IMG/VR virus record: IMGVR_UViG_3300017728_002360
From: a virus
Strand: one strand, 5' to 3'
Length of the DNA stretch: 64,000 nt
Shown here: one piece after another, positions 1-64,000 of the stretch
How positions within the stretch are numbered: position 1 is the stretch's first letter
Layout of the letters: the number at the start of each line of letters is the position of its first letter
The notes under the pieces: generated by a model
The model's input: the letters and a program-made list of their open reading frames with translations, nothing else
Told to the model about the DNA's origin: nothing
Database searches by the model: none
Made by a program: the position numbers and the translations under genes

Positions 1-589
1 TACTGTCTCCTTTGCCTCCTGGCTTTTGAACAGAGTGCGTAACATCATATACTATTGGTACATCAAAATTATCTAACATATATTGTAGTCCTGTAAAGTC
101 AGACACTAATGTATTATAACCAAAACTAGTTCCTCTTTCAGTTATCCATACTTCGTTTGCACCGTTTGTTTTACTTAATATGCCCTTGACATCCCATGGT
201 GCTAGGAATTGTCCTTTCTTGATGTTAACAATCTTTCCTGTTTTACAAGCCGCCTTGATTAAATCTGTTTGCCTACACAAGAAAGCAGGTATTTGTAAAA
301 CGTCTACAGCTTCGTTGTAGTATGCCGCAATTTTTAATACTTCGTTTTGGGTATGCACGTCAGTTAAAGTTTTTATACCAAGGTCATTTTTAAGAACTAT
401 AAAGTCTTCCATGGTAGTTGCAAGGCCAACACCCCTTGTACCATCAGCTGAAGTCCTATTTGCTTTGTCAAAACTTGCTTTGAAGTAATATTCTATCTCG
501 TGTTTATCACATACACGTTTACATTCTTTTGCAATCATCAAACTGTCAGTAAGTGTTTCATGTTGACAAGGACCTGCAATTATTCTCAT
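1..589 (-). CDS. kdsA: KDO8P synthase (3-deoxy-D-manno-octulosonate 8-phosphate synthase), 3' end runs off the window; not in the ORF track
   Basis: Manual translation from the ATG at 589 gives MRIIAGPCQHE...FKASFDKANRTS...LTDVH...LQIPAFLCRQTDL...VNIKKGQFLAPWD...ITERGTSFGYN.LV.D...YDVTHSVQKPGG, the KdsA signature motifs. The start overlaps the upstream stop (TAATG). Confidence 0.95.
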   Translation of the reverse strand, partial: MRIIAGPCQHETLTDSLMIAKECKRVCDKHEIEYYFKASFDKANRTSADGTRGVGLATTMEDFIVLKNDLGIKTLTDVHTQNEVLKIAAYYNEAVDVLQIPAFLCRQTDLIKAACKTGKIVNIKKGQFLAPWDVKGILSKTNGANEVWITERGTSFGYNTLVSDFTGLQYMLDNFDVPIVYDVTHSVQKPGGKGDS

Positions 590-1449
590 TACACTACTCC
601 TCTATCTATAATTCTGTTAAGGCTAAACTTGTTCATAACGTGAATGTTACTGCCTTTGATACGCAATGGTGTATATTCTCCTAGGTGATTCTCTTTTTCT
701 AGTAAGAATAAAAAATTATCCTGGTCAAGTTCCCACAAAATATCTCTATCTGCTGTGTAATACTTTGTACCTGGTAACTTATGTGCAAAGTCTCCTTCTT
801 GGTAACCATTCATTATGTGTATTGCTACACTAAACACATGGTCGTTACGGAAAAGACCTCTGTTTACTTGAAAGATGCTGTTATAGTGGTCCCAGTTTTC
901 TTGTATGTGCTTTGTTAGTTCAAAGAATACCTTGTTCTCTTCTGACTTTCTAAAGAATATAACAGTAGCCCAATAAAAGTCTATGCTACTATCACTAATC
1001 TTTTCAAACTCAGCAGTATCTCTCCAGGCTGTTAGGTCTTTTGCATTTTTAAATATTAGAAAATTGTGATCTTGTTCAAAGCAATTTTTAAATAAGCTAT
1101 TTGCTATAATATAATCACTGTCTAGTAGTATTGTTTCGTCATATGGTGTTAGTTCATATGACTGTGTGCGTAGGTCATTCTTAAATTGTAAGTGCTTTGC
1201 TACTCCCGACCCATCAAAATATCTTTTAGTAGTCGAATTGTTTGTGAAAGGCACTTCAATGACTTTATCAAAAACTTCTTCATAGTCCTTGTACGTTTCC
1301 TTTAGGTAATCTACACTATCCGTAACTATGCTAGTTGGTATATCTAAATATTTTCTTATTCTTTTAGCTGAATAGTGAGCTTGTTTTATGTAATCAATCT
1401 GTGCATTGTTACGTGCAAAGATTAATGCACCTTTAGTCTTCTTTGTCAT
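589..1449 (-). CDS. putative GT-A fold nucleotide-sugar glycosyltransferase
   Basis: Motifs YELTPYDETILLDSDY (DxD), WATVIFFRKS and FRNDHVFSVA; translationally coupled to kdsA. Confidence 0.6.
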   Translation of the reverse strand: MTKKTKGALIFARNNAQIDYIKQAHYSAKRIRKYLDIPTSIVTDSVDYLKETYKDYEEVFDKVIEVPFTNNSTTKRYFDGSGVAKHLQFKNDLRTQSYELTPYDETILLDSDYIIANSLFKNCFEQDHNFLIFKNAKDLTAWRDTAEFEKISDSSIDFYWATVIFFRKSEENKVFFELTKHIQENWDHYNSIFQVNRGLFRNDHVFSVAIHIMNGYQEGDFAHKLPGTKYYTADRDILWELDQDNFLFLLEKENHLGEYTPLRIKGSNIHVMNKFSLNRIIDRGVV

Positions 1450-1792
1450 AATCTACTAATCCCGAAACCTTGCGTTTAGCTCTTAGCTTTTGGTATTCTG
1501 TTTCGTATTCGTTAGTAGATGTAAAATAAACGTCACTAATATTATCGTAGAATTCATGAAGCTGTTCTATTCTTATTGGAGTGTCATTATCGTCTACAAT
1601 AACAACGTTTGAGTCATCGTTATCACACAGAATTTTTACAAAAGTCAATAGTTCTTGTGTAACAGAAAATTGTCCACCATTAAAATAGTAAATTCTGCTT
1701 TCAAGAAACTTCTCTTTTAACACTCTTTTTTGGTTATTAAGAGTCACCATATAATTAGAAAAGTCTAAGGCTTTTTTTAATCTTTCATCCAT
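1433..1792 (-). CDS. hypothetical phage protein
   Basis: 119-aa ORF overlapping the next gene; late-promoter motif CTAAATA just upstream (1817-1823, minus strand). Confidence 0.7.
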   Translation of the reverse strand: MDERLKKALDFSNYMVTLNNQKRVLKEKFLESRIYYFNGGQFSVTQELLTFVKILCDNDDSNVVIVDDNDTPIRIEQLHEFYDNISDVYFTSTNEYETEYQKLRAKRKVSGLVDYDKED

Positions 1793-1839
1793 AATAGTAA
1801 TCCGTAGTTGTACTACTATTTAGATAAATTTTTAGTGGA

Positions 1840-2730
1840 CTATGTTAAGTTTGAACCAGCGTCTGTGCTGTGTGTTGGTGTAGGAAGCTCAACGTATGTC
1901 CCTGTAGGACGTAATTGAGTAATTGTGCTGTTTAAAGTACCTAGTACATCTTCATCGTAGTTTGGATTACCAGTGTTTGCGTCATTCCATTCTGCTTGGA
2001 ATTGGACTTGAGTAGTACCAACCAATTTAGCTTTTAATGTATAGTTGTTGGCCGCATATAAACCAGTACCTGATTTAGTAAACAATGTCTGGAAAGCTGT
2101 TGTAAGATCATGAAATCCTACTGTTGAACCTGATCCTGATCCTGTTGAGCTAGTTGATGTGTACCCCATCTTAATAGTTCCCATGTTAACAAGCATACCC
2201 ATCCAGTCAATAGTTTTTGCACTAGAGCCTAAGTATGTAATGTTACTTGCAAAACGGATTTCTCCACCTGCATTAAAAAACTGTCTTCTATGATCAGATG
2301 TGCTAAACGTTACGTTTAGTAAATGTATTAATGTACCATTCCAGTTTGATGTATAAGTTGCGGAAGTTGTTGCTTCTGCTGTTGCCTGAGAGGCGTGTAT
2401 TTGAAACTTTTCGTTCTCTAAGGTAGTTGTTAAATTTTCAAACTGTGCAACACCCTTCTTATTAATAGTGTCGCTGTCTAAAATAGTATCTGTTGAACTG
2501 ATAACTGCTATTTGACTTGGTGCTGTACCTGTTTGGTGTACTCTACCATTAGCAATATCTGTGTAAAGTGTTGACATATGAGTTGCATTGATTACATCTG
2601 ATGCACCTACTTGGCTTGAATTCAGCGACTGTCCGTATCCGTCATCGCCGGAACCTGTTCCCATAATAGTTGCTACTCTTGATTGCAAGTTGTTATACCT
2701 TGCCGCTGTAATAATATCGCCGATTGCCAT
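1840..2730 (-). CDS. putative virion structural protein (tail/fibre associated)
   Basis: Thr/Ser/Gly-rich 296-aa ORF at the end of the fibre cluster. Confidence 0.6.
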   Translation of the reverse strand: MAIGDIITAARYNNLQSRVATIMGTGSGDDGYGQSLNSSQVGASDVINATHMSTLYTDIANGRVHQTGTAPSQIAVISSTDTILDSDTINKKGVAQFENLTTTLENEKFQIHASQATAEATTSATYTSNWNGTLIHLLNVTFSTSDHRRQFFNAGGEIRFASNITYLGSSAKTIDWMGMLVNMGTIKMGYTSTSSTGSGSGSTVGFHDLTTAFQTLFTKSGTGLYAANNYTLKAKLVGTTQVQFQAEWNDANTGNPNYDEDVLGTLNSTITQLRPTGTYVELPTPTHSTDAGSNLT

Positions 2731-2735
2731 TTAAT

Positions 2736-4223
2736 TTATACCTTTAAAAATACTTCTACTAGTTTTTCGCCGTCTTTGTCATCATTTTCTAGTGCAATAC
2801 CAATCATTGTACCGTGTCTATTATCTTGATTACCTATTCCGTCCATTGCTGTGTAAATAGGCTCACCTTTAACAATAAGTCCTTCAACTCTAACTGGCAC
2901 TCTACCTTTAAGTGCAACTGCTTGACCGTCTGCTTCTGCATTCATCAAGTAAGCTGGTTTCTCAGATATAACTCCGCATGGTATTTCACCTTCACCGCAA
3001 GCCTCCATCTCAGCATCAATGCTTTCTTCTTGATCAGCTTTGACTACTGTCATAATAGTACCTACTGGATACTCTTCTTTAGTTGTGTATTTCTCTGCCA
3101 AGTCAGCGTATTGTGCCTGTGTAGCTGTACCTGTAAATAAGTTTGCTACCAAGTTACCTGAACCATCTCTAACTGCTACTGTATCATTAGTTGCCGCTGT
3201 TGATCCTGAACGGTAATTTGATCCAACTGCTAATGTTGAAGCCTGTGTTGCCAGTCCTGCAAATGAAGTTGCGTAAACTGTTGCAAATTTATTACCAGAC
3301 TTACCTATGTTATAGGTATTATCTGCACCTGGGTGCATACCAGTTGATTCAATCGCTAACGGTTGTGCAACTGTTCCTACTGAATCATCAACTTTAATTT
3401 TAATTACTGTACCTACGTCGTTTTGTATAACACCTTCGTTATCATTTTCAACGTAAATTTTAAGATCGTTGGAATCACCAATTGAAATACCAGCATCTGC
3501 AAAGTTAACAAGTGAAGTAAATGATCCTGATCCTGCTAATGCAAAATCTGAAGCAGTATATCCACCAAGTTTTAATGAGTTACTTGCTGTACCCCAGTAG
3601 TAATCTGTAGTACTTGTAACACCGCCTGTTGCGTTTTGTGTATTTCTTAGGGTTATTCCTTTTTTAACAACGTCAAATCCTGTAACTGCGTTAGTTGGAT
3701 CTGTACTATCAATAGTAAATGAAACTGCACTAATCATATAAATGACTTCGTCGTTAACAATGGCTTGAATGACTAGTCTATTTGTGCTTGTTGTATCTCT
3801 TATAGTTACAGTTTTCATCTGTGTTACACTAGTACCTGAACCTTGTGGTCCAACTAATACGTAACCAGTTCCGTTGTATGCGTATAATTGTTCGTTTGTG
3901 CTATCCCACCATAAATCACCAGTAGCTAAACCAGCCGGTTGTGTTGCACTTACTTCTGCTCCACCTGTTGTTCTAAACTTAGAACCATCATAAAATTTAA
4001 GTTTAGATGCTGTAGCATCAAACCAAACTTGTCCTGAAATCGCTTTAGGTGGTTGTGAAGTTCCGCTAAAGTTTTCTAGCAGATGTAAAAAATTCTCGTT
4101 TTGTATTTCACCGTATCCAGCGTAGTTTTTACCTACTAACTTAATATCGGTAGTTTGGTCAACAGTTCCGTCTTCGACTGTTGTCAAAGTAACGCCACTG
4201 TATCTATCTATAGTATATGCCAT
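2736..4223 (-). CDS. tail fibre protein with a C-terminal intramolecular-chaperone/autocleavage-like domain
   Basis: N-terminus LVGKNYAGYGEIQNENFLHLLENF...GQVWFD is shared with the two upstream paralogs. The C-terminal YADLAEKY...GVISEKPAYLMN...VALKGRVPVRV.G...KGE resembles Peptidase_G2-type chaperone domains. Confidence 0.7.
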   Translation of the reverse strand: MAYTIDRYSGVTLTTVEDGTVDQTTDIKLVGKNYAGYGEIQNENFLHLLENFSGTSQPPKAISGQVWFDATASKLKFYDGSKFRTTGGAEVSATQPAGLATGDLWWDSTNEQLYAYNGTGYVLVGPQGSGTSVTQMKTVTIRDTTSTNRLVIQAIVNDEVIYMISAVSFTIDSTDPTNAVTGFDVVKKGITLRNTQNATGGVTSTTDYYWGTASNSLKLGGYTASDFALAGSGSFTSLVNFADAGISIGDSNDLKIYVENDNEGVIQNDVGTVIKIKVDDSVGTVAQPLAIESTGMHPGADNTYNIGKSGNKFATVYATSFAGLATQASTLAVGSNYRSGSTAATNDTVAVRDGSGNLVANLFTGTATQAQYADLAEKYTTKEEYPVGTIMTVVKADQEESIDAEMEACGEGEIPCGVISEKPAYLMNAEADGQAVALKGRVPVRVEGLIVKGEPIYTAMDGIGNQDNRHGTMIGIALENDDKDGEKLVEVFLKV

Positions 4224-4254
4224 TGTTATAAACCCCTATAATGTTATTTATCTT

Positions 4255-6072
4255 TTACCATAGTCCGCCACTGCTACCTAGATCAGTGTCAAACACCCAA
4301 GATCCAGCTTGAACCTTGAATCTTTTTAAACCTCTAGCCACTGAAGCATTAACAGTACCTGAAGCATTACTAAACGCAATATCCTGTAAAACACTTTCAT
4401 TCTGTACACCATTTGAGTCTACAGCAATGAATGATTTACTTGCAACCGTGTTTACATCAATTCCACTAACTGTTGCTCCAGTTAATGTGCTTGTTGGAAC
4501 ATACGCATATGATCCTGTCTTTTTAGTTGCCGCCGGATAAATGTCCTCAATAATTGTAGCAATATTGGCATTACTTAACCCTGTAATATCCAATGGTACA
4601 ATAACTGGCTCATTATCTAGTGAATCATCTACATAAAATTTAGTTGCGGCATCAGTATTAGTTGTAGGTTCAGCTAATCCTGTAATTTTTTGGTTATTAG
4701 TAATAGTAATTGAACCATCACTTGTTATTTGCAAACCGCTACCTGATGTAGATATTGCATAGTTATTAATTGTTACGTTGTCAACTGATAGTGTAGATAA
4801 TGTACCTACCTGTGTCAAGCCTAATGCTGATGTTACAGTTGATCCTAATGCTGTTTCGTTTAATACTTCGTTTCCATTAACCTTGTAACCTTTAGTTACT
4901 GCCAAGTCAATGTTTTCACTTGATGTCCAAGCCTGTTCAGTATTACGCCATAAAAATTCTTTATCTAAGTCTGAAGATTTAAGAATAATACCACCACCGT
5001 CTACCGCGGCATTGTTACCTGTTGAACTATCTGATTGTATAGCAAGTTCAATGTTCTTGTCTTCAACTCTTAAAACTGTTGTTTCTACTGCTAAACTTGT
5101 ACCACCAATAATTAAGTCGCCATCAATTTTAGCATCTCCGCCCACGTGTAAAGTGTACTGTGGAGAAGTTTTAAACAATCCTACGTGTGATTCTGATGTA
5201 TCAACTACGATAGCATCAAGGTATCCAGTTGGTTGTCTAACTCTAACTTTCCAGTCATGATTGGATAATTGGTTTTCAGTTACAAATGAAGTACCAATAA
5301 TTTTCATAATATTGTTTTGTGCAGGTCCTATTGTAACCCCGCCACTGTTACTAACTGTTAATGCACCTGTTGTGGTACCGTTTGAGTCAGCTGGTAAAAA
5401 CTGTGATGCACTCTTTTCAACACCTGCGGCGTTAATTAAGTTTAGTGCGGCATTTGATACGCCTCTGAAAACAGTTCCCGTTGATGATGCATCAATTGGA
5501 GTAAATCCTTTTTTGATTGTTCCAGTCAATCCTGCAATAGTATAACCTACTGCTGGAGTAAATTCTTCATTTGACCATACACCGTTAAGTGCTCCGCCTA
5601 TGAATAATTTTGCAACCACCTTGCTGTTGTTTTGTGTATCTAATGCTGTAAATGTTTCAAACCCTGTCTTGCCTTGTTGTGCAGAGTATATAGGTCCAGC
5701 TAATTCTAAGTCTGTACCATCATAAAAATATAATTGATTCTTTAAACTGTCTAACCAAAGGTCACCACTTACAAGTGTTGCCGGTTGTGCCGTAGCAACA
5801 ATAGGTCCGCCACTTTCTCTAAATGATGTTCCGTCATAAACTTTTATTCTACCTTGTGTTTTATCATACCATAACTGTCCAATTAACGGAACTGTTGGTG
5901 CTGATGTAGAAGCAAAGTTTTCTAACATCTTGATTTGATTTTCGTTTAGTGTTTCACCAAATCCTGAATAGTTTTTTCCAATAAGACCAATGCTTGACGT
6001 TGTAGTATCTAATTGTCCATCAACTAGATCTACGAGTAACGTGCCGTCAGTTTTGTTTAGTTTATAACTCAT
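4255..6072 (-). CDS. tail fibre/baseplate-attached fibre protein (paralog)
   Basis: Same N-terminal module (LIGKNYSGFGETLNENQIKMLENF...GQLWYD) plus the fibre motif ITGLAEPTTNTDAATKFYVD. Confidence 0.7.
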   Translation of the reverse strand: MSYKLNKTDGTLLVDLVDGQLDTTTSSIGLIGKNYSGFGETLNENQIKMLENFASTSAPTVPLIGQLWYDKTQGRIKVYDGTSFRESGGPIVATAQPATLVSGDLWLDSLKNQLYFYDGTDLELAGPIYSAQQGKTGFETFTALDTQNNSKVVAKLFIGGALNGVWSNEEFTPAVGYTIAGLTGTIKKGFTPIDASSTGTVFRGVSNAALNLINAAGVEKSASQFLPADSNGTTTGALTVSNSGGVTIGPAQNNIMKIIGTSFVTENQLSNHDWKVRVRQPTGYLDAIVVDTSESHVGLFKTSPQYTLHVGGDAKIDGDLIIGGTSLAVETTVLRVEDKNIELAIQSDSSTGNNAAVDGGGIILKSSDLDKEFLWRNTEQAWTSSENIDLAVTKGYKVNGNEVLNETALGSTVTSALGLTQVGTLSTLSVDNVTINNYAISTSGSGLQITSDGSITITNNQKITGLAEPTTNTDAATKFYVDDSLDNEPVIVPLDITGLSNANIATIIEDIYPAATKKTGSYAYVPTSTLTGATVSGIDVNTVASKSFIAVDSNGVQNESVLQDIAFSNASGTVNASVARGLKRFKVQAGSWVFDTDLGSSGGLW

Positions 6073-8096
6073 ATCGCTGTATTCTCCCCGGCATAGATAA
6101 TATAGTTAACAGTCATGTATGGGTTCATAACATCTATAGCTGTTCCCAATGCGTTGTTTGTTAACACACCACCTGAAGTAGGATATGCCTGACCTGCACC
6201 TGTGCCTGTCGGAGCATCGTATTGAATACCCTGTGCATCGTTTGGAGTACCTGTTACATCTCTTAAAGTATAGTACTGATCTCCACTTGGTCCTCTTAAA
6301 TCGTGTTCGTGTTCTGGTAAATTATTAATTGCAATAGTTTGGTTCTGTTGTCCTTCAACACTTCCCATTGTGTCGGCCGCCGCTGATGTTACAACGTTTG
6401 CTGATCCGCCACCCATGTTATCTTTACCTAGTGGGAATCTACCTCTTAAATCAGGTAATGCAAATTTACCTGCCGCTACCAATGATTGATCTTTAAAGTT
6501 GTAGCCAATCACGTTAAACAAGTTTTGATATGTTGCAATAGTTACTTCTTGTCCGTAACATAATACCCAATCAACTGGAGCAGTATCGCCACCAAATGGT
6601 GATATCATTCCAATCGGTAATGTAGGAATTGCTTTAAACAAATTAGTTCTTGAAACTTTATAAACACCAGTATCGCCTGTTACTCTGTTTAATAATATTT
6701 CGTCTGTTGATAATGAACTAGAAACTTCTGTTTTATTAGCAACAAATGTATTTGAAATCGTTGTTGTAAATGTTTTGCTACTTGCATCTTGTCCGTCAAA
6801 TGTAAATGACGGTGCAGTTACATCACCATTCATTTGGAATGTTGTTGAACTTGCAAGTTTGTCTGTTGATCCAGAACGTCCTGAAACTGTTCCTGTAACG
6901 TTACCTGTTAAGTTACCTATAAGGTTCTGTGCATAAACGTTTAACCATTGTTCGTTAGCTGTACCTAAGTTACGTGATGTATTTGCGTTTGGTACAATGT
7001 TTGCTGTAGTTGTAAGTCCTGAAAGGTTTGTATCACTGCCAACAAATAGTTTCTTAGCAATACCAACACCACCTTTAGTAATAATACTTCCTGTTGATAT
7101 AGTAGAAGCATCTGTAGTACCGTCAACCAATAATGAGTTTGAAAGTTGTATGTTTCCTGTAACGTCTAATGCTTGATCCGGACTTAAATTATTAATACCA
7201 ACTTTAGCAGTTGAGTCAATTCTCATTACAGTCGTTGCTGAACCGTTGTTGTTTACTCTTACGTCAATGTTTGATCCTGAAGTTTGGTGACTAATAATAC
7301 CCGCTTGTCCTTCAACTCCCATTGTAAAGAAACTTGAAGCACCAACTGTAATACCACCATTGTTTTTAACTGTTATCGGATATAAACTTTGTGAAGTACT
7401 GTCGTTACGCATAAAGTTTGTTGCAGGTATGCTTTCGTTATTAATAACTAATGCTTCTGCCTTTTCCGCAGTTCCGTAATATTTTCCTGCACCTGCACCT
7501 GTAATATCTGCTGAACTTAAATTAAAGCCAGGATTGATTGTTGTAAATCCTGCAATGGTTGTCTTAGGTGTAAATGCCGCTGTTGAATAAATTGCTAATG
7601 TCTTGGCACTAATTTCTATAACCAAACAAGTATAACTTACATTGTTTGTTCCAACTATTGATTCAGGCTTAACACCTGTTGACAGTCCATCACTAAATGT
7701 TGGACCTACTAATACCCAACCTGAACCTGTGTACAAGTATAGTTGTTGGTTATCAGTATCAACCCAAAGGTCGCCTGTAACTGATTGTGCCGCACCTGGT
7801 GCCGTTGTAGCTTTCTTTAATCCTGATGCACTAATCCAAGTAGTACCATCATATAATTTTAATTGATCAACACCTGCTGTATTATCATACCATAACTGTC
7901 CTTCTGTAGGATTGTTTGGTGCAGTTGTGTTTGCAAAATTTTCTAATAGGTGTAAAAAGTTTTCAGCAATAGCAGTACCATAAGCAGTTGTATTTCTGCC
8001 TGGCAGTGACAACGACGTCTGTTGGTTGATTGTATTATCTTCAACCGTTATGCTACCCTTGTTAGCAACGTCTGTATGGTTAACTGTATATGCCAT
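6069..8096 (-). CDS. short tail fibre with phage tail collar domain
   Basis: Same N-terminal module. C-terminal PIGMISPFGG...WVLCYGQ...LFNVIG...FALPDLRGRFPLG (collar) and LPEHEH...MNPYMTVNYIIY (gp12-like tip). Confidence 0.85.
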   Translation of the reverse strand: MAYTVNHTDVANKGSITVEDNTINQQTSLSLPGRNTTAYGTAIAENFLHLLENFANTTAPNNPTEGQLWYDNTAGVDQLKLYDGTTWISASGLKKATTAPGAAQSVTGDLWVDTDNQQLYLYTGSGWVLVGPTFSDGLSTGVKPESIVGTNNVSYTCLVIEISAKTLAIYSTAAFTPKTTIAGFTTINPGFNLSSADITGAGAGKYYGTAEKAEALVINNESIPATNFMRNDSTSQSLYPITVKNNGGITVGASSFFTMGVEGQAGIISHQTSGSNIDVRVNNNGSATTVMRIDSTAKVGINNLSPDQALDVTGNIQLSNSLLVDGTTDASTISTGSIITKGGVGIAKKLFVGSDTNLSGLTTTANIVPNANTSRNLGTANEQWLNVYAQNLIGNLTGNVTGTVSGRSGSTDKLASSTTFQMNGDVTAPSFTFDGQDASSKTFTTTISNTFVANKTEVSSSLSTDEILLNRVTGDTGVYKVSRTNLFKAIPTLPIGMISPFGGDTAPVDWVLCYGQEVTIATYQNLFNVIGYNFKDQSLVAAGKFALPDLRGRFPLGKDNMGGGSANVVTSAAADTMGSVEGQQNQTIAINNLPEHEHDLRGPSGDQYYTLRDVTGTPNDAQGIQYDAPTGTGAGQAYPTSGGVLTNNALGTAIDVMNPYMTVNYIIYAGENTAI

Positions 8097-8099
8097 CTA

Positions 8100-8714
8100 T
8101 TACGCCTCGTTAAAACCAGTTAATGATTGTACTCTAACTGTATAATCAATCTGGATTAGTCTGTTTAAACTTTTTTGTACTGGGTGGAATATTACGTGTG
8201 TTAATAATCTACCTGTACCACTTGTTGCATAACTTACTAGTCCTAGCTCATCAAATACATATAAGCTGTCTGAACTTGTTGCGTTATCCAATGCATCTTG
8301 TCCTGAAGGTTCACCGTAGTCTAGTAAACAAGTTGCAATAATATCTGTGTAATTTGTACCACTAACATGACGAGTTTCAATCTTATTTCTTGTAGGATCT
8401 GTGTTGTTGATTGAATTGTCATCAATTACTTTAGTGTATGTTTGGTTGTACAAACTAGCATTTGTTCCTGTGCTATTTGGTGAAAGGTATGTAATAATAC
8501 CAGTTGGATCAACTGATGTTCCACCATTACCAAAGTTCATGGAATATATCATTCCTTGCCCTTGGTTAGCTAAACTTTCTGCTAGTGAAATACTCATATT
8601 CTCATAGTGGATAGCATTTCGCTTATCCACAAAGATTTCACCGCTTTCTGGGTTATGTATCTTTATGTGTCCTTGCAAAAGAACTCCTGAATTGTCTTTA
8701 AAATTGTCTGTCAT
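8100..8714 (-). CDS. baseplate/virion structural protein
   Basis: 204 aa with FDELGL...LLTHVIFHPVQKSLNR; late promoter AATAAATA at 8733-8740 (minus strand). Confidence 0.65.
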   Translation of the reverse strand: MTDNFKDNSGVLLQGHIKIHNPESGEIFVDKRNAIHYENMSISLAESLANQGQGMIYSMNFGNGGTSVDPTGIITYLSPNSTGTNASLYNQTYTKVIDDNSINNTDPTRNKIETRHVSGTNYTDIIATCLLDYGEPSGQDALDNATSSDSLYVFDELGLVSYATSGTGRLLTHVIFHPVQKSLNRLIQIDYTVRVQSLTGFNEA

Positions 8715-8735
8715 GTTTATATCCTACAAGTGTAT

Positions 8736-11700
8736 TTATTTAGGTAACGCCACCTCTTTGTTTCTTAAGAACCTTCCGATGTTATTTTCTTGCAATCTTA
8801 GTGGAGTTCCGTTATCAGTCCATTTTTTACCTATGCGTCTAACCACCATTATCTTGGTGTTAATCGCTGGTGTGTCTGTTAGTGTTACTACTGGATTGAC
8901 TCCATCAACACTAAATTCTGCTGGTAGTGTAATATCTCCCTCTGGACTGTCCAAATCATTGCTTGGATTGAAGGAACTTATCGCATTCTTGCGTAATCTA
9001 CGTCCACCTACAAAAATCTCAAATTCGTTTACGTTGTTTGGTATAAAGTCTACAGTTACAGCTCTAGTTGAGCCATCTGCTGTAAATGTCTGTGTTCTCA
9101 TCTCATCTTTATACGGTACAGTCTGGTACACACTCTGATCTAGCACCTGTGCTCCAGCTGTGTGTAGTGTTTTAATACCTGTACCTAGTGTACCTCTGCG
9201 TAACTGTCTAATAGCACCTTCTTCTTTTAGATAGTATTCAATACGTTCTCCGCCAATGAATATGATGCCTGGAATACCTTTATCTCTGTTTGGCTGTGGT
9301 AATCCGTCTGCGTTAGTTACAAATATTTTAGTATCATACCAGTTTAAGTTCTGTGCTAGTGTGTATTCAACATCATCACCCAAACGTTTGAAGTGTGTTC
9401 TATTAAGCATATCTTTAAACTGTCTAAATCCAAACTTGCCAACTATTGTGCTGTTTGAGAAGTGTATCAACTCAATTACATCATTTGCATTAAGATCTAC
9501 TACAACTCTAATAGTTTGTTTATCATCTTGTAAGTAATAATCAACACTTGGAGTTAACAAGGCGCCATTTACTACTAACCAAACATATTCAGCATCGATG
9601 GCCGCTTTACGCAACTTGATGATACCGTTTGTAAGTTGATGATATTCTGTGTAATTATCTGTACCAACTGTAATTGGGTTACGTGTAACTATGTCTAAGT
9701 TTTCTCTTTCAATTTGTCTTACATCATGATTTGTTAACTGATATACAGTTACACTTTCATTGTTTGCAGGAGCAGTATCAAGATAAACTTTACCTGGAGT
9801 TTCAACCCATAAGCCGTTACCGTCTAAGAAACCAAATGCGTATTCGCCACCGTCAATTACATAAACATCTAATACATCACCGTCAACACCTATGTCAGAG
9901 AACAGTTCTACTGAAGCATTAAACGTATTCCAGTTCCAAGCAGTTGAAAGTGTAAGTTCTGTTCCGTTTAAGAAAACTCTAACTTGGTTTGCACCAACAC
10001 CAGCTTGAGTAATTTGATAATCTCTTAATTGATATTCTCTTACTCCTGTTGTTACTTTAAACTGTTGATTGTATCCTGCATTTAATACTTTGTTTCCAAC
10101 TTTAACAATTACATTATGTTCTAATGGTTTTTGATTTAGTGGAGTTTGTGCAAGAGCAAATTCTTTGTTTGTTCCGTCACCTGTAAATGTATCTGTTGCA
10201 ATCTGTGAGAATGATTTACTTGCACTATCAAATATTGCATATTGTATTACAGTACTGTTAAGAGGTGCAGTACCTAGTTTAAACACACACATTCCTTTTT
10301 GTGCATAAGTGCCATCTGTTTCTGCCATGTCAACGTTTGTTGTTACACCGTCAACTGTTAAGAAGAAACTTAATGTTGATTTAAATGGAATGCTTGTAAC
10401 AAACTGTGCAGTTGAACCGTCACCTATAAACTGATCAACATCAAGTATTTTCTCACCATTGTTACTCATTGTAATAATGTGTACCTGTTGTTTGTCACCT
10501 GGTGCAGTTGTTAATTTAAGTTTTTTGTTTTGATAGTCAACTGTAAACTCTGAGTGTGATAAAATAGTGCCATGTACTTTTACCCAAACGTCCTTTTGAC
10601 TTAATGGTACGTAATTAATATCAAAGTCTTTATTAGTTCCGTCACCTAAATAGTTGTAACTATGTAACACACTTGAACCGTCTCCAGTTCTTTCATAAAC
10701 CTTAATATCTAGTGTATCTAAAACTTGTCCTGGAACAAGCTCTTCAGGTCCTTTTGAAGTTAGTGGAGTAACAAATCCGTCACCGTCAATAACAATTTCT
10801 TCTGCACTAATACCTTTGGCAGTAGCATAAGCTAGGTCACCACCTTGTACTAATGTATCATATCCATCTGGATCTGGAATAAACGAACCGTCACTTGATG
10901 CTTTTCTAATTACAATAACATCATTTGCTACTGTTGGAATTTTTTCTTCGTCTAACTGTACTGTAGTTTGTCCTGTTCCTGTAATACTTTGCATTACAGC
11001 ATTTACATTTGTAGGAACTGTTGAACCATCGTATTGCGGATCATCTACTCTAATACCATTTTTGTATACGTTATATACTACGCCATTCGCTAATGGTTTA
11101 GCAAGTGCAAATACATTTGTACTTCCGTCTAATACAAAAACTTCATCTTCGTATGTGTTATCATAAGTGTCCCAAGTTGTTGTGTAGTAAGGATCACTAG
11201 CCCAACCTGTACCTGCTCCAAATGTGAAACTCTTAACTTCAATTCCTCCGTAATCAATACCGTCCATTAACTGCGATACGTCATTTCCTAACATACCTGT
11301 TGATGGAGTATAGAACAAGTTAATTCTATCCTGTGCTTGTAGCATAGTAATTTCTTTAGAATACTTAACAACAATCACAGCATTATTTGCCGGAGGTTCA
11401 GCAAACATGATTTGTCCTTTGGTTCTAACATAGGACTTATCTGAGTATTCAACGTTGCTGTATGTGTATTCACTTTGTAATGATTCAACACCATCTACAG
11501 TAACTTCTATTTGAGTCTTTCTTAAATCCATTGGCCATGTTAGGTTAAATGTTGTTTTACTTCCTGTACCTGTAAAGTTTTCTGTCTGCGATAGTGTAGT
11601 AATTAAGAACGTTCCTGTTACTCTATCAAACTTAGATACGTGATGTAATGCTCTAACCTTGCTGTTACCTAACTGTGCTGAAACAACTGCCGCAACCGAA

Positions 11701-14700
11701 CCTGTTGACTGTGTTCCATTAATGCTAACTGTAGGAGCACTTAGATATCCACTTCCTGGATTTGTAACTGTAATATATTTTATTGCTCCGCCTGTACCAA
11801 GTGTTGCTGTTGCAGTTGCACCTGATCCGCCGCCGCCTGTAAATTTAATTACTGGTACATCTAAATAACCTGTTCCGCCATTCTTGATGTTTACCGTTAA
11901 TACTTCAAAGCCAACATTTTCAGCCCAATACTTGTTAGGGTAATCAACTATGTTTGCATCTTGTCCATATATTAAATCATCTTTAACTTTTAAACTTGAA
12001 GGAACAATCTTACCATCATCAATGCTGTAAGCTGGTGGTATATCAAAGTCCGTTACACCTGTTGCAGTTGGATCTGTTTTTGTGTAAGAACTAATGTATT
12101 CTCTAATTTTTGTTTTGTATGGTTTAGCTTCTTCAACAAAATCTTCATAACTAGGTAAGCTATCATTTTGGAAAGTAATTTTCTGTGTTAAATCACCTGC
12201 GTTATGTTTAGCTTTCAAGAATGAAGTTTTAAATGCCCAATCAACCATTGGTTGTTCGCTAAACGCATATCTTAAACTTGCAAAGAACAGTTCGTTATAG
12301 TGTACAGCAAGATCATTTATAAAGATATCATCTCTTAATGCTGTTAAGATTTTTCTTAACTCTAGTGTTGGTTGATCGTCATAGAATGAAGTATCATAAC
12401 TTAATCCGTCGTAACCAATATTACTACTTGCTGGATCGTATAATGCTCTTGATAAAGCTATTGTTCCGTTCTGTCTACCAACAGTTTTATATTTTGTTGT
12501 GTAGTCTGTACCGATATCGCTGATCTTTTCTAACAGTAACCAACCACCTGATCCTATTGTACTAATTTTTACAATATCACCAACTGTGTCAGTTAAACTT
12601 TCTAATTCATATGAATAATCAACTAGGAAATTAATATCTGTAAATTCGCTGTAACCTATGTCATACCAGTCTGTGTAACTCCACCATTTAGTTGTGTCGT
12701 AACTTGAACTTGATGTTCTTTCCCATAATTTAGTTGTGTTGTTGTAGGCATATATTGCCCACTTGTTACTAACTGTTTCATCAACAGCAACAAGTACACT
12801 ATATTTTCTTACTGACAATGTTGTTGTGCTAGGATATCCTGAACCTGCATTCTTAACAGCAACATTTGTAATGGTACCTGCTGTATTCATTGTAATTGTA
12901 ATTTCTGCACCGCTACCGTTACCTACTAATCCAAACTCGTATGTTGGAACTGTAACGTAACCTTTACCACCATTTGCAATATCAACTCTTTCAAGTTTGC
13001 CGTTTACAAACACAGGTGTTAGTACTGCTGGAATAACATTTGATACTCCAACAAACTGTAGTTCTGCATTTGTTGTAACTGACTTGTCAAACTGTTTGCT
13101 TAACAATGTTGGTGTAGGATCTTTGCTTAAGAAAGCACTTAGATTTAATTCGTCAACAATTAGGTTTGCTTTTAATGTAGTGTTAGCTCTTTCAACAACT
13201 TGTTTAAGTGCTTCAACTCTATTTTTAAACATACCTTGTCTTGGTCTGTCTAGTATACCATATTTTTGTTTTTCACTTAAGATAGTGTCTGGCACCGGTC
13301 TTTCGTTTGTATCAACACCAATTAAACTGTCATACCATTTACGTTCAATATCTGCATTTGGTTTACTTGTACCTAAACCTTCTGACATTAACTGATACTG
13401 ATTGTGTATGTTAATTTCTTTATTATCAATAGTCCAATAACGGAAGTTGATTGCATTGTCTGGTCCACTTACAAGTGATTCACAGTTGTATAAACCAAAT
13501 TTATTGTTGCTGTAAAGTGCAACAAATTTTTGTCCCATTGCCATTGGATCCGTAATTAATTGTGCTACGTCATAAGCAGAAGTTTTTCTCCACTCTAAGT
13601 CTGGAATAACTTTTGTATTCTTAACCCAATAGTAATATTTGTTACTAAATCCTTTTGATATTTCATTGTAAACTTGTACTTGTACAAAGGTGTTTACATC
13701 TTTAGCTGTACCACTTATACCTTTTACAAGACCTTCTTCTGTGTCTGCTGTTTCGTTCCATTGTGTTGGAGTAAGTGTAGATTCAACCCATTCATAAACA
13801 TCAATACTTGCTCCAGTAAATAATTTATTCCAGTTAGCTGTATTGTAAATTATGTTTCCTTGGTATGGGTTTACAAATTTAGCTGTGCTAATATCCCACC
13901 ATAGTCTGCCTACGTTTGCATTATTCCAATAATTTTCTGGATCAATTACAGTATTAGGTGTGTTAGTTCCGTTAGTATAAACTGCTGGATCATAATGTGT
14001 TTTGAAAGTTAATTCTTCCTCAGCCGCTCCGGCAATTTTTCCTTGTATAGGATCAATGTAATCTATTTTTTGTGCAATAGGATTAGGTCCCATTGTGTAA
14101 ATGAATACGCCTTTAAATTTAGTTAAGTCAACTTGGTCAGTTGGTGTGTGCAAAGTTTGCCAAGGTAGAGCTTCTCTATCTCTCTTGTAATCTAGTAACG
14201 TACCTATGTAGTTGTTCCAAGTAGATGAATCTTCCATATCTCTAACTGAAAGCTCTGGCATCGGAACGTAAACGTGATTCTCATTAAACAATAAGTATTC
14301 GCCAAATCTTTCTACTGAAGCATTTTTGTAATTAAACTTCTCTGCGTATAATAATTTGTTTTGTACCTTCTGATACATAAACACTTGTCCGCTATCTGTG
14401 TTTACACTTTCAAATTGTGTTAAGTTATTATCAAATGTAGTTGACAACACATCAAACGTTGTGCTTGTTACAAGGTCTCCGCCTTTAGAACTTACAATTA
14501 AATCATTGCCTTCAAAGTCTATCGCGGCTCCAAATCTTTCAGCTACATCATTTTCAGGACTGTATAAAGTTTGTGTTTGACTAAACACACCGCCTACACT
14601 AGTGTATACAAATACCTTACCGTTATTGTCTGAACGTGTATCGTCTTCTGGTGCACCTACGGCTAACATATCTCCTGTGTCGTTTAGACTAATTGCACTT

Positions 14701-17700
14701 CCATATTTTATTCCAACTGTCGGAGCAGGAAGCATCTGTGAAAATTCATAGTGGCCGTTGTTAATTCTGTAAATTATAATCTTAGGATCACTGTTGTTAA
14801 AGTCTGCCACAGTTGCAAGTACATCTCCGTATTTGCTAATTGAGAATGGGTGTGCATACTGTATTAAGTTGCCTTTATCAAATGTGCTATCATCACTTAC
14901 ACTTAATCCTGTATCATTAGGAACATAACCAATGTAGTCAATGTTGTTTGCTAACAATGTCCAATACGTTAAAACAAACGCACCTGGTGTTAAATTAGTT
15001 TTTGCTTGATAGAAACTTCCTTGATATAAAACTATATCGTCTGTGTAATAAGTTTGTGCGACATCATACTCGCCTCTAAAGAATAGATTCTTACTTCTAC
15101 CCCATTCGTAAACTGTACCGTCTGCATCTGTACCGTGATTAACAAAGTGTATTCTACCACTGTTGCTAACATCTAAGTTTCCTGGAGCACTTACATATAA
15201 TCTATAAAAATCTGTTATTGTATTTGACTTACATAATTCTATCTGAGTACCTAGATTACGGTTACTTGCTCTTTGAGGATTTGTGTAACCATGCTGGTAA
15301 CTATAAAGTCCTGTACCCATTTTTTCATAAACAAAATATACACCTTCGTTTGTAAATGAACTTGCTGAACCAGTACTGTCTGTTTTAAGTGCTGAAACTT
15401 GTTTCCAATCCTTGTTAAGTGGATTAGGATAGTTAGGTGTTCTTGCTACACCATTTACGGTCCTATCGTTATAAACTTGTATTTCAACTTCATTTCTAAA
15501 TGTAGGTGTTGTTACAGGTAATTGTGTTGAGTCTGTAAATCTTACAACTACTAACTTACCAGTTAACGAACTAGACATATCCATATTGTCTAATCTACCT
15601 GATAGTCTGTCAATGCCTGCACTTACTCCATCTTTAATTGCAATGGTGCTTGTTGCGGAGTGTAAATTACCAAAGCTAAATGTACCGCTTCTATTTTTAA
15701 CGTATACTCTACAATCCAATAATTGTTCTTGTACATAAACAACTTCACCAGTTGCGTTTGTATTTTGATCAATAATCGTTTGTCCTATCTGAGGAATAAA
15801 AGCATTACCTTGGTTATCAAAGTTTGTAAATGTAACATCTACATAACCGTCCCATAGATCATAAACTTCGTGTCCTAGTGCTTGGTTAATGTAGTTTGTG
15901 TTTATTCCTAGTGTTGCAGGATCAAATACAGTATTCAAACTATTTCTAACCTTATTGACATACATCTTAAATGTATCGCCTGTGTTTAGTGTATCTGTCC
16001 AAGCCTTGTTTGCTCTAAAGAACCAGTATGGACTTAGGTCTGGCATACCTTGTTTGTTGTAGAAACTTAAATGTCCTAACTTACCGCCCTTGGTTGGATC
16101 ACTAACTTGATTCAACGCATACACATCGTCCATTGTGTTATAGTATACTTCAGGTGATTTACTTTCTGATTGTGTAATAATATCCTGTACTACAAACTGT
16201 GGAGTTGTTACACTCTTAACTGAACTTGTAAAACTTGTTAAGCCAGTTACTTTCCACCAGCCGCCAAACGTTGCTCCAGAATTTAAAGGATTCAATGCAA
16301 CATAAGTTCCCATGTTTTGCGTACCAAGTGTTGCACTACCACTATCAGTGAACTCACCGTTCATATCTTTGATATAGATAGTTGCTTGGTTTACGTTTTC
16401 AACATGGATGTAATCAACTGTACCTATTGCAGTTGTTGTACTAATAGTATCACCAACGTTAGGTGTTCTTAACATATTATCAAAGTATAGTATTGCATCT
16501 ACTTTACTTGCAATAGTTTTACTTCCTTCGAATTGTGCTACGCCCGGGCCGTTGCTACCAAAAGGTAAAATACCCGCTGGATAATTTTGTGAATATTGAT
16601 CCCAGTTTAATACAATAGTGTCGCCAGCCGCTGTTGCTTCGTATTGAGACAACGGAGCTCTAATTAACATATGATCCGTTGGAACATTAAAGTGATAATT
16701 ACCCCTTACAGCATAAACAACTTCTGGATAGTTTGACCCGTTCCATGAAGCTTCTGCTACTGTGGCAGTATCATAAAAACTGTTAAATGTTAATGTACCT
16801 TGTGCCTGTGCAATAGGAAATTGTGCTTCCCAGAAGTTTTCCTGATAGTTTACAATGTCGTTCTTAACATAAGACTGAGCACCTGTGAAGCTTCCTGCAA
16901 ATTTTGTTTTAACGTTACTTGCCTGCGGTGCACCTACCACTAACCATTTGCTATCTCTTGATAACGCAAGTCCTGTACCAAACTTACCGTCACCTGTGTA
17001 AATACCTGTTGGTGCGTCTAATGTTTGTGCGTGTATATATTGTCCGCCATCGTTTGTTCTATTGTATATGTAAACCTTGTTGGATTCACTTGCACCTACA
17101 ACTAGTGTTGAGTTTCTTTCATCACAAGCAATTACTTTACCAAAGTTTGTGGTAATATCACTTGTTTCTACATTAGAAATAACTTGGTGTTGGCTATGTA
17201 CAGGATTGTTTTTAATTACTACCCATTTGCTAGAACTATCATCGTCAACCCAAATAGTTTCACCTACTTTTATTTCACTGTTTATAAGTTTTGTATTTGC
17301 CGCTTCTAGGTCTGCAACTCTAACAGAAGTAAAGTTAGTAACAAATCCTGTTGCAGGATCTACATCTGTTGTTTTTCCATTTTCAGTACAAAATACAGTA
17401 TCTAATTCTGAACGTAATACTTTGTAAAATCTTTCATTGTCAGTAACATCAACTAAACCAATGATATCGTCTTTGACATATCTTGCTTGATTGTTTAGTT
17501 TTACTTCAACTTCATCAGTTGTACTATTTTTTGTTAGCTTAATTACTTTGTCTTCTGTACGTAGATATTTAAATACGTCCCAGTCGTTAGTTTTGTTTGT
17601 ACCTGTCCAAATATAATCACCAACGTTAAGAGTTGTAATTGCAATATTTAAAATTGCATCATAGTTTGCAACCTGTGTTTTAACATCTGAAGGATTAACG

Positions 17701-20700
17701 TATCCTGCTGTTTGAATGTAATCAACATCTTTATATTTTGTAGGGAATGGTTTATGATTATATCCATCTGGTTTTAAATAAGTTTCAAACGGTCTTTGTC
17801 TGTAAATTAAATCAGTTTCTGTTCCTGTGACACTATCTACAAGTGCAACAGGTTGCGGAGATAATCTAAACTTCGCTTCGTCAAGTTTATATTCTACTTC
17901 GTCAAAGGATTGTGCCGCACCTATTTGTCCTAAACGTAAAGCCCATTCTTCATGAAACTCTACACTATCAGCATCTGTGTTTGATAAAGCATCAAACAGT
18001 TTAGTTAAACTATTCTTTGTACTTTTGTCTTGAATAAATCCTTGATAGAATTTATACTGTGAAACATCATCATTAATAATGTTTTCCAAATACTTACGTT
18101 TCTGATAACCAATTAAATGCTGTGCAACTCTTTGTTGTGAAGTATCAAAGTTATCTGTATCTAAATCATAGAAATCTTCAAACTGTTTTGCTTTGTAATC
18201 AAAGTTTGCCATTAGTCCTGGCTCTGGTCGTTTATCTAAACGTTCCCATTGTTTAGCATCAAAGTTTAATTGTCCTGGAATTTTTACTTTTGCAACATAA
18301 TAAAATTCTTTGTGTTTTACTGTATCGCCAACTGCGTAATCTGTCCACTCTGCCCATTCTGTAACCTTGGCATTGTCATATATAAATCCTGGAATGTTAA
18401 AGCCACCAGTCCATTTGTCTGTTCTGTAGCCCATAACTTTTATTCTTGACTGACGGTAGCCTGGTTCTAGATCGTAAATGTAATCTTTAAACACAGTTGT
18501 ATTGTCTAATAATACAACGTGTTCAGTTTGTACTAATGGTAACTTAACACTAAAGATTCCGTCCGGTGTATTTTTAGTAGTGATCTCAATCCTGTTATCA
18601 TTGTCTCTATAAACACTTGCATAAGCAGGAATTAATTTTTTACCATCTGCTTTGAATAAGTTATAACCGTAAAAGTTATCAAAGATATCATCAGCTACGT
18701 GATATTTTTTATAGTAGCAAATCTTGTTTGCACCAGCACTTAAAGTAATAACACTTTTTTCTGCCCAGTTCTGTGTAGTCCAGAACATATATTCTTTTGC
18801 ACTTAAACGCCAATCCTCAACTTCGTTTATATCTGTATTGTAATTCTCAAAAACAAATCCTTGAACTTTTAAATATCTTTCATAACCTAGCAAGAAGTCT
18901 ACTACTTGTTGAATAGTTTGTAATTGTGTTCCGTAAGCAAGTTCTAATGGTTCGTCATTTATTCCTTCATTCCACTGTCTATGGAATACTGCTGTTCTGC
19001 CACCCTCTACAGGAAGTTCTGGCATAGCAACAAATTTTGTTTGATCAAAACTTTCAGCGGCAATGTGTTGGCTTTCTGTCATAAAGTAACGTCCACCAAA
19101 CTCTACAATTAGTCCTGGGCTGTAACTTTGTCCTTCTGTCCAAGTTACAAAGTCTGCACTTACTCCGCCCACTCTCACTACAGGATCGTCTGCTAATGAT
19201 ATTGGTGAGTAATATTTAAAGTAAGGATTATTATAGTTGTAACCTCTAATAACAAATCCGCCTTGGACCTTTTCAATGATTACACCACTGTATGGAACAA
19301 GGTCAATTACACTTGACTTGTTTAAAAATATTTGATAGTTTTCTTCAGGAACAAACACGTTACCTTCGTTGAACGGTGTTCTTGAATCTAGTATAAGTTT
19401 AAATTTACTCTTGTCAGTAAATCCGCCAATCTTTAATCCTAATTGGTTAGTAACATTTTTAAGATCTGTTTGATAATTTTTGTAATACTTAACTGTTCTA
19501 CTATTCATGTAATCATGAACATAGTTTACTAGTCCTGCTGTTTGTACTCTAATAGTATCTGAAGTTGTATTAGGAAAAACAACATCTTCAAGTCTTAATC
19601 TTTTATTTGTTTCACTGTAAATAACTTCTTTAGCAGGGTTACGTTTAATTCTTGATCTATCATAACCTAGTCCTAAGATTTTAGTTGGCTGATTTAACAA
19701 CCAAGCAATCATTAGTGCAAATGGATACTCTGAACTTCTACGCCAAGCTGTTTCTGTAGGTGCTTGATCTCCAAACACAAACGTCTGTTGTGTTCTATTA
19801 CTAATATAATCTTTTGCATAGTTTGAATCCAATGGACTTAACAGTTCGCCGCCATCATCTACAGGAATATGTTTTGTTATATTTGCTCTAGCATACTTGC
19901 TGTTATAAGTTACAGGTTCATTAGGTATTCTATATGCACCCTTCTCTATGTCTTGCCATAGTATTTTATTTTCACTTGTATAAGGTGCCGCACCATAAAC
20001 AGTCTGCCACCAAGTTGGCTCTTCGCTGTATCCTAATATTTCCCAAGGGTGTGTATGAGGACGATCAGTATCATATGCTTCTTTGTATATTGCTCTCCAA
20101 TACCCTGCGTTTTGTTTTCCGCTTGGACTATTGGTGTTGCTGTAATTAAATGTAAAGCTGTTAGTTCTTGACCAAAAGCTGTTATCTGCATAGTCCGGAG
20201 AACCTACTGCATTATTCCATTCAATAAATTCTGGTAACAATGACTTGTCTCTAGCTGATCTTGTAAATGTTGTATCCCTACTTTCACCGCCGATGAATTC
20301 AAATATGTTTATCATAGTAGCATCATATTCTACTTTGATATTATTATAAATTCTTTTTTCTAGTTCTAATAATAAATCATCTCTAAAGTCTTCGTACGCA
20401 ACAAAAATACTTCCGTCGTGTCCTTGAATAACTTTAGTTGGAACTTGATATGTTGTATCAGTAAATATCTCTGGTTTAAACTTTGGATACAAACCTAGTT
20501 TAGTAGGAGTTGCAGGAATGTAACTTCCGTCAGTTGTATTGTATTCGTAAATATCAATAACATCATTAATAACTTTTGTTTTAGTAATAGTTACAAAGCC
20601 ACTAAAGTCTGATTCAAATTTGTAATCAGTGCCTTCTATAAGTTGAACCCCATTTATATAAACGTTTACGGACTTATTAGAAAGTGTTGTAAGATCAAAT

Positions 20701-23456
20701 GCTGTATTCAATGCGTAATATTGTGTGCTTGGATTCTCTACAACGTGTGTTGACCTCTTAGCACTTGTATAGCCAAGCATATCACTGAAGTAGAACGGCA
20801 TATCATTTGACTTATCTTTATTAAGTTTTTCCATCACTAAATCAAAGTGAATCTTATTCTGTCCGTCAAATCCTAGCTTGTCTGCTGTTTGTAAGAACAG
20901 CTTTCTAAACTTGCCGTATTCTCTTTTTGCAAATTGTAACGATTTAATAATGTTAGCATCTTTGCTTGTGATATGATAGTTTGCTAAATTAAATGGTCCA
21001 CTGTGTTGTACAAATCTGTTACCATATGCAGATAAATTTCCTAAATCTCTTAAATTACCTGTACCTGGAAAGTCTCCTACAAAATCATCACGCATCTCGC
21101 AGATGCTTAACACATGATCGTTAACTTCACCTAGTGTAAAAGAATCTATGTTATTGTTAAGTGGATTGTGTTCTAAGTTTGATGCTATTTCATAAACACC
21201 GTTAGCATTTTTCTTTGTAGCACTTTTTGTTTTAATAACAAGTATGTCATCTACTTTAAGATCTGTAACAAATGTTACAAATGCAGTTCTATTAATTCTG
21301 TTGATGGTATAATCTATACCATTCATTTTTCTTTTGTTGTTTACGTATACTCTTACAAACAAGTCGTTTAGATCGCCACTGTTATCGTAAACATCAATTC
21401 CAAAGTCATTGTATTGTGTATCTACAATATATTGACGTTCTACTAACTGTTTGCTATCTTCATAGCCTTTAGTCCAACCTGATGTATATGTAAATGTAGT
21501 TCTATCTGAATATCTTCTTAAAAGACCTACATCTGTGTTAGCTGTTACGTTTGCATTGTCTTCGTCTTGGTATGTAAATGAATCTTGTAATAAGTTAAAG
21601 TCAAATACAATATCACCTGTGTTTTCTAATGCTCTATAAGTTAAAGGGAATCCTAATACAACATCATTAGTTCCTGTTCCTTTTTTATATGAAAATACTT
21701 TAGTTCCACTAAACGTTGAATTGTTATAAATTGTTGCACTATTGAAACTGTTACCGCTTTGATCAAATAAGTCAAACGTAGGAGATTGGTTAATTGCAGT
21801 TTTATCCTGTCCAGCTAACCACTTGGTACCATTGAAGTACCACATCTTACCTTTATAGTCTGTACCATCATTAATCAATACTGTTTCATTCTCTAATGGA
21901 TCAGTATCTGTTTCTTCAATTAAACTAATTTGTCTAATAAAGTTATGTGTGATAAATTTTACTTTAAAAATTTTACCTGCAACTCTTGTATCAGGATCAG
22001 CAGTAAACAGAAGTCTCATTCCGTCCGCTACGTCTACTCCGTCAATGTTGTAACCTAATGCTCCTTCAATAGTTGAAAATACATCAGTTGTAAAAGTATC
22101 TAATAAGTCAACATTATCTTTTGCAGATGTACCAAAGTTCCAAAGTTTAAGATCGCTATCAAATTCAATAATAGGTCTTGCCGCTCTACCTGTTTGGTTA
22201 ACATCACTAGGTTGCTTGTTAATTAATGCTATAGTTTCTAAAACATCTTTGTGAAACCATCTGTTATATCTTGACCATTGTGATTTACTTGGACTTGCTC
22301 TGTTTTGTATAATGTAATCTTTGTCTTTTGCCCAAGCATTGGCATTACTGAAAGGTGCTCTATCAAAACTTTCGCTATCAAAAGGAATAGATTTGTTTGT
22401 GCTTACAGTACCTGGTACTTCTATTTCTTGTTCGTTGATTAATCTAATCTCATCACCAACGCCTTCAACATACCAATTACCTTCTGCATACTTGGCAGGT
22501 GTTACTGTACCTTGGAAGTCTAGCTTCATACCATTTGACAACTCGTAACCGTTTGTCATTTTGTAAGTTTTCTTACCAACAATCTCTTTTTCTACATCAA
22601 TTTCAGTATTTTCTAAAATATCATAAACTTGTATTAATCCACTTGCATTAATATCATTGCCATTTACATAATATAATGTGTCTGGTGCAAGTAAGTCTAC
22701 TTCAAACTCAATGATACCAACGTCTGTGCTGTGTGTACTATCGCTAATACCTACACTATAATTGTATTGTGAATCTAATGTTCTAGCTGTCTTGATTGAC
22801 AACGGCATACCAGGAGTATTAATATCAAACTTATATGTTTGTCCTCTGTATAATTTAAGTGTTGGATTAGATGTATTTCCGTCCGTGGAAAATATGTATG
22901 CTTTGTTATCCAAGTTGTCTTGGCTTGTAACCGTGTATGTGCTTACTAGTCCTCTTACTTGTCCAACAACAGGAATAGACAATGGTCCGTTCTCTAACCA
23001 ATAGTAATCTCTAAAGTTTGTAAACTTATCCCAATCAATGTTAGGATTCCAAGCATAATATTCTTGGCTAAACAATTTACTGTCGTTGTCTACAGTACCG
23101 TTAAATGCTTTGATTTGATTTTTTAAATCGTTATAGTCTTTGTAAAAAGTAACGTTGTTTAATTCGTCCTTGATTACTGTTGCAGGCTCTAACTGATAAT
23201 TTTCTCTTTGAGTACTTACATCACCAACATAGTTGTCAGCCGCCTTACGTGCTTTAGAAATTCTTCTACCATAGTAAGCACTAATCTTTTCAGCAACACC
23301 TGGTTGTGTAAGTTGATCTAGTGTACCTTGTAAAAACTTTTTGTTGTGTGAAGTACGAAAGTATCTTGGCAGATGTTCTGCACTAGTTCTAGTACGTTTG
23401 TCTTCTTGTCCTGGAACTGGTAACGGATATTCGTTTTGGTTATCATCATATGACAT
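8736..23456 (-). CDS. giant (4906 aa) baseplate wedge/adhesin-like structural protein
   Basis: Uninterrupted ORF coupled to gp6. Contains FG-GAP-like propeller repeats, W..G..Y..GD.V carbohydrate-binding-like repeats, GG.GY...P...GGGSGA repeats and F.GDG repeats. Confidence 0.8.
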   Translation of the reverse strand: MSYDDNQNEYPLPVPGQEDKRTRTSAEHLPRYFRTSHNKKFLQGTLDQLTQPGVAEKISAYYGRRISKARKAADNYVGDVSTQRENYQLEPATVIKDELNNVTFYKDYNDLKNQIKAFNGTVDNDSKLFSQEYYAWNPNIDWDKFTNFRDYYWLENGPLSIPVVGQVRGLVSTYTVTSQDNLDNKAYIFSTDGNTSNPTLKLYRGQTYKFDINTPGMPLSIKTARTLDSQYNYSVGISDSTHSTDVGIIEFEVDLLAPDTLYYVNGNDINASGLIQVYDILENTEIDVEKEIVGKKTYKMTNGYELSNGMKLDFQGTVTPAKYAEGNWYVEGVGDEIRLINEQEIEVPGTVSTNKSIPFDSESFDRAPFSNANAWAKDKDYIIQNRASPSKSQWSRYNRWFHKDVLETIALINKQPSDVNQTGRAARPIIEFDSDLKLWNFGTSAKDNVDLLDTFTTDVFSTIEGALGYNIDGVDVADGMRLLFTADPDTRVAGKIFKVKFITHNFIRQISLIEETDTDPLENETVLINDGTDYKGKMWYFNGTKWLAGQDKTAINQSPTFDLFDQSGNSFNSATIYNNSTFSGTKVFSYKKGTGTNDVVLGFPLTYRALENTGDIVFDFNLLQDSFTYQDEDNANVTANTDVGLLRRYSDRTTFTYTSGWTKGYEDSKQLVERQYIVDTQYNDFGIDVYDNSGDLNDLFVRVYVNNKRKMNGIDYTINRINRTAFVTFVTDLKVDDILVIKTKSATKKNANGVYEIASNLEHNPLNNNIDSFTLGEVNDHVLSICEMRDDFVGDFPGTGNLRDLGNLSAYGNRFVQHSGPFNLANYHITSKDANIIKSLQFAKREYGKFRKLFLQTADKLGFDGQNKIHFDLVMEKLNKDKSNDMPFYFSDMLGYTSAKRSTHVVENPSTQYYALNTAFDLTTLSNKSVNVYINGVQLIEGTDYKFESDFSGFVTITKTKVINDVIDIYEYNTTDGSYIPATPTKLGLYPKFKPEIFTDTTYQVPTKVIQGHDGSIFVAYEDFRDDLLLELEKRIYNNIKVEYDATMINIFEFIGGESRDTTFTRSARDKSLLPEFIEWNNAVGSPDYADNSFWSRTNSFTFNYSNTNSPSGKQNAGYWRAIYKEAYDTDRPHTHPWEILGYSEEPTWWQTVYGAAPYTSENKILWQDIEKGAYRIPNEPVTYNSKYARANITKHIPVDDGGELLSPLDSNYAKDYISNRTQQTFVFGDQAPTETAWRRSSEYPFALMIAWLLNQPTKILGLGYDRSRIKRNPAKEVIYSETNKRLRLEDVVFPNTTSDTIRVQTAGLVNYVHDYMNSRTVKYYKNYQTDLKNVTNQLGLKIGGFTDKSKFKLILDSRTPFNEGNVFVPEENYQIFLNKSSVIDLVPYSGVIIEKVQGGFVIRGYNYNNPYFKYYSPISLADDPVVRVGGVSADFVTWTEGQSYSPGLIVEFGGRYFMTESQHIAAESFDQTKFVAMPELPVEGGRTAVFHRQWNEGINDEPLELAYGTQLQTIQQVVDFLLGYERYLKVQGFVFENYNTDINEVEDWRLSAKEYMFWTTQNWAEKSVITLSAGANKICYYKKYHVADDIFDNFYGYNLFKADGKKLIPAYASVYRDNDNRIEITTKNTPDGIFSVKLPLVQTEHVVLLDNTTVFKDYIYDLEPGYRQSRIKVMGYRTDKWTGGFNIPGFIYDNAKVTEWAEWTDYAVGDTVKHKEFYYVAKVKIPGQLNFDAKQWERLDKRPEPGLMANFDYKAKQFEDFYDLDTDNFDTSQQRVAQHLIGYQKRKYLENIINDDVSQYKFYQGFIQDKSTKNSLTKLFDALSNTDADSVEFHEEWALRLGQIGAAQSFDEVEYKLDEAKFRLSPQPVALVDSVTGTETDLIYRQRPFETYLKPDGYNHKPFPTKYKDVDYIQTAGYVNPSDVKTQVANYDAILNIAITTLNVGDYIWTGTNKTNDWDVFKYLRTEDKVIKLTKNSTTDEVEVKLNNQARYVKDDIIGLVDVTDNERFYKVLRSELDTVFCTENGKTTDVDPATGFVTNFTSVRVADLEAANTKLINSEIKVGETIWVDDDSSSKWVVIKNNPVHSQHQVISNVETSDITTNFGKVIACDERNSTLVVGASESNKVYIYNRTNDGGQYIHAQTLDAPTGIYTGDGKFGTGLALSRDSKWLVVGAPQASNVKTKFAGSFTGAQSYVKNDIVNYQENFWEAQFPIAQAQGTLTFNSFYDTATVAEASWNGSNYPEVVYAVRGNYHFNVPTDHMLIRAPLSQYEATAAGDTIVLNWDQYSQNYPAGILPFGSNGPGVAQFEGSKTIASKVDAILYFDNMLRTPNVGDTISTTTAIGTVDYIHVENVNQATIYIKDMNGEFTDSGSATLGTQNMGTYVALNPLNSGATFGGWWKVTGLTSFTSSVKSVTTPQFVVQDIITQSESKSPEVYYNTMDDVYALNQVSDPTKGGKLGHLSFYNKQGMPDLSPYWFFRANKAWTDTLNTGDTFKMYVNKVRNSLNTVFDPATLGINTNYINQALGHEVYDLWDGYVDVTFTNFDNQGNAFIPQIGQTIIDQNTNATGEVVYVQEQLLDCRVYVKNRSGTFSFGNLHSATSTIAIKDGVSAGIDRLSGRLDNMDMSSSLTGKLVVVRFTDSTQLPVTTPTFRNEVEIQVYNDRTVNGVARTPNYPNPLNKDWKQVSALKTDSTGSASSFTNEGVYFVYEKMGTGLYSYQHGYTNPQRASNRNLGTQIELCKSNTITDFYRLYVSAPGNLDVSNSGRIHFVNHGTDADGTVYEWGRSKNLFFRGEYDVAQTYYTDDIVLYQGSFYQAKTNLTPGAFVLTYWTLLANNIDYIGYVPNDTGLSVSDDSTFDKGNLIQYAHPFSISKYGDVLATVADFNNSDPKIIIYRINNGHYEFSQMLPAPTVGIKYGSAISLNDTGDMLAVGAPEDDTRSDNNGKVFVYTSVGGVFSQTQTLYSPENDVAERFGAAIDFEGNDLIVSSKGGDLVTSTTFDVLSTTFDNNLTQFESVNTDSGQVFMYQKVQNKLLYAEKFNYKNASVERFGEYLLFNENHVYVPMPELSVRDMEDSSTWNNYIGTLLDYKRDREALPWQTLHTPTDQVDLTKFKGVFIYTMGPNPIAQKIDYIDPIQGKIAGAAEEELTFKTHYDPAVYTNGTNTPNTVIDPENYWNNANVGRLWWDISTAKFVNPYQGNIIYNTANWNKLFTGASIDVYEWVESTLTPTQWNETADTEEGLVKGISGTAKDVNTFVQVQVYNEISKGFSNKYYYWVKNTKVIPDLEWRKTSAYDVAQLITDPMAMGQKFVALYSNNKFGLYNCESLVSGPDNAINFRYWTIDNKEINIHNQYQLMSEGLGTSKPNADIERKWYDSLIGVDTNERPVPDTILSEKQKYGILDRPRQGMFKNRVEALKQVVERANTTLKANLIVDELNLSAFLSKDPTPTLLSKQFDKSVTTNAELQFVGVSNVIPAVLTPVFVNGKLERVDIANGGKGYVTVPTYEFGLVGNGSGAEITITMNTAGTITNVAVKNAGSGYPSTTTLSVRKYSVLVAVDETVSNKWAIYAYNNTTKLWERTSSSSYDTTKWWSYTDWYDIGYSEFTDINFLVDYSYELESLTDTVGDIVKISTIGSGGWLLLEKISDIGTDYTTKYKTVGRQNGTIALSRALYDPASSNIGYDGLSYDTSFYDDQPTLELRKILTALRDDIFINDLAVHYNELFFASLRYAFSEQPMVDWAFKTSFLKAKHNAGDLTQKITFQNDSLPSYEDFVEEAKPYKTKIREYISSYTKTDPTATGVTDFDIPPAYSIDDGKIVPSSLKVKDDLIYGQDANIVDYPNKYWAENVGFEVLTVNIKNGGTGYLDVPVIKFTGGGGSGATATATLGTGGAIKYITVTNPGSGYLSAPTVSINGTQSTGSVAAVVSAQLGNSKVRALHHVSKFDRVTGTFLITTLSQTENFTGTGSKTTFNLTWPMDLRKTQIEVTVDGVESLQSEYTYSNVEYSDKSYVRTKGQIMFAEPPANNAVIVVKYSKEITMLQAQDRINLFYTPSTGMLGNDVSQLMDGIDYGGIEVKSFTFGAGTGWASDPYYTTTWDTYDNTYEDEVFVLDGSTNVFALAKPLANGVVYNVYKNGIRVDDPQYDGSTVPTNVNAVMQSITGTGQTTVQLDEEKIPTVANDVIVIRKASSDGSFIPDPDGYDTLVQGGDLAYATAKGISAEEIVIDGDGFVTPLTSKGPEELVPGQVLDTLDIKVYERTGDGSSVLHSYNYLGDGTNKDFDINYVPLSQKDVWVKVHGTILSHSEFTVDYQNKKLKLTTAPGDKQQVHIITMSNNGEKILDVDQFIGDGSTAQFVTSIPFKSTLSFFLTVDGVTTNVDMAETDGTYAQKGMCVFKLGTAPLNSTVIQYAIFDSASKSFSQIATDTFTGDGTNKEFALAQTPLNQKPLEHNVIVKVGNKVLNAGYNQQFKVTTGVREYQLRDYQITQAGVGANQVRVFLNGTELTLSTAWNWNTFNASVELFSDIGVDGDVLDVYVIDGGEYAFGFLDGNGLWVETPGKVYLDTAPANNESVTVYQLTNHDVRQIERENLDIVTRNPITVGTDNYTEYHQLTNGIIKLRKAAIDAEYVWLVVNGALLTPSVDYYLQDDKQTIRVVVDLNANDVIELIHFSNSTIVGKFGFRQFKDMLNRTHFKRLGDDVEYTLAQNLNWYDTKIFVTNADGLPQPNRDKGIPGIIFIGGERIEYYLKEEGAIRQLRRGTLGTGIKTLHTAGAQVLDQSVYQTVPYKDEMRTQTFTADGSTRAVTVDFIPNNVNEFEIFVGGRRLRKNAISSFNPSNDLDSPEGDITLPAEFSVDGVNPVVTLTDTPAINTKIMVVRRIGKKWTDNGTPLRLQENNIGRFLRNKEVALPK

Positions 23457-26400
23457 TAATATCCACTCCCAGACGATCCGCTACTGCTTGAACTAGAACT
23501 GCTTGAACTTGAACTGCTTGAACTAGAACTGCTTGAACTTGTTGTATTTCCTGAAGTATAACTTGATCCGCTTGTAACACCGCTTGTTGTAGCTGTTGTT
23601 CCTGTAATAACTGTACCTGATGCTTTTAACTTACTTGCCGTAATTGCATCGATAATTGTTACGTCATCAACTGTTGCTCCACTTATGAAAACTTCATCTG
23701 ATTCAGACTTAATTTCATAAAGACTTCCAAATCCTTGTGAGTCTTGCTTAGGAACAATTACAATGTTAACTAGATCAGGTGCAACTTGATTCATTACATA
23801 AGTAGCCATCTCTGAGAAATGAAAACTGTCACCGAAGTCCCAGTTTTCTAAAGCAAAGTATTCATTTATTGCAGAAATCACTCTTGCTTTAATATCGTTA
23901 TCATTAACAACTTGATCTGGGTTCTTTACAATTTTAATATTAGCTTGAACCTGAGCGTCAGCTTTTGCTCCAAATAAAACTTTATATTTTACTGGATGGT
24001 AAATTACGTCATCACTGATAGATTTAATTTTATTAATTTCTCCACCATAGTTGTTAAACAGATTATCGCTACTTGGCGGTAATGGTTTAGCTGTAAGTGT
24101 GCCATCTAAGTATTGTCTAAAGTTTGTATCATAAGTTCTAGTTAACAAATAAGTGTCAATGATGTTACTTGAACTTGGATCGATTCTACTGTCATCGTCT
24201 GCAGAGTGAATATAATGGAATTTAATTCCATCTCTACCTACGTATGCTTTGTAGTCTGTTGTTAATGCTAGTGTGCCTGCTGTTGAACTGTAAATTTTAA
24301 ACACACCTTCAGTAACTAGATAAAACACTTGCCCGTCTGTGTAAGAGCTTAATGCACCTACTACACTTTCGCTTTGTTTTATTTGTACTGCATTAGAACT
24401 ATTGTCCATATATTTGTAATCTTCAATACCATCTGACGTTGTATATTTCTTTTGGAAGATATATTTTGTCAATGGATTTGTAGCTTCATCAACAACTGTT
24501 ACAAAAGTTTCTGGATCATCAACTACACCGTCACTGTCTGAATCAAAGAAAGAAATTTCTACCTTCTTACTATCAATATATCCGTCACCGTCTCTGTATT
24601 CCTTAGATACTTCCCAAGGATAATCAACAGTAAACGCACTTGTACTGTCTGGTCGTGTGTTAATGCTTAATATGTTAATCTTGTCTTTAATAATTTGTCC
24701 TGTTCTATTATCAAATATCTTGCTTGTACTATCATAATAGAATCTAATCTCTTCATTACTTTCAAAAATGTATCTTTGTCCTCTAGAAGTAATTGTGTAC
24801 TTTTCACCATCTGTTTCAAATAGCAATAACCAAGAACTGTCTAACTGTTGATCAGTAACATCTCCTGTTTTACCTGTACTAAAGTCACTTGTAATATCTA
24901 AATTGTTTTGCGTAATCATACGCCATTGTCTTAGGTTTACATCATAACGTAATCCAAATGTTTTGAATGCAAATACTTGGTCAACTATCTGTGACTGTAC
25001 ATCTGATAATAATGTTTTACCAAACTTAGGTCTTAGTTCTGAAAGAATAGCACCTGTAGGAATAATATCATTTAGTATGATAGGTCCTGTACCGTCATCA
25101 TTGTCAGTTCTACCATCTCCAGTAACACTTACAACTTTTACCCATTTGTAAGTTATTGCATTAGGATGATCTGCATTGCCTTGCATAAGTGCATGGCTGT
25201 TGTTTGACATAAAGTGAAAACCTGTTGGAGCAACAAACTTTAATAGTGTTCCTGCTTCAATAAATTTTAACGCACTACTTGTAAACGTTCCTACTTGTAA
25301 CGTAGAATCTGTTACATCAACAAATGATCCTGTTGCTTGATTTGTTATAGCTGTTTTCTGTGACCATTTAGCACCTAAGTCAGCAACTAGTGTCTTAGGA
25401 AAGTTAGTCAAATAATAATTTAACATTTGCTTTTGACTTAGAATAGGTGTTATGGTATTTGCAATAACTCCTTGTACGTCTGTTTTAGTACTAAAAGTAA
25501 ATGTTTTCTTTTCTGTAAACTTATCTTTGTATATGATTCCGTCAGCACCATATAAATTAGTTGAACTATATTTTCCTGTGCTATCTAACAAATCGTAGTA
25601 TCTTGAAATACCTGAACTTGTTCTATTAACACTTTTAGTTTTAATAATTTCTTGGCTGATTCCTAATGGACTAACTTGATAGTCCTCACCAGTAACCATT
25701 CTATTCTGTGTATAATAAGTGCTTGGTGCATTTTCTCTAATACTTGCATTGGTTTCAGAAACCGTAGCATTGTCTACAGTATATTTTAGTTCCAAACTTA
25801 ATGTTATATTTTCTGGATTACCTGTTTTAGAAGTGTAAGGAATTGTAACACTAATTGCAACTAAATCTGAAGGTACAATATTATACTGATCATTAATACT
25901 TGTTCTGTAATAAACCCTAAACTGTCCTTTTGGTAAGTTACCAAACGTACCATCACTAAAAATTAAATCTACTTTATCCTGTGTCTTACTTAAAGTTCCA
26001 TAAATGTTTCTTATGCTTTTACGTAAACTGTTGTAAACAATATTGTTACCTTCAATTGAATCAACTTTAGTCCATGATTCCGATTCAGCACCAATTGAAT
26101 CTAATTTGTATAACCAGATATCTGTGTTATTGACGTTTGTTGCTTCAAGACTAATAGTTTGATTAGTGCTTGGTGAATCAACATTAAACGTACCTTGGTC
26201 TAATATACCTTGTCTAAAATGTGCAAAGTATCCTGTGTTAGAACTTCCTGGGCCACGTCCATCATCTCTGTATAAAAATGCTAGGTTGTTTCCTGGTAGT
26301 GGTGCTTCTTCTTCAATAACTCCACCAGTAACATTAGTTGATACAACTTGAAACTGCATATTCTTACCGTCAACGTTTTTACTAAAAGTATAAACAGGAA

Positions 26401-26986
26401 CGTCTGAGTTGCTTGAATCAAATCTATATTGGTCTGTTGGTACACCTTCAACTGTATCTTTCTTGATAGGTTTTCCAACTGTGCTGTTTACCGGTAATGC
26501 CGCATTAAGAACTTTTTCAAATTGTTCTCTCCAATTGATGTTTGACGGATCGTTCCATAGGATAGTTTGACTAGCTAGGTTAGTTCCGTTGCTGTCTACA
26601 ATATCTTCTGTTGTAGCAATACTTTCAAACTTTAATAAGCCGTTAGCACATTGGTTACGTTTTGGACTGTATGATAAGAGTCTAGCTAAACGTAAAATTG
26701 ATTCTCTACGTTCAGCTAACTCTAAAAAGTTTTCTCTTGCATTTAAATCTACGCGGAAAGCTAGGTTTTGACCTAGGAAAGCAATTAGGTCAATAAGTGC
26801 AAGATATTCACTTGATTCAATATAGTCGTTAAAATCTTCTGGATAGTTCTGTCTTAAATAGTTGATCATTGTTCTGCGTAAGTTATCAAAGTCATATGAC
26901 TTGAACTCCGCATTTCTAAATGACTGATAGACCTTCTTCCAATCTTCAGCTAACAATAATCTATTTTGTCTATTTGTTGACGACAT
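23456..26986 (-). CDS. gp6: baseplate wedge subunit (T4 gp6-like)
   Basis: YDFDNLRRTMINYL...DFNDYIESSE..ALIDLIAF...NARENFLELAERRESILRLARLLSY.PKR and ETNASIRENAP..YYTQNRMVTGEDY; adjacent to the gp25-like gene. Confidence 0.85.
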   Translation of the reverse strand: MSSTNRQNRLLLAEDWKKVYQSFRNAEFKSYDFDNLRRTMINYLRQNYPEDFNDYIESSEYLALIDLIAFLGQNLAFRVDLNARENFLELAERRESILRLARLLSYSPKRNQCANGLLKFESIATTEDIVDSNGTNLASQTILWNDPSNINWREQFEKVLNAALPVNSTVGKPIKKDTVEGVPTDQYRFDSSNSDVPVYTFSKNVDGKNMQFQVVSTNVTGGVIEEEAPLPGNNLAFLYRDDGRGPGSSNTGYFAHFRQGILDQGTFNVDSPSTNQTISLEATNVNNTDIWLYKLDSIGAESESWTKVDSIEGNNIVYNSLRKSIRNIYGTLSKTQDKVDLIFSDGTFGNLPKGQFRVYYRTSINDQYNIVPSDLVAISVTIPYTSKTGNPENITLSLELKYTVDNATVSETNASIRENAPSTYYTQNRMVTGEDYQVSPLGISQEIIKTKSVNRTSSGISRYYDLLDSTGKYSSTNLYGADGIIYKDKFTEKKTFTFSTKTDVQGVIANTITPILSQKQMLNYYLTNFPKTLVADLGAKWSQKTAITNQATGSFVDVTDSTLQVGTFTSSALKFIEAGTLLKFVAPTGFHFMSNNSHALMQGNADHPNAITYKWVKVVSVTGDGRTDNDDGTGPIILNDIIPTGAILSELRPKFGKTLLSDVQSQIVDQVFAFKTFGLRYDVNLRQWRMITQNNLDITSDFSTGKTGDVTDQQLDSSWLLLFETDGEKYTITSRGQRYIFESNEEIRFYYDSTSKIFDNRTGQIIKDKINILSINTRPDSTSAFTVDYPWEVSKEYRDGDGYIDSKKVEISFFDSDSDGVVDDPETFVTVVDEATNPLTKYIFQKKYTTSDGIEDYKYMDNSSNAVQIKQSESVVGALSSYTDGQVFYLVTEGVFKIYSSTAGTLALTTDYKAYVGRDGIKFHYIHSADDDSRIDPSSSNIIDTYLLTRTYDTNFRQYLDGTLTAKPLPPSSDNLFNNYGGEINKIKSISDDVIYHPVKYKVLFGAKADAQVQANIKIVKNPDQVVNDNDIKARVISAINEYFALENWDFGDSFHFSEMATYVMNQVAPDLVNIVIVPKQDSQGFGSLYEIKSESDEVFISGATVDDVTIIDAITASKLKASGTVITGTTATTSGVTSGSSYTSGNTTSSSSSSSSSSSSSSSSSSSSGSSGSGY
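23483..23541. repeat. 4 x 15-bp tandem repeat (ACTGCTTGAACTWGA) encoding the poly-Ser tail of gp6
   Basis: actgcttgaactaga/actgcttgaacttga/actgcttgaactaga/actgcttgaacttg read directly. Confidence 0.9.
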
Positions 26987-27036
26987 TTTGCTTTCCTTAA
27001 TATAATACTATTTATTTGACTTCATAATCTGCGTAC

Positions 27037-27468
27037 TTAATACGGTGCGTTATTTTCATCAAATTTTAGTCTTAAACTTTCTGAAATATTATATGGCAAA
27101 TACATCAAGTCTACGTCTACTTGAAGTCCGCTTTCATATGAATCTATGTTAATTTTACTTGCTACCACACGTGGGTCGCTGTTTACAATACTTGTAACGT
27201 TCTTTGCTATGGCTTCTTTCATTGGTTCTGTTAGCGGTTCGTGTATTGCGTCCCATATAACTGTTCCAAAAGTAGGATTCATCAGCTTTTCACCCTGTCT
27301 TATATGAAAATGATTCAGTATATCTTGTTTGATCAATGCTATGTCAAACAGGGATTTGCTGTTGTTATTTGGATTGACCGTGCTTAACCCTTTGTATGCA
27401 CGATTAGTGACTACGGGTTTGCCTCTGTCTGCTGTTGGAACTGTGATTTTTTTATATAAGTCTGCCAT
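27037..27468 (-). CDS. gp25: baseplate wedge subunit (gp25/GPW family)
   Basis: LIKQDILNHFHIRQGEKLMNPTFGTVIWDAIHEP...IVNSDPRV matches the gp25 pattern. Confidence 0.9.
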   Translation of the reverse strand: MADLYKKITVPTADRGKPVVTNRAYKGLSTVNPNNNSKSLFDIALIKQDILNHFHIRQGEKLMNPTFGTVIWDAIHEPLTEPMKEAIAKNVTSIVNSDPRVVASKINIDSYESGLQVDVDLMYLPYNISESLRLKFDENNAPY

Positions 27469-27480
27469 AACAATATTTAC

Positions 27481-29040
27481 CTATCCTTTAAACTCCTTCT
27501 TGAACACATCTGGCGTAGTTGGGTTTGGTAGTGGATTAGTTACTGTAGTAATAGAATCCCTATCCGTAAGCACTATTTTAAATGCCAATGGGTTTAAGTT
27601 TTCATGGTGTGTCCATGGTTCTTCCTGTGGTGAACGTTGTGAAAGAATGCCTTCGATTGTGTGACCAGGTACGCGATGTACAGACAGAGCGGACGCGGTA
27701 GCGGCCGTAGCCGCCTGCGGTCCATTCATATGGATTTCGGAAGCGGTTTCTATATGGTTTCCTGAGCTGAGTATTTCTGTTGTTGAACCTGCTGTAAGTT
27801 TGTTACTAAAGCCACTATTAATATCAAGGTCCATTTCTGTTGTGATCTTTGTGCTACCACCTACAAGTATGTTTGTGTCCTTGTCTGATTCTACCTGTAC
27901 CCTGCCTACAGAAAGTTTTTCACCCTTGTAATCACCTGATGCTTTTAGGCTTAGATTAGCACCTGCTTCTATTGTGACGTTTCTGTCTGCTGTAAGGTTA
28001 AAGTCGTTTTTTGTGTGCATACTGATTGAGTCTTCAGCAAATATATCAATCTTACCATCTGAAGTTAATTCAAGCCAAGCTGTACCTCTGCTGTTACCTA
28101 TGTAGATTAAATCTTCCGTGTTGTGTAATAATATTTGATGTCCTGTACGTGTACGCAGTCTTACTAATTCGTTGTGTAATAGGTCTGACTTACCGTCGGT
28201 CTCTCCAAGGTTTACGTTTGCATATTCTGGTGCTCCGTCACCTGCAGATTTTTTTCTTAGGTACTTGTCATTACCGTCGTCAAATACCAAACTGGTTCCG
28301 CCGAGTCTTGCCTTAAATACCGTTGTAAAGTCTTCCTTTGATCCTATCTTTGCTTTAGGCGATCCTATACTCTTGTCAATGGGTCCTGGTGTGCTTATTC
28401 CAAATACCGCACTAGGTACTTCACGTCTTGCACTTGAACTTGTTATACCACGTGTTTCGTCGTCCAACAATCCTTGTGCCATAAGGCTATCAGTAAATTC
28501 TTTCTGATATGGCTTTTTAAATTTTGTAGGATCCTGGTGTACCGCTGTTTCAATTTTTTTATTGTATTCACCCGTTGGTAATTTCTTACCTTTTAAATAA
28601 CTAGGCGTTCCGTCCGTTGTATATGTGGTTGCGGCGTTGCCAGGTACTGCAAAGTTTTGATACTGGTCATTTACACAACCTATCCAGTAACACATATTTG
28701 GATTACCTTCTGCAAATATAACAAGTACCTTTGTTCCTACGTCTGGTGGAACAAACCACATACCGTAACTCTGTTGTGATTCCTTGTAGCTGTCATTCTT
28801 TGTGTTTGCAAACGCAGGTGTGTTACCTGCAAACGGTGAAAGATATTTTGCAGTATAAAGTTCGCCATCTGCAAACGCTTCGTTTGATGCTGTGTTTGTT
28901 TTTAATAAGTTTACAGTAAGGGCACCATGATATGTTGGATCCAAGTTATTGATAACGATAGCCTCATACGGGCCTGGCTCCATGGTTACTATTTCATGCT
29001 TACTAGTTCTGTCTATGTTTTGATTTCTTTGTACTGCCAT
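27481..29040 (-). CDS. gp5: baseplate hub/central spike (gp5/VgrG-like, no lysozyme domain evident)
   Basis: OB-fold motif YGMWFVPPDVGTKVLVIFAEG...CYWIG, then RLRTRTGHQILLHN and beta-helix-like repeats. Confidence 0.75.
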   Translation of the reverse strand: MAVQRNQNIDRTSKHEIVTMEPGPYEAIVINNLDPTYHGALTVNLLKTNTASNEAFADGELYTAKYLSPFAGNTPAFANTKNDSYKESQQSYGMWFVPPDVGTKVLVIFAEGNPNMCYWIGCVNDQYQNFAVPGNAATTYTTDGTPSYLKGKKLPTGEYNKKIETAVHQDPTKFKKPYQKEFTDSLMAQGLLDDETRGITSSSARREVPSAVFGISTPGPIDKSIGSPKAKIGSKEDFTTVFKARLGGTSLVFDDGNDKYLRKKSAGDGAPEYANVNLGETDGKSDLLHNELVRLRTRTGHQILLHNTEDLIYIGNSRGTAWLELTSDGKIDIFAEDSISMHTKNDFNLTADRNVTIEAGANLSLKASGDYKGEKLSVGRVQVESDKDTNILVGGSTKITTEMDLDINSGFSNKLTAGSTTEILSSGNHIETASEIHMNGPQAATAATASALSVHRVPGHTIEGILSQRSPQEEPWTHHENLNPLAFKIVLTDRDSITTVTNPLPNPTTPDVFKKEFKG

Positions 29041-29042
29041 GT

Positions 29043-31424
29043 CTATCCTGGTCCGTTAGGTTTTGCTTGTTCAACTTCTAAGTTTGCTGTTTTTGATTCT
29101 GGTGCATCTTCTGTTACACTTTGATTTGGCATACGTAACATCTCTAGCGTCTGACTGAATTGTCCTTGGCTAAATTCACTTGTTACTCTTGTTATTCTGT
29201 AAAGTCCACTAAACGTATCAACTTTTTCAACAAAGCCTTTTCCGTCCAACAAAGAATTATTATCCATCGATCCGTTTCTAACACGACGCTGGTCAAGTTC
29301 GTCTGGATAATCAAAAGGTGTTCTGAAGTTTAATAAAATAAAAACCTGTTGTCTTATGTAATCCATCTGTGGTGGTTTTTGATCTGTGTCAAACATTATT
29401 GGTCCTGCATCAGCTTGATAGTTTCCTATACCGCTGTCGCTTAGGTACCAAGGATCCCCCATTATTTGTAAGTTACACTTGACCAAGTCAACGTTACTGT
29501 TGATCAGTGCATTATGGAATTCTCTTGCTATCTTATCTTTCTCGTCTCCACCAACTGCACTCATACCTGAAACAATTGGTTGTACATCTGACGCACCAAC
29601 CTGTTTTACAGGAAACTTATGATCGGTGTAACTGGAACTTCCATTACCTTCAACAAGTTTCTTACCGTCTTCTGTTTTGTCTCTTGACGATTCTCCTGCA
29701 AAGTTGTGTTCTGCTACAGCACCTTTGTCTTTAGGTACTGGTGTAAAAAATCTATAGTCGTACTTGATATCAAAATTTATGATATCTTTGTTTTTACCTG
29801 TATAGATATAATTGTATTCTTTTCTTACTTCACGTATCATTTCCTTTACACCTGGTGGATTATCACTAGGCTTCATCCATAAACTTGCATGAACCTTGTA
29901 AGGTATAATCTTGAAAAGATAAATCTTAGGCATACGTGCTTTTTTTTCTTGCACTTGTTTTACAGGAACACTAAACACCATGTGTTGTATCGTAAACCAT
30001 TCTCTAAAACCCTTGTCATCTGGTTCTTTATCTAATAGTTCTTTACCAAAGGAACTTCCAACAACTAATTCCTCAATTATGTTATTAACCTTGGTTCCCT
30101 TTGTAAATTTAAATGCTCTTAGGTTAGGTGGTATTGAAATATTACCTTGTTCATAAACATTTTTTTCTTTGTCATAACTTGCGTAATAGTTTGCTGGTCT
30201 TACTCCACCCTTGTCTAGCTTATCTTCAAGTAGCTTACCTTTTCCTATTTCGTTCATGGTTTCAATTTCTACACTTTGGGCCTTGAGTGCATCTGAGGTC
30301 TTAGATCTCTTAACACTAAATCCCGTAACATTCTTAAACCATTCCTCATAGTTGACATCTTGCTTACCGCCTGTGTCACCGTATCTTGTTCTGTATTCCT
30401 CTTGAGGATCATACGTTGCAGATTCGCCACTATCGTTCTGTTCCGATTGTGAGTTACTACTTGCAAGATTTTCTGCCTTAGGAAATACAATAATGTATTC
30501 ATCAGCAAACGCCTGTGTTTCAGTGGGTTCTCTTTCAAGTAATGTTGAATTCATTACCCTTGTTAAACTTTGGCTTCCGCTTTGTAATGCTTGTTCAACT
30601 GTGCCGCCGATAACTGTTATATCAGTTTGTAGTCTTTGTACTGAATCTCTATTTGCCATTCCACTAGTTGCAATAGCTTCACACTCATACTTTGTTCCAC
30701 CTGCATCAACTGTCATGTTAGCCCCTGACATTTGAATTGGAAAGAATCTTCTTGCTACTCTTTTTGTTTGTCCATCATCTGTGTGTCCTATAAAGTCACA
30801 CATCAAACACATAGGAGCATCAATGTAACTGTTATATCCAGATGTTTGTGCCGCGATTTGTAATGCTTCTAAAAACATTCCCATACTGTAAGGTTCTGTT
30901 ACTTCAAATCTAAATTGATGTACTGGGGGCATTCTACTTGGACCACCTTGACCTAGTACACTTTCTATTACTACATTGTCAATATAGTATTCAACCCTGG
31001 CTCCTAAATTCTCTTCTTGTGCAGTTGTTACTCTGCGACCTTTTATATTTTGATTACCACCAGCACCGCTGATAATATTAATCACAGGTTCGCTTTTCAT
31101 GTAGGTATCGTCTGGAAATTGCATTTCGTTTGGACTTAAACAATACATACTCCAAACTTGGTTGTGTGTAATAAACTGATCTAAGATGTTTTCTTTTATA
31201 TTAGAAGTTGTTGTGTATACAATTTTTGTAGGTTCTTTTTTGACAGGGACTTTAGCGGCATCCTGATAGCTCCCTCCGTCTATACCTTCTTCTCTATTAG
31301 TTGCTTTGCCGTCTAAAACTTCTTTTTCGTCTTTAGGGTCTACTTTATCTGGTCCTTTGGAAAAGTCTTCAGTGTAGTCTGCACCTGAATTTACAATTGA
31401 TTGATCTTCTTTAGAAAGAGCCAT
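29043..31424 (-). CDS. baseplate hub protein (gp27/late control D-like)
   Basis: Lies between the gp53-like and gp5-like genes; C-terminal LQIMGDPWYL...FSGLYRITRVTSEFSQGQFSQTLEM is typical of hub proteins. Confidence 0.6.
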   Translation of the reverse strand: MALSKEDQSIVNSGADYTEDFSKGPDKVDPKDEKEVLDGKATNREEGIDGGSYQDAAKVPVKKEPTKIVYTTTSNIKENILDQFITHNQVWSMYCLSPNEMQFPDDTYMKSEPVINIISGAGGNQNIKGRRVTTAQEENLGARVEYYIDNVVIESVLGQGGPSRMPPVHQFRFEVTEPYSMGMFLEALQIAAQTSGYNSYIDAPMCLMCDFIGHTDDGQTKRVARRFFPIQMSGANMTVDAGGTKYECEAIATSGMANRDSVQRLQTDITVIGGTVEQALQSGSQSLTRVMNSTLLEREPTETQAFADEYIIVFPKAENLASSNSQSEQNDSGESATYDPQEEYRTRYGDTGGKQDVNYEEWFKNVTGFSVKRSKTSDALKAQSVEIETMNEIGKGKLLEDKLDKGGVRPANYYASYDKEKNVYEQGNISIPPNLRAFKFTKGTKVNNIIEELVVGSSFGKELLDKEPDDKGFREWFTIQHMVFSVPVKQVQEKKARMPKIYLFKIIPYKVHASLWMKPSDNPPGVKEMIREVRKEYNYIYTGKNKDIINFDIKYDYRFFTPVPKDKGAVAEHNFAGESSRDKTEDGKKLVEGNGSSSYTDHKFPVKQVGASDVQPIVSGMSAVGGDEKDKIAREFHNALINSNVDLVKCNLQIMGDPWYLSDSGIGNYQADAGPIMFDTDQKPPQMDYIRQQVFILLNFRTPFDYPDELDQRRVRNGSMDNNSLLDGKGFVEKVDTFSGLYRITRVTSEFSQGQFSQTLEMLRMPNQSVTEDAPESKTANLEVEQAKPNGPG

Positions 31425-31428
31425 ATTA

Positions 31429-31734
31429 TTATTCTCCTCCTAATGCACTTTTTAATGGTCCGCCCTTTGGAATTTTTATTGTTGTTCCGGATTTGAAATC
31501 ATATATGGGATCCTCAATTATGTCCATATTTCTTTGTGCAAAAACCCACCATAGCCTTGCATTATCATAAATGTCGTGTGCTAACAGGTCTGGTCTTTGA
31601 TTGTATTGTGGAGCAATGGTATATTCAACATCATCACTACTTGCAGGTATGGCTCTAATTCTAAAGAAGTCCATATACTCTTTAGTAGCTTTGTTGAGAG
31701 GTGTATTCTTCCAAGGACTAGTTGTGTCTGACAT
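31429..31734 (-). CDS. gp53: baseplate wedge protein (gp53/LysM-like)
   Basis: YNQRPDLLAHDIYDNARLWWVFAQRN...DP..DF..G..I.IP motif. Confidence 0.8.
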   Translation of the reverse strand: MSDTTSPWKNTPLNKATKEYMDFFRIRAIPASSDDVEYTIAPQYNQRPDLLAHDIYDNARLWWVFAQRNMDIIEDPIYDFKSGTTIKIPKGGPLKSALGGE

Positions 31735-32720
31735 TAAATAAATCCTCCGTCGCCAACATATCCACCGTTAACATATTTCTTTAAACTAAATTTAGCAATA
31801 TCACGTCTGCTGTAAACTGGTTGTACTGTAACTGTGATTAAACTTTGTGAAGGTGCCCAGCCTACGAAGTTACGTTTATCTTGTACCGTGCTATTACCTT
31901 GATTAGCAGGGTGTCCTGGACTGTTAGTTTGACCTGCTGTTGATGATCCTGGTAGTCCCATTGCGATATAATCAACGTCTTGTGGTAAGTCGATTGTAAA
32001 CTGTGTAATAACTACAGGTACATCATTAAAAATATGTTCTCCATAACCATTTAGTTTTGCTATTGGAGGTGGTGCACCAAGTGTACTTGCTTCGCCACCA
32101 AAGAACATTTTTGTCATGCTTCTTAAATAATGTAAAGCACCTGCCCAATAACGTGCTTCTGTACCATTCTGTACAAAAAAGTCACCTGTAATAACAAGCT
32201 GATCCACTTGTGAATTCTGATAAGCAAAATACGGATAATTAGTATGTGTAGGCGCAATAGAATTGTAGTTGGCACTATGAGCAACAATAATTGTAGGCGT
32301 ATACGGAAATACCAGTCCACCTGTTTTACGAAGTGGGGCAAGCATTGGGGCTGTATCATATGGAGACACATTGGGAATACTTAACTTAACACGCCAATCT
32401 CTTTCAACACTTTTACCAAATGTTGCATTTGCTGGACGGTTTGCATCACCAATTGATCCACCTGGATTAAGTTCTCCGTCTACTGGTACGTCACCTAAAG
32501 CTGTACGTATTTTTTTGCCAATGTCTGCACCAATATTAGAAAAGTCTAACTCCGGCATTGAGAAATTGCCTTTTGCGGCTCCTGAGTCTACAGGACTAGA
32601 ACCCATGTCACCATGGTTGCTCATGTCGAATCCCATAGCACGTTCGCGGTCGGTCATGCCGTCTGCACGAACTATATGCTCTTTGCCTATTTTACCGTCT
32701 CTAAATGTTGTTCCTGCCAT
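31734..32720 (-). CDS. baseplate-tail tube junction/initiator protein (gp48/gp54-like)
   Basis: GLVFPYTPTI...LHYLRSMTKMFFG...GAPPPIAKLNGYG..IFNDVPVVITQFTIDLP.DVDY; first gene of the baseplate block. Confidence 0.6.
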   Translation of the reverse strand: MAGTTFRDGKIGKEHIVRADGMTDRERAMGFDMSNHGDMGSSPVDSGAAKGNFSMPELDFSNIGADIGKKIRTALGDVPVDGELNPGGSIGDANRPANATFGKSVERDWRVKLSIPNVSPYDTAPMLAPLRKTGGLVFPYTPTIIVAHSANYNSIAPTHTNYPYFAYQNSQVDQLVITGDFFVQNGTEARYWAGALHYLRSMTKMFFGGEASTLGAPPPIAKLNGYGEHIFNDVPVVITQFTIDLPQDVDYIAMGLPGSSTAGQTNSPGHPANQGNSTVQDKRNFVGWAPSQSLITVTVQPVYSRRDIAKFSLKKYVNGGYVGDGGFI

Positions 32721-32746
32721 TTTGGTTAACCTCTACAAGTATTTAG

Positions 32747-32775
32747 TTGACTTTTTTAACTACGTAGTTTATAAT
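32747..32775 (+). promoter_or_regulatory. sigma70-type (early) promoter for gp55
   Basis: TTGACT (32747-52), 17-bp spacer, TATAAT (32770-75). Confidence 0.85.
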
Positions 32776-32807
32776 AATGTATTATTTAAGGTTTGGAGTA
32801 AACAAAT

Positions 32808-33641
32808 ATGAAAAGAGTGAACTATCTTAACAATAGAGATATACTGAAAGAAATACACAGGTCCAAAAACACATTTTGCAGTTACACAGATGACGATTAT
32901 GCACAATATGATATTATTTTACCTAGTGTTGACAAAATTAACATAAGAACTATAGCAGAAGCTAAAAGAAACCAGGCGAAACGGCTTGGTTTGAAGGAAT
33001 ATGAAGCAAGGAAGGAAGCCGGCGAGAAAGTTAAGCAGGCCGAATGTGCTGTAGACTACAAAAAGATTGCTAAAACCAACGTTATATTTAGAGTTATGAC
33101 GTATGATCACGTTCCAGAAGAAAAAGGTAGGAAGAAAAATCCTAAAACGATAGCAGATACCAAGACAAAACTTAATTTTCCACCATTTGTGCATTACAAG
33201 TTTGATGACAAGGATAACCTAGTATTGGTTGGTAAAAGCCATTGGGAAGGCGGAATGGAGAACGGATCATTTAACAAGGCACACGGACAAGCTACAAACA
33301 AGTTGGCTTTGATGTGGATGAAGCTTTGTGAACGTTATGCAACAAGAGGTAACGTTAGAGGTTACACTTATAATGACGAGATGAAAGGTCAAGCAATACT
33401 CCAACTAACACAGATTGGTTTGCAATTCGATGAATCAAAATCTAATAACCCGTTTGCTTATTACACGGCGGCGGTTACTAATTCATTTGTAAGAATTATT
33501 AACATTGAAAAACGTAATCAAAATATTAGAGATGACATACTTGAAATGAATCATATGAATCCTTCCTTTACTAGACAAAATCAGGGTCAGTGGGAAAAAT
33601 CTGTTGAAGCACACAATAAAGAAAGTTCTGATAAGAAATAG
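32808..33641 (+). CDS. gp55: sigma factor for late transcription (T4 gp55-like)
   Basis: NYLNNRDILKEI...YTYNDEM..QAILQL.....FDESKSNNPFAYYT....NSFVRIINIEKRNQ; T4-like gene order gp55-gp47-gp46. Confidence 0.85.
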   Translation: MKRVNYLNNRDILKEIHRSKNTFCSYTDDDYAQYDIILPSVDKINIRTIAEAKRNQAKRLGLKEYEARKEAGEKVKQAECAVDYKKIAKTNVIFRVMTYDHVPEEKGRKKNPKTIADTKTKLNFPPFVHYKFDDKDNLVLVGKSHWEGGMENGSFNKAHGQATNKLALMWMKLCERYATRGNVRGYTYNDEMKGQAILQLTQIGLQFDESKSNNPFAYYTAAVTNSFVRIINIEKRNQNIRDDILEMNHMNPSFTRQNQGQWEKSVEAHNKESSDKK

Positions 33642-33643
33642 TG

Positions 33644-33672
33644 TTGACTTATGCACGTTTTTCGTGTACAAT
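33644..33672 (+). promoter_or_regulatory. sigma70-type promoter for gp47/gp46
   Basis: TTGACT (33644-49), 17-bp spacer, TACAAT (33667-72). Confidence 0.75.
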
Positions 33673-33698
33673 AGTAATATTAACGGTGAGGATTAGGT

Positions 33699-34715
33699 TT
33701 GTTTAAGAAAGTAGCAGTATTTACAGATATCCATTTTGGATTAAAGAGTAACTCTAAGATCCATAATGATGATTGTGAAGAATTCATTGATTGGTATATA
33801 GAGCAGGCGAAAGAAAACGGTTGTGAGACCGGAATCTTTTGTGGTGATTGGCATCATAATAGAAATAGTTTGAACATTACTACAATGGACGCAACTATTA
33901 GAAGCCTTGAGAAACTAGGAAAGGCTTTTGAAAAGTTTTATTTCTTTCCTGGTAACCACGATCTATATTACAAAGACAAAAGAGATATTAATTCAATTGA
34001 CTTCGGTAGACACATACCGGGTATTACAATGGTCAACGAAATGATGACCGAAGGTGATACTACACTTATACCTTGGTTGGTTGGTGATGAATGGAAAAAG
34101 ATTCCTAAGATAAAAAGCAAATACATATTTGGTCACTTTGAACTTCCAAACTTTTATATGAATGCTATGGTACAGATGCCTGACACAGGTGAACTACAAG
34201 CAGATCATTTCAAGAACCAAGACTATGTATTCAGTGGTCACTTCCATAAACGCCAAGTAAAAGGTCCAGTTCATTATATAGGTAATGCTCTTCCTCACAA
34301 TTACGCAGATGCTTGGGATGATGAACGTGGTATGATGATACTTGAAGCTGGTGGTGAACCACAATATATCAACTGGTGGAACTGTCCGAAGTATAGAACA
34401 GTAAAACTTTCAAGATTATTAGATGAGAAAGACACACTTATAAAAAGTAAAATGTATCTACGTGTTACATTGGACTTGCCTATTAGTTATGAAGAAGCAA
34501 ACTTCATTAAAGAAACATTTATGAAGGATTATGACTGTAGAGAAATTAGTCTTATACCTAATACACAAGATGATGAAATAAATTCAGACATTGATATCAC
34601 AAAGTTTGAAAGTGTGGACGAAATTGTCGCAAAAGAGATTGAAGCAATAGACTCAGACAGCTTTGACAAAGCAAAACTACTGAGCATATATAGAGATTTG
34701 AACAAAGATGATTAA
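33699..34715 (+). CDS. gp47: recombination endonuclease subunit (Mre11/SbcD-like)
   Basis: Metallophosphoesterase motifs TDIHFG, GDWHH, GNHD, GHFE and SGHFH; TTG start. Confidence 0.93.
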   Translation: MFKKVAVFTDIHFGLKSNSKIHNDDCEEFIDWYIEQAKENGCETGIFCGDWHHNRNSLNITTMDATIRSLEKLGKAFEKFYFFPGNHDLYYKDKRDINSIDFGRHIPGITMVNEMMTEGDTTLIPWLVGDEWKKIPKIKSKYIFGHFELPNFYMNAMVQMPDTGELQADHFKNQDYVFSGHFHKRQVKGPVHYIGNALPHNYADAWDDERGMMILEAGGEPQYINWWNCPKYRTVKLSRLLDEKDTLIKSKMYLRVTLDLPISYEEANFIKETFMKDYDCREISLIPNTQDDEINSDIDITKFESVDEIVAKEIEAIDSDSFDKAKLLSIYRDLNKDD

Positions 34716-36480
34716 GATAAAAAGCATTACAGTAAAAAACTTTATGAGTGTGGGTAATACTACACAGGCAGTCGACTTTAACAAACAACAACTAACGTTA
34801 GTGCTTGGTGAAAACTTAGATCAAGGAGGTGACGATTCTGGTTCACGTAACGGTACAGGTAAAACTACAATAATTAACGCATTGTCTTATGCTCTGTACG
34901 GCCAAGCACTAACGAACATTAGAAAAGATAACCTAGTTAACAAAACTAATAATAAAGGAATGTTGGTTACACTAACATTTGACAAAGACGGCAAGGAATA
35001 TAAAGTTGAAAGAGGCCGTAAGCCTAACACTATGAAGTTCTTTATTAATAATGAAGAACAAGAGCTTACAGATCAGTCACAAGGTGATAGTCGTAAAACA
35101 CAACAAGACATAAATGAACTGCTAGGTATGAGTCATGATATGTTCAAGCATATTGTGGCACTTAATACTTACACAGAGCCCTTCTTAGCACTGAAAAACA
35201 ATGACCAACGTGCTATTATAGAACAGTTACTTGGTATTACAATACTTTCTGAGAAGGCAGACTTGTTACGAGAACAAACACGTATTACTAGAGATAAACT
35301 TACTGAAGAAAATGCTAGGATATCAGCAGTAACAAGCAGTAATGAAAAGATTAAAGAAAACATTGAACGTTTACACAGCAGACGCAAGGCTTGGATTGCA
35401 CAAAACAAACAAGACTGTGATAAACTTGCAAAAGCAATTAAAGAACTAGAACAACTAGACATCGACAATGAACTAGAAGATCACGAAAAACTAAAAACGT
35501 GGGAAGAAAGCACAAAACATCTTAACAACCTTAAAAAAGAAAAGTCAACAGTTGAACGTGCATTGGAACAAGCTGATAACAATGTAAACAAACTTGGTAA
35601 GGACTTGGATGATCTAGAAAGTGCCAAGTGTTATGCTTGTGGTCAAGAACTACATGATGACAAACTTGAAGAAATGAAAGACAAGTTACAAAAGGATTAT
35701 GGTGATGCCCATGTTTATCAAACTAGCATGGCAGACAAACTACAAAAGGTAGAAAAGCTGATCGAAGAGGTTGGTGACCTTGACTCTAAACCTAATACAT
35801 TCTATGAAACTGCCAAAGAAGCATACCAACACAGAGGTAACGTTGATAGTTTAACAAAGAGCTTACAAGATAAGACAGATGAACTAGATCCATATCAAGA
35901 ACAGATTGATGATTTAGAGAAAACTGCAATACAAGAAGTTAATTGGGATACCGTAAACGATCTTAATAGCACAAAAGACCACATGGACTTCTTATACAAA
36001 CTGTTAACAAACAAAGACAGCTTTATACGTAAGAAGATCATAGACCAGAATTTAGCATACCTAAACAACAGACTTACATACTACTTAGACAAGCTAGGAC
36101 TTCCGCATACAGTGGTGTTTAAGAACGATCTAAGTGTTGAAATAACACAACTAGGACAGGATCTAGACTTTGATAACCTAAGTAGAGGTGAACGTAATAG
36201 ACTTATACTTGGTATGAGTTGGGCATTCCGTGATGTATGGGAAAGTTTATATCAAAACATCAACTTATTGTTTATTGATGAGTTGGTTGATAGCGGTATG
36301 GATGCAAATGGTGTTGAAAACAGTATGAGTGTTCTTAAGAAGATGGGTAGAGAACGTCAGAAGAACATTTACCTTATATCGCACAAGGAAGAACTTGCTG
36401 GTCGTGTAACTAACGTACTAAAAGTTATTAAAGAAAACGGATTTACGTCATATGACAATGATGTTGAAATAATGCAATGA
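34708..36480 (+). CDS. gp46: recombination ATPase subunit (Rad50/SbcC-like)
   Basis: Walker A NGTGKTT, zinc hook CYACG, signature LSRGE, Walker B LLFIDE and ISH. Confidence 0.95.
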   Translation: MIKIKSITVKNFMSVGNTTQAVDFNKQQLTLVLGENLDQGGDDSGSRNGTGKTTIINALSYALYGQALTNIRKDNLVNKTNNKGMLVTLTFDKDGKEYKVERGRKPNTMKFFINNEEQELTDQSQGDSRKTQQDINELLGMSHDMFKHIVALNTYTEPFLALKNNDQRAIIEQLLGITILSEKADLLREQTRITRDKLTEENARISAVTSSNEKIKENIERLHSRRKAWIAQNKQDCDKLAKAIKELEQLDIDNELEDHEKLKTWEESTKHLNNLKKEKSTVERALEQADNNVNKLGKDLDDLESAKCYACGQELHDDKLEEMKDKLQKDYGDAHVYQTSMADKLQKVEKLIEEVGDLDSKPNTFYETAKEAYQHRGNVDSLTKSLQDKTDELDPYQEQIDDLEKTAIQEVNWDTVNDLNSTKDHMDFLYKLLTNKDSFIRKKIIDQNLAYLNNRLTYYLDKLGLPHTVVFKNDLSVEITQLGQDLDFDNLSRGERNRLILGMSWAFRDVWESLYQNINLLFIDELVDSGMDANGVENSMSVLKKMGRERQKNIYLISHKEELAGRVTNVLKVIKENGFTSYDNDVEIMQ

Positions 36481-36689
36481 TCAACGACGATACACACGAT
36501 AAACTAACCAAAGCATATTTGGAATATTACAAGGCCAACGAAGCATGGGAAATACGCAAGAGCGAACGTACCAAAAGATCGGCAAGAAAATGGTTAAGTG
36601 AGATACGTAGACTGTGTAGCGACCGTAGAGTTGAGATCATAGAAGAGTACAAAGCCAAAAAAGAAACGTCTAGCAGTGATACTGAGTAA
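36477..36689 (+). CDS. hypothetical small helical protein
   Basis: 70-aa ORF with ATGA overlap on the gp46 stop. Confidence 0.7.
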   Translation: MINDDTHDKLTKAYLEYYKANEAWEIRKSERTKRSARKWLSEIRRLCSDRRVEIIEEYKAKKETSSSDTE

Positions 36690-36697
36690 GTATCAAT

Positions 36698-37120
36698 ATG
36701 CAATGGACATATAAGGGCAAATCAATAGAAACATTACCAGAGGATTGTGAAGCATTCGTGTATCTAATCACGAACACAACCAACAATAGAAAATACATAG
36801 GTAAGAAACTAGCAAAGTTTAAAAAAACAAGACCACCTCTTAAAGGTAAGAAGAATAAACGTAGAAGTAAAGTTGAAAGTGACTGGAAGGACTATTGGGG
36901 TTCATCAGATCACCTACAACAGGACGTACAACAATTAGGCGAAGACAAGTTTACAAGAGAAATACTATATTACTGTGAATCAAGAGGCATAGCAAGTTAC
37001 TTAGAGGCAAGAGAACAGTTTGAACGTAGGGTATTAGAAACAGATGACTACTACAACGGCATTATAAACGTTAGGGTAGGTGGATCTAAGATACTGCGTG
37101 AAGGCCTAAAAGGCAAATAA
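36698..37120 (+). CDS. minimal GIY-YIG family nuclease
   Basis: AFVYLITNTTNNRKYIGKK...YWGSS...FTREIL......A.YLE.REQ...YYN contains the GIY/YIG, Glu and Asn motifs. There is no C-terminal DNA-binding domain. Confidence 0.8.
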   Translation: MQWTYKGKSIETLPEDCEAFVYLITNTTNNRKYIGKKLAKFKKTRPPLKGKKNKRRSKVESDWKDYWGSSDHLQQDVQQLGEDKFTREILYYCESRGIASYLEAREQFERRVLETDDYYNGIINVRVGGSKILREGLKGK

Positions 37121-37189
37121 GCCACTTTTACAACAACAAAAATTACTGTACACTAATATACTGTGTAGGCAAATTAAATTTCATCTATA

Positions 37190-37612
37190 TAGCAACATTG
37201 TTTGGTCGGGGTAGCTCGACTTACCTTGAGGTCACATCGATCTGTGACTGGATACTGGTACGTTGCACGGCTTGATGCTAACGTAGGCATTAAAAGATCG
37301 TGGCTCTGAGAAAAAGCAACCACAACGTTAATATACTTTGCTTAACAGGGGTATATTAGTGTTCCGAGACTATTGCGAAGGCTGTAGTAGGGGGTTGGCG
37401 AGTTTCCGCCTCCGTACATATTATATGTAATCTACTTTGTTAAGATGGTACGCTTATCTCACATGATGGCTATTATCGACTTCGTCCGGAGACGGGCGAA
37501 GTATGGCTCAACTATCTACATGATGCAAAAGTGCTTCGCACTTATATTAATCATACATAAGAAAAAAGTGTTTGAGCATAGCGAAAACACAGATGAGCTG
37601 TTTGCTCATCTA
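37190..37612 (+). ncRNA. candidate large structured non-coding RNA (~430 nt), family not recognised
   Basis: No credible ORF. More than 10 adjacent stems with frequent G-U pairs in + orientation, a GAGA tetraloop and a possible pseudoknot (see findings). Confidence 0.6.
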
Positions 37613-37619
37613 CTAGACA

Positions 37620-37814
37620 CTAGTGTAATTCAGGATCACGTCCATAACGGAACGCATCACTATCATACACTTCGACAGCTACAACTTCGTATTGCTTGTT
37701 AGGGTTTACATCCACTAACTGTGCAACAGTTGAATCTGCTTCATACTCATCACTGCACTGAGTCACAACCTCTTTGGTGTTACACTCAATAACATTATAT
37801 CTTGTTTGAGGCAT
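37620..37814 (-). CDS. hypothetical protein
   Basis: 64-aa ORF with late motif TAAATA 6 nt upstream of its ATG. Confidence 0.65.
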   Translation of the reverse strand: MPQTRYNVIECNTKEVVTQCSDEYEADSTVAQLVDVNPNKQYEVVAVEVYDSDAFRYGRDPELH

Positions 37815-37849
37815 ATAAGATATTTAAGAGGTCTACGAGATGAATTATG

Positions 37850-37857
37850 TATAAATA
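37850..37857 (+). promoter_or_regulatory. T4-type late promoter TATAAATA (representative of ~15 NNTAAATA sites)
   Basis: The TAAATA core also precedes genes at - 1817, 4245, 8733, 27009, 27474, 32740, 37821, 42163, 44280 and + 44253, 48737, 49704, 53811, 54391, 57019, 58516. This fits the gp55 encoded here. Confidence 0.85.
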
Positions 37858-37879
37858 TAAAGTAACAGGAGAGCAAACC

Positions 37880-38434
37880 ATGAAAATAACGCAAATAACA
37901 AGCGAAAACACGTTTAATGAAGCTCCCGGTGGTAATGTCTTAGGGAACGTTGCACGTAAAGTAGGTGCAAAAGTGGCTGGCGCCGTAGGTGCCAAAGGCA
38001 CCGCCGCAGGAATGACAGGTAAAAACGATGCGAACGCAAAAGCCAAGGAATTGTTTGTACAATACAGAGGATTTATGGGTCAAACAGGTGGTAACCCTAA
38101 ACAACCAACAGTTGATCAAGTATCTAACTTTATGAAGAAACAAGGATTACCATTAAACAGATTAAAAGGTCTACAAGGACAGCTAACACCTAAACAGGTT
38201 GATGACATCTTACAGAAAACTTCACAAGATAGTTTTAATTCTGCAGATGGACAAGCGGCCGCAGGAACAGAACCAGGATCCCCTGGAGATCCTAACGCAC
38301 CGAAACCGGGTGCCGGTGGTGCTGGCGCACCAGCAGGTGGACAAGCAGGTGCAGGTGGCATACCAGCTAACATTCAAAAAGCTATTGATAGCTTAGATGC
38401 TAATGGTAAAAAAGAACTAGCGGCACTATTGTAA
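37880..38434 (+). CDS. putative internal head/virion protein (start revised from 37847 to 37880)
   Basis: TATAAATA at 37850-57 and SD AGGAGAG precede the in-frame ATG at 37880 (MKITQITSE...); Gly/Ala-rich. Confidence 0.65.
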   Translation: MKITQITSENTFNEAPGGNVLGNVARKVGAKVAGAVGAKGTAAGMTGKNDANAKAKELFVQYRGFMGQTGGNPKQPTVDQVSNFMKKQGLPLNRLKGLQGQLTPKQVDDILQKTSQDSFNSADGQAAAGTEPGSPGDPNAPKPGAGGAGAPAGGQAGAGGIPANIQKAIDSLDANGKKELAALL

Positions 38435-38444
38435 GGACAGCAAA

Positions 38445-41027
38445 ATGAAACTAGGCGAAGTTACACACTACAATTTAAAATCAGAACAGATACTAGCAGA
38501 GGGTTGGCAAGATCTTAACGAAGCACAACGCATATATGTTGGTAAGTGGGAAAGAGATGTTTGGCCTTTAGTAGAAGGACTTAATAAATTATTAGAAGCT
38601 GATCTTGATCCTAAACAGATTGATAAAATCTTTAGTGATGCAGAACAAGTTGCAATAGATTCAGGCAACAACAAAACTGCATTAGGTAAGGCAGGACAAG
38701 TAGTAGGTGACCAAGCTAAAAAACTTACAGACCAAATTAACAAACTAGCCGATGCGGCACAACAAAGTGGACCAATTAAAAACTTTGATGCACAGTTTGA
38801 AAAACTAAAAGCACAATTAAAAAAGAAACTACAAGGTAATCCAGCAGGCCAGAAGATACTTACAATGGTCGATGGTTACGGAGAGTTTGCAAAAGGCAAT
38901 CCGGCCAAGGCGGCATTTATCATTGGTGCAATGACTTCAGTACTTGCGTTTGCAAGTGGAGGTATTGTAAGTGGTGCGGCAATTGGTTTCTTTTTAAAAC
39001 TAGCAAGTAACACACTTAAAGGTGATAAACTTTCAACAGCAGTTGGTAAAGGTGTTAAAGGCGCGGCACTTGGTGCGGTGGCTGGTGCTATTGGTGATCA
39101 AATTGGTGAATTATTACCGCCAGAGATTACAAACACATTTATTAATGATGCATCAGGCGAAATTGATATTACAAAACTAGACGGAATGAGTGCTACAAGC
39201 ATGGAAGATCTAACTGCTGAATCGGCCAAAGAGATCATACAGTCAAGAAGTGCCATGGAAGAATTATTAGCACGAGGTAACCTAGATGCTGATGCAGAAG
39301 AAGTTTTACAAGGACAGCTTGACCAGGTAAATGATAAGATACGTGAAATAGGTGGTGCATCAGTAAATGATTCTGTTGATGCAATACAAGGCGAGTTTGA
39401 TATCAAAGGTACAGATGTTAACATAGATAAGACTACAACCACATCAAACCAAGACGCAGGTAGTACAGTATCAGATACAGAAGTTGTTGCCGAGCTTGAT
39501 GCAGAACAACTTAATGACGCAGGAATAAATTCAGCAGACTTTCCAGACAACGCATGGATTACTGAAAACACACAAAAATTATTAGATGCTGGTTTGTCAG
39601 AAGAAGACATTGAAGCATTACAAAATGCACAAGGATTTAACAGAGCATTAGACCAAAAAGAATTCTTAAACACACGTATATCAGCGTCAACTTCTATAGA
39701 GGTTGGAGACAGCCTACAGGTTGATGGTGTACCAGACGAAATTAAAGTTGGAGAGGTATTTAAATCAACAGTTAGTAAAACACTACCAGACGGAACTGAA
39801 TACACTGGAATAGTAGACGTATCAATTGAAGGTGTAGACGCAGACGGAAATGCTGTTTACCAAATGAAAAATGTGTTTGTAAATCCTAATCCATTTACAG
39901 AAAATCTAGACAAGGCTCTTGAAGCTTTACCAGATGATGTAAGAGAAGAATTATATGATCAAATATTCAAAGGAACAGTTTCGGGTTCAATGGAAACAGC
40001 AGTTAACGATACAGCGGCCAACATTGTAAAAGCCGCGGCGGCAGTTGCACTAGGTGGTGCATTAGCAAAATCAGAATTTGTAGAGCCTGAGAAAAAAGAA
40101 GAGTCAATAGAACGACACAACGAAATGATTTACGAGTACGTTGAGTACTTAGAAGAAACAATGAACGAAGGACCTGCACTAGACAAAATGAAGGCGGCGG
40201 CAATGGCTGGCGTTAAAAAAGCAGGTAGCCTTACACAAAAAGGAATGACCCAAGTTGGTAAAGGCATGGACAAAGCCGGAGCCGCTGTTGCAGGTGGCAT
40301 AAGCAAAACTGCCGCAGGTATTAAGAATCAAGGTAAACAACTTGGAAACAAAGTTACAAAAGAAAAATTAATGAAGGCGTGGAACAAAGCAGGCAAGCCA
40401 ACAGACACAGGAAGTATTATTAATATTTTAAGTGATGCTGGTATGGACGATGAAGCCATTGGCACAGTTGGAACACAGTCAAACATTAAGTTAGCAAGAC
40501 CTCAAGCTGATACGGGAGATGATGCCGGAGCAAGTGCTGGTACAGATCCCAAAGCTGGGGCAGAAGCAGAACCAGTTGATGCTAACAAAGACGGCAAAGA
40601 CGACAAAACAGGCAAGCCAATTACTAAACCAGTTGATGCTAACAAAGACGGTAAAGATGACAAAACAGGCAAGCCAATAGAGCCTGAAAAAGATGCTACA
40701 CTAGGTAAACCAGGTGCTGGCGGAGCCGCAGTAGGCGGAGCTCATGCAAATAAGAAACCTATAGTACCAGGTGGTGCTAAAGCAGGTGCAGGTGCTACTC
40801 CAGGTAAACCAGTTGATGTAAAATCATTAGCAGGCGATATACAAAAGGCCGGTGTTGCTGACGCTGTTAAACAACAACTATCGCAACCAGCTAAAGCAGG
40901 TAGCGGTGGAGATCTTGCAAGTGGTATGAAAGTAGATTTACCTACACTAGCTAAACAAATTAGTGATGCGGGTATACAAGATAAAGTAAAAGCAAGTCTA
41001 ACACAAAAACAACCAGCTACTGCCTAA
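38445..41027 (+). CDS. large putative internal virion (ejection-like) protein
   Basis: 860 aa; hydrophobic glycine-zipper segment AAFIIGAMTSVLAFASGGIVSGAAIGFF, acidic centre and low-complexity C-terminus; lies in a late transcript. Confidence 0.55.
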   Translation: MKLGEVTHYNLKSEQILAEGWQDLNEAQRIYVGKWERDVWPLVEGLNKLLEADLDPKQIDKIFSDAEQVAIDSGNNKTALGKAGQVVGDQAKKLTDQINKLADAAQQSGPIKNFDAQFEKLKAQLKKKLQGNPAGQKILTMVDGYGEFAKGNPAKAAFIIGAMTSVLAFASGGIVSGAAIGFFLKLASNTLKGDKLSTAVGKGVKGAALGAVAGAIGDQIGELLPPEITNTFINDASGEIDITKLDGMSATSMEDLTAESAKEIIQSRSAMEELLARGNLDADAEEVLQGQLDQVNDKIREIGGASVNDSVDAIQGEFDIKGTDVNIDKTTTTSNQDAGSTVSDTEVVAELDAEQLNDAGINSADFPDNAWITENTQKLLDAGLSEEDIEALQNAQGFNRALDQKEFLNTRISASTSIEVGDSLQVDGVPDEIKVGEVFKSTVSKTLPDGTEYTGIVDVSIEGVDADGNAVYQMKNVFVNPNPFTENLDKALEALPDDVREELYDQIFKGTVSGSMETAVNDTAANIVKAAAAVALGGALAKSEFVEPEKKEESIERHNEMIYEYVEYLEETMNEGPALDKMKAAAMAGVKKAGSLTQKGMTQVGKGMDKAGAAVAGGISKTAAGIKNQGKQLGNKVTKEKLMKAWNKAGKPTDTGSIINILSDAGMDDEAIGTVGTQSNIKLARPQADTGDDAGASAGTDPKAGAEAEPVDANKDGKDDKTGKPITKPVDANKDGKDDKTGKPIEPEKDATLGKPGAGGAAVGGAHANKKPIVPGGAKAGAGATPGKPVDVKSLAGDIQKAGVADAVKQQLSQPAKAGSGGDLASGMKVDLPTLAKQISDAGIQDKVKASLTQKQPATA
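40570..40678 (+). repeat. 2 x 57-bp-period direct repeat encoding PVDANKDGKDDKTGKPI
   Basis: aaccagttgatgctaacaaagacgg(c/t)aaaga(c/t)gacaaaacaggcaagccaat occurs at 40570 and 40627. Confidence 0.9.
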
Positions 41028-41200
41028 AAGAAAGGCATACTTGTCTTTTTAGCTGTTTCTAAATTTTCTTTAATAAGTTTACTAAAAATTTCTCTATCCT
41101 CAGGACCTGAAGCATACATTTCGTCAAGGGTTACACCTCCACGCATATACCATACAAGTCTTGATAATTCAAGTTTGAAGTTCTTAGTCTCTTTTTCCAT
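41024..41200 (-). CDS. small tail/baseplate assembly chaperone ORF (gp51/TAC-C-like); not in the ORF track; probably reached by -1 frameshift from the gp26-like gene
   Basis: Manual translation MEKETKNFKLELSRLVWYMRGGVTLDEMYASGPEDREIFSKLIKENLETAKKTSMPFF*. The frame stays open upstream to the slippery site at 41254-41260. Confidence 0.8.
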   Translation of the reverse strand: MEKETKNFKLELSRLVWYMRGGVTLDEMYASGPEDREIFSKLIKENLETAKKTSMPFF

Positions 41201-41210
41201 GTCATCGACT

Positions 41211-41260
41211 AATCTCAGGATCTCGGCGAGAGACTTACTTAAGATCCTTATGCGAAAAAA
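41211..41260 (-). promoter_or_regulatory. putative programmed -1 ribosomal frameshift element
   Basis: Heptamer T TTT TTC (41260-41254), 6-nt spacer, stem GGATCTT/GAGATCC, and loop AGTCTC pairing with downstream GAGATT. Confidence 0.75.
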
Positions 41261-42117
41261 TTTGACTGATCGAATGTAATTGGTACTTCAAACTCTTTAG
41301 GAGCACCTTTTTCTTGTTCTTCAGCAGTTGTTTGAACCAAGAATGGATCAACATCGTACTTTTTCTTCTGAGAAGTCATATGTTCTGTGATTCCTGTGAA
41401 GAATGATTTATCTGCATTTTTAATAAAGTCTTGAAGGTGTTGAGGATTAGTAACAATCTCGTCTCCTACTTGGATTGATACAATACCATCTACAACCATA
41501 GTAACTGTAAGTTGAGTCAACTTCTGGAATGAAGCACTAAACCTAGCTAACTTATCTCCTTCATCTAGTTCAGCATCTGCTATCACTTGAGCAATACGTT
41601 GCTCTTCGAAAGTTTTTGTTGCTGTTCTAGTATACTCTTGATATGTTTGCGGTCGTAGTGTGATTTTCATATCACCTACTGTTAGCTCATTTTCATATTT
41701 GACATTTTGATACTTGTCTAATAACTGTCTAAGGTCGAGATCAAATTTACGATCTGTACCTGCATTAGGTACTCTAGTTTCAATCTCCATCTTTTCGCCA
41801 TATGTTGCAATCCTAATAGCAATTAAAATACAGTCAACATCGATACTAGGAATTTTCCAAGCATTTTTAATATTAGGCATACAACTTTGTATACAGCTAA
41901 CAACCGACTGACCATTTAGTAGTGCGTCTGGCGTTTTCATCATTAGTTCGTCCTGTGCCGTCATTGCATATACAGGAAGTTCGCCGGTTTCATTCATTTC
42001 CAAAGCGCCTTCCGGATACCAATGACCACCACTAGGTAGTGCTACGTATATCTTAGGTTGTCTAAAATATTTCTGTAACGGATTGGCTCCACCAATCCCT
42101 GGTTTCATTTCTGACAT
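41248..42117 (-). CDS. gp26: baseplate hub/tail assembly chaperone (T4 gp26-like)
   Basis: NPLQKYFRQPKIYVALPSGG...PVYAMTAQDELMMKTPDALLNG...DVDCILIAIRIATYGE; ends ...NFFA. Confidence 0.75.
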   Translation of the reverse strand: MSEMKPGIGGANPLQKYFRQPKIYVALPSGGHWYPEGALEMNETGELPVYAMTAQDELMMKTPDALLNGQSVVSCIQSCMPNIKNAWKIPSIDVDCILIAIRIATYGEKMEIETRVPNAGTDRKFDLDLRQLLDKYQNVKYENELTVGDMKITLRPQTYQEYTRTATKTFEEQRIAQVIADAELDEGDKLARFSASFQKLTQLTVTMVVDGIVSIQVGDEIVTNPQHLQDFIKNADKSFFTGITEHMTSQKKKYDVDPFLVQTTAEEQEKGAPKEFEVPITFDQSNFFA

Positions 42118-42197
42118 TTTGTTCTCCGGCTTAATTTAAATAATACTATCATATTATAACAATATTTATGGCAAGGAGTTAACTGCGTATATAATTT

Positions 42198-42755
42198 ATG
42201 GCTGACTATAAAATAACCAATTATGTAGATTATGAAAAATTAGAACAAGCTAGGCTTATGTTAAAGCAAGAGCTTGATGCTTTTATGCCAGATTACAGCA
42301 AAGTACAGCAAATTGGTATGGATTTTGATAGTTTTTACAACACAGGCGTTAAGGATAATTGGCGTACTATTGCTGTAAAGCTAGGAGATAACCAAGACCC
42401 AGTAGAACACGCAGATAAATTTTCAAACACGTTAGAAATATTGAGTGAGTGCAAAGGTGTTGAAAATTTTGGAATGAACTTTGTAAAACCATATGGCCGC
42501 ATTATGCCACATACTGATCCTGAAGTTATAGTTGATGGCAAGGAAGTTCCGTTTATTAATTGTTTGGCCGGAGTTGTTATTCCATCACCTAACGTACACA
42601 AATGTGGTATGAAGTTTGACAATAAGGAAGTAGCTGTAGCCGAAGGCGAATGGGTAACTTTCTTACCTAGTACAAAACATAGTGCTTGGAACTATACGGA
42701 TCATTATAGATTGACTTGTATGTCAACTATTAATTTAGAATATTTCTCTTCTTAA
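42198..42755 (+). CDS. aspartyl/asparaginyl beta-hydroxylase-like 2OG-Fe(II) oxygenase
   Basis: P.GRIMPHTD (HxD) followed by EGEWVTF...KHSAWN.T...R. Confidence 0.75.
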   Translation: MADYKITNYVDYEKLEQARLMLKQELDAFMPDYSKVQQIGMDFDSFYNTGVKDNWRTIAVKLGDNQDPVEHADKFSNTLEILSECKGVENFGMNFVKPYGRIMPHTDPEVIVDGKEVPFINCLAGVVIPSPNVHKCGMKFDNKEVAVAEGEWVTFLPSTKHSAWNYTDHYRLTCMSTINLEYFSS

Positions 42756-43805
42756 ACCTTCTCTAGCAACATCAAGTGTTAGACAATGTATGCCACCTTC
42801 AAAAAATGTGCCGTGTCTTAAAGGAACATAATCACAATCTATCTTATATTTTTTTAGATACGCAAACAGCTCAGGAATCTCTCTGCTAAACAAAACACAG
42901 TTATGGTCTAGAACTAAGACATTAGTGTCAAAGGATATTTCTTGATCGTAGCCTCTCCACTTATCTAAATAAGTGTCTAACCATTGTTCGCTGTACATAC
43001 CCTCTGTCTTGTTAAAATCTTCTTTGTGTTCAGCAAGTGGACCCATATGATCTTTTGTTAAATGTCCTATCTCAATAATCTGTTTGTCACGCAAGTAACT
43101 TGGTACCCACTCAATGTTATCACAAACAATAGTTTCATCATTTACGAAAAAGAATCCATGATCAATATGTCCCCAACCGTTCATTACAGGACTGTCATTA
43201 GCAACTATCTCTACTTCGGTAATATTTTTCTTACACCACTCTAGTCCTTTTTGTGTGCCTGGACCTTGTGTGTTTGTTATAAGTTTGTCACCTGCTTTGT
43301 ACATTGTAGCAGTATGCCATAACACCTTGTCTTTTAATAGGTTATGATAAATTTCCTTACCACCATTCCACCATCTAGTTGCTGGATCTAAATCAGTAAG
43401 TTGCGGACTAGGCTGTGATATCCAGTTATAGCCAGTATCGTTAAAACAATTATAAAAGCTGTGCCCGTCAAAGTATCTATCAGTTAAACTAGTGTATGTT
43501 TGATATATTGTTTCGTTGATTACAATGTATTGATCTCTTGGTACTATAGGACTGTTAGGAAACTTAATATCAAACGTAGGTAATGTAATACGTTGTGGTT
43601 TGATTGTTTCAGGACGTCTTACATTACACCCATAACTTTTTAGCTTGTTAGTTAATGCAAGTAAATCTTCTTTTGTTTCTTCAAGTATTAGATTGAATTG
43701 TTTCCTAGGTCTCTTACTATGCAATAACTGATCAAAACTTCCAGGGCTGTGGCAGTCACCAACAATAACATCTGTAAGTTTATCCCACTCTGTCCATATC
43801 GCCAT
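42735..43805 (-). CDS. amidinotransferase family protein (glycine/inosamine-phosphate amidinotransferase-like)
   Basis: WTEWDKLTDVIVG, PRDQ, HIDHGFF and GGIHCLTLD carry the pentein catalytic Asp/His/Cys. Confidence 0.85.
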   Translation of the reverse strand: MAIWTEWDKLTDVIVGDCHSPGSFDQLLHSKRPRKQFNLILEETKEDLLALTNKLKSYGCNVRRPETIKPQRITLPTFDIKFPNSPIVPRDQYIVINETIYQTYTSLTDRYFDGHSFYNCFNDTGYNWISQPSPQLTDLDPATRWWNGGKEIYHNLLKDKVLWHTATMYKAGDKLITNTQGPGTQKGLEWCKKNITEVEIVANDSPVMNGWGHIDHGFFFVNDETIVCDNIEWVPSYLRDKQIIEIGHLTKDHMGPLAEHKEDFNKTEGMYSEQWLDTYLDKWRGYDQEISFDTNVLVLDHNCVLFSREIPELFAYLKKYKIDCDYVPLRHGTFFEGGIHCLTLDVAREGLRREIF

Positions 43806-44241
43806 AATTAAATATCTCTTCTAGGTATTCTTTGTCCCAATAAGAATAGTAGTCAGTCTTACTTAATCGTTCTCTAGCTGACAAAAGTTCTTTTTTGGTT
43901 TGTGCTATTATCAAAGGTACATACCCGTTTCCTGTTTTTACTCCTTTGATAAATGTTTCCCTGTGTGGATGATCAGGTAAAAATATGTGAGTTGCATACT
44001 TGTTATTAAGAGCCTTGCATAGTTCGTCTATTTCAGTAAATGTTGAATTTACTTCTGTTTCACAGTAGATCGTAACTTCTTCTGATAAGTTTTCAAACTG
44101 TTCCATATCTAGCTTATCAGCAGTGATTACAGGTGGCATTTTCTTTACAAAAGGACAAATGCTGTAATTTCCTATTTCAGACTGAGGTTTTGTGATATGT
44201 TCCAGCCAGATTCCTAGTTTGCGTTCAATATTTTCTGGCAT
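43780..44241 (-). CDS. hypothetical protein
   Basis: 153 aa with a ...ICPF... motif; SD-like sequence and late promoter CATAAATA at 44280-87 (minus strand). Confidence 0.7.
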   Translation of the reverse strand: MPENIERKLGIWLEHITKPQSEIGNYSICPFVKKMPPVITADKLDMEQFENLSEEVTIYCETEVNSTFTEIDELCKALNNKYATHIFLPDHPHRETFIKGVKTGNGYVPLIIAQTKKELLSARERLSKTDYYSYWDKEYLEEIFNYGDMDRVG

Positions 44242-44313
44242 CTTTTTCCTGGCATAAATAATAAAGTATTCACATATAATATTTATGGGTGTGTTTTACA
44301 AGGTATATAACAT

Positions 44314-46974
44314 ATGGTTCAAGTCACATATCAAGGCGGGGGAATGGATGGCGTTACATCGAACGCCGCATCGGAAGCCACATTACAGCTACTCTTAAAG
44401 GCCTTAGGGTCTGGAGGCGGTGGTGGCGGAGGCGGAGCTCAGGATGCCTACAACAAAGCCCAAAAGGCTGGTGTACTAAACCAGAAACAAAATAACAAGG
44501 CCACAACGGCTGGTACTGCCGCAACACAGGACGGCACAAAAGCAACTAAAGCCGGTACTAAAGCATTAAAGACATTTGGTAGAGGACTAAAATCAATCGG
44601 CGGCAGTTTAGTAGCCGGACTTGGTAATATAGCCGGTGCTACGTCTGGATTAGCTCAAGAATTAGTAACAGGCGGTACAAGACTCAGCGACTTCGGTCAG
44701 CACATGACTGGATTGTTAAGTACGATACCTGTAGTTGGAGGAGCAATAGGTGGTATAGGACAGATGTTCCTAAATGTTATTGACTCACAGATAGATACAT
44801 TTAGACAGTTATCTAGCACGGGTGTAGACTTTGGTGGTTCATTGTTTGATGTTCAAGCCAAAGCCGCACAAACAGGATTAAGTTTAGAAATATTTGCAGG
44901 AGCGATTGGCGAAGGTAGTGCTAACTTGGCACAGATGTTTGGTGGTGCAACTCAAGGTGCTAGAATGTTTACTGAACTACAAAGAAATTTAAAAGGCACA
45001 GTACCACAACTAATGAAGTTAGGGGTGTCAATGGAAGAGATTGGTGAGTTCACTAATGACTATCTAGAGATTCAAAAGATTTCAGGAAGATATCAAGGCA
45101 TGACTGCTAGACAGTTGGCACAAGGTACAACAGACTATATTAAACAACTTGACGGACTTGCTAAAGTTACAGGTATGTCAAGAAAACAAGCCGCAGAGGC
45201 TTTAAGAGCTCAAGCTAACGATAAGAGATTACAAGCTCTATATTCAAGCATTGATGAAGGAACTAGAAAATCAATTGACGGTGTATTAGCCGCGGTTGGT
45301 AATGCAAGTCCAGAACTTAAAGAAGGACTAACAGAATTAATTGCAACAGGTGGTGTACCTATTAGTGATTATGCTAAAGGTTTAATGATGCAGATGCCTG
45401 AGGTTGCAGAAGCGGCCAAACAACTTAAAGAAGGTTCTATATCACAGGACGACTTTATTAAAGTTATGCAAGGTGCTAGTGCCAGAATGCAAAACGAACT
45501 GGAAGCACAGGGCGGAAACATAGCTACTTACAAAGCATTAGGCGTTGGAATATTTGATGCCATGCTTGACGTTGCTAAGATAGGAGAGATTGCTGGTGAT
45601 TCAAAACAAGCAATGGAAGATCAAAAGAAAGCAATAGAGTCGGGAGAAAAAGGACTAGCGGCCTTTGAATCAACTATTGTAAACTTAAGAAACTTGATAC
45701 TTGGTACACTGATTGAAAGTGGTGTGTTTACAGAGATAGAAAAAGTTATGGCTGACTTCGGTGCTTACTTCTCAGGTAAGGGCGGAGGTGTAAAACAATT
45801 ACAAGATGGAATTAAATCTCTTGGAGACTTCCTAAAGAGAATAGTAGACGATATAAAAACATTTGGATTGAAAGAAACTTTCATGAAGTATGTTATAGAT
45901 CCTCTAAAGAGAATGTTCACAGGCGAAAGTGCTGGCGACAAGAAAGAAAGACTTACCAAGGATTACGACAAAAGAATAGCAAGTGTAGATAAAAACTCCA
46001 AAGGTGGCGAAGAGAAAATTAAGGCACTAGAAGCTGAAAAAAATAAAGCATTAGGAGACGCATCTAAAGAAGGTGACAAGGGCGGGTTGTTTGCAAACTT
46101 GATGCCTGACATAGGATTTAAAGAATTAGCAATTGGTATTGGTGTAGTTACAGCGGCAGTTGCCGCAATAGGTCTTGCAGGTACATTAGCAAGTCCGGGA
46201 CTATTATTAGTTGCAACTGCGTTTGCAGGAATAGGTGTTGCAGGATTTGGTATTGCCGCTATGGTTGAAGCAATAGTAGGTGGTGTTGACAAACTTGCTG
46301 ACGGTGTAAAGAAATTTGAAGAACTAGACTCGACCAAACTTACAAATGTTGGTGAAGGATTAAAAGTACTCACAGGACCAATCATGGATCTTGCTAAAGG
46401 TGGTATTGTTGCAAACTTTATTGGAACAGGAGCATTTACTAATCTAGCAAATGGTATTAAAGAGTTTGAAGGTATTAATCCAGCTAACTTACACGCGGTA
46501 GGACCTGCACTAACAAGTTTACACAAAGGTATGAGTGCATTTACAGGAGATGGTGTACTTGACAGCATTGGTAAAGCATTAGGAAGTTTATTTGGTGGAA
46601 GCTCAGGAAGTATTAGTGATTTAGCAAAAGATGTTAAAGAATTTGCTGACGTTGATGCCGCAGGATTGAAAAATATTGGAGATGGCTTACAGGGTATTGC
46701 TAACTTTATTGAAGCAATGGATGGAGCCAATTTAAAATCTGTTTCCAAATCACTTTCAGAACTAACAAAACAGCTAATGAAATACCAAGAAGAATACAGT
46801 AAAATGGATTCAGAAACCAAAGCAAATCTTGTTAGTAACTTTACAAGTTTTGGTGAAGGCCAGAAGGGTGCCGCAGACAAGTTAGATCAGTTAAATAGTA
46901 GTGTACAAATGATGCTCGTTGAACTGAGAAAACAAACAAGAAGCGGTCAAACAGTAGCAGATGCGTCGATATAA
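44314..46974 (+). CDS. tape measure protein-like
   Basis: 886 aa, helical Ala/Gly-rich, with hydrophobic segments near residues 600-660; close to the tail chaperone; late promoter at 44253-60. Confidence 0.65.
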   Translation: MVQVTYQGGGMDGVTSNAASEATLQLLLKALGSGGGGGGGGAQDAYNKAQKAGVLNQKQNNKATTAGTAATQDGTKATKAGTKALKTFGRGLKSIGGSLVAGLGNIAGATSGLAQELVTGGTRLSDFGQHMTGLLSTIPVVGGAIGGIGQMFLNVIDSQIDTFRQLSSTGVDFGGSLFDVQAKAAQTGLSLEIFAGAIGEGSANLAQMFGGATQGARMFTELQRNLKGTVPQLMKLGVSMEEIGEFTNDYLEIQKISGRYQGMTARQLAQGTTDYIKQLDGLAKVTGMSRKQAAEALRAQANDKRLQALYSSIDEGTRKSIDGVLAAVGNASPELKEGLTELIATGGVPISDYAKGLMMQMPEVAEAAKQLKEGSISQDDFIKVMQGASARMQNELEAQGGNIATYKALGVGIFDAMLDVAKIGEIAGDSKQAMEDQKKAIESGEKGLAAFESTIVNLRNLILGTLIESGVFTEIEKVMADFGAYFSGKGGGVKQLQDGIKSLGDFLKRIVDDIKTFGLKETFMKYVIDPLKRMFTGESAGDKKERLTKDYDKRIASVDKNSKGGEEKIKALEAEKNKALGDASKEGDKGGLFANLMPDIGFKELAIGIGVVTAAVAAIGLAGTLASPGLLLVATAFAGIGVAGFGIAAMVEAIVGGVDKLADGVKKFEELDSTKLTNVGEGLKVLTGPIMDLAKGGIVANFIGTGAFTNLANGIKEFEGINPANLHAVGPALTSLHKGMSAFTGDGVLDSIGKALGSLFGGSSGSISDLAKDVKEFADVDAAGLKNIGDGLQGIANFIEAMDGANLKSVSKSLSELTKQLMKYQEEYSKMDSETKANLVSNFTSFGEGQKGAADKLDQLNSSVQMMLVELRKQTRSGQTVADASI

Positions 46975-46983
46975 GGATAATTT

Positions 46984-48741
46984 ATGAGTTGGAAAAGATA
47001 TTTTAATACAGTAGATACCGACCAAGGCGGAACAGGAAACTACTCACCGTTGGGCGGAAATGCTAACAGTGGTATGGGTCCGGCTCAAGCTAACTATTCT
47101 TCTTATCTACCAGATGTATATGTAGGTAGTCCAAATCGTGTTGAACGTTATGGACAATATAACACTATGGATTTAGATTCAGAAGTAAACGCCGCACTAG
47201 ACATCTTAGCAGAATTTACAAGTCAAAAGAATAAATCAAATCAATCACCATTTGTAATTGACTATAAACAAGACGCAACAAACTCAGAAGTACAAACACT
47301 TAAATTATACCTACAACAATGGTGTAAGATACAAAATTTTGAAACAAAAATGTTTCGTATACTACGTAACGTTTTTAAATATGGTGATGCTTTTTTCATT
47401 AGAGATCCTGAAACTAAACGTTGGTTCCACGTTGATCCAGCAAACGTTTCACGTATCATTGTAAATGAATCACAAGGTAAAACACCAGAACAATACATTG
47501 TTAAAAATGTAAACTTAAACTTCAAAGATGCAGTAGCAACTACTCCACATCAAACAAACGGTAACGTTACAGGTGGCGGAGATGGATACTTGACAGGTTC
47601 AGTACGTGGACAAGTAGGTGCTCCTAACCAATCAATGAGTGGCGGACGTTTCCAAAAAGACACAATGGAAATTGCCGTTAGTGCAGAGAACATGGTACAT
47701 CTAAGTTTAAGTGAAGGACTTGATAATAACTTTCCATTCGGTAACAGCTTATTAGAAAGTATATTTAAAGTATACAAACAAAAAGAATTACTTGAAGATG
47801 CAATTATAATTTATCGTGTACAAAGAGCACCAGAACGTAGAGTATTTTACGTTGACGTGGGTAATATGCCATCACACTTGGCAATGCAATTTGTAGAACG
47901 TGTTAAAACAGACATACACCAAAGACGTATACCTAGTGCAACAGGTGGAGGACAAAACGTTATTGATAGTGCATACAATCCATTATCTATTAACGAAGAC
48001 TACTTCTTTCCACAAACAGCAGAAGGTAGAGGATCTAAGGTTGAAACATTACCAGGCGGAACTAATCTAGGAGAGATTGATGATCTTAAATACTTTACTA
48101 ATAAGTTGGTACGTGGTTTGCGTATTCCTAGTTCTTATCTTCCTACAGGGCCTGACGATGGTGCTACTCAATTCCAAGATGGGCGAGTGGGTACTGCGTA
48201 CATTCAGGAATTAAGATTCAACACATATTGTGAAAGACTACAAAATTTAGTAGTAGAACAATTTAGTCAAGAGTTTAAACGTTACTTGTTAGAAAAAGGT
48301 ATCAACATTGATACTGCTATGTTTGACTTAAGATTCCAACCACCACAAAACTTTGCAAGTTACAGACAAAGTGAAATTGATAATGCAAGAGTACCAACGT
48401 ATACACAAATGAGTGCTATACCTTATATCTCAAACAGATTTGCATTGAAACGTTTCTTAGGTATGACGGAAGAAGAAATTGCAGACAACGAACGTATGTG
48501 GCGTGAAGAGAATGATGAGAATATTACTCCACCACCAACTGATGCCGCAGGCGAATTAAGAGGTGCAGGTATTTCAAGTGCAGGTATGTCAGCAGACTTG
48601 GCAGGAGATGGAGCAGGTGAAGACATGGCACCAGCAGGTGAAGACGCACCAGCACCAGTAGACGGCGGAACAGCACCACCACCAGATACAGCAACAGGCG
48701 GAGGGGCACCAGGCGGTACAGGTCAGACGCCTCCAGCATAA
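46984..48741 (+). CDS. gp20: portal vertex protein
   Basis: LLEDAIIIYRVQRAPERRVFYVDVGNMP...EDYFFPQTAEGRGSKVETLPGG.NLGEIDDLKYF..KL..GLRIPSS. Confidence 0.97.
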   Translation: MSWKRYFNTVDTDQGGTGNYSPLGGNANSGMGPAQANYSSYLPDVYVGSPNRVERYGQYNTMDLDSEVNAALDILAEFTSQKNKSNQSPFVIDYKQDATNSEVQTLKLYLQQWCKIQNFETKMFRILRNVFKYGDAFFIRDPETKRWFHVDPANVSRIIVNESQGKTPEQYIVKNVNLNFKDAVATTPHQTNGNVTGGGDGYLTGSVRGQVGAPNQSMSGGRFQKDTMEIAVSAENMVHLSLSEGLDNNFPFGNSLLESIFKVYKQKELLEDAIIIYRVQRAPERRVFYVDVGNMPSHLAMQFVERVKTDIHQRRIPSATGGGQNVIDSAYNPLSINEDYFFPQTAEGRGSKVETLPGGTNLGEIDDLKYFTNKLVRGLRIPSSYLPTGPDDGATQFQDGRVGTAYIQELRFNTYCERLQNLVVEQFSQEFKRYLLEKGINIDTAMFDLRFQPPQNFASYRQSEIDNARVPTYTQMSAIPYISNRFALKRFLGMTEEEIADNERMWREENDENITPPPTDAAGELRGAGISSAGMSADLAGDGAGEDMAPAGEDAPAPVDGGTAPPPDTATGGGAPGGTGQTPPA

Positions 48742-48749
48742 ATACTAAC

Positions 48750-48998
48750 ATGATACTACGTGAACTATTTTATTTTGACAAAGAAACATTGGAGCCTACA
48801 GAAGATAAAGGTTACGATCCAAGTTATGATGACTCTATTGTCACAAAAGACGATACACGTAAGACTAGACTAACACTACGTCAGATTAACAAAATTCGTA
48901 AAGCAAGTGAGCTACATAAAGAAGAGCAACAAAAAGAATTGCACTTTGTTAGACAAATGTACGGCTTGGCCGCTAACGCAGAAGAAGGCGCAGTTTAA
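48750..48998 (+). CDS. small head-associated protein
   Basis: 82 aa with DTRKTRLTLRQINKIRK; directly after the portal gene; late promoter 5 nt upstream of the ATG. Confidence 0.65.
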   Translation: MILRELFYFDKETLEPTEDKGYDPSYDDSIVTKDDTRKTRLTLRQINKIRKASELHKEEQQKELHFVRQMYGLAANAEEGAV

Positions 48999-49014
48999 CT
49001 TTACGAGGAATTAA

Positions 49015-49653
49015 ATGTCCATAGCCTTTGTAATAGGTAACGGAAAATCAAGAACCCCAATACCATTAGAAGCACTTAGACCATACGGCAAGATATATGC
49101 CTGTAACGCAGTTTACAGAGACTTCGAGCCCGATTACTTGGTTGCTGTTGATACTAAGATGGTCAGCGAACTAAACAAATGCAAGTGGCAATTGAACCAC
49201 GAAGTGTGGACCAACCCTAACAAGATGTACGAAAGCTACCATAAATTTAACTATTTTAAGGAGCCTTTAGGTTGGAGCAGTGGACCTACAGCATTGTGGT
49301 TAGCAACATATGGCGACGAAAACAATCCTAGATTACACGATTATGATACAATATACATCTTAGGCTTTGATTTTCAAGGTACAGATGCACAAGAACACAA
49401 TGGCGAGGGCGGACTTATTAATAACATATATGCAGATACGCAAAATTATAAAAAATCCATAGACCCTGCTACATATCACGGTAACTGGGCCAGACAGACT
49501 GGTATAGTTTGTCAGAAAAATCCTCAAAAGAGATATATAAGAGTAGTACAGAACAAAGAGGATTATTGCCCCGACAACTTAACGCAGTTAACCAACTTTA
49601 AACACGTTACAGTGGCAGAATTCATGTATAACTTTAAGATTTTACAATCTTAA
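49015..49653 (+). CDS. DUF115/Maf-like (GT29/GT42 sialyltransferase-like fold) protein
   Basis: AFVIGNGKSR...ACNAVYRD..PDYLVAVD...SSGPTALWLA...IYILGFDF motifs. Confidence 0.6.
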   Translation: MSIAFVIGNGKSRTPIPLEALRPYGKIYACNAVYRDFEPDYLVAVDTKMVSELNKCKWQLNHEVWTNPNKMYESYHKFNYFKEPLGWSSGPTALWLATYGDENNPRLHDYDTIYILGFDFQGTDAQEHNGEGGLINNIYADTQNYKKSIDPATYHGNWARQTGIVCQKNPQKRYIRVVQNKEDYCPDNLTQLTNFKHVTVAEFMYNFKILQS

Positions 49654-49753
49654 TGTAAAACCGGCGTAAAAACGCCTATATCTACGTACTTTTCTTCTAA
49701 TACCATAAATACAAGTGACAGCCTTACCATATCTAAACAATAGGAGAAAAGAA

Positions 49754-50794
49754 ATGGCAAACCAATCTAAATTTGAAGCGATGCTTGAAAAGTTAATCGC
49801 TGAAGACAAAGCGGGTGCTGAAGAACTGTTTCACGAAATAGTTGTTGAGAAATCACGCGATATATACGAAAATCTATTAGCAGACGACACAGCTGAAGTT
49901 GAAGTAGACGAAACAGCTAAAGAAGATGCTAAAGAAGAAGACAAAGTTGACGAAAAAGCAGACGCTAAAGACGAAGACAAAGTTGAAGAAGCATCAAAAG
50001 ACGATGCTGATGACAAAGTTGAAGAAAAAGCTGATGCTGATAAAGACGAAGACGTTAAAGAAGCTACTGACGAAGACGAAAAAACTGATGAAGCTACTGA
50101 AGAAAAAGACGAAAACGTTGAAGAAAACTTTGCAGACCAAATTACACCAGAAGGTGATGATGACATGGGTGGCGATGCCGCTGATGACATGATTGCTGAC
50201 ATCGAAGACGGTGAAGGTGAAGAAGATAAAGGCGACGACGAAGACTTAGAAGACAGAGTTGTTGACCTAGAAGATGCTCTTGATGATCTTAAAGCTGAAT
50301 TTGACGGCATGATGTCCGACAAAGACGGTGACGAAGACAAAGGCGAAGATGACATGGAAATGGACATGGACGCTGGCGACGACGAAGGTGACGAAGAGAA
50401 GGAAGACGAAGCAGTTGATATGATTGCTCCGGAAGCCGACCTTGAGCAACCAGTTGCGTTTGAAAATGCTGATAAACCAGTACAATCAAGCACAGAACTA
50501 ATGAGAGAATATGTAACTAAAGTATCAGAGCCAAAAGGCGATTCAGGTACAGACGGAACTAAATCTCCAGTAGCTGGTAAAAACGACATGGGCGGAGACG
50601 CTAGTAACTTGGTCAAAGGTGGCGAAGAAACTGGTGGCAAAGCTGGTGCTCCTAAAGAAGATTCAGCTGGTAACGTAAACGTTCCAGGTGGAAAAGCAAG
50701 TAAGAGTATGTCGAAAGACTCAAAAGGCCATGGCGCTGAGAAAAAAGGCGCAGGCGAAACAGGAACTGATGGTAAATCAATCATTGGTTCTTAA
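49754..50794 (+). CDS. highly acidic prohead core/scaffold-like protein (start revised from 49715 to 49754)
   Basis: CATAAATA at 49704-11 and SD AGGAG precede the ATG at 49754; D/E-rich repeats; lies between the portal and protease genes. Confidence 0.65.
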   Translation: MANQSKFEAMLEKLIAEDKAGAEELFHEIVVEKSRDIYENLLADDTAEVEVDETAKEDAKEEDKVDEKADAKDEDKVEEASKDDADDKVEEKADADKDEDVKEATDEDEKTDEATEEKDENVEENFADQITPEGDDDMGGDAADDMIADIEDGEGEEDKGDDEDLEDRVVDLEDALDDLKAEFDGMMSDKDGDEDKGEDDMEMDMDAGDDEGDEEKEDEAVDMIAPEADLEQPVAFENADKPVQSSTELMREYVTKVSEPKGDSGTDGTKSPVAGKNDMGGDASNLVKGGEETGGKAGAPKEDSAGNVNVPGGKASKSMSKDSKGHGAEKKGAGETGTDGKSIIGS

Positions 50795-50818
50795 TAGTTG
50801 TTGTTAAGGAGATATTAA

Positions 50819-51451
50819 GTGATAAACTTAAGAGAGAATTTGACATTCGACCAAGCTAAATTGGTCCTTGAGACTACTGAAAACGACAAGGGTGGAAAAG
50901 ACCTTTATATGAAGGGAATTTGTATCCAAGGCGGAGTAAAAAACGCTAATCAGCGAGTTTACCCTGTTACCGAGATAGGTAGAGCTGTCAACACTCTTAA
51001 CGATCAAATTACGGGAGGATATTCAGTTCTCGGCGAAGTTGATCACCCAGAAGGACTTAACATAAACTTAGACCGTGTAAGCCATATGATCACAGAAATG
51101 TGGATGGATGGACCAAACGGTTACGGGAAACTTAAAGTATTACCTACGCCAATGGGACAGCTAGTTAAAACAATGCTTGAAAGCGGAGTTAAACTAGGTG
51201 TTTCATCGCGTGGTAGCGGAAACGTTATGGAAGACGGTTCCGGACAAGTAAGCGATTATGAGATCATAACAGTCGATGTAGTTGCTCAACCCAGTGCTCC
51301 AGGTGCCTACCCGACACCAATATACGAGCATTTATTAAATGCCCGTGGGGGGTACAAGGCAATGGAAATAGCACGAGAGTTACAAGGCGACACAAAGGCG
51401 CAAAAGTATTTGAAGGAATCTTTAATGAACATCATTAAAGGCCTCCAGTAA
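50819..51451 (+). CDS. gp21: prohead core protease
   Basis: GICIQGGVKNANQRVYP...LGEVDHP...RVSH...LPTPMG...LGVSSRGSG...TVDVVAQPSAPGAY. Confidence 0.95.
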   Translation: MINLRENLTFDQAKLVLETTENDKGGKDLYMKGICIQGGVKNANQRVYPVTEIGRAVNTLNDQITGGYSVLGEVDHPEGLNINLDRVSHMITEMWMDGPNGYGKLKVLPTPMGQLVKTMLESGVKLGVSSRGSGNVMEDGSGQVSDYEIITVDVVAQPSAPGAYPTPIYEHLLNARGGYKAMEIARELQGDTKAQKYLKESLMNIIKGLQ

Positions 51452-51465
51452 TAAGGAGAAATAAT

Positions 51466-52569
51466 ATGTTGGAAGCACTGAAATCACTTTTTGAAAACAA
51501 CGCAATTTCGGAAGAAATCAGAGCAGACATCCAAGAAGCATGGGACAAGCAAGTGAGTGAAAACAAACTTACTGTCACTGCTGAACTTCGTGAAGAGTTC
51601 GCATCTAAATACGAACATGATAAAGCTACTATGGTTGAAGCAATTGATACTATGGTTTCTGAAAAACTTAACGAAGAAATTTCCGAGTTCGCTGAAGATA
51701 GAAAACAATTAGCAGAAGCTAGAGCCAAATATGCTGTAGCGATGCGTGAAAACGCAGGACTGTTAAAAGGTTTTGTATTCGAACAGTTGAAGAAGGAAGT
51801 GGGTGAACTACATGAAGACCAAAAAGTTATGTCTGATAAATTTGGAAAACTTGAGGAATTTGTTGTAGAAGCTCTAGCTAAAGAAATCGCAGAGTTCCAC
51901 GAAGATAAAAAAGACTTGGCTGAAACTAAAGTAAGATTAGTACGTGAAGCCAAAGAACATTTAACAAAAGTACGTAAGTCTTTTGTTGAGAAAAGTGCGA
52001 AGATCGTATCCGAAGGAGTATCCAAGAAACTTAATAAAGAGATTGGACAACTTAAAGAAGATATTGATTCAGCACGTAAAAACGATTTTGGTCGCAAAAT
52101 TTTCGAAACGTTCGCAGGCGAGTATGCTAACAGCTACTTGAATGAGAAGTCAGAAACAGCAAAACTTTTAAAAGTTGTGGAGTTGAAAGACAAAGCAGTT
52201 GCAGAAGCTAAAGCTGAAGCTGAAGAAGTTAAGAAAATTGTTGAGAGTAAAGACGCAGAAATTGTAAAAGTTTCTGATGCGGCTAAACGCAAAGAAGTAA
52301 TGCACGAATTGACTGGACCTTTGAGCAAGGACCAGCGTGAGATTATGGTAGACTTACTGGAAAATATACAAACAAGCAAACTGCAAAGTGCGTTTGATAA
52401 GTATATTCCGGCGGTAATAGACGGTAAAACTCCAGCGAAGAAGAAGGCTACTCTTACAGAGTCCGAGGCAAAAGAAATCACAGGCAATAAAGAATCTAAC
52501 GTTAGTAGAGTAAGTCAAGAAGAGAATAATAATATTATTCATATTCAAAAACTTGCTGGATTGAAATAA
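51466..52569 (+). CDS. gp22: prohead scaffolding protein
   Basis: Coiled-coil E/K-rich protein between the protease and capsid genes. Confidence 0.8.
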   Translation: MLEALKSLFENNAISEEIRADIQEAWDKQVSENKLTVTAELREEFASKYEHDKATMVEAIDTMVSEKLNEEISEFAEDRKQLAEARAKYAVAMRENAGLLKGFVFEQLKKEVGELHEDQKVMSDKFGKLEEFVVEALAKEIAEFHEDKKDLAETKVRLVREAKEHLTKVRKSFVEKSAKIVSEGVSKKLNKEIGQLKEDIDSARKNDFGRKIFETFAGEYANSYLNEKSETAKLLKVVELKDKAVAEAKAEAEEVKKIVESKDAEIVKVSDAAKRKEVMHELTGPLSKDQREIMVDLLENIQTSKLQSAFDKYIPAVIDGKTPAKKKATLTESEAKEITGNKESNVSRVSQEENNNIIHIQKLAGLK

Positions 52570-52579
52570 GGAGAAAACA

Positions 52580-53746
52580 ATGTCACAACTACTAGAAAGT
52601 CGCTGGCAGGATACCAAAACTGCACTTTTAGAAGGCCTTAACGGCAATAAAAAGGCTGTAATGGCAAGTACTCTAGAAAACACACGCAAGTGGTTAAATG
52701 AGACTGCTACAGCTGGTTCTACAAGCGCCGGTAATGTTGCAACTCTAAATAGAGTTATTCTACCAGTAATCAGACGTGTCATGCCGACTGTAATAGCCAA
52801 CGAATTAGTTGGTGTACAGCCGATGACAGGTCCAGTGGGTCAAATCCACACATTAAGAGTACGTTACGCTGATTCGTCAGATGGTAACGAAGTTGGTGAA
52901 GAAGCACTATCACCATTTAAGATCGCGGCGGCATACTCAGGTAACGCCACTGACGCAACACCAAAAGGATCTGCTACAGCGGCTCTTGAAGGTGCGGCTG
53001 GAAAGAGAATGTCTATCCAGATCTTAAAGCAAACAGTCGAAGCAAAAACCAGAAAGCTATCAGCAAGATGGACTTTTGAAGCGGCTCAGGATGCTCAAGC
53101 ACAGCAAGGCATCGATATTGAAGCAGAAATTATGGCGGCATTAGCCCAAGAAATTACTGCTGAGATCGATCAAGAAGTATTAGCTTCTTTGAGAGCTTTA
53201 GCTGGTACGCAAAACCAACAAGCATACGACCAGAACGCTGTAAGCGGTACTGCAACATTCGTAGGTGATGAACACGCGGCTTTGGCTGTGATGATCAACC
53301 GTGTTGCTAACAATATCGCACAGAGAACTAGACGTGGTGCTGGTAACTATGCTGTGGTTTCACCACACGCATTAACTATCCTACAATCTGCAACAACTTC
53401 AGCGTTCGCAAGAACAACTGAAGGTGCATTTGAGGCTCCAACTAATACTAAAATGGTTGGTACTTTGAATAGTGCTATGAAAGTATATGTTGATTCATAT
53501 GCAAACGATAGTACAAGCATACTTGTAGGTTACAAAGGTTCAAGTGAATCAGACGCTCCAGCGTTCTACTGCCCATACATTCCTTTAATGTCAAGCGGTG
53601 TAGTACTGGATCCTGCAACTTTTGAACCAGTAGTTAGCTTTATGACAAGATACGGTTATGTTGAGTTAAACAACACAGCATCATCTCTTGGTAATGCGGC
53701 AGACTACTTAGGTACAGTTACTATTGCGAACGTAACATTTAGCTAA
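52580..53746 (+). CDS. gp23: major capsid protein
   Basis: VILPVIRRVMPTVIANELVGVQPMTGPVGQI...VEAKTRKLSARWTFEAAQDAQ...YCPYIPL...FMTRYG. Confidence 0.97.
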   Translation: MSQLLESRWQDTKTALLEGLNGNKKAVMASTLENTRKWLNETATAGSTSAGNVATLNRVILPVIRRVMPTVIANELVGVQPMTGPVGQIHTLRVRYADSSDGNEVGEEALSPFKIAAAYSGNATDATPKGSATAALEGAAGKRMSIQILKQTVEAKTRKLSARWTFEAAQDAQAQQGIDIEAEIMAALAQEITAEIDQEVLASLRALAGTQNQQAYDQNAVSGTATFVGDEHAALAVMINRVANNIAQRTRRGAGNYAVVSPHALTILQSATTSAFARTTEGAFEAPTNTKMVGTLNSAMKVYVDSYANDSTSILVGYKGSSESDAPAFYCPYIPLMSSGVVLDPATFEPVVSFMTRYGYVELNNTASSLGNAADYLGTVTIANVTFS

Positions 53747-53781
53747 TCCATAGGGTTAGTTACTTAATGTAACAAAGTATT

Positions 53782-53809
53782 AGAAAGGCCCTTCGGGGCC
53801 TTTCTTTTT
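53782..53809 (+). terminator. rho-independent terminator after the major capsid gene
   Basis: AGAAAGGCCC-TTCG-GGGCCTTTCT followed by TTTT; cUUCGg tetraloop. Confidence 0.93.
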
Positions 53810-53825
53810 GACTAAATATTTGTAC

Positions 53826-53876
53826 AACGTTCAGCCGATATAGGCCGGAAGTAAGCATCTAAGCTGAAGGAACGCA
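53826..53876 (+). promoter_or_regulatory. glnA-type (glutamine-I) riboswitch
   Basis: CGUUC-A-GCC(GAUAUA)GGC-C-GGAAGUA-AGC(AUCUAA)GCU-GAA-G-GAACG-C: P1/P2/P3 three-way junction with an E-loop, as in the glnA motif. Upstream of SD AAGGAG and ORF 53901. Confidence 0.8.
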
Positions 53877-53900
53877 CTTAACTGTAAAAAGGAGAGTGTA

Positions 53901-54092
53901 ATGAACAGATACGATTACCTACTTAAATCATACCGTGAGCAGAAAATGAGAGAACGCAAGGAGAAAATCCTTATGAAATCTCGTACTGAAGTTAACGTGA
54001 ATGGAAATGGTACATCTGGATATACTGTTACAACTGGACCAAGCAAAGGTAAAGTTTTAAAGCATATATCGATTAATCACGATAATAAGTAG
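53901..54092 (+). CDS. small basic protein downstream of the glutamine riboswitch
   Basis: 63 aa with a strong SD; 14 K/R versus 6 D/E. Confidence 0.75.
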   Translation: MNRYDYLLKSYREQKMRERKEKILMKSRTEVNVNGNGTSGYTVTTGPSKGKVLKHISINHDNK

Positions 54093-54111
54093 ATTTTGGT
54101 AAACTTTCTTA

Positions 54112-54140
54112 TTGACTTTTTTAGGAAAGTTTGCTATATT
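54112..54140 (+). promoter_or_regulatory. sigma70 extended -10 promoter for the ncRNA
   Basis: TTGACT (54112-17), 17-bp spacer, TGcTATATT (54132-40). Confidence 0.8.
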
Positions 54141-54146
54141 AGTAAC

Positions 54147-54362
54147 ATAAGCATTAGTAGAGTAATTAACTACTAATTATAGTGCAAGGAAGAGGCCTTT
54201 ACCAGAAGGGTCGAACTTGACTAACCAGGGGTGGTACCCAGGCTTTACCCGGAAAACGGAGGGAGTCACATCGAAGTCACTTTCGGGGTTAGGTTGTGCG
54301 TATTAGAATGGTATTCGGGTACGTGCTTGTAGGTGTAACCAAGTCCTACCTATTTTGCTTAT
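54147..54362 (+). ncRNA. structured ncRNA (~216 nt), resembles the manA RNA motif
   Basis: 5' AUAAGCA pairs with 3' UGCUUAU, with multiple G-U-rich stems between. GGGGUGGUACCC and UUGUAGGUGUAA..UCCUAC segments recall manA RNAs of marine phages (from memory, unverified). Confidence 0.7.
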
Positions 54363-54403
54363 ACTTTCCTTTACCCATTCCCTAAACTTTGATAAATACT
54401 TGT

Positions 54404-54481
54404 GTCTATAAAGCGAGCCGCAAAATACGGCGGACTTATGCGGACATAACCGCGTAGACCTAGAACGTCAAGGAGAAAAAA
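54404..54481 (+). promoter_or_regulatory. structured 5' leader of ORF 54482
   Basis: After GATAAATA (54391-98): hairpins GCCG/CGGC and UUAUGCGG/CCGCGUAG, and GAC/GUC closing just before SD AGGAG. Confidence 0.5.
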
Positions 54482-54928
54482 ATGGGAAGACCAATTAATA
54501 AAAGATTTTTCGGAACACCAACAGCTGGTGGAAACGAAATAAAAGTAGACTTTCATAATGGCACAGCCGTTAAAGAAGGTTATATCGTAAAACAAAAAGG
54601 TTCAAAGAAATTTGTTTGTGAAGAAATCGGAACAGCAGGTGAATTTACTTGTACACTAACAACAGGTAAACTTGCAAGTGCTTTAGCGGCAGGCGAAATG
54701 GCCATTACGGTAAAAGGTGACGATAACGAAACTTATCAAATCTCTAAAATCGCAGGTAGAAAAGCTACAGTGATTGCACCAGATGGTACAGGATCAAATG
54801 CACTATCAGGAACATCATTAGCTTGGACATTTACAGCATCTGGCTCAGATGGAGCGGCGCAGATCGAAGAAGCAGGTGATGATAACACATTATCAGGTAC
54901 TGACGACGACGATTTCAGTAATGCGTAA
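54482..54928 (+). CDS. virion structural protein (head decoration-like)
   Basis: MGRPINKRFFG...GYIVKQKGSKKF; has its own late promoter and a downstream hairpin. Confidence 0.55.
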   Translation: MGRPINKRFFGTPTAGGNEIKVDFHNGTAVKEGYIVKQKGSKKFVCEEIGTAGEFTCTLTTGKLASALAAGEMAITVKGDDNETYQISKIAGRKATVIAPDGTGSNALSGTSLAWTFTASGSDGAAQIEEAGDDNTLSGTDDDDFSNA

Positions 54929-54938
54929 TTAATTTGTT

Positions 54939-54960
54939 TGTGGGGGCTTTGGTCCCCACA
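54939..54960 (+). terminator. stem-loop (terminator or processing site)
   Basis: TGTGGGGGC-TTTG-GTCCCCACA with only a weak U-tract. Confidence 0.55.
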
Positions 54961-54979
54961 ACAGTTTAAGGAAATTTAG

Positions 54980-55951
54980 ATGGCAAAGAATGTAGTAACA
55001 GACGGCGATTATAGAATCAAAACAGCAGATTCAGGTACAATCTACTTGGACACAGGTAATCAGATTGGTCAAGTTTACTTGACAGGTAATCTTGTTGTTA
55101 AAGGAACTACAACGCAAGTTGATGCAACAGACCTTGCTTTAAAAGATAATATTATTGAAGTTAACTCAGGAGAACAGGGTGCAGGTGTTACACTTGGTAC
55201 TGCTGGTATTCAAGTTGACAGAGGTAGTAAAGTAGATACACAATTTGTTTTTGATGAAAGTGTAAGTTGGAACGATCCAGTAACACAAACAATTAAACAA
55301 GGTGGATTTAAATTAAGAGATACCAATGGTGGTAACATTGGATTAGAAGTTAGAAGTATTTCAACAGGTGGTGGAGACTTATACTTAATTAATGCTGGTA
55401 CAGGTGTTGTTAGTGTAAGTGGAACTAACCAATACGAAAATCAAATTACAGACGACGATCATATTCCTAATAAAAAATATGTTGACGTTGCTATTGCGGC
55501 TCAGGTTGCCGCGGCTGACTTCCAAAAGATTAGAGATGGTGTTTCAAGTTATACACAGATGGTTGTTGCAGACTTTGAAACAACAGGACAAACTAGTGTA
55601 GCATCAATAACAGTTGAAGGTGTTACAACTGCTAATTTTTACGACAATAGAACAGAATTACACGATATAAGAATTGACGGTACAACAATTAGTACTACAA
55701 ATTCTGGAAGTGATTTAAGATTATCAGCACCAGGAACAGGCTCAGTAGTAATTGATGACCAATTACAAATTTTAACTACACCTAGCCCAGATGACGGTTC
55801 AGTAGATCCAGCACAACCAACAGATGGTTTGAAGATTTATACCAAGACTCAGGGAGTAGGTAAAACAGGCTTATATTATGTAAATAGTAATAATGTAAGA
55901 GACGAACTAATTAGTAAAAACAGATCATTGCTTTTAAGCATGATTTTTTAA
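54980..55951 (+). CDS. virion structural/fibre protein
   Basis: LKDNIIEVNSGE.GAG....AGIQVDRG and DDHIPNKKYVD fibre motifs. Confidence 0.6.
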   Translation: MAKNVVTDGDYRIKTADSGTIYLDTGNQIGQVYLTGNLVVKGTTTQVDATDLALKDNIIEVNSGEQGAGVTLGTAGIQVDRGSKVDTQFVFDESVSWNDPVTQTIKQGGFKLRDTNGGNIGLEVRSISTGGGDLYLINAGTGVVSVSGTNQYENQITDDDHIPNKKYVDVAIAAQVAAADFQKIRDGVSSYTQMVVADFETTGQTSVASITVEGVTTANFYDNRTELHDIRIDGTTISTTNSGSDLRLSAPGTGSVVIDDQLQILTTPSPDDGSVDPAQPTDGLKIYTKTQGVGKTGLYYVNSNNVRDELISKNRSLLLSMIF

Positions 55952-55960
55952 GGATAGAAA

Positions 55961-56293
55961 ATGGCAATAGCACAAGCGGCAATAGGAAATACGGACACAG
56001 TGGTACTAACAGTACCAGCAAGTACGTCTTATGCGATTACAACTGTTATGGTATGTAACCATGCAGGTTATAATAGCGGCGGAACTAACGATACGTCATT
56101 TGATTTACACTTTGTAAAGAGTGGACAAGCAAAGTCTACAACTAACATGGTTGTAAAGGAAATGCCAGTACCAGGTGGAGAAACATTTACATTTGATACT
56201 GAAAAAGTTATCTTAGAAGCAGGCGATAAAGTAACTGTATTAAGTCAAGCACCGTTGAACTTGAGTATAACTGTAAGTTATTTAGAGGTATAG
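55961..56293 (+). CDS. small structural protein (paralog of 60128..60457)
   Basis: Shares VPA...A......N, EK..L.A and SY.E with ORF 60128. Confidence 0.6.
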   Translation: MAIAQAAIGNTDTVVLTVPASTSYAITTVMVCNHAGYNSGGTNDTSFDLHFVKSGQAKSTTNMVVKEMPVPGGETFTFDTEKVILEAGDKVTVLSQAPLNLSITVSYLEV

Positions 56294-56296
56294 TAA

Positions 56297-56800
56297 ATGA
56301 GATTCCTACGTAGACAATCAACAAATGCTCGTGGCCTTTACGGACAAGATGATATCCGTAGAGATATTAACGGACAGATTGTACTTGACAGCAAAGACAT
56401 GATGATGGTTCCTAAGGGAACAGCGGCTGACAAGATTACTACACCAGCTAACGGCCATATGAGATATAACACAGATACAAATGTGTTTGAAAACTACCAA
56501 GGTGGTAGTTGGGCACCTATTAGAAGATTTGAACCAGCAACTATTGTTATGCAAAGTTTAGGCAACGGTAATGACGTTGAAACTAAATTTGGTCCATTAA
56601 ACAATGGCGACACTTATAACCCTGCTCCGGCGGCGGCACAAAATTTAATCGTACTTGTTGAAAACGTATTTCAACTTCCAACAACAAACTATACTCTAGA
56701 ACAAAACCCAGGCGGTTATGCGGCAGGATGGTATGTGGTATTTGGTACAGCAGTACCTACAGGAAAACCAGTTACAGTTCTACACAACTTTGACAAATAA
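56297..56800 (+). CDS. virion structural protein
   Basis: VPKGT.......GHMRYNTDTNVFENY.G.SW repeat shared with ORFs 57045 and 58648. Confidence 0.6.
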   Translation: MRFLRRQSTNARGLYGQDDIRRDINGQIVLDSKDMMMVPKGTAADKITTPANGHMRYNTDTNVFENYQGGSWAPIRRFEPATIVMQSLGNGNDVETKFGPLNNGDTYNPAPAAAQNLIVLVENVFQLPTTNYTLEQNPGGYAAGWYVVFGTAVPTGKPVTVLHNFDK

Positions 56801-57012
56801 TGTCCGACAACGGTATTTCACACTTAACATACAAAAGACAAAGACAAGAAGCAAAGTTAAAACTTGCGGCTGATAAACGTGCGGCAACAGGCAAAAGATC
56901 TACACTTAAAAAAGGTAATATGCCTACACTATATACACCAAGCAATAACGACTCTGGTAAACTAAAAGAAATCACAACAGGAACTTTAAAAACTGGCCGT
57001 CCTTGGACATAA
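56800..57012 (+). CDS. small basic hypothetical protein
   Basis: 70 aa, TAATG-coupled to the previous gene, ends ...GRPWT. Confidence 0.65.
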   Translation: MSDNGISHLTYKRQRQEAKLKLAADKRAATGKRSTLKKGNMPTLYTPSNNDSGKLKEITTGTLKTGRPWT

Positions 57013-57044
57013 TTTTCCGATAAATATAATTATAGGAGGGTAAT

Positions 57045-58505
57045 ATGTCCCAAGTAGCACGTATATCAGGTCCGCTATTAGCGGCTAATCTAGTAAGAAC
57101 ACAGGCAAACCTTGCGTTTGAAACTGACCTTCTATACATTGGACATCTAAATGATCGTATTGGTATTAAGACTTCTAGTCCTAGTGCTGAACTAAACATT
57201 AACGGTCAGATACACACCCCTAACATTTATAACGATCGCTTAACAGGTGGTAATCTAGAAGTTAACACCAACGGAGTTAGATCTATTGTAGGAGATATTA
57301 TTTTAAATTCTCCTGGTATAGTTCATGCAGAAAAATTAAAAACAGAGAACTTACAGTTTGATACACGAATAATAAGTTCAATGGCAAACAATGATGATAT
57401 TGTTTTTGATCCTAACCAAAGTGGTAAGGTACATTTCTTAAAAAATACAAAAGTAACAGGTAACGTTAATGCAACAGGTAACGTTGTTATTCCAGGTAAC
57501 GTAACAGTAGGTGGTAACTTTGACATAGGTAATCAATCAACTGATACAGTTGACTTTGACTTTGTTAGATTCCAACAAGACTTGGTTCCAAACAGAACAG
57601 AAGATTTATTAAATCTAGGAAGTACCACAAAACGTTGGAATGATATTAATTCAGGTATGGCAGATATCGGTGATATAAACATTGATACTAACGTTATAAC
57701 TACAAAATCTTTCAATGCTAATATGTACATTAGACCATCAGGCACTGGTGCTATTGTAGTTGAGGATTTACGTTTTAGTGCAAATGTTTTAAGTAGCACA
57801 GGATCAAATGATATAGTATTACAGCCAGGTGGAAATGATATAGGCATTACGGCAACAGGTGCTTTGAAAGTTCCAGCAGGTACAGAAGCACAAAGACCAA
57901 GTACTGCAAATGATGTGCGTTATAATACAACTACAAATTTCTTTGAATTATTTTCAACTGCATATACACCTTTGAGAGGTATATGGAGTGAAGATAGAAA
58001 CACTTATGTACTAGCAAACAATGATAACAGCTTTAGCTTTGTTACTAATTCTGCAACAAATACTACACTTACAGACCAAGGATTAGTTACAAACAAACTA
58101 ATTTCACAGAGTAACGTTACTATTGATAATGCAAATATTTCAAGTTCGGCGGCTAACCAGAACATTGTGTTTACAGCCAATGGAACAGGAACAGTTAATA
58201 TAGGTGATTTAAAAATCAACGGAAACACTATTACAAACACAGGATCAGGAGATATGGTATTCAGTACCCTTGGCACTGATTTAGGAGTTGTACAATTCGG
58301 CGGAACTGGTGGATTTCAAATACCAGCAGGTGGTGTTACTGACAGACCTATTGGACAACTAGGTATGACCAGATACAATACTGTACTAAGATACTTAGAA
58401 ACATGGGACGGAACTCAGTGGGCTAACGTGTCAGGTGCAGGTGATTCTGTAACCACAGAATATATGGAAGAATTAACTAATATCTATACCTTAGCACTAG
58501 GATAA
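57045..58505 (+). CDS. fibre-like structural protein
   Basis: N-terminus RISGPLL.ANL.R...LAFETDLLY, beta-repeat body and P.GT...RP..RYNT repeats; late promoter at 57019-26. Confidence 0.65.
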   Translation: MSQVARISGPLLAANLVRTQANLAFETDLLYIGHLNDRIGIKTSSPSAELNINGQIHTPNIYNDRLTGGNLEVNTNGVRSIVGDIILNSPGIVHAEKLKTENLQFDTRIISSMANNDDIVFDPNQSGKVHFLKNTKVTGNVNATGNVVIPGNVTVGGNFDIGNQSTDTVDFDFVRFQQDLVPNRTEDLLNLGSTTKRWNDINSGMADIGDINIDTNVITTKSFNANMYIRPSGTGAIVVEDLRFSANVLSSTGSNDIVLQPGGNDIGITATGALKVPAGTEAQRPSTANDVRYNTTTNFFELFSTAYTPLRGIWSEDRNTYVLANNDNSFSFVTNSATNTTLTDQGLVTNKLISQSNVTIDNANISSSAANQNIVFTANGTGTVNIGDLKINGNTITNTGSGDMVFSTLGTDLGVVQFGGTGGFQIPAGGVTDRPIGQLGMTRYNTVLRYLETWDGTQWANVSGAGDSVTTEYMEELTNIYTLALG

Positions 58506-58528
58506 TTCCAAAAACGATAAATACTATT

Positions 58529-58647
58529 AACATAGAACAAGACCATCTGAAGGAGAGATACCCGAAGACGTTTTATGGGACAATACTGCGGTTAACCGGC
58601 AATGCAATCAGGTTAGAGGGACAGGATCCCCGTATTAGGAGAAACAA
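58529..58647 (+). promoter_or_regulatory. structured ~120-nt 5' leader of ORF 58648
   Basis: After GATAAATA (58516-23): stem CAUAGAAC/GUUUUAUG, then a three-way junction AAUAC/GUAUU, UUAACC/GGUUAG, GGGA/UCCC abutting SD AGGAG. Confidence 0.55.
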
Positions 58648-60123
58648 GTGGCTGTAGGTCGTATATCAGGTCCGCTTTTGAAGTCCAACCTTCTGCGTAA
58701 TGGCGTGGATTTGGCATTTCAAACGGATTTACTTTATTTGGATGTTAGTAACAGTAGAATCGGTGTTAAGACTGCGACTCCTCAATACGACTTAGATATA
58801 AACGGCACCACAAGATCAACAGATTTAATTACAACAGGAACAGCATACGTAGGTAATGTTAGAATAAGTGGTAACACTATTGATTCAGTATCAGGTGATT
58901 TAAACTTAACAACTGTTGGCTCAGACAAAGTAACTTCATTAAAAACATTAGAAGTAGACGATTTAAGATTTGACACAAACGTTATTTCATCAACTGTATC
59001 AAATGCAGACATTGATATTATTCCAAACGGATCAGGTAAGGTTGATATACAAAGCGATTTAGCAGTTACAGGTAACATAGATATCACAGGAAATTTAGTT
59101 GCTGACGGTGACATTACAATTTCAGGTAACGTACAGATAGGTGATGATGATACTGATACTATTAGCATTACAGCAGGTATTACTTCAGACCTAAAACCAG
59201 ACGCAAGTGCAGTATATAATTTAGGTACTCCAACTAAAAAGTGGAATAGCATACACGCATCAGCGGCCTACATTGATGATTTACAAATAGATACAAACGT
59301 AATACAAAACACGGTATCAAACGCAGACTTAGAATTAAGAACAAACGGATCAGGATATATTATTGTTGACGACTTCTTAATGAAGGCAAACAGATTAGAA
59401 ACTGCATCTTCGGACATGGTGTTTAATCCAGGTAGCGGTGTTGTTAACGTTAATGCTACGGGCTCAGTAAGAATACCAGCAGGTACAACAGCTCAAAGAC
59501 CAAGTGTACCAGCAATTGGTATGATACGTTACAACACAACTACTGCAAAGTTTGAAGGTTATGATGGTAACTGGATTGTGTTAACAGGTGTGTATGATTT
59601 AGATGCTGACACATATATTACAGCAGAATTAACACCTGGTGCAAATGATAATACTATTAGATTTTACTCAAACGGTAATCAAATTGCTAGTATTACAGAA
59701 ACAGAATTTAATGTATCTAAATTAAACGTAGATAGCATACAAATTGACGGAAATACTATTAGTACAACTACTGCGGATACGGATTTAAACCTAATTCCGA
59801 ACGGTACAGGCGGTGTACAAATAGACAATTTCAATATCAGCGGAAGTACTATAAATAACACTAGTAGCGGTGCTACAAGTGTGTTAGACCCAGGTACTGG
59901 ATTCTTTAAAATTGAAGGTACAGATGCATTTATAGTTCCAGCTGGTACAGGTTCTCAACGTCACCCAAGTCCTGTTTTAGGAATGACACGTTGGAACACA
60001 ACAGATGGAAGACTAGAAATATATGATGGGACAGTATGGGACACAGTTGCAGGTAGTTCTGGAGCAGTTTCTCAAACAGATGCACAAAACATCGCGTTAG
60101 AATTAGTATTGAGTTTAGGATAA
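58648..60123 (+). CDS. fibre-like structural protein (paralog of 57045..58505)
   Basis: Collinear similarity with ORF 57045 over its full length; GTG start with SD. Confidence 0.65.
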   Translation: MAVGRISGPLLKSNLLRNGVDLAFQTDLLYLDVSNSRIGVKTATPQYDLDINGTTRSTDLITTGTAYVGNVRISGNTIDSVSGDLNLTTVGSDKVTSLKTLEVDDLRFDTNVISSTVSNADIDIIPNGSGKVDIQSDLAVTGNIDITGNLVADGDITISGNVQIGDDDTDTISITAGITSDLKPDASAVYNLGTPTKKWNSIHASAAYIDDLQIDTNVIQNTVSNADLELRTNGSGYIIVDDFLMKANRLETASSDMVFNPGSGVVNVNATGSVRIPAGTTAQRPSVPAIGMIRYNTTTAKFEGYDGNWIVLTGVYDLDADTYITAELTPGANDNTIRFYSNGNQIASITETEFNVSKLNVDSIQIDGNTISTTTADTDLNLIPNGTGGVQIDNFNISGSTINNTSSGATSVLDPGTGFFKIEGTDAFIVPAGTGSQRHPSPVLGMTRWNTTDGRLEIYDGTVWDTVAGSSGAVSQTDAQNIALELVLSLG

Positions 60124-60127
60124 TAGA

Positions 60128-60457
60128 ATGGCAACGTTTTTTAGAAATAAGATAGTAAAGAGTGTAGGACTAGTACCGGTAGAGATTATCGAAGTACCTG
60201 CAGGTTCTAAAGTTACTGCTATTGGTTTATCTGTGGCAAACTTATTAGATGGTAATACAAGAGTTAGTATTACTATTAAAGATGATACATCAGTTACTGG
60301 ATTTTATGTTAAAGATGTTATGATTGCTCCGAATGCCAGTTTACGTGCAATCAACGGTGGTGAAAAATTAGTTTTACCGGCGGCAAATATAGTTTATGTT
60401 ACAGCAGATCAAAATGATGCTGTTGATGTAATCTTAAGTTATGTGGAGATTGTATAA
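60128..60457 (+). CDS. small structural protein
   Basis: Paralog of ORF 55961; coupled to its neighbours. Confidence 0.6.
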   Translation: MATFFRNKIVKSVGLVPVEIIEVPAGSKVTAIGLSVANLLDGNTRVSITIKDDTSVTGFYVKDVMIAPNASLRAINGGEKLVLPAANIVYVTADQNDAVDVILSYVEIV

Positions 60458-60858
60458 TGAGTTTTAATTACGTAGGACAAGCACCATTAAGCGGTGATTC
60501 AGGCGAACGTTATTTCTACGCATTACGTAGAGACGATGATGGACAAATGTTTATTCAAAAGGTAGACATGGCATCTCCAACAGACGAAGCACAGATTAAC
60601 AGACCAGGTGGTACTGACGGTAACTATACAGAATTTCAATCAGGTGAAGACTTCTTTGAAGGTAGAAATCCAAACCACGTATTAGTTTTTGATAACTTAC
60701 TTTACGAACAAATGCGTTGGGACGACAAGAACATTTACTATTACGTAAATGCAGAGGGCGAACTAGTTTTAAGAGTTAACACAAAATACGAATATGACAA
60801 TGGTGTTTCAGGAGACCATTTAGTATTTGGAGCACCAGCAACAGGGTATAACGGATAA
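60457..60858 (+). CDS. hypothetical virion protein
   Basis: 133 aa, TAATG-coupled on both sides. Confidence 0.6.
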   Translation: MSFNYVGQAPLSGDSGERYFYALRRDDDGQMFIQKVDMASPTDEAQINRPGGTDGNYTEFQSGEDFFEGRNPNHVLVFDNLLYEQMRWDDKNIYYYVNAEGELVLRVNTKYEYDNGVSGDHLVFGAPATGYNG

Positions 60859-63800
60859 TGGCACAATTTAATCTAGCACGAATAAGATATAACTGGAAAA
60901 ACGTTTGGTTGCCAGGAGCAACGTATATCAAAGATGATATTGTACGTGAAGGTGGTAACGTTTATATTTGTATGGTTGGACACATTTCCGATCAAACAAG
61001 TTTTTCAACAGATTTAAATGCAGTTCCAGGTAAGTGGTTAAAAAATGCAGAAGGTTATGCTTGGAGAGGCAACTGGGACGTAAACACAAGATTCAAAGTT
61101 GGTGACCTATTTAAATACAACGGTGTTGTATATAGAGTTTTAGAAGAACACGTTTCAGATCAATTAGCGTCAAACGGTATTAGCGAAGACTTAGGTAAAT
61201 TAATTGGTTATGCAAAAACTCCTAACTGGAGAATTGATTGGACCAACTCAACACTTTACAAAGTTGATGACGTTGTTAAGTACGGTGGATTTTTATACCA
61301 ATGTTTAGCAGAGCATACTTCTTCAACAACAGTTGCAGGACTAGAACAAGACAGTGATAAATGGGATATAGTTTCAAGAAGTGATGACTGGAAATTAGAC
61401 TGGACAGTATCTAGTAGATATAAGAAAGATGATATTGTACGTTACGGTGGACTTATGTACAGATGTAACACAGGACACACATCTGCCTCGACAACTATAT
61501 TAGGATTAGAACAAGATTTGGCCAAGTGGGATGTCATTTGGGAAGGTATTGTTTACAAGGGTGAATGGCAAAGTAACTTAGACTCGTCAGGTATTAGATA
61601 TAGAATAGGTGACATTGTTAAGTATGGTCCAACACTATGGAAATGTAAAACATATCACAGTTCATTAACAGATTTCGACGAAGCAAAATTTGATATATGG
61701 ATGCCTGGATTAGGTTATGAAGCTGTTTGGAATAATGCGGCAGTTTACCAACCAGGAGACATTGTAATATACGGAGGATACACTTATGTATCTATGACTA
61801 ACAACACAGGAAGTCCTCCAAGTGTTACTGGTGTGTTCTATGAAGGCGAAAGTTTACAAGGTTTATATGACTGGGAGTTAATGATTACCGGTTACCAAAT
61901 GCAAGGTGAATGGGATTCAGGAGCAAATTATAAAACAGGTGATGTTGTTAGAAACAAAGGTTTTGTTTATATTGCTGTACAAGATAGTACTAACCAACAA
62001 CCAGATGCATTAGATCCAGAGTTTAGAGGATATTACGATCCAGGTTCAACTAGATCCACAGAAGGTGGAATTAGTATGTACTGGCAACTTCTAATTACAG
62101 GAACATATTACAGAGGAGAATGGTTTGCGGCACAGGCATACGTGCTTGGAGATATTGTTGTACACAAATCAACTTCTTACAAATGTATACAAGCACACGC
62201 AGGTGATGATTCAACTCTTGTTACTCCAGATCAAGATACAACAAACAGTTACTGGATAACACTAGCACAAGGTAATCCAAACAACGTAACACAATACAGA
62301 GGTGATTTAAGAACACACGATGGTACCAACCATGATAAATTATCTATTGGAAGTCCAGGACAAGCATTAAAAGTTGTTAGTGGAGTACCAGCTTGGGAAC
62401 GACTAGGTGAAGTTAACAAGGTTTACTATGTTGCAACAAACGGTAAAGATGATACAGGATTTGGTTTAACAATTTCGGCTCCATTTGCTTCAGTAAAATA
62501 TGCTACACAATATATTTTACAAGATGAGGCCAACAGAGCTCCAGCTACAATTTTTGTAGCAACAGGACTTTATGAGGAAATTACTCCTATACAAGTTCCG
62601 GCAGGTGTTGCTATTGTTGGAGATGAATTAAGAAGTACAACTATACAACCTCAAGTAGGTTACGAAACTAACGATATGTTTAGAGTTAGAAATGGTTGTG
62701 GAATAAGAAACATGACACTACAAGGTATGAGTGGTGTACTAGGAAGTGTAGACAACTATGGTGCACAGGTTCCTAACACAGGTGCTTACGTGGCACTTGA
62801 TCCAGGATCAGGACCAGCAGACACTAGTGTATGGATTACAAACAAATCAACTTATGTACAAAACGTTACAACAATAGGTACAGCCTGTATAGGAATGAAA
62901 GTTGATGGTGCGTTACACAACGGTGGTAATAAATCAATCGTAGCCAACGACTTTACACAGGTAATAAGTGACGGTATTGGTATGTGGTGTAATGCAGATG
63001 GTAAATCAGAGCTTGTATCTGTGTTTACATATTTTGCACACATAGGTTATTATTGTACAGCAGGTGGTAAGATACGTGCTACTAACGGTAACAACTCATA
63101 TGGAAAATACGGATCATTTGCAGAAGGTGAATTTTCAGGAGAAACACCTATTACTGCTACACTTAATAACAAATACTATGATGCAGAAGCACCAGTTGTT
63201 TATAACAACGCAAACCAAATCTTTGGATTAGGATTTACACACGCAGGTGAGCACTATGATGATGCTACATTTACAATTACTGGTTCAGGATCAGGTGTAG
63301 ATGTTGATAACGATTTTATTGAACAACGTAACGCAAGTATTTCTCAAATAAGAATGATGGATCCAGGTGATTCAAGTTTACCAGGTGGTAGAGGACACGT
63401 AACAGGTGTAAGAAACTCTGGACAAGGCGGATCAAACTTAGATATTACTATTGCAAACTCAGACGCAGAAACAAGTGCGGCAAAATATGTAGGTAGAGCT
63501 ATACTTACAGTAAACAATGTTTCAGGAGCAGATGCAACTAGAGTAGGTAACCCTTTAGATGCACCTTACACTTATACAAACGTTCCGGGTACATCAAACA
63601 ATCCATTTGCAAATGTTTCATTAATGAGATTTACTATTGTTGTTGATTCTGGCGGTACTTGTACAGTTACAGCAACCAACGGTGGAGACAGTTTTAGAGT
63701 TGGTGACATAATTACAGTTGCTGACCTAGACATTGGTAACTTTGGTGGAGTACCATTAACATTTGATGTTGCTACTATTAGTAAGTCAATGCAGATCTTT

Positions 63801-64000
63801 ATTGAAGAAGGTAAAGGTGTTGGCCAGTATGGAATTATAGATGAATATTTCCCTGGTACTAAAAGATTAAATGTTATTAGAGCGTCAGATGGAAAACGTG
63901 GTTGGGACCATGTTGTTCCGGGTTGGCCAATTGAAACAAGTTTAGACGGTTCAACAACTTATAGAATTGAACCAAGAATTATAGCTGAAGATCCAACTTA
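60858..64000 (+). CDS. large tail fibre/adhesin with carbohydrate-binding-like repeats and a pectin-lyase-like beta-helix; runs off the window, not in the ORF track
   Basis: Manual translation from the ATG at 60858: MAQFNLARIRYNWK..., repeated W....Y..(G/D)D(I/V)V.YGG..Y.C...H.S units (CBM5/12-like), then VYYVATNGKDD..G.T...PFASVKYA...IVGDELRST. Confidence 0.8.
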   Translation, partial: MAQFNLARIRYNWKNVWLPGATYIKDDIVREGGNVYICMVGHISDQTSFSTDLNAVPGKWLKNAEGYAWRGNWDVNTRFKVGDLFKYNGVVYRVLEEHVSDQLASNGISEDLGKLIGYAKTPNWRIDWTNSTLYKVDDVVKYGGFLYQCLAEHTSSTTVAGLEQDSDKWDIVSRSDDWKLDWTVSSRYKKDDIVRYGGLMYRCNTGHTSASTTILGLEQDLAKWDVIWEGIVYKGEWQSNLDSSGIRYRIGDIVKYGPTLWKCKTYHSSLTDFDEAKFDIWMPGLGYEAVWNNAAVYQPGDIVIYGGYTYVSMTNNTGSPPSVTGVFYEGESLQGLYDWELMITGYQMQGEWDSGANYKTGDVVRNKGFVYIAVQDSTNQQPDALDPEFRGYYDPGSTRSTEGGISMYWQLLITGTYYRGEWFAAQAYVLGDIVVHKSTSYKCIQAHAGDDSTLVTPDQDTTNSYWITLAQGNPNNVTQYRGDLRTHDGTNHDKLSIGSPGQALKVVSGVPAWERLGEVNKVYYVATNGKDDTGFGLTISAPFASVKYATQYILQDEANRAPATIFVATGLYEEITPIQVPAGVAIVGDELRSTTIQPQVGYETNDMFRVRNGCGIRNMTLQGMSGVLGSVDNYGAQVPNTGAYVALDPGSGPADTSVWITNKSTYVQNVTTIGTACIGMKVDGALHNGGNKSIVANDFTQVISDGIGMWCNADGKSELVSVFTYFAHIGYYCTAGGKIRATNGNNSYGKYGSFAEGEFSGETPITATLNNKYYDAEAPVVYNNANQIFGLGFTHAGEHYDDATFTITGSGSGVDVDNDFIEQRNASISQIRMMDPGDSSLPGGRGHVTGVRNSGQGGSNLDITIANSDAETSAAKYVGRAILTVNNVSGADATRVGNPLDAPYTYTNVPGTSNNPFANVSLMRFTIVVDSGGTCTVTATNGGDSFRVGDIITVADLDIGNFGGVPLTFDVATISKSMQIFIEEGKGVGQYGIIDEYFPGTKRLNVIRASDGKRGWDHVVPGWPIETSLDGSTTYRIEPRIIAEDPT

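Follow-up and report, generated by a model that had tools for sequence, protein, structure and literature searches.

A structured RNA of ~420 nt is encoded at positions 37190-37612 (+) of the window, the 64,000-nt stretch of DNA analysed here, which comes from an uncultured marine T4-like phage, directly 3' of a gene for a small GIY-YIG nuclease and on the same strand. The structured RNA is real and conserved, and it represents a family that is new to Rfam and present in aquatic T4-like phages. We estimate a probability of roughly 60% that this segment is the gene for a stable, trans-acting structured RNA that is independent of the neighbouring nuclease. An independent non-coding RNA had been listed only as an alternative in an earlier note on this DNA, which favoured a ribonucleoprotein, possibly RNA-guided, nuclease; it is the alternative that fits best. 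The RNA lies at a convergent gene boundary in a neighbourhood of recombination and replication genes, and its immediate neighbours are as follows.

36477..36689 (+): orf70, encoding a small, very basic protein, directly upstream of the nuclease gene
36698..37120 (+): nuclease gene, encoding a 140-aa stand-alone SegE-type GIY-YIG domain (phrog_447)
37121..37189 (+): spacer, specific to the window's closest relatives and absent in most relatives
37620..37814 (-): gene for a 64-aa protein, convergent, bounding the RNA

The gap between the nuclease gene and the convergent gene (37121-37619) spans 499 nt and, as had been remarked before, holds no credible ORF. A protein-coding gap was rejected, since an 85-aa plus-strand ORF (37445-37702) is not kept among relatives and no ORF is conserved. 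Uncultured marine T4-like phages carry the RNA in abundance; more than 300 related contigs were taken into the analysis. Covariation among relatives, proposed earlier as a check of the downstream RNA, was found throughout the element: in a test of the whole RNA across 28 relatives, 61 of the 117 proposed pairs showed compensatory changes, and 90.4% of cells were paired, compared with 38-43% in a control with slid partners. Folding of the gap compared with shuffled sequences gave z scores of −4.07 on the plus strand and −2.28 on the minus strand. G-U pairs are abundant and compatible with the plus strand only, as the earlier note had observed in favouring RNA over DNA cruciforms; on these pairs and the z scores a minus-strand RNA was rejected. 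Both ends of the RNA are conserved helices, P1 at the 5' end and H14 at the 3' end. The architecture can be divided into three domains and a terminal hairpin.

37190..37291 (+): domain A, in which P1 encloses P2, P3 and P4 and is followed by P5
37192-96/37262-66 (+): P1, GCAAC/GUUGC, with compensatory changes
inside P1 (+): P2, GGUCGGG/CUCGACU, with compensatory changes
inside P1 (+): P4, GGUCACA/UGUGACU, with compensatory changes
37274-78/87-91 (+): P5, with a conserved CUAAC loop
37292..37445 (+): domain B, the double-pseudoknot core, comprising P6, P7, PK1, PK2, Py, P9 and P10
within domain B (+): P6, GUGG/CCAC
37324-39/37348-63 (+): P7, 16 bp
37341-47 x 37438-44 (+): PK1, pseudoknot CUUAACA x UGUUAAG
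37367-70 x 37402-05 (+): PK2, second pseudoknot, AGAC x GUUU, the latter in the P9 loop
37384-87 x 37432-35 (+): Py, long-range helix GUAG/CUAC, 3/4 pairs compensatory
within domain B (+): P9, GGCG/CGCC, invariant and so uninformative on pairing
within domain B (+): P10, UACAUA/UAUGUA
37444..37590 (+): domain C, the twin-box domain, comprising two boxes, Pb1, P11, P12, a linker and P13
37455-68 (+): box 1, in a large loop closed by Pb1
37479-37502 (+): P11, 10 bp with a GAGA (GNRA) cap, most pairs invariant and so uninformative on pairing
37513-25 (+): box 2, 3' of P11
within domain C (+): P12, AAGUGC/GCACUU
37544-66 (+): AU-rich linker, variable
37568-90 (+): P13, hairpin with tandem G-A pairs and a GNRA-type loop
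37591..37612 (+): H14, 8-bp terminal hairpin AGAUGAGC/GCUCAUCU, 5/8 pairs compensatory

All but one of the consecutive helices drawn from the single sequence in the earlier note are present, most of them with compensatory changes among relatives; the exception is an ACUAU/GUAGU stem, whose bases are instead engaged in the Py helix and in PK2. In domain A, P1, P2, P3 and P4 all carry compensatory changes and are 94-100% paired, while P5 is weaker, being 67% paired in the MAFFT alignment with visible AUGC/GCAU, AGC/GCU and AGAC/GUCU variants. The pair test of domain B yielded compensatory changes in 34 of 49 pairs and 91.8% of cells paired against 40-48% with slid partners. P7, previously given as 13 bp, is longer by three pairs. 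The pairing proposed between CUUAACA in its apical loop and UGUUAAG downstream is real, six of the seven PK1 pairs being compensatory, and PK2 is compensatory in 4/4 pairs in the domain B test and 3/4 in the whole-RNA test. Both pseudoknots were recovered again in an alignment made with a covariance model and without fitting to either of them. The resulting core is compact, consisting of two pseudoknots and a three-helix junction, with a 5' domain of four helices before it and the twin-box domain after it, and is rich in invariant unpaired bases; the invariant sequences UAAAAGAU and GCGAAGGCU both lie within domain B. In domain C, P11, P12 and P13 draw support from the pair tests, most of P11 being invariant. 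H14 is probably the 3' end of the RNA. A U-run follows the hairpin on the plus strand in relatives such as contigs L287 and L194. A terminator scan of the window also picked out this region (37613-37589), reading on the minus strand as a terminator of the convergent gene. The hallmarks of the RNA, namely the double-pseudoknot core, the two identical boxes around a helix with a GNRA cap and the terminal hairpin with its GA tandem, are all supported by covariation or concerted change.

The two boxes carry the same 8-13-nt word, one on each side of the GNRA-capped helix. Pb1, the stem closing the box 1 loop, has limited support, and the matching closure stem of box 2 is invariant, hence uninformative on pairing. 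Among relatives at least six variant words occur, and within each variant the two copies are identical or nearly so: the words shared by both boxes are ACAUGAUG, GCAUGAUG, AGAUAAUG, ACAUGAAG and ACAUAAAG, and the near-identical pairs are CGUGAUGAC/CGUGAUAAC and AGAUGAUG/AGAUGAUA. This concerted change, seen in sequence comparison, suggests that the boxes engage two copies of one partner. Complements of the boxes showed no excess of matches over chance elsewhere in the window, and the AU-rich linker had no above-chance match there.

Database and literature searches did not place the RNA in any known family. Rfam 15 gave no match in 36600-37900 at E values up to 10, so that the Rfam search suggested earlier named no family, and a search with eleven diverse loci related to this one was likewise empty at E values up to 1. 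At the gathering score, nothing was found in the window besides a glutamine riboswitch. No Rfam model of group I intron, tmRNA, RNase P, GOLLD, ROOL, HEARO or Polynucleobacter-1 matched at the RNA, and ARAGORN detected neither a tRNA nor a tmRNA. A group I intron was also rejected on gene layout, since orf70 is closed by a stop codon of its own and the gene beyond the RNA is encoded on the opposite strand. A blastn search of the gap against 50,697 phage records returned chance matches only, and we found no published description or catalogue entry for the RNA family.

The nuclease is a bare catalytic domain. The protein matches Pfam PF19835 (SegE_GIY-YIG) at E 2.8e-35 (121.7 bits against a cut-off of 25) over residues 3-123 and model positions 1-123 of 123, and phrog_447 at E 1.2e-37. 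No second Pfam domain was found in the 140 residues, only ~17 of which follow the catalytic domain, in agreement with the earlier description of a GIY-YIG protein without a C-terminal DNA-recognition domain. Across 20 homologs the mean column identity is 76% and the motifs are invariant (F20-V21-Y22, Y33-(I/V)-G35, R87/E88, E103/E106 and N120); we infer that these residues correspond to the catalytic residues of I-TevI. The AF2 model of the protein has a pLDDT of 84.8, and its closest PDB structure is the I-TevI catalytic domain, a weak match (Foldseek E 0.16, probability 0.92). The very basic segment reported earlier is present but is not an insert: it is part of the SegE family domain, nearly invariant among the 20 homologs, and is predicted from the model to form a conserved beta-hairpin. 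Upstream, orf70 gave no Pfam or PHROG family match, but its homologs stand before the GIY-YIG gene at most of the related loci inspected, and homologs of the 64-aa gene occupy the same place and orientation in many related loci.

Within the marine clade, the RNA and the nuclease gene are always adjacent. Among the matches listed, the nuclease gene lies beside the RNA in 101/101 RNA-side contigs with room for it and in 82 of ~87 true P13-motif contigs. Taking the closest gp46 relatives listed as the starting point, the nuclease gene is present in all 77 that are long enough for the slot, and the RNA in 59 of the 59 long enough to show it. Neither an empty nuclease site nor presence-absence polymorphism was found among these 77 gp46 relatives, a situation atypical for a selfish homing gene. 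A comparison of the nuclease with gp46, made to look for a recent horizontal sweep of the nuclease gene, revealed no pairs with near-identical nuclease and divergent gp46; the identities are only weakly correlated (Spearman 0.14), so that the comparison says little about such a sweep. Only 4-12 nt separate the nuclease stop codon from P1 in most relatives, and gene and RNA are therefore plausibly co-transcribed, judging by this arrangement of the sequence. In the window, a consensus scan alone picked out a weak sigma70-like site in the spacer (TTTACA-16-TACACT, 37127-37154). The neighbourhood is not rigid: contig L287 has kept the RNA with a PDDEXK_15 (PD-(D/E)XK) nuclease in the GIY-YIG slot, and in contigs L194, L202 and L283 the nuclease gene lies 1159-1299 nt upstream of the P13 motif, a 296-aa ORF filling the gap in L194. 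The absolute pairing in the marine clade counts against independence of the RNA, as does a start usually within ~10 nt of the stop codon, which would also fit a functional unit, and so does an unusually conserved nuclease without a DNA-targeting domain, whose specificity may come from elsewhere.

Outside the marine clade the link between the RNA and GIY-YIG homologs breaks, so that the linkage looked for from the start holds only in part. Three cultured jumbo phages were matched by a covariance model of the RNA core (domain B): RaK2 with 34.3 bits over the full length, 121Q with 26.4 bits and GAP32 with 19 bits. These matches carry compensatory changes. Searches for a homolog of the GIY-YIG nuclease in the same three phages found none, which is weak evidence of absence. 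In 121Q a terminator precedes a 722-nt gap without ORFs, and it is in this gap that the RNA is found, together with a sigma70-like promoter of its own; read base by base, this copy has no twin boxes. Conversely, phage Melnitz carries a 74% identical nuclease behind nrdB, with a gap of only 148 nt and no RNA, and nuclease homologs of ~40% identity occur without the RNA in S-RIM14, IME-SM1 and B23. Their sites vary, being behind nrdB in Melnitz and S-RIM14, near other RNR genes in B23 and near head genes in IME-SM1; nuclease homologs adjoin other classic homing targets, such as nrdB or a tRNA gene. The covariance model found no match to the core in T4 or S-RIM14, and its sole match in HTVC008M, inside the terminase gene, was taken as false. 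HNH homing-endonuclease genes flank the RNA in 121Q, RaK2 and L287, so that nucleases of three unrelated families (GIY-YIG, PD-(D/E)XK and HNH) are found beside it, which is what a conserved target of homing would lead one to expect. A search by pattern for bacterial copies of this subtype in 185,579 species genomes produced six matches, of which one was convincing, on a 23-kb MAG contig where the nuclease gene is also present; matches in Vibrio mimicus and Puniceispirillum were dismissed as chance. A weak match (17.9 bits) was seen in a 4-kb Deltaproteobacteria MAG.

These distributions bear directly on explanations that tie the RNA to the nuclease. The RNA could be a cofactor, scaffold or inhibitor of the upstream enzyme without guiding it, for example by holding two protomers on the twin boxes or by keeping a domain-less nuclease inactive until needed. 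Strict adjacency on the same strand with near-zero spacing in hundreds of marine contigs speaks for such a role, as do a nuclease that lacks a DNA-binding domain yet has an invariant basic beta-hairpin, the small PDDEXK_15 nuclease that fills the slot where GIY-YIG is missing, and the two identical boxes, which would suit a dimer. We nevertheless consider it unlikely, given the RNA without a detected copy of this nuclease in 121Q, RaK2 and GAP32, the nuclease genes of Melnitz, S-RIM14, IME-SM1 and B23 that have no such RNA, the 121Q copy without twin boxes, the extra gene that can separate the two, and the lack of clean co-variation between the box words and the basic hairpin of the protein. 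Quite unlikely, too, is a version in which the RNA would be the working partner of whichever small domain-less nuclease precedes it (GIY-YIG in most phages, PD-(D/E)XK in one contig), the boxes docking two protomers and the body setting substrate choice or restraining the enzyme; if true, such nuclease-RNA docking would define a type of particle not seen before and without relation to CRISPR or OMEGA systems. In the RNA-guided form of the earlier proposal, part of the RNA would pair with a target in DNA or RNA and so steer the GIY-YIG domain, as omega RNAs do for IscB and TnpB. A gene order like that of TnpB with its 3' RNA and a nuclease without a targeting domain speak for it. It is highly improbable: there is no hypervariable segment at either end, the only variable unpaired stretch being the internal AU-rich linker, for which the window holds no match; complements of the boxes are not in excess there; no transposon or element boundary is present; guided nucleases of the RuvC or HNH type are not related to this protein; and RNA and nuclease each occur alone elsewhere.

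A cis-acting 3' UTR element, controlling stability, termination or translation of the nuclease or operon mRNA and not acting in trans, would account for the short distance from the stop codon in most relatives, which leaves no room for an intergenic promoter, and for the hairpin in which the RNA ends at the convergent gene boundary. However, ~420 nt with two pseudoknots and many invariant unpaired bases exceed the needs of mRNA protection, the 121Q core follows a terminator and has a promoter of its own, and the RNA persists where the upstream gene has been replaced or moved; a cis role is improbable on these grounds. Very unlikely as well are an RNA that primes replication at an origin or through an R-loop, and a new ribozyme or ligand sensor whose activity would reside in the double-pseudoknot core. 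The RNA does adjoin recombination and replication genes at a convergent boundary, and its core, with many invariant unpaired bases, is conserved from marine to enterobacterial jumbo phages; but cumulative GC skew shows no turn at the RNA, conserved tertiary folds are not a known need of R-loop primers, Rfam revealed no similarity to a ribozyme or riboswitch family in the window or the eleven loci, and the window has no downstream gene for the RNA to regulate.

Under the preferred reading of an independent, trans-acting RNA, the element would be transcribed as the last part of a gp47-gp46-orf70-nuclease unit. The RNA would be freed or stabilised by its own fold and would end at H14. It may act as a scaffold or decoy whose twin loops hold a single kind of sequence-specific partner, most probably a protein, either as two copies or as a dimer. 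The GIY-YIG gene would be a fixed neighbour, a domesticated free-standing Seg-type gene that once homed beside a conserved RNA gene, or alternatively a nuclease of the recombination module; in either case it would be dispensable for RNA function and would not be guided by the RNA. Close linkage of a nuclease gene and an RNA can stem from conserved gene order or from homing beside a conserved RNA gene, a caution for screens aimed at new RNA-guided nucleases. Bench tests of the RNA's function are now possible, since jumbo phages in culture that infect E. coli, Klebsiella or Cronobacter carry the core.

Few large RNAs combine several pseudoknots with many invariant unpaired bases, and those known are ribozymes, riboswitches, ribonucleoprotein cores or self-assembling particles. 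GOLLD (RF01998) and ROOL (RF03087) are large ornate RNAs often found on phages and prophages (Kretsch et al. 2025, PMC12286853). The RNA described here resembles them as an intricate, pseudoknotted, phage-borne non-coding RNA of ~400 nt or more, but differs in having no Rfam match, in its double-pseudoknot core and twin boxes, and in not lying near tRNA genes here. An orphan RNA motif, Polynucleobacter-1 (RF01718), is likewise known from aquatic bacteria and metagenomes (PMC2864571). With the HEARO or omega RNAs of IscB and IsrB, and with TnpB, the locus shares an RNA of several hundred nucleotides beside a same-strand small nuclease gene, in the TnpB systems also at the 3' end of the gene; unlike OMEGA systems, it has a GIY-YIG rather than a RuvC/HNH nuclease, has no guide segment, mobile-element end or Rfam match, and other phages have its RNA or its nuclease singly. 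The T4 Seg proteins and I-TevI offer the nearer parallel on the protein side, namely a SegE-family catalytic domain encoded by a free-standing gene beside a conserved RNA gene; segB sits inside the T4 tRNA gene cluster. The present nuclease differs from them in consisting of the catalytic domain only (140 aa), without a DNA-binding domain, and in being fixed, rather than sporadic, in all 77 of the nearest relatives listed that are long enough for the slot. CsrB and RsmZ are multi-site decoy RNAs that bind dimeric proteins via repeated loop motifs. Like them, the RNA repeats one short word in separate loops whose copies evolve in concert; in contrast to them, it has two copies only, its word is AUCU-ACAUGAUG rather than GGA, and the word is embedded in a pseudoknotted body. 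The concerted change of the two boxes provides a precise handle for a partner search.

The structured RNA that an earlier note proposed downstream of a small GIY-YIG nuclease gene in this uncultured marine T4-like phage, related most closely, among named phages, to Methylophilales phage Melnitz and other Kyanoviridae, is real. It fills about 420 nt (37190-37612, + strand) of a 499-nt gap that, as that note described, holds no credible ORF, and no ORF there is common to relatives. The neighbouring features are:

33699-34715, +, homolog of gp47 (T4 recombination nuclease subunit)
34708-36480, +, homolog of gp46 (T4 recombination nuclease subunit)
36477-36689, +, orf70, a small basic ORF after gp46
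36698-37120, +, 140-aa nuclease ORF
ORF-free gap of 499 nt, after the nuclease ORF
37620-37814, -, 64-aa gene on the opposite strand, bounding the gap

Beyond the convergent 64-aa gene, two genes (37847-41027, +) encode Ala/Gly/Lys-rich low-complexity proteins of 195 and 860 aa, the former without a match in Pfam or PHROG.

Compared with shuffled sequences, the gap folds with z = -4.07 on the + strand and z = -2.28 on the - strand. A search with the nuclease as query yielded more than 588 related viral contigs, of which 80 were taken; the sequence just 3' of the nuclease gene is conserved in more than 60 of these, at 99% to 66% identity, and a search of this stretch for an ORF shared among relatives found none. 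RNAalifold on 12 sequences revealed compensatory changes in 42 of 101 pairs. At many paired positions G-U gives way to G-C or A-U in other sequences, a pattern possible on the + strand only; together with the folding scores, this upholds the placement of the RNA on that strand, originally proposed from G-U pairs. The full structure, derived from column-pair statistics and inspection, was counted on 28 sequences aligned with plain MAFFT, no two of them reaching 97% identity. Sixty-one of its 117 pairs changed on both sides, supplying the covariation by which the proposed RNA was to be judged; 90.4% of cells were paired, versus 38-43% when the 3' partners were slid by 1-3 columns, and none of 500 shuffles matched the observed covariation score. 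The structure, on the + strand throughout, comprises a 5' helical domain (A), a double-pseudoknot core (B) and a domain with two boxes (C):

37192-96/37262-66, P1, domain A, encloses P2, P3 and P4
P5, domain A, after P1, with a conserved CUAAC loop
invariant UAAAAGAU, start of domain B
37300-03/20-23, P6, domain B
37324-39/48-63, P7, domain B, 16 bp with an 8-nt loop
P7 loop with 37438-44, pseudoknot PK1, domain B, 6 of 7 pairs compensatory
37367-70 with P9 loop 37402-05, pseudoknot PK2, domain B, 4 of 4 pairs compensatory, 100% paired
invariant GCGAAGGCU, domain B
37384-87/37432-35, long-range helix Py, domain B, encloses P9 and P10
37455-68, box 1, domain C, a loop closed by helix Pb1
37479-37502, GNRA-capped P11, domain C
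37513-25, box 2, domain C
P12, then a variable AU-rich linker, domain C
P13, domain C, hairpin with tandem G-A pairs and a GNRA-type loop
37591-37611, H14, terminal hairpin at the probable end of the RNA

PK1 is the pairing that had been suspected of forming a pseudoknot, while a proposed ACUAU/GUAGU hairpin is unsupported, its bases forming parts of PK2 and Py. A covariance model of domain B built without the pseudoknots (R1) was used to align 21 much more diverse members, and both pseudoknots hold on that alignment (77% paired versus 35-49% slid; 97% for PK2). R1 covers domain B of one subtype only, so that a missing match in a distant phage is weak evidence. Type-2 variants (such as contigs L057, L067 and L012) have only domain C and P13 in common with the window.

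In every subgroup seen, the two boxes flanking P11 share one word: ACAUGAUG in most, and otherwise GCAUGAUG, AGAUAAUG, ACAUGAAG or ACAUAAAG; the pairs CGUGAUGAC/CGUGAUAAC and AGAUGAUG/AGAUGAUA are near-identical. The two copies change together so as to stay alike, and do not complement each other; palindromy is inconsistent among the words, and the window contains no excess of their complement. Most simply, both loops would be recognised by a single partner, present twice.

Residues 3-123 of the nuclease match SegE_GIY-YIG (Pfam PF19835) over all 123 profile positions (E 2.8e-35). Mean column identity among 20 homologs from related contigs is 76%, the GIY, YIG, Glu and Asn positions being invariant. 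The best solved match to its AlphaFold model (pLDDT 84.8) is the I-TevI catalytic domain, a weak one (Foldseek E 0.16, probability 0.92). As first described, the protein lacks a DNA-binding domain and has a basic segment; this segment is no insertion relative to the family, being a nearly invariant predicted beta-hairpin (residues 40-60). PHROGs assigns the protein to phrog_447, stand-alone proteins of about 148 aa whose label, "NAD synthetase", is doubtful. The label is widespread among stand-alone GIY-YIG proteins of about 140-150 aa, also in cyanophage GenBank records (e.g. KX349302.1, 163364-163813); it appears to be an annotation error passed on between records, Pfam and the predicted fold both pointing to a GIY-YIG nuclease.

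Searching from the RNA side with an exact 23-base motif returned at least 105 viral contigs; among the matches listed, a GIY-YIG gene lies directly upstream on the same strand in all 101 with upstream room. A second, broader motif, P13, was counted in new contigs among the matches listed: 82 carry the nuclease gene directly upstream, 24 are truncated, in three it lies 1159-1299 nt before the motif, and eight have no GIY-YIG match. Six of these eight are chance matches in unrelated GC-rich DNA, contig L218 looks truncated, and contig L287 has a true RNA without a GIY-YIG gene. In contig L194, one of the three with the longer distance, a 296-aa ORF occupies the interval between nuclease gene and RNA. 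A search from gp46, blind to both elements, found the nuclease gene in 77/77 of the nearest relatives long enough for the slot and the RNA in 59/59 of those long enough for it. In most subgroups P1 starts 4-12 nt past the nuclease stop codon; the window and its closest kin have an additional spacer of about 70 nt before P1, with a weak sigma70-like site. Given this spacing and the clade-wide adjacency, gene and RNA are likely co-transcribed. The very basic orf70, which has no family, lies before the nuclease gene in most of the relatives examined; its homolog is retained in L287 despite the nuclease replacement there. It may bind RNA or DNA as a partner of some component of this module.

Outside the marine clade the association does not hold. 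R1 matches E. coli jumbo phage 121Q (90639-90696) within a 722-nt ORF-free gap behind sigma-factor gene 167, with a terminator and a promoter-like site before it; both pseudoknots are readable there and the twin boxes absent. Further matches, in Klebsiella phage RaK2 (34.3 bits, whole model) and Cronobacter phage GAP32 (19 bits), show compensatory changes in Py and P9. In RaK2 (NC_019526.1) the full-length match (7160-7316, +) is overlapped by ORF014w, a hypothetical protein (6672-7325, -) that is probably a spurious ORF called over an RNA gene; a second, weaker match lies at 280012-280074. A match in HTVC008M, within the terminase gene, was taken as false. No homolog of the 140-aa nuclease was found in 121Q (E up to 0.01) or in RaK2 and GAP32 (E up to 0.001), which is weak evidence of absence; the same search was blank in T4, which carries seg genes.

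Conversely, the nuclease also occurs apart from the RNA. In Melnitz (L001) a nuclease of 74% identity is encoded behind nrdB with a gap of just 148 nt after it, and R1 has no match in the genome. That gap (4439-4586) starts with CAUAGCAAC and contains UUUGAGCG, words similar to those of the RNA's first helix and P13 hairpin, and by this resemblance may be a deletion remnant. Homologs of about 40% identity in S-RIM14 (near nrdB, a tRNA gene next), IME-SM1 and B23 precede gaps of only about 110-210 nt; R1 found no match in T4 or S-RIM14. In L287 a PDDEXK_15 nuclease (PF24608) takes the usual place of the GIY-YIG gene before the RNA, and the order at 8213-12774 is gp46, an HNH-NUMOD3 homing endonuclease, the orf70 homolog and the PDDEXK_15 nuclease. 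Its gp46 (975 aa versus 590 aa) has, judged by eye only, an intein-interrupted look. This region is a hotspot of selfish nuclease genes. HNH endonuclease genes also lie less than 1 kb from the RNA in 121Q and RaK2.

The RNA is best read as a gene in its own right, whose core predates the link to the GIY-YIG nuclease and is found more widely. Nucleases of three unrelated families cluster round it, a pattern also known from tRNA, rRNA and ribonucleotide-reductase genes, where conserved sequence draws in free-standing homing endonucleases. Within the marine clade, the GIY-YIG gene is now fixed and highly conserved; it may have been domesticated, perhaps to serve the gp46/gp47 module as a structure-specific nuclease. 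An RNA-guided nuclease, the idea first put forward, is not borne out: a variable end segment, a target match within the window and obligate linkage were all looked for and none was found. A looser partnership within the marine clade, the RNA serving the nuclease as scaffold, inhibitor or dimer dock, seems unlikely. We favour, with a probability of roughly 0.6, an RNA that would arise at the end of the gp47-gp46-orf70-nuclease unit and act as a stable trans-acting molecule, its pseudoknotted body presenting two identical loops to which a single kind of partner, probably a protein, would bind in two copies.

No description of the RNA was found in the literature. ARAGORN detected no tRNA or tmRNA, and a group I intron is ruled out by context because flanking exons are absent. 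A comparison with Rfam 15, called for at the outset, placed the RNA in no known family, giving no match in its region at E up to 10 or across eleven diverse related loci at E up to 1. The sole Rfam match anywhere in the window is a glutamine riboswitch aptamer (RF01739; 53826-53878, +; 54.9 bits versus a gathering score of 35), within the late or structural region.
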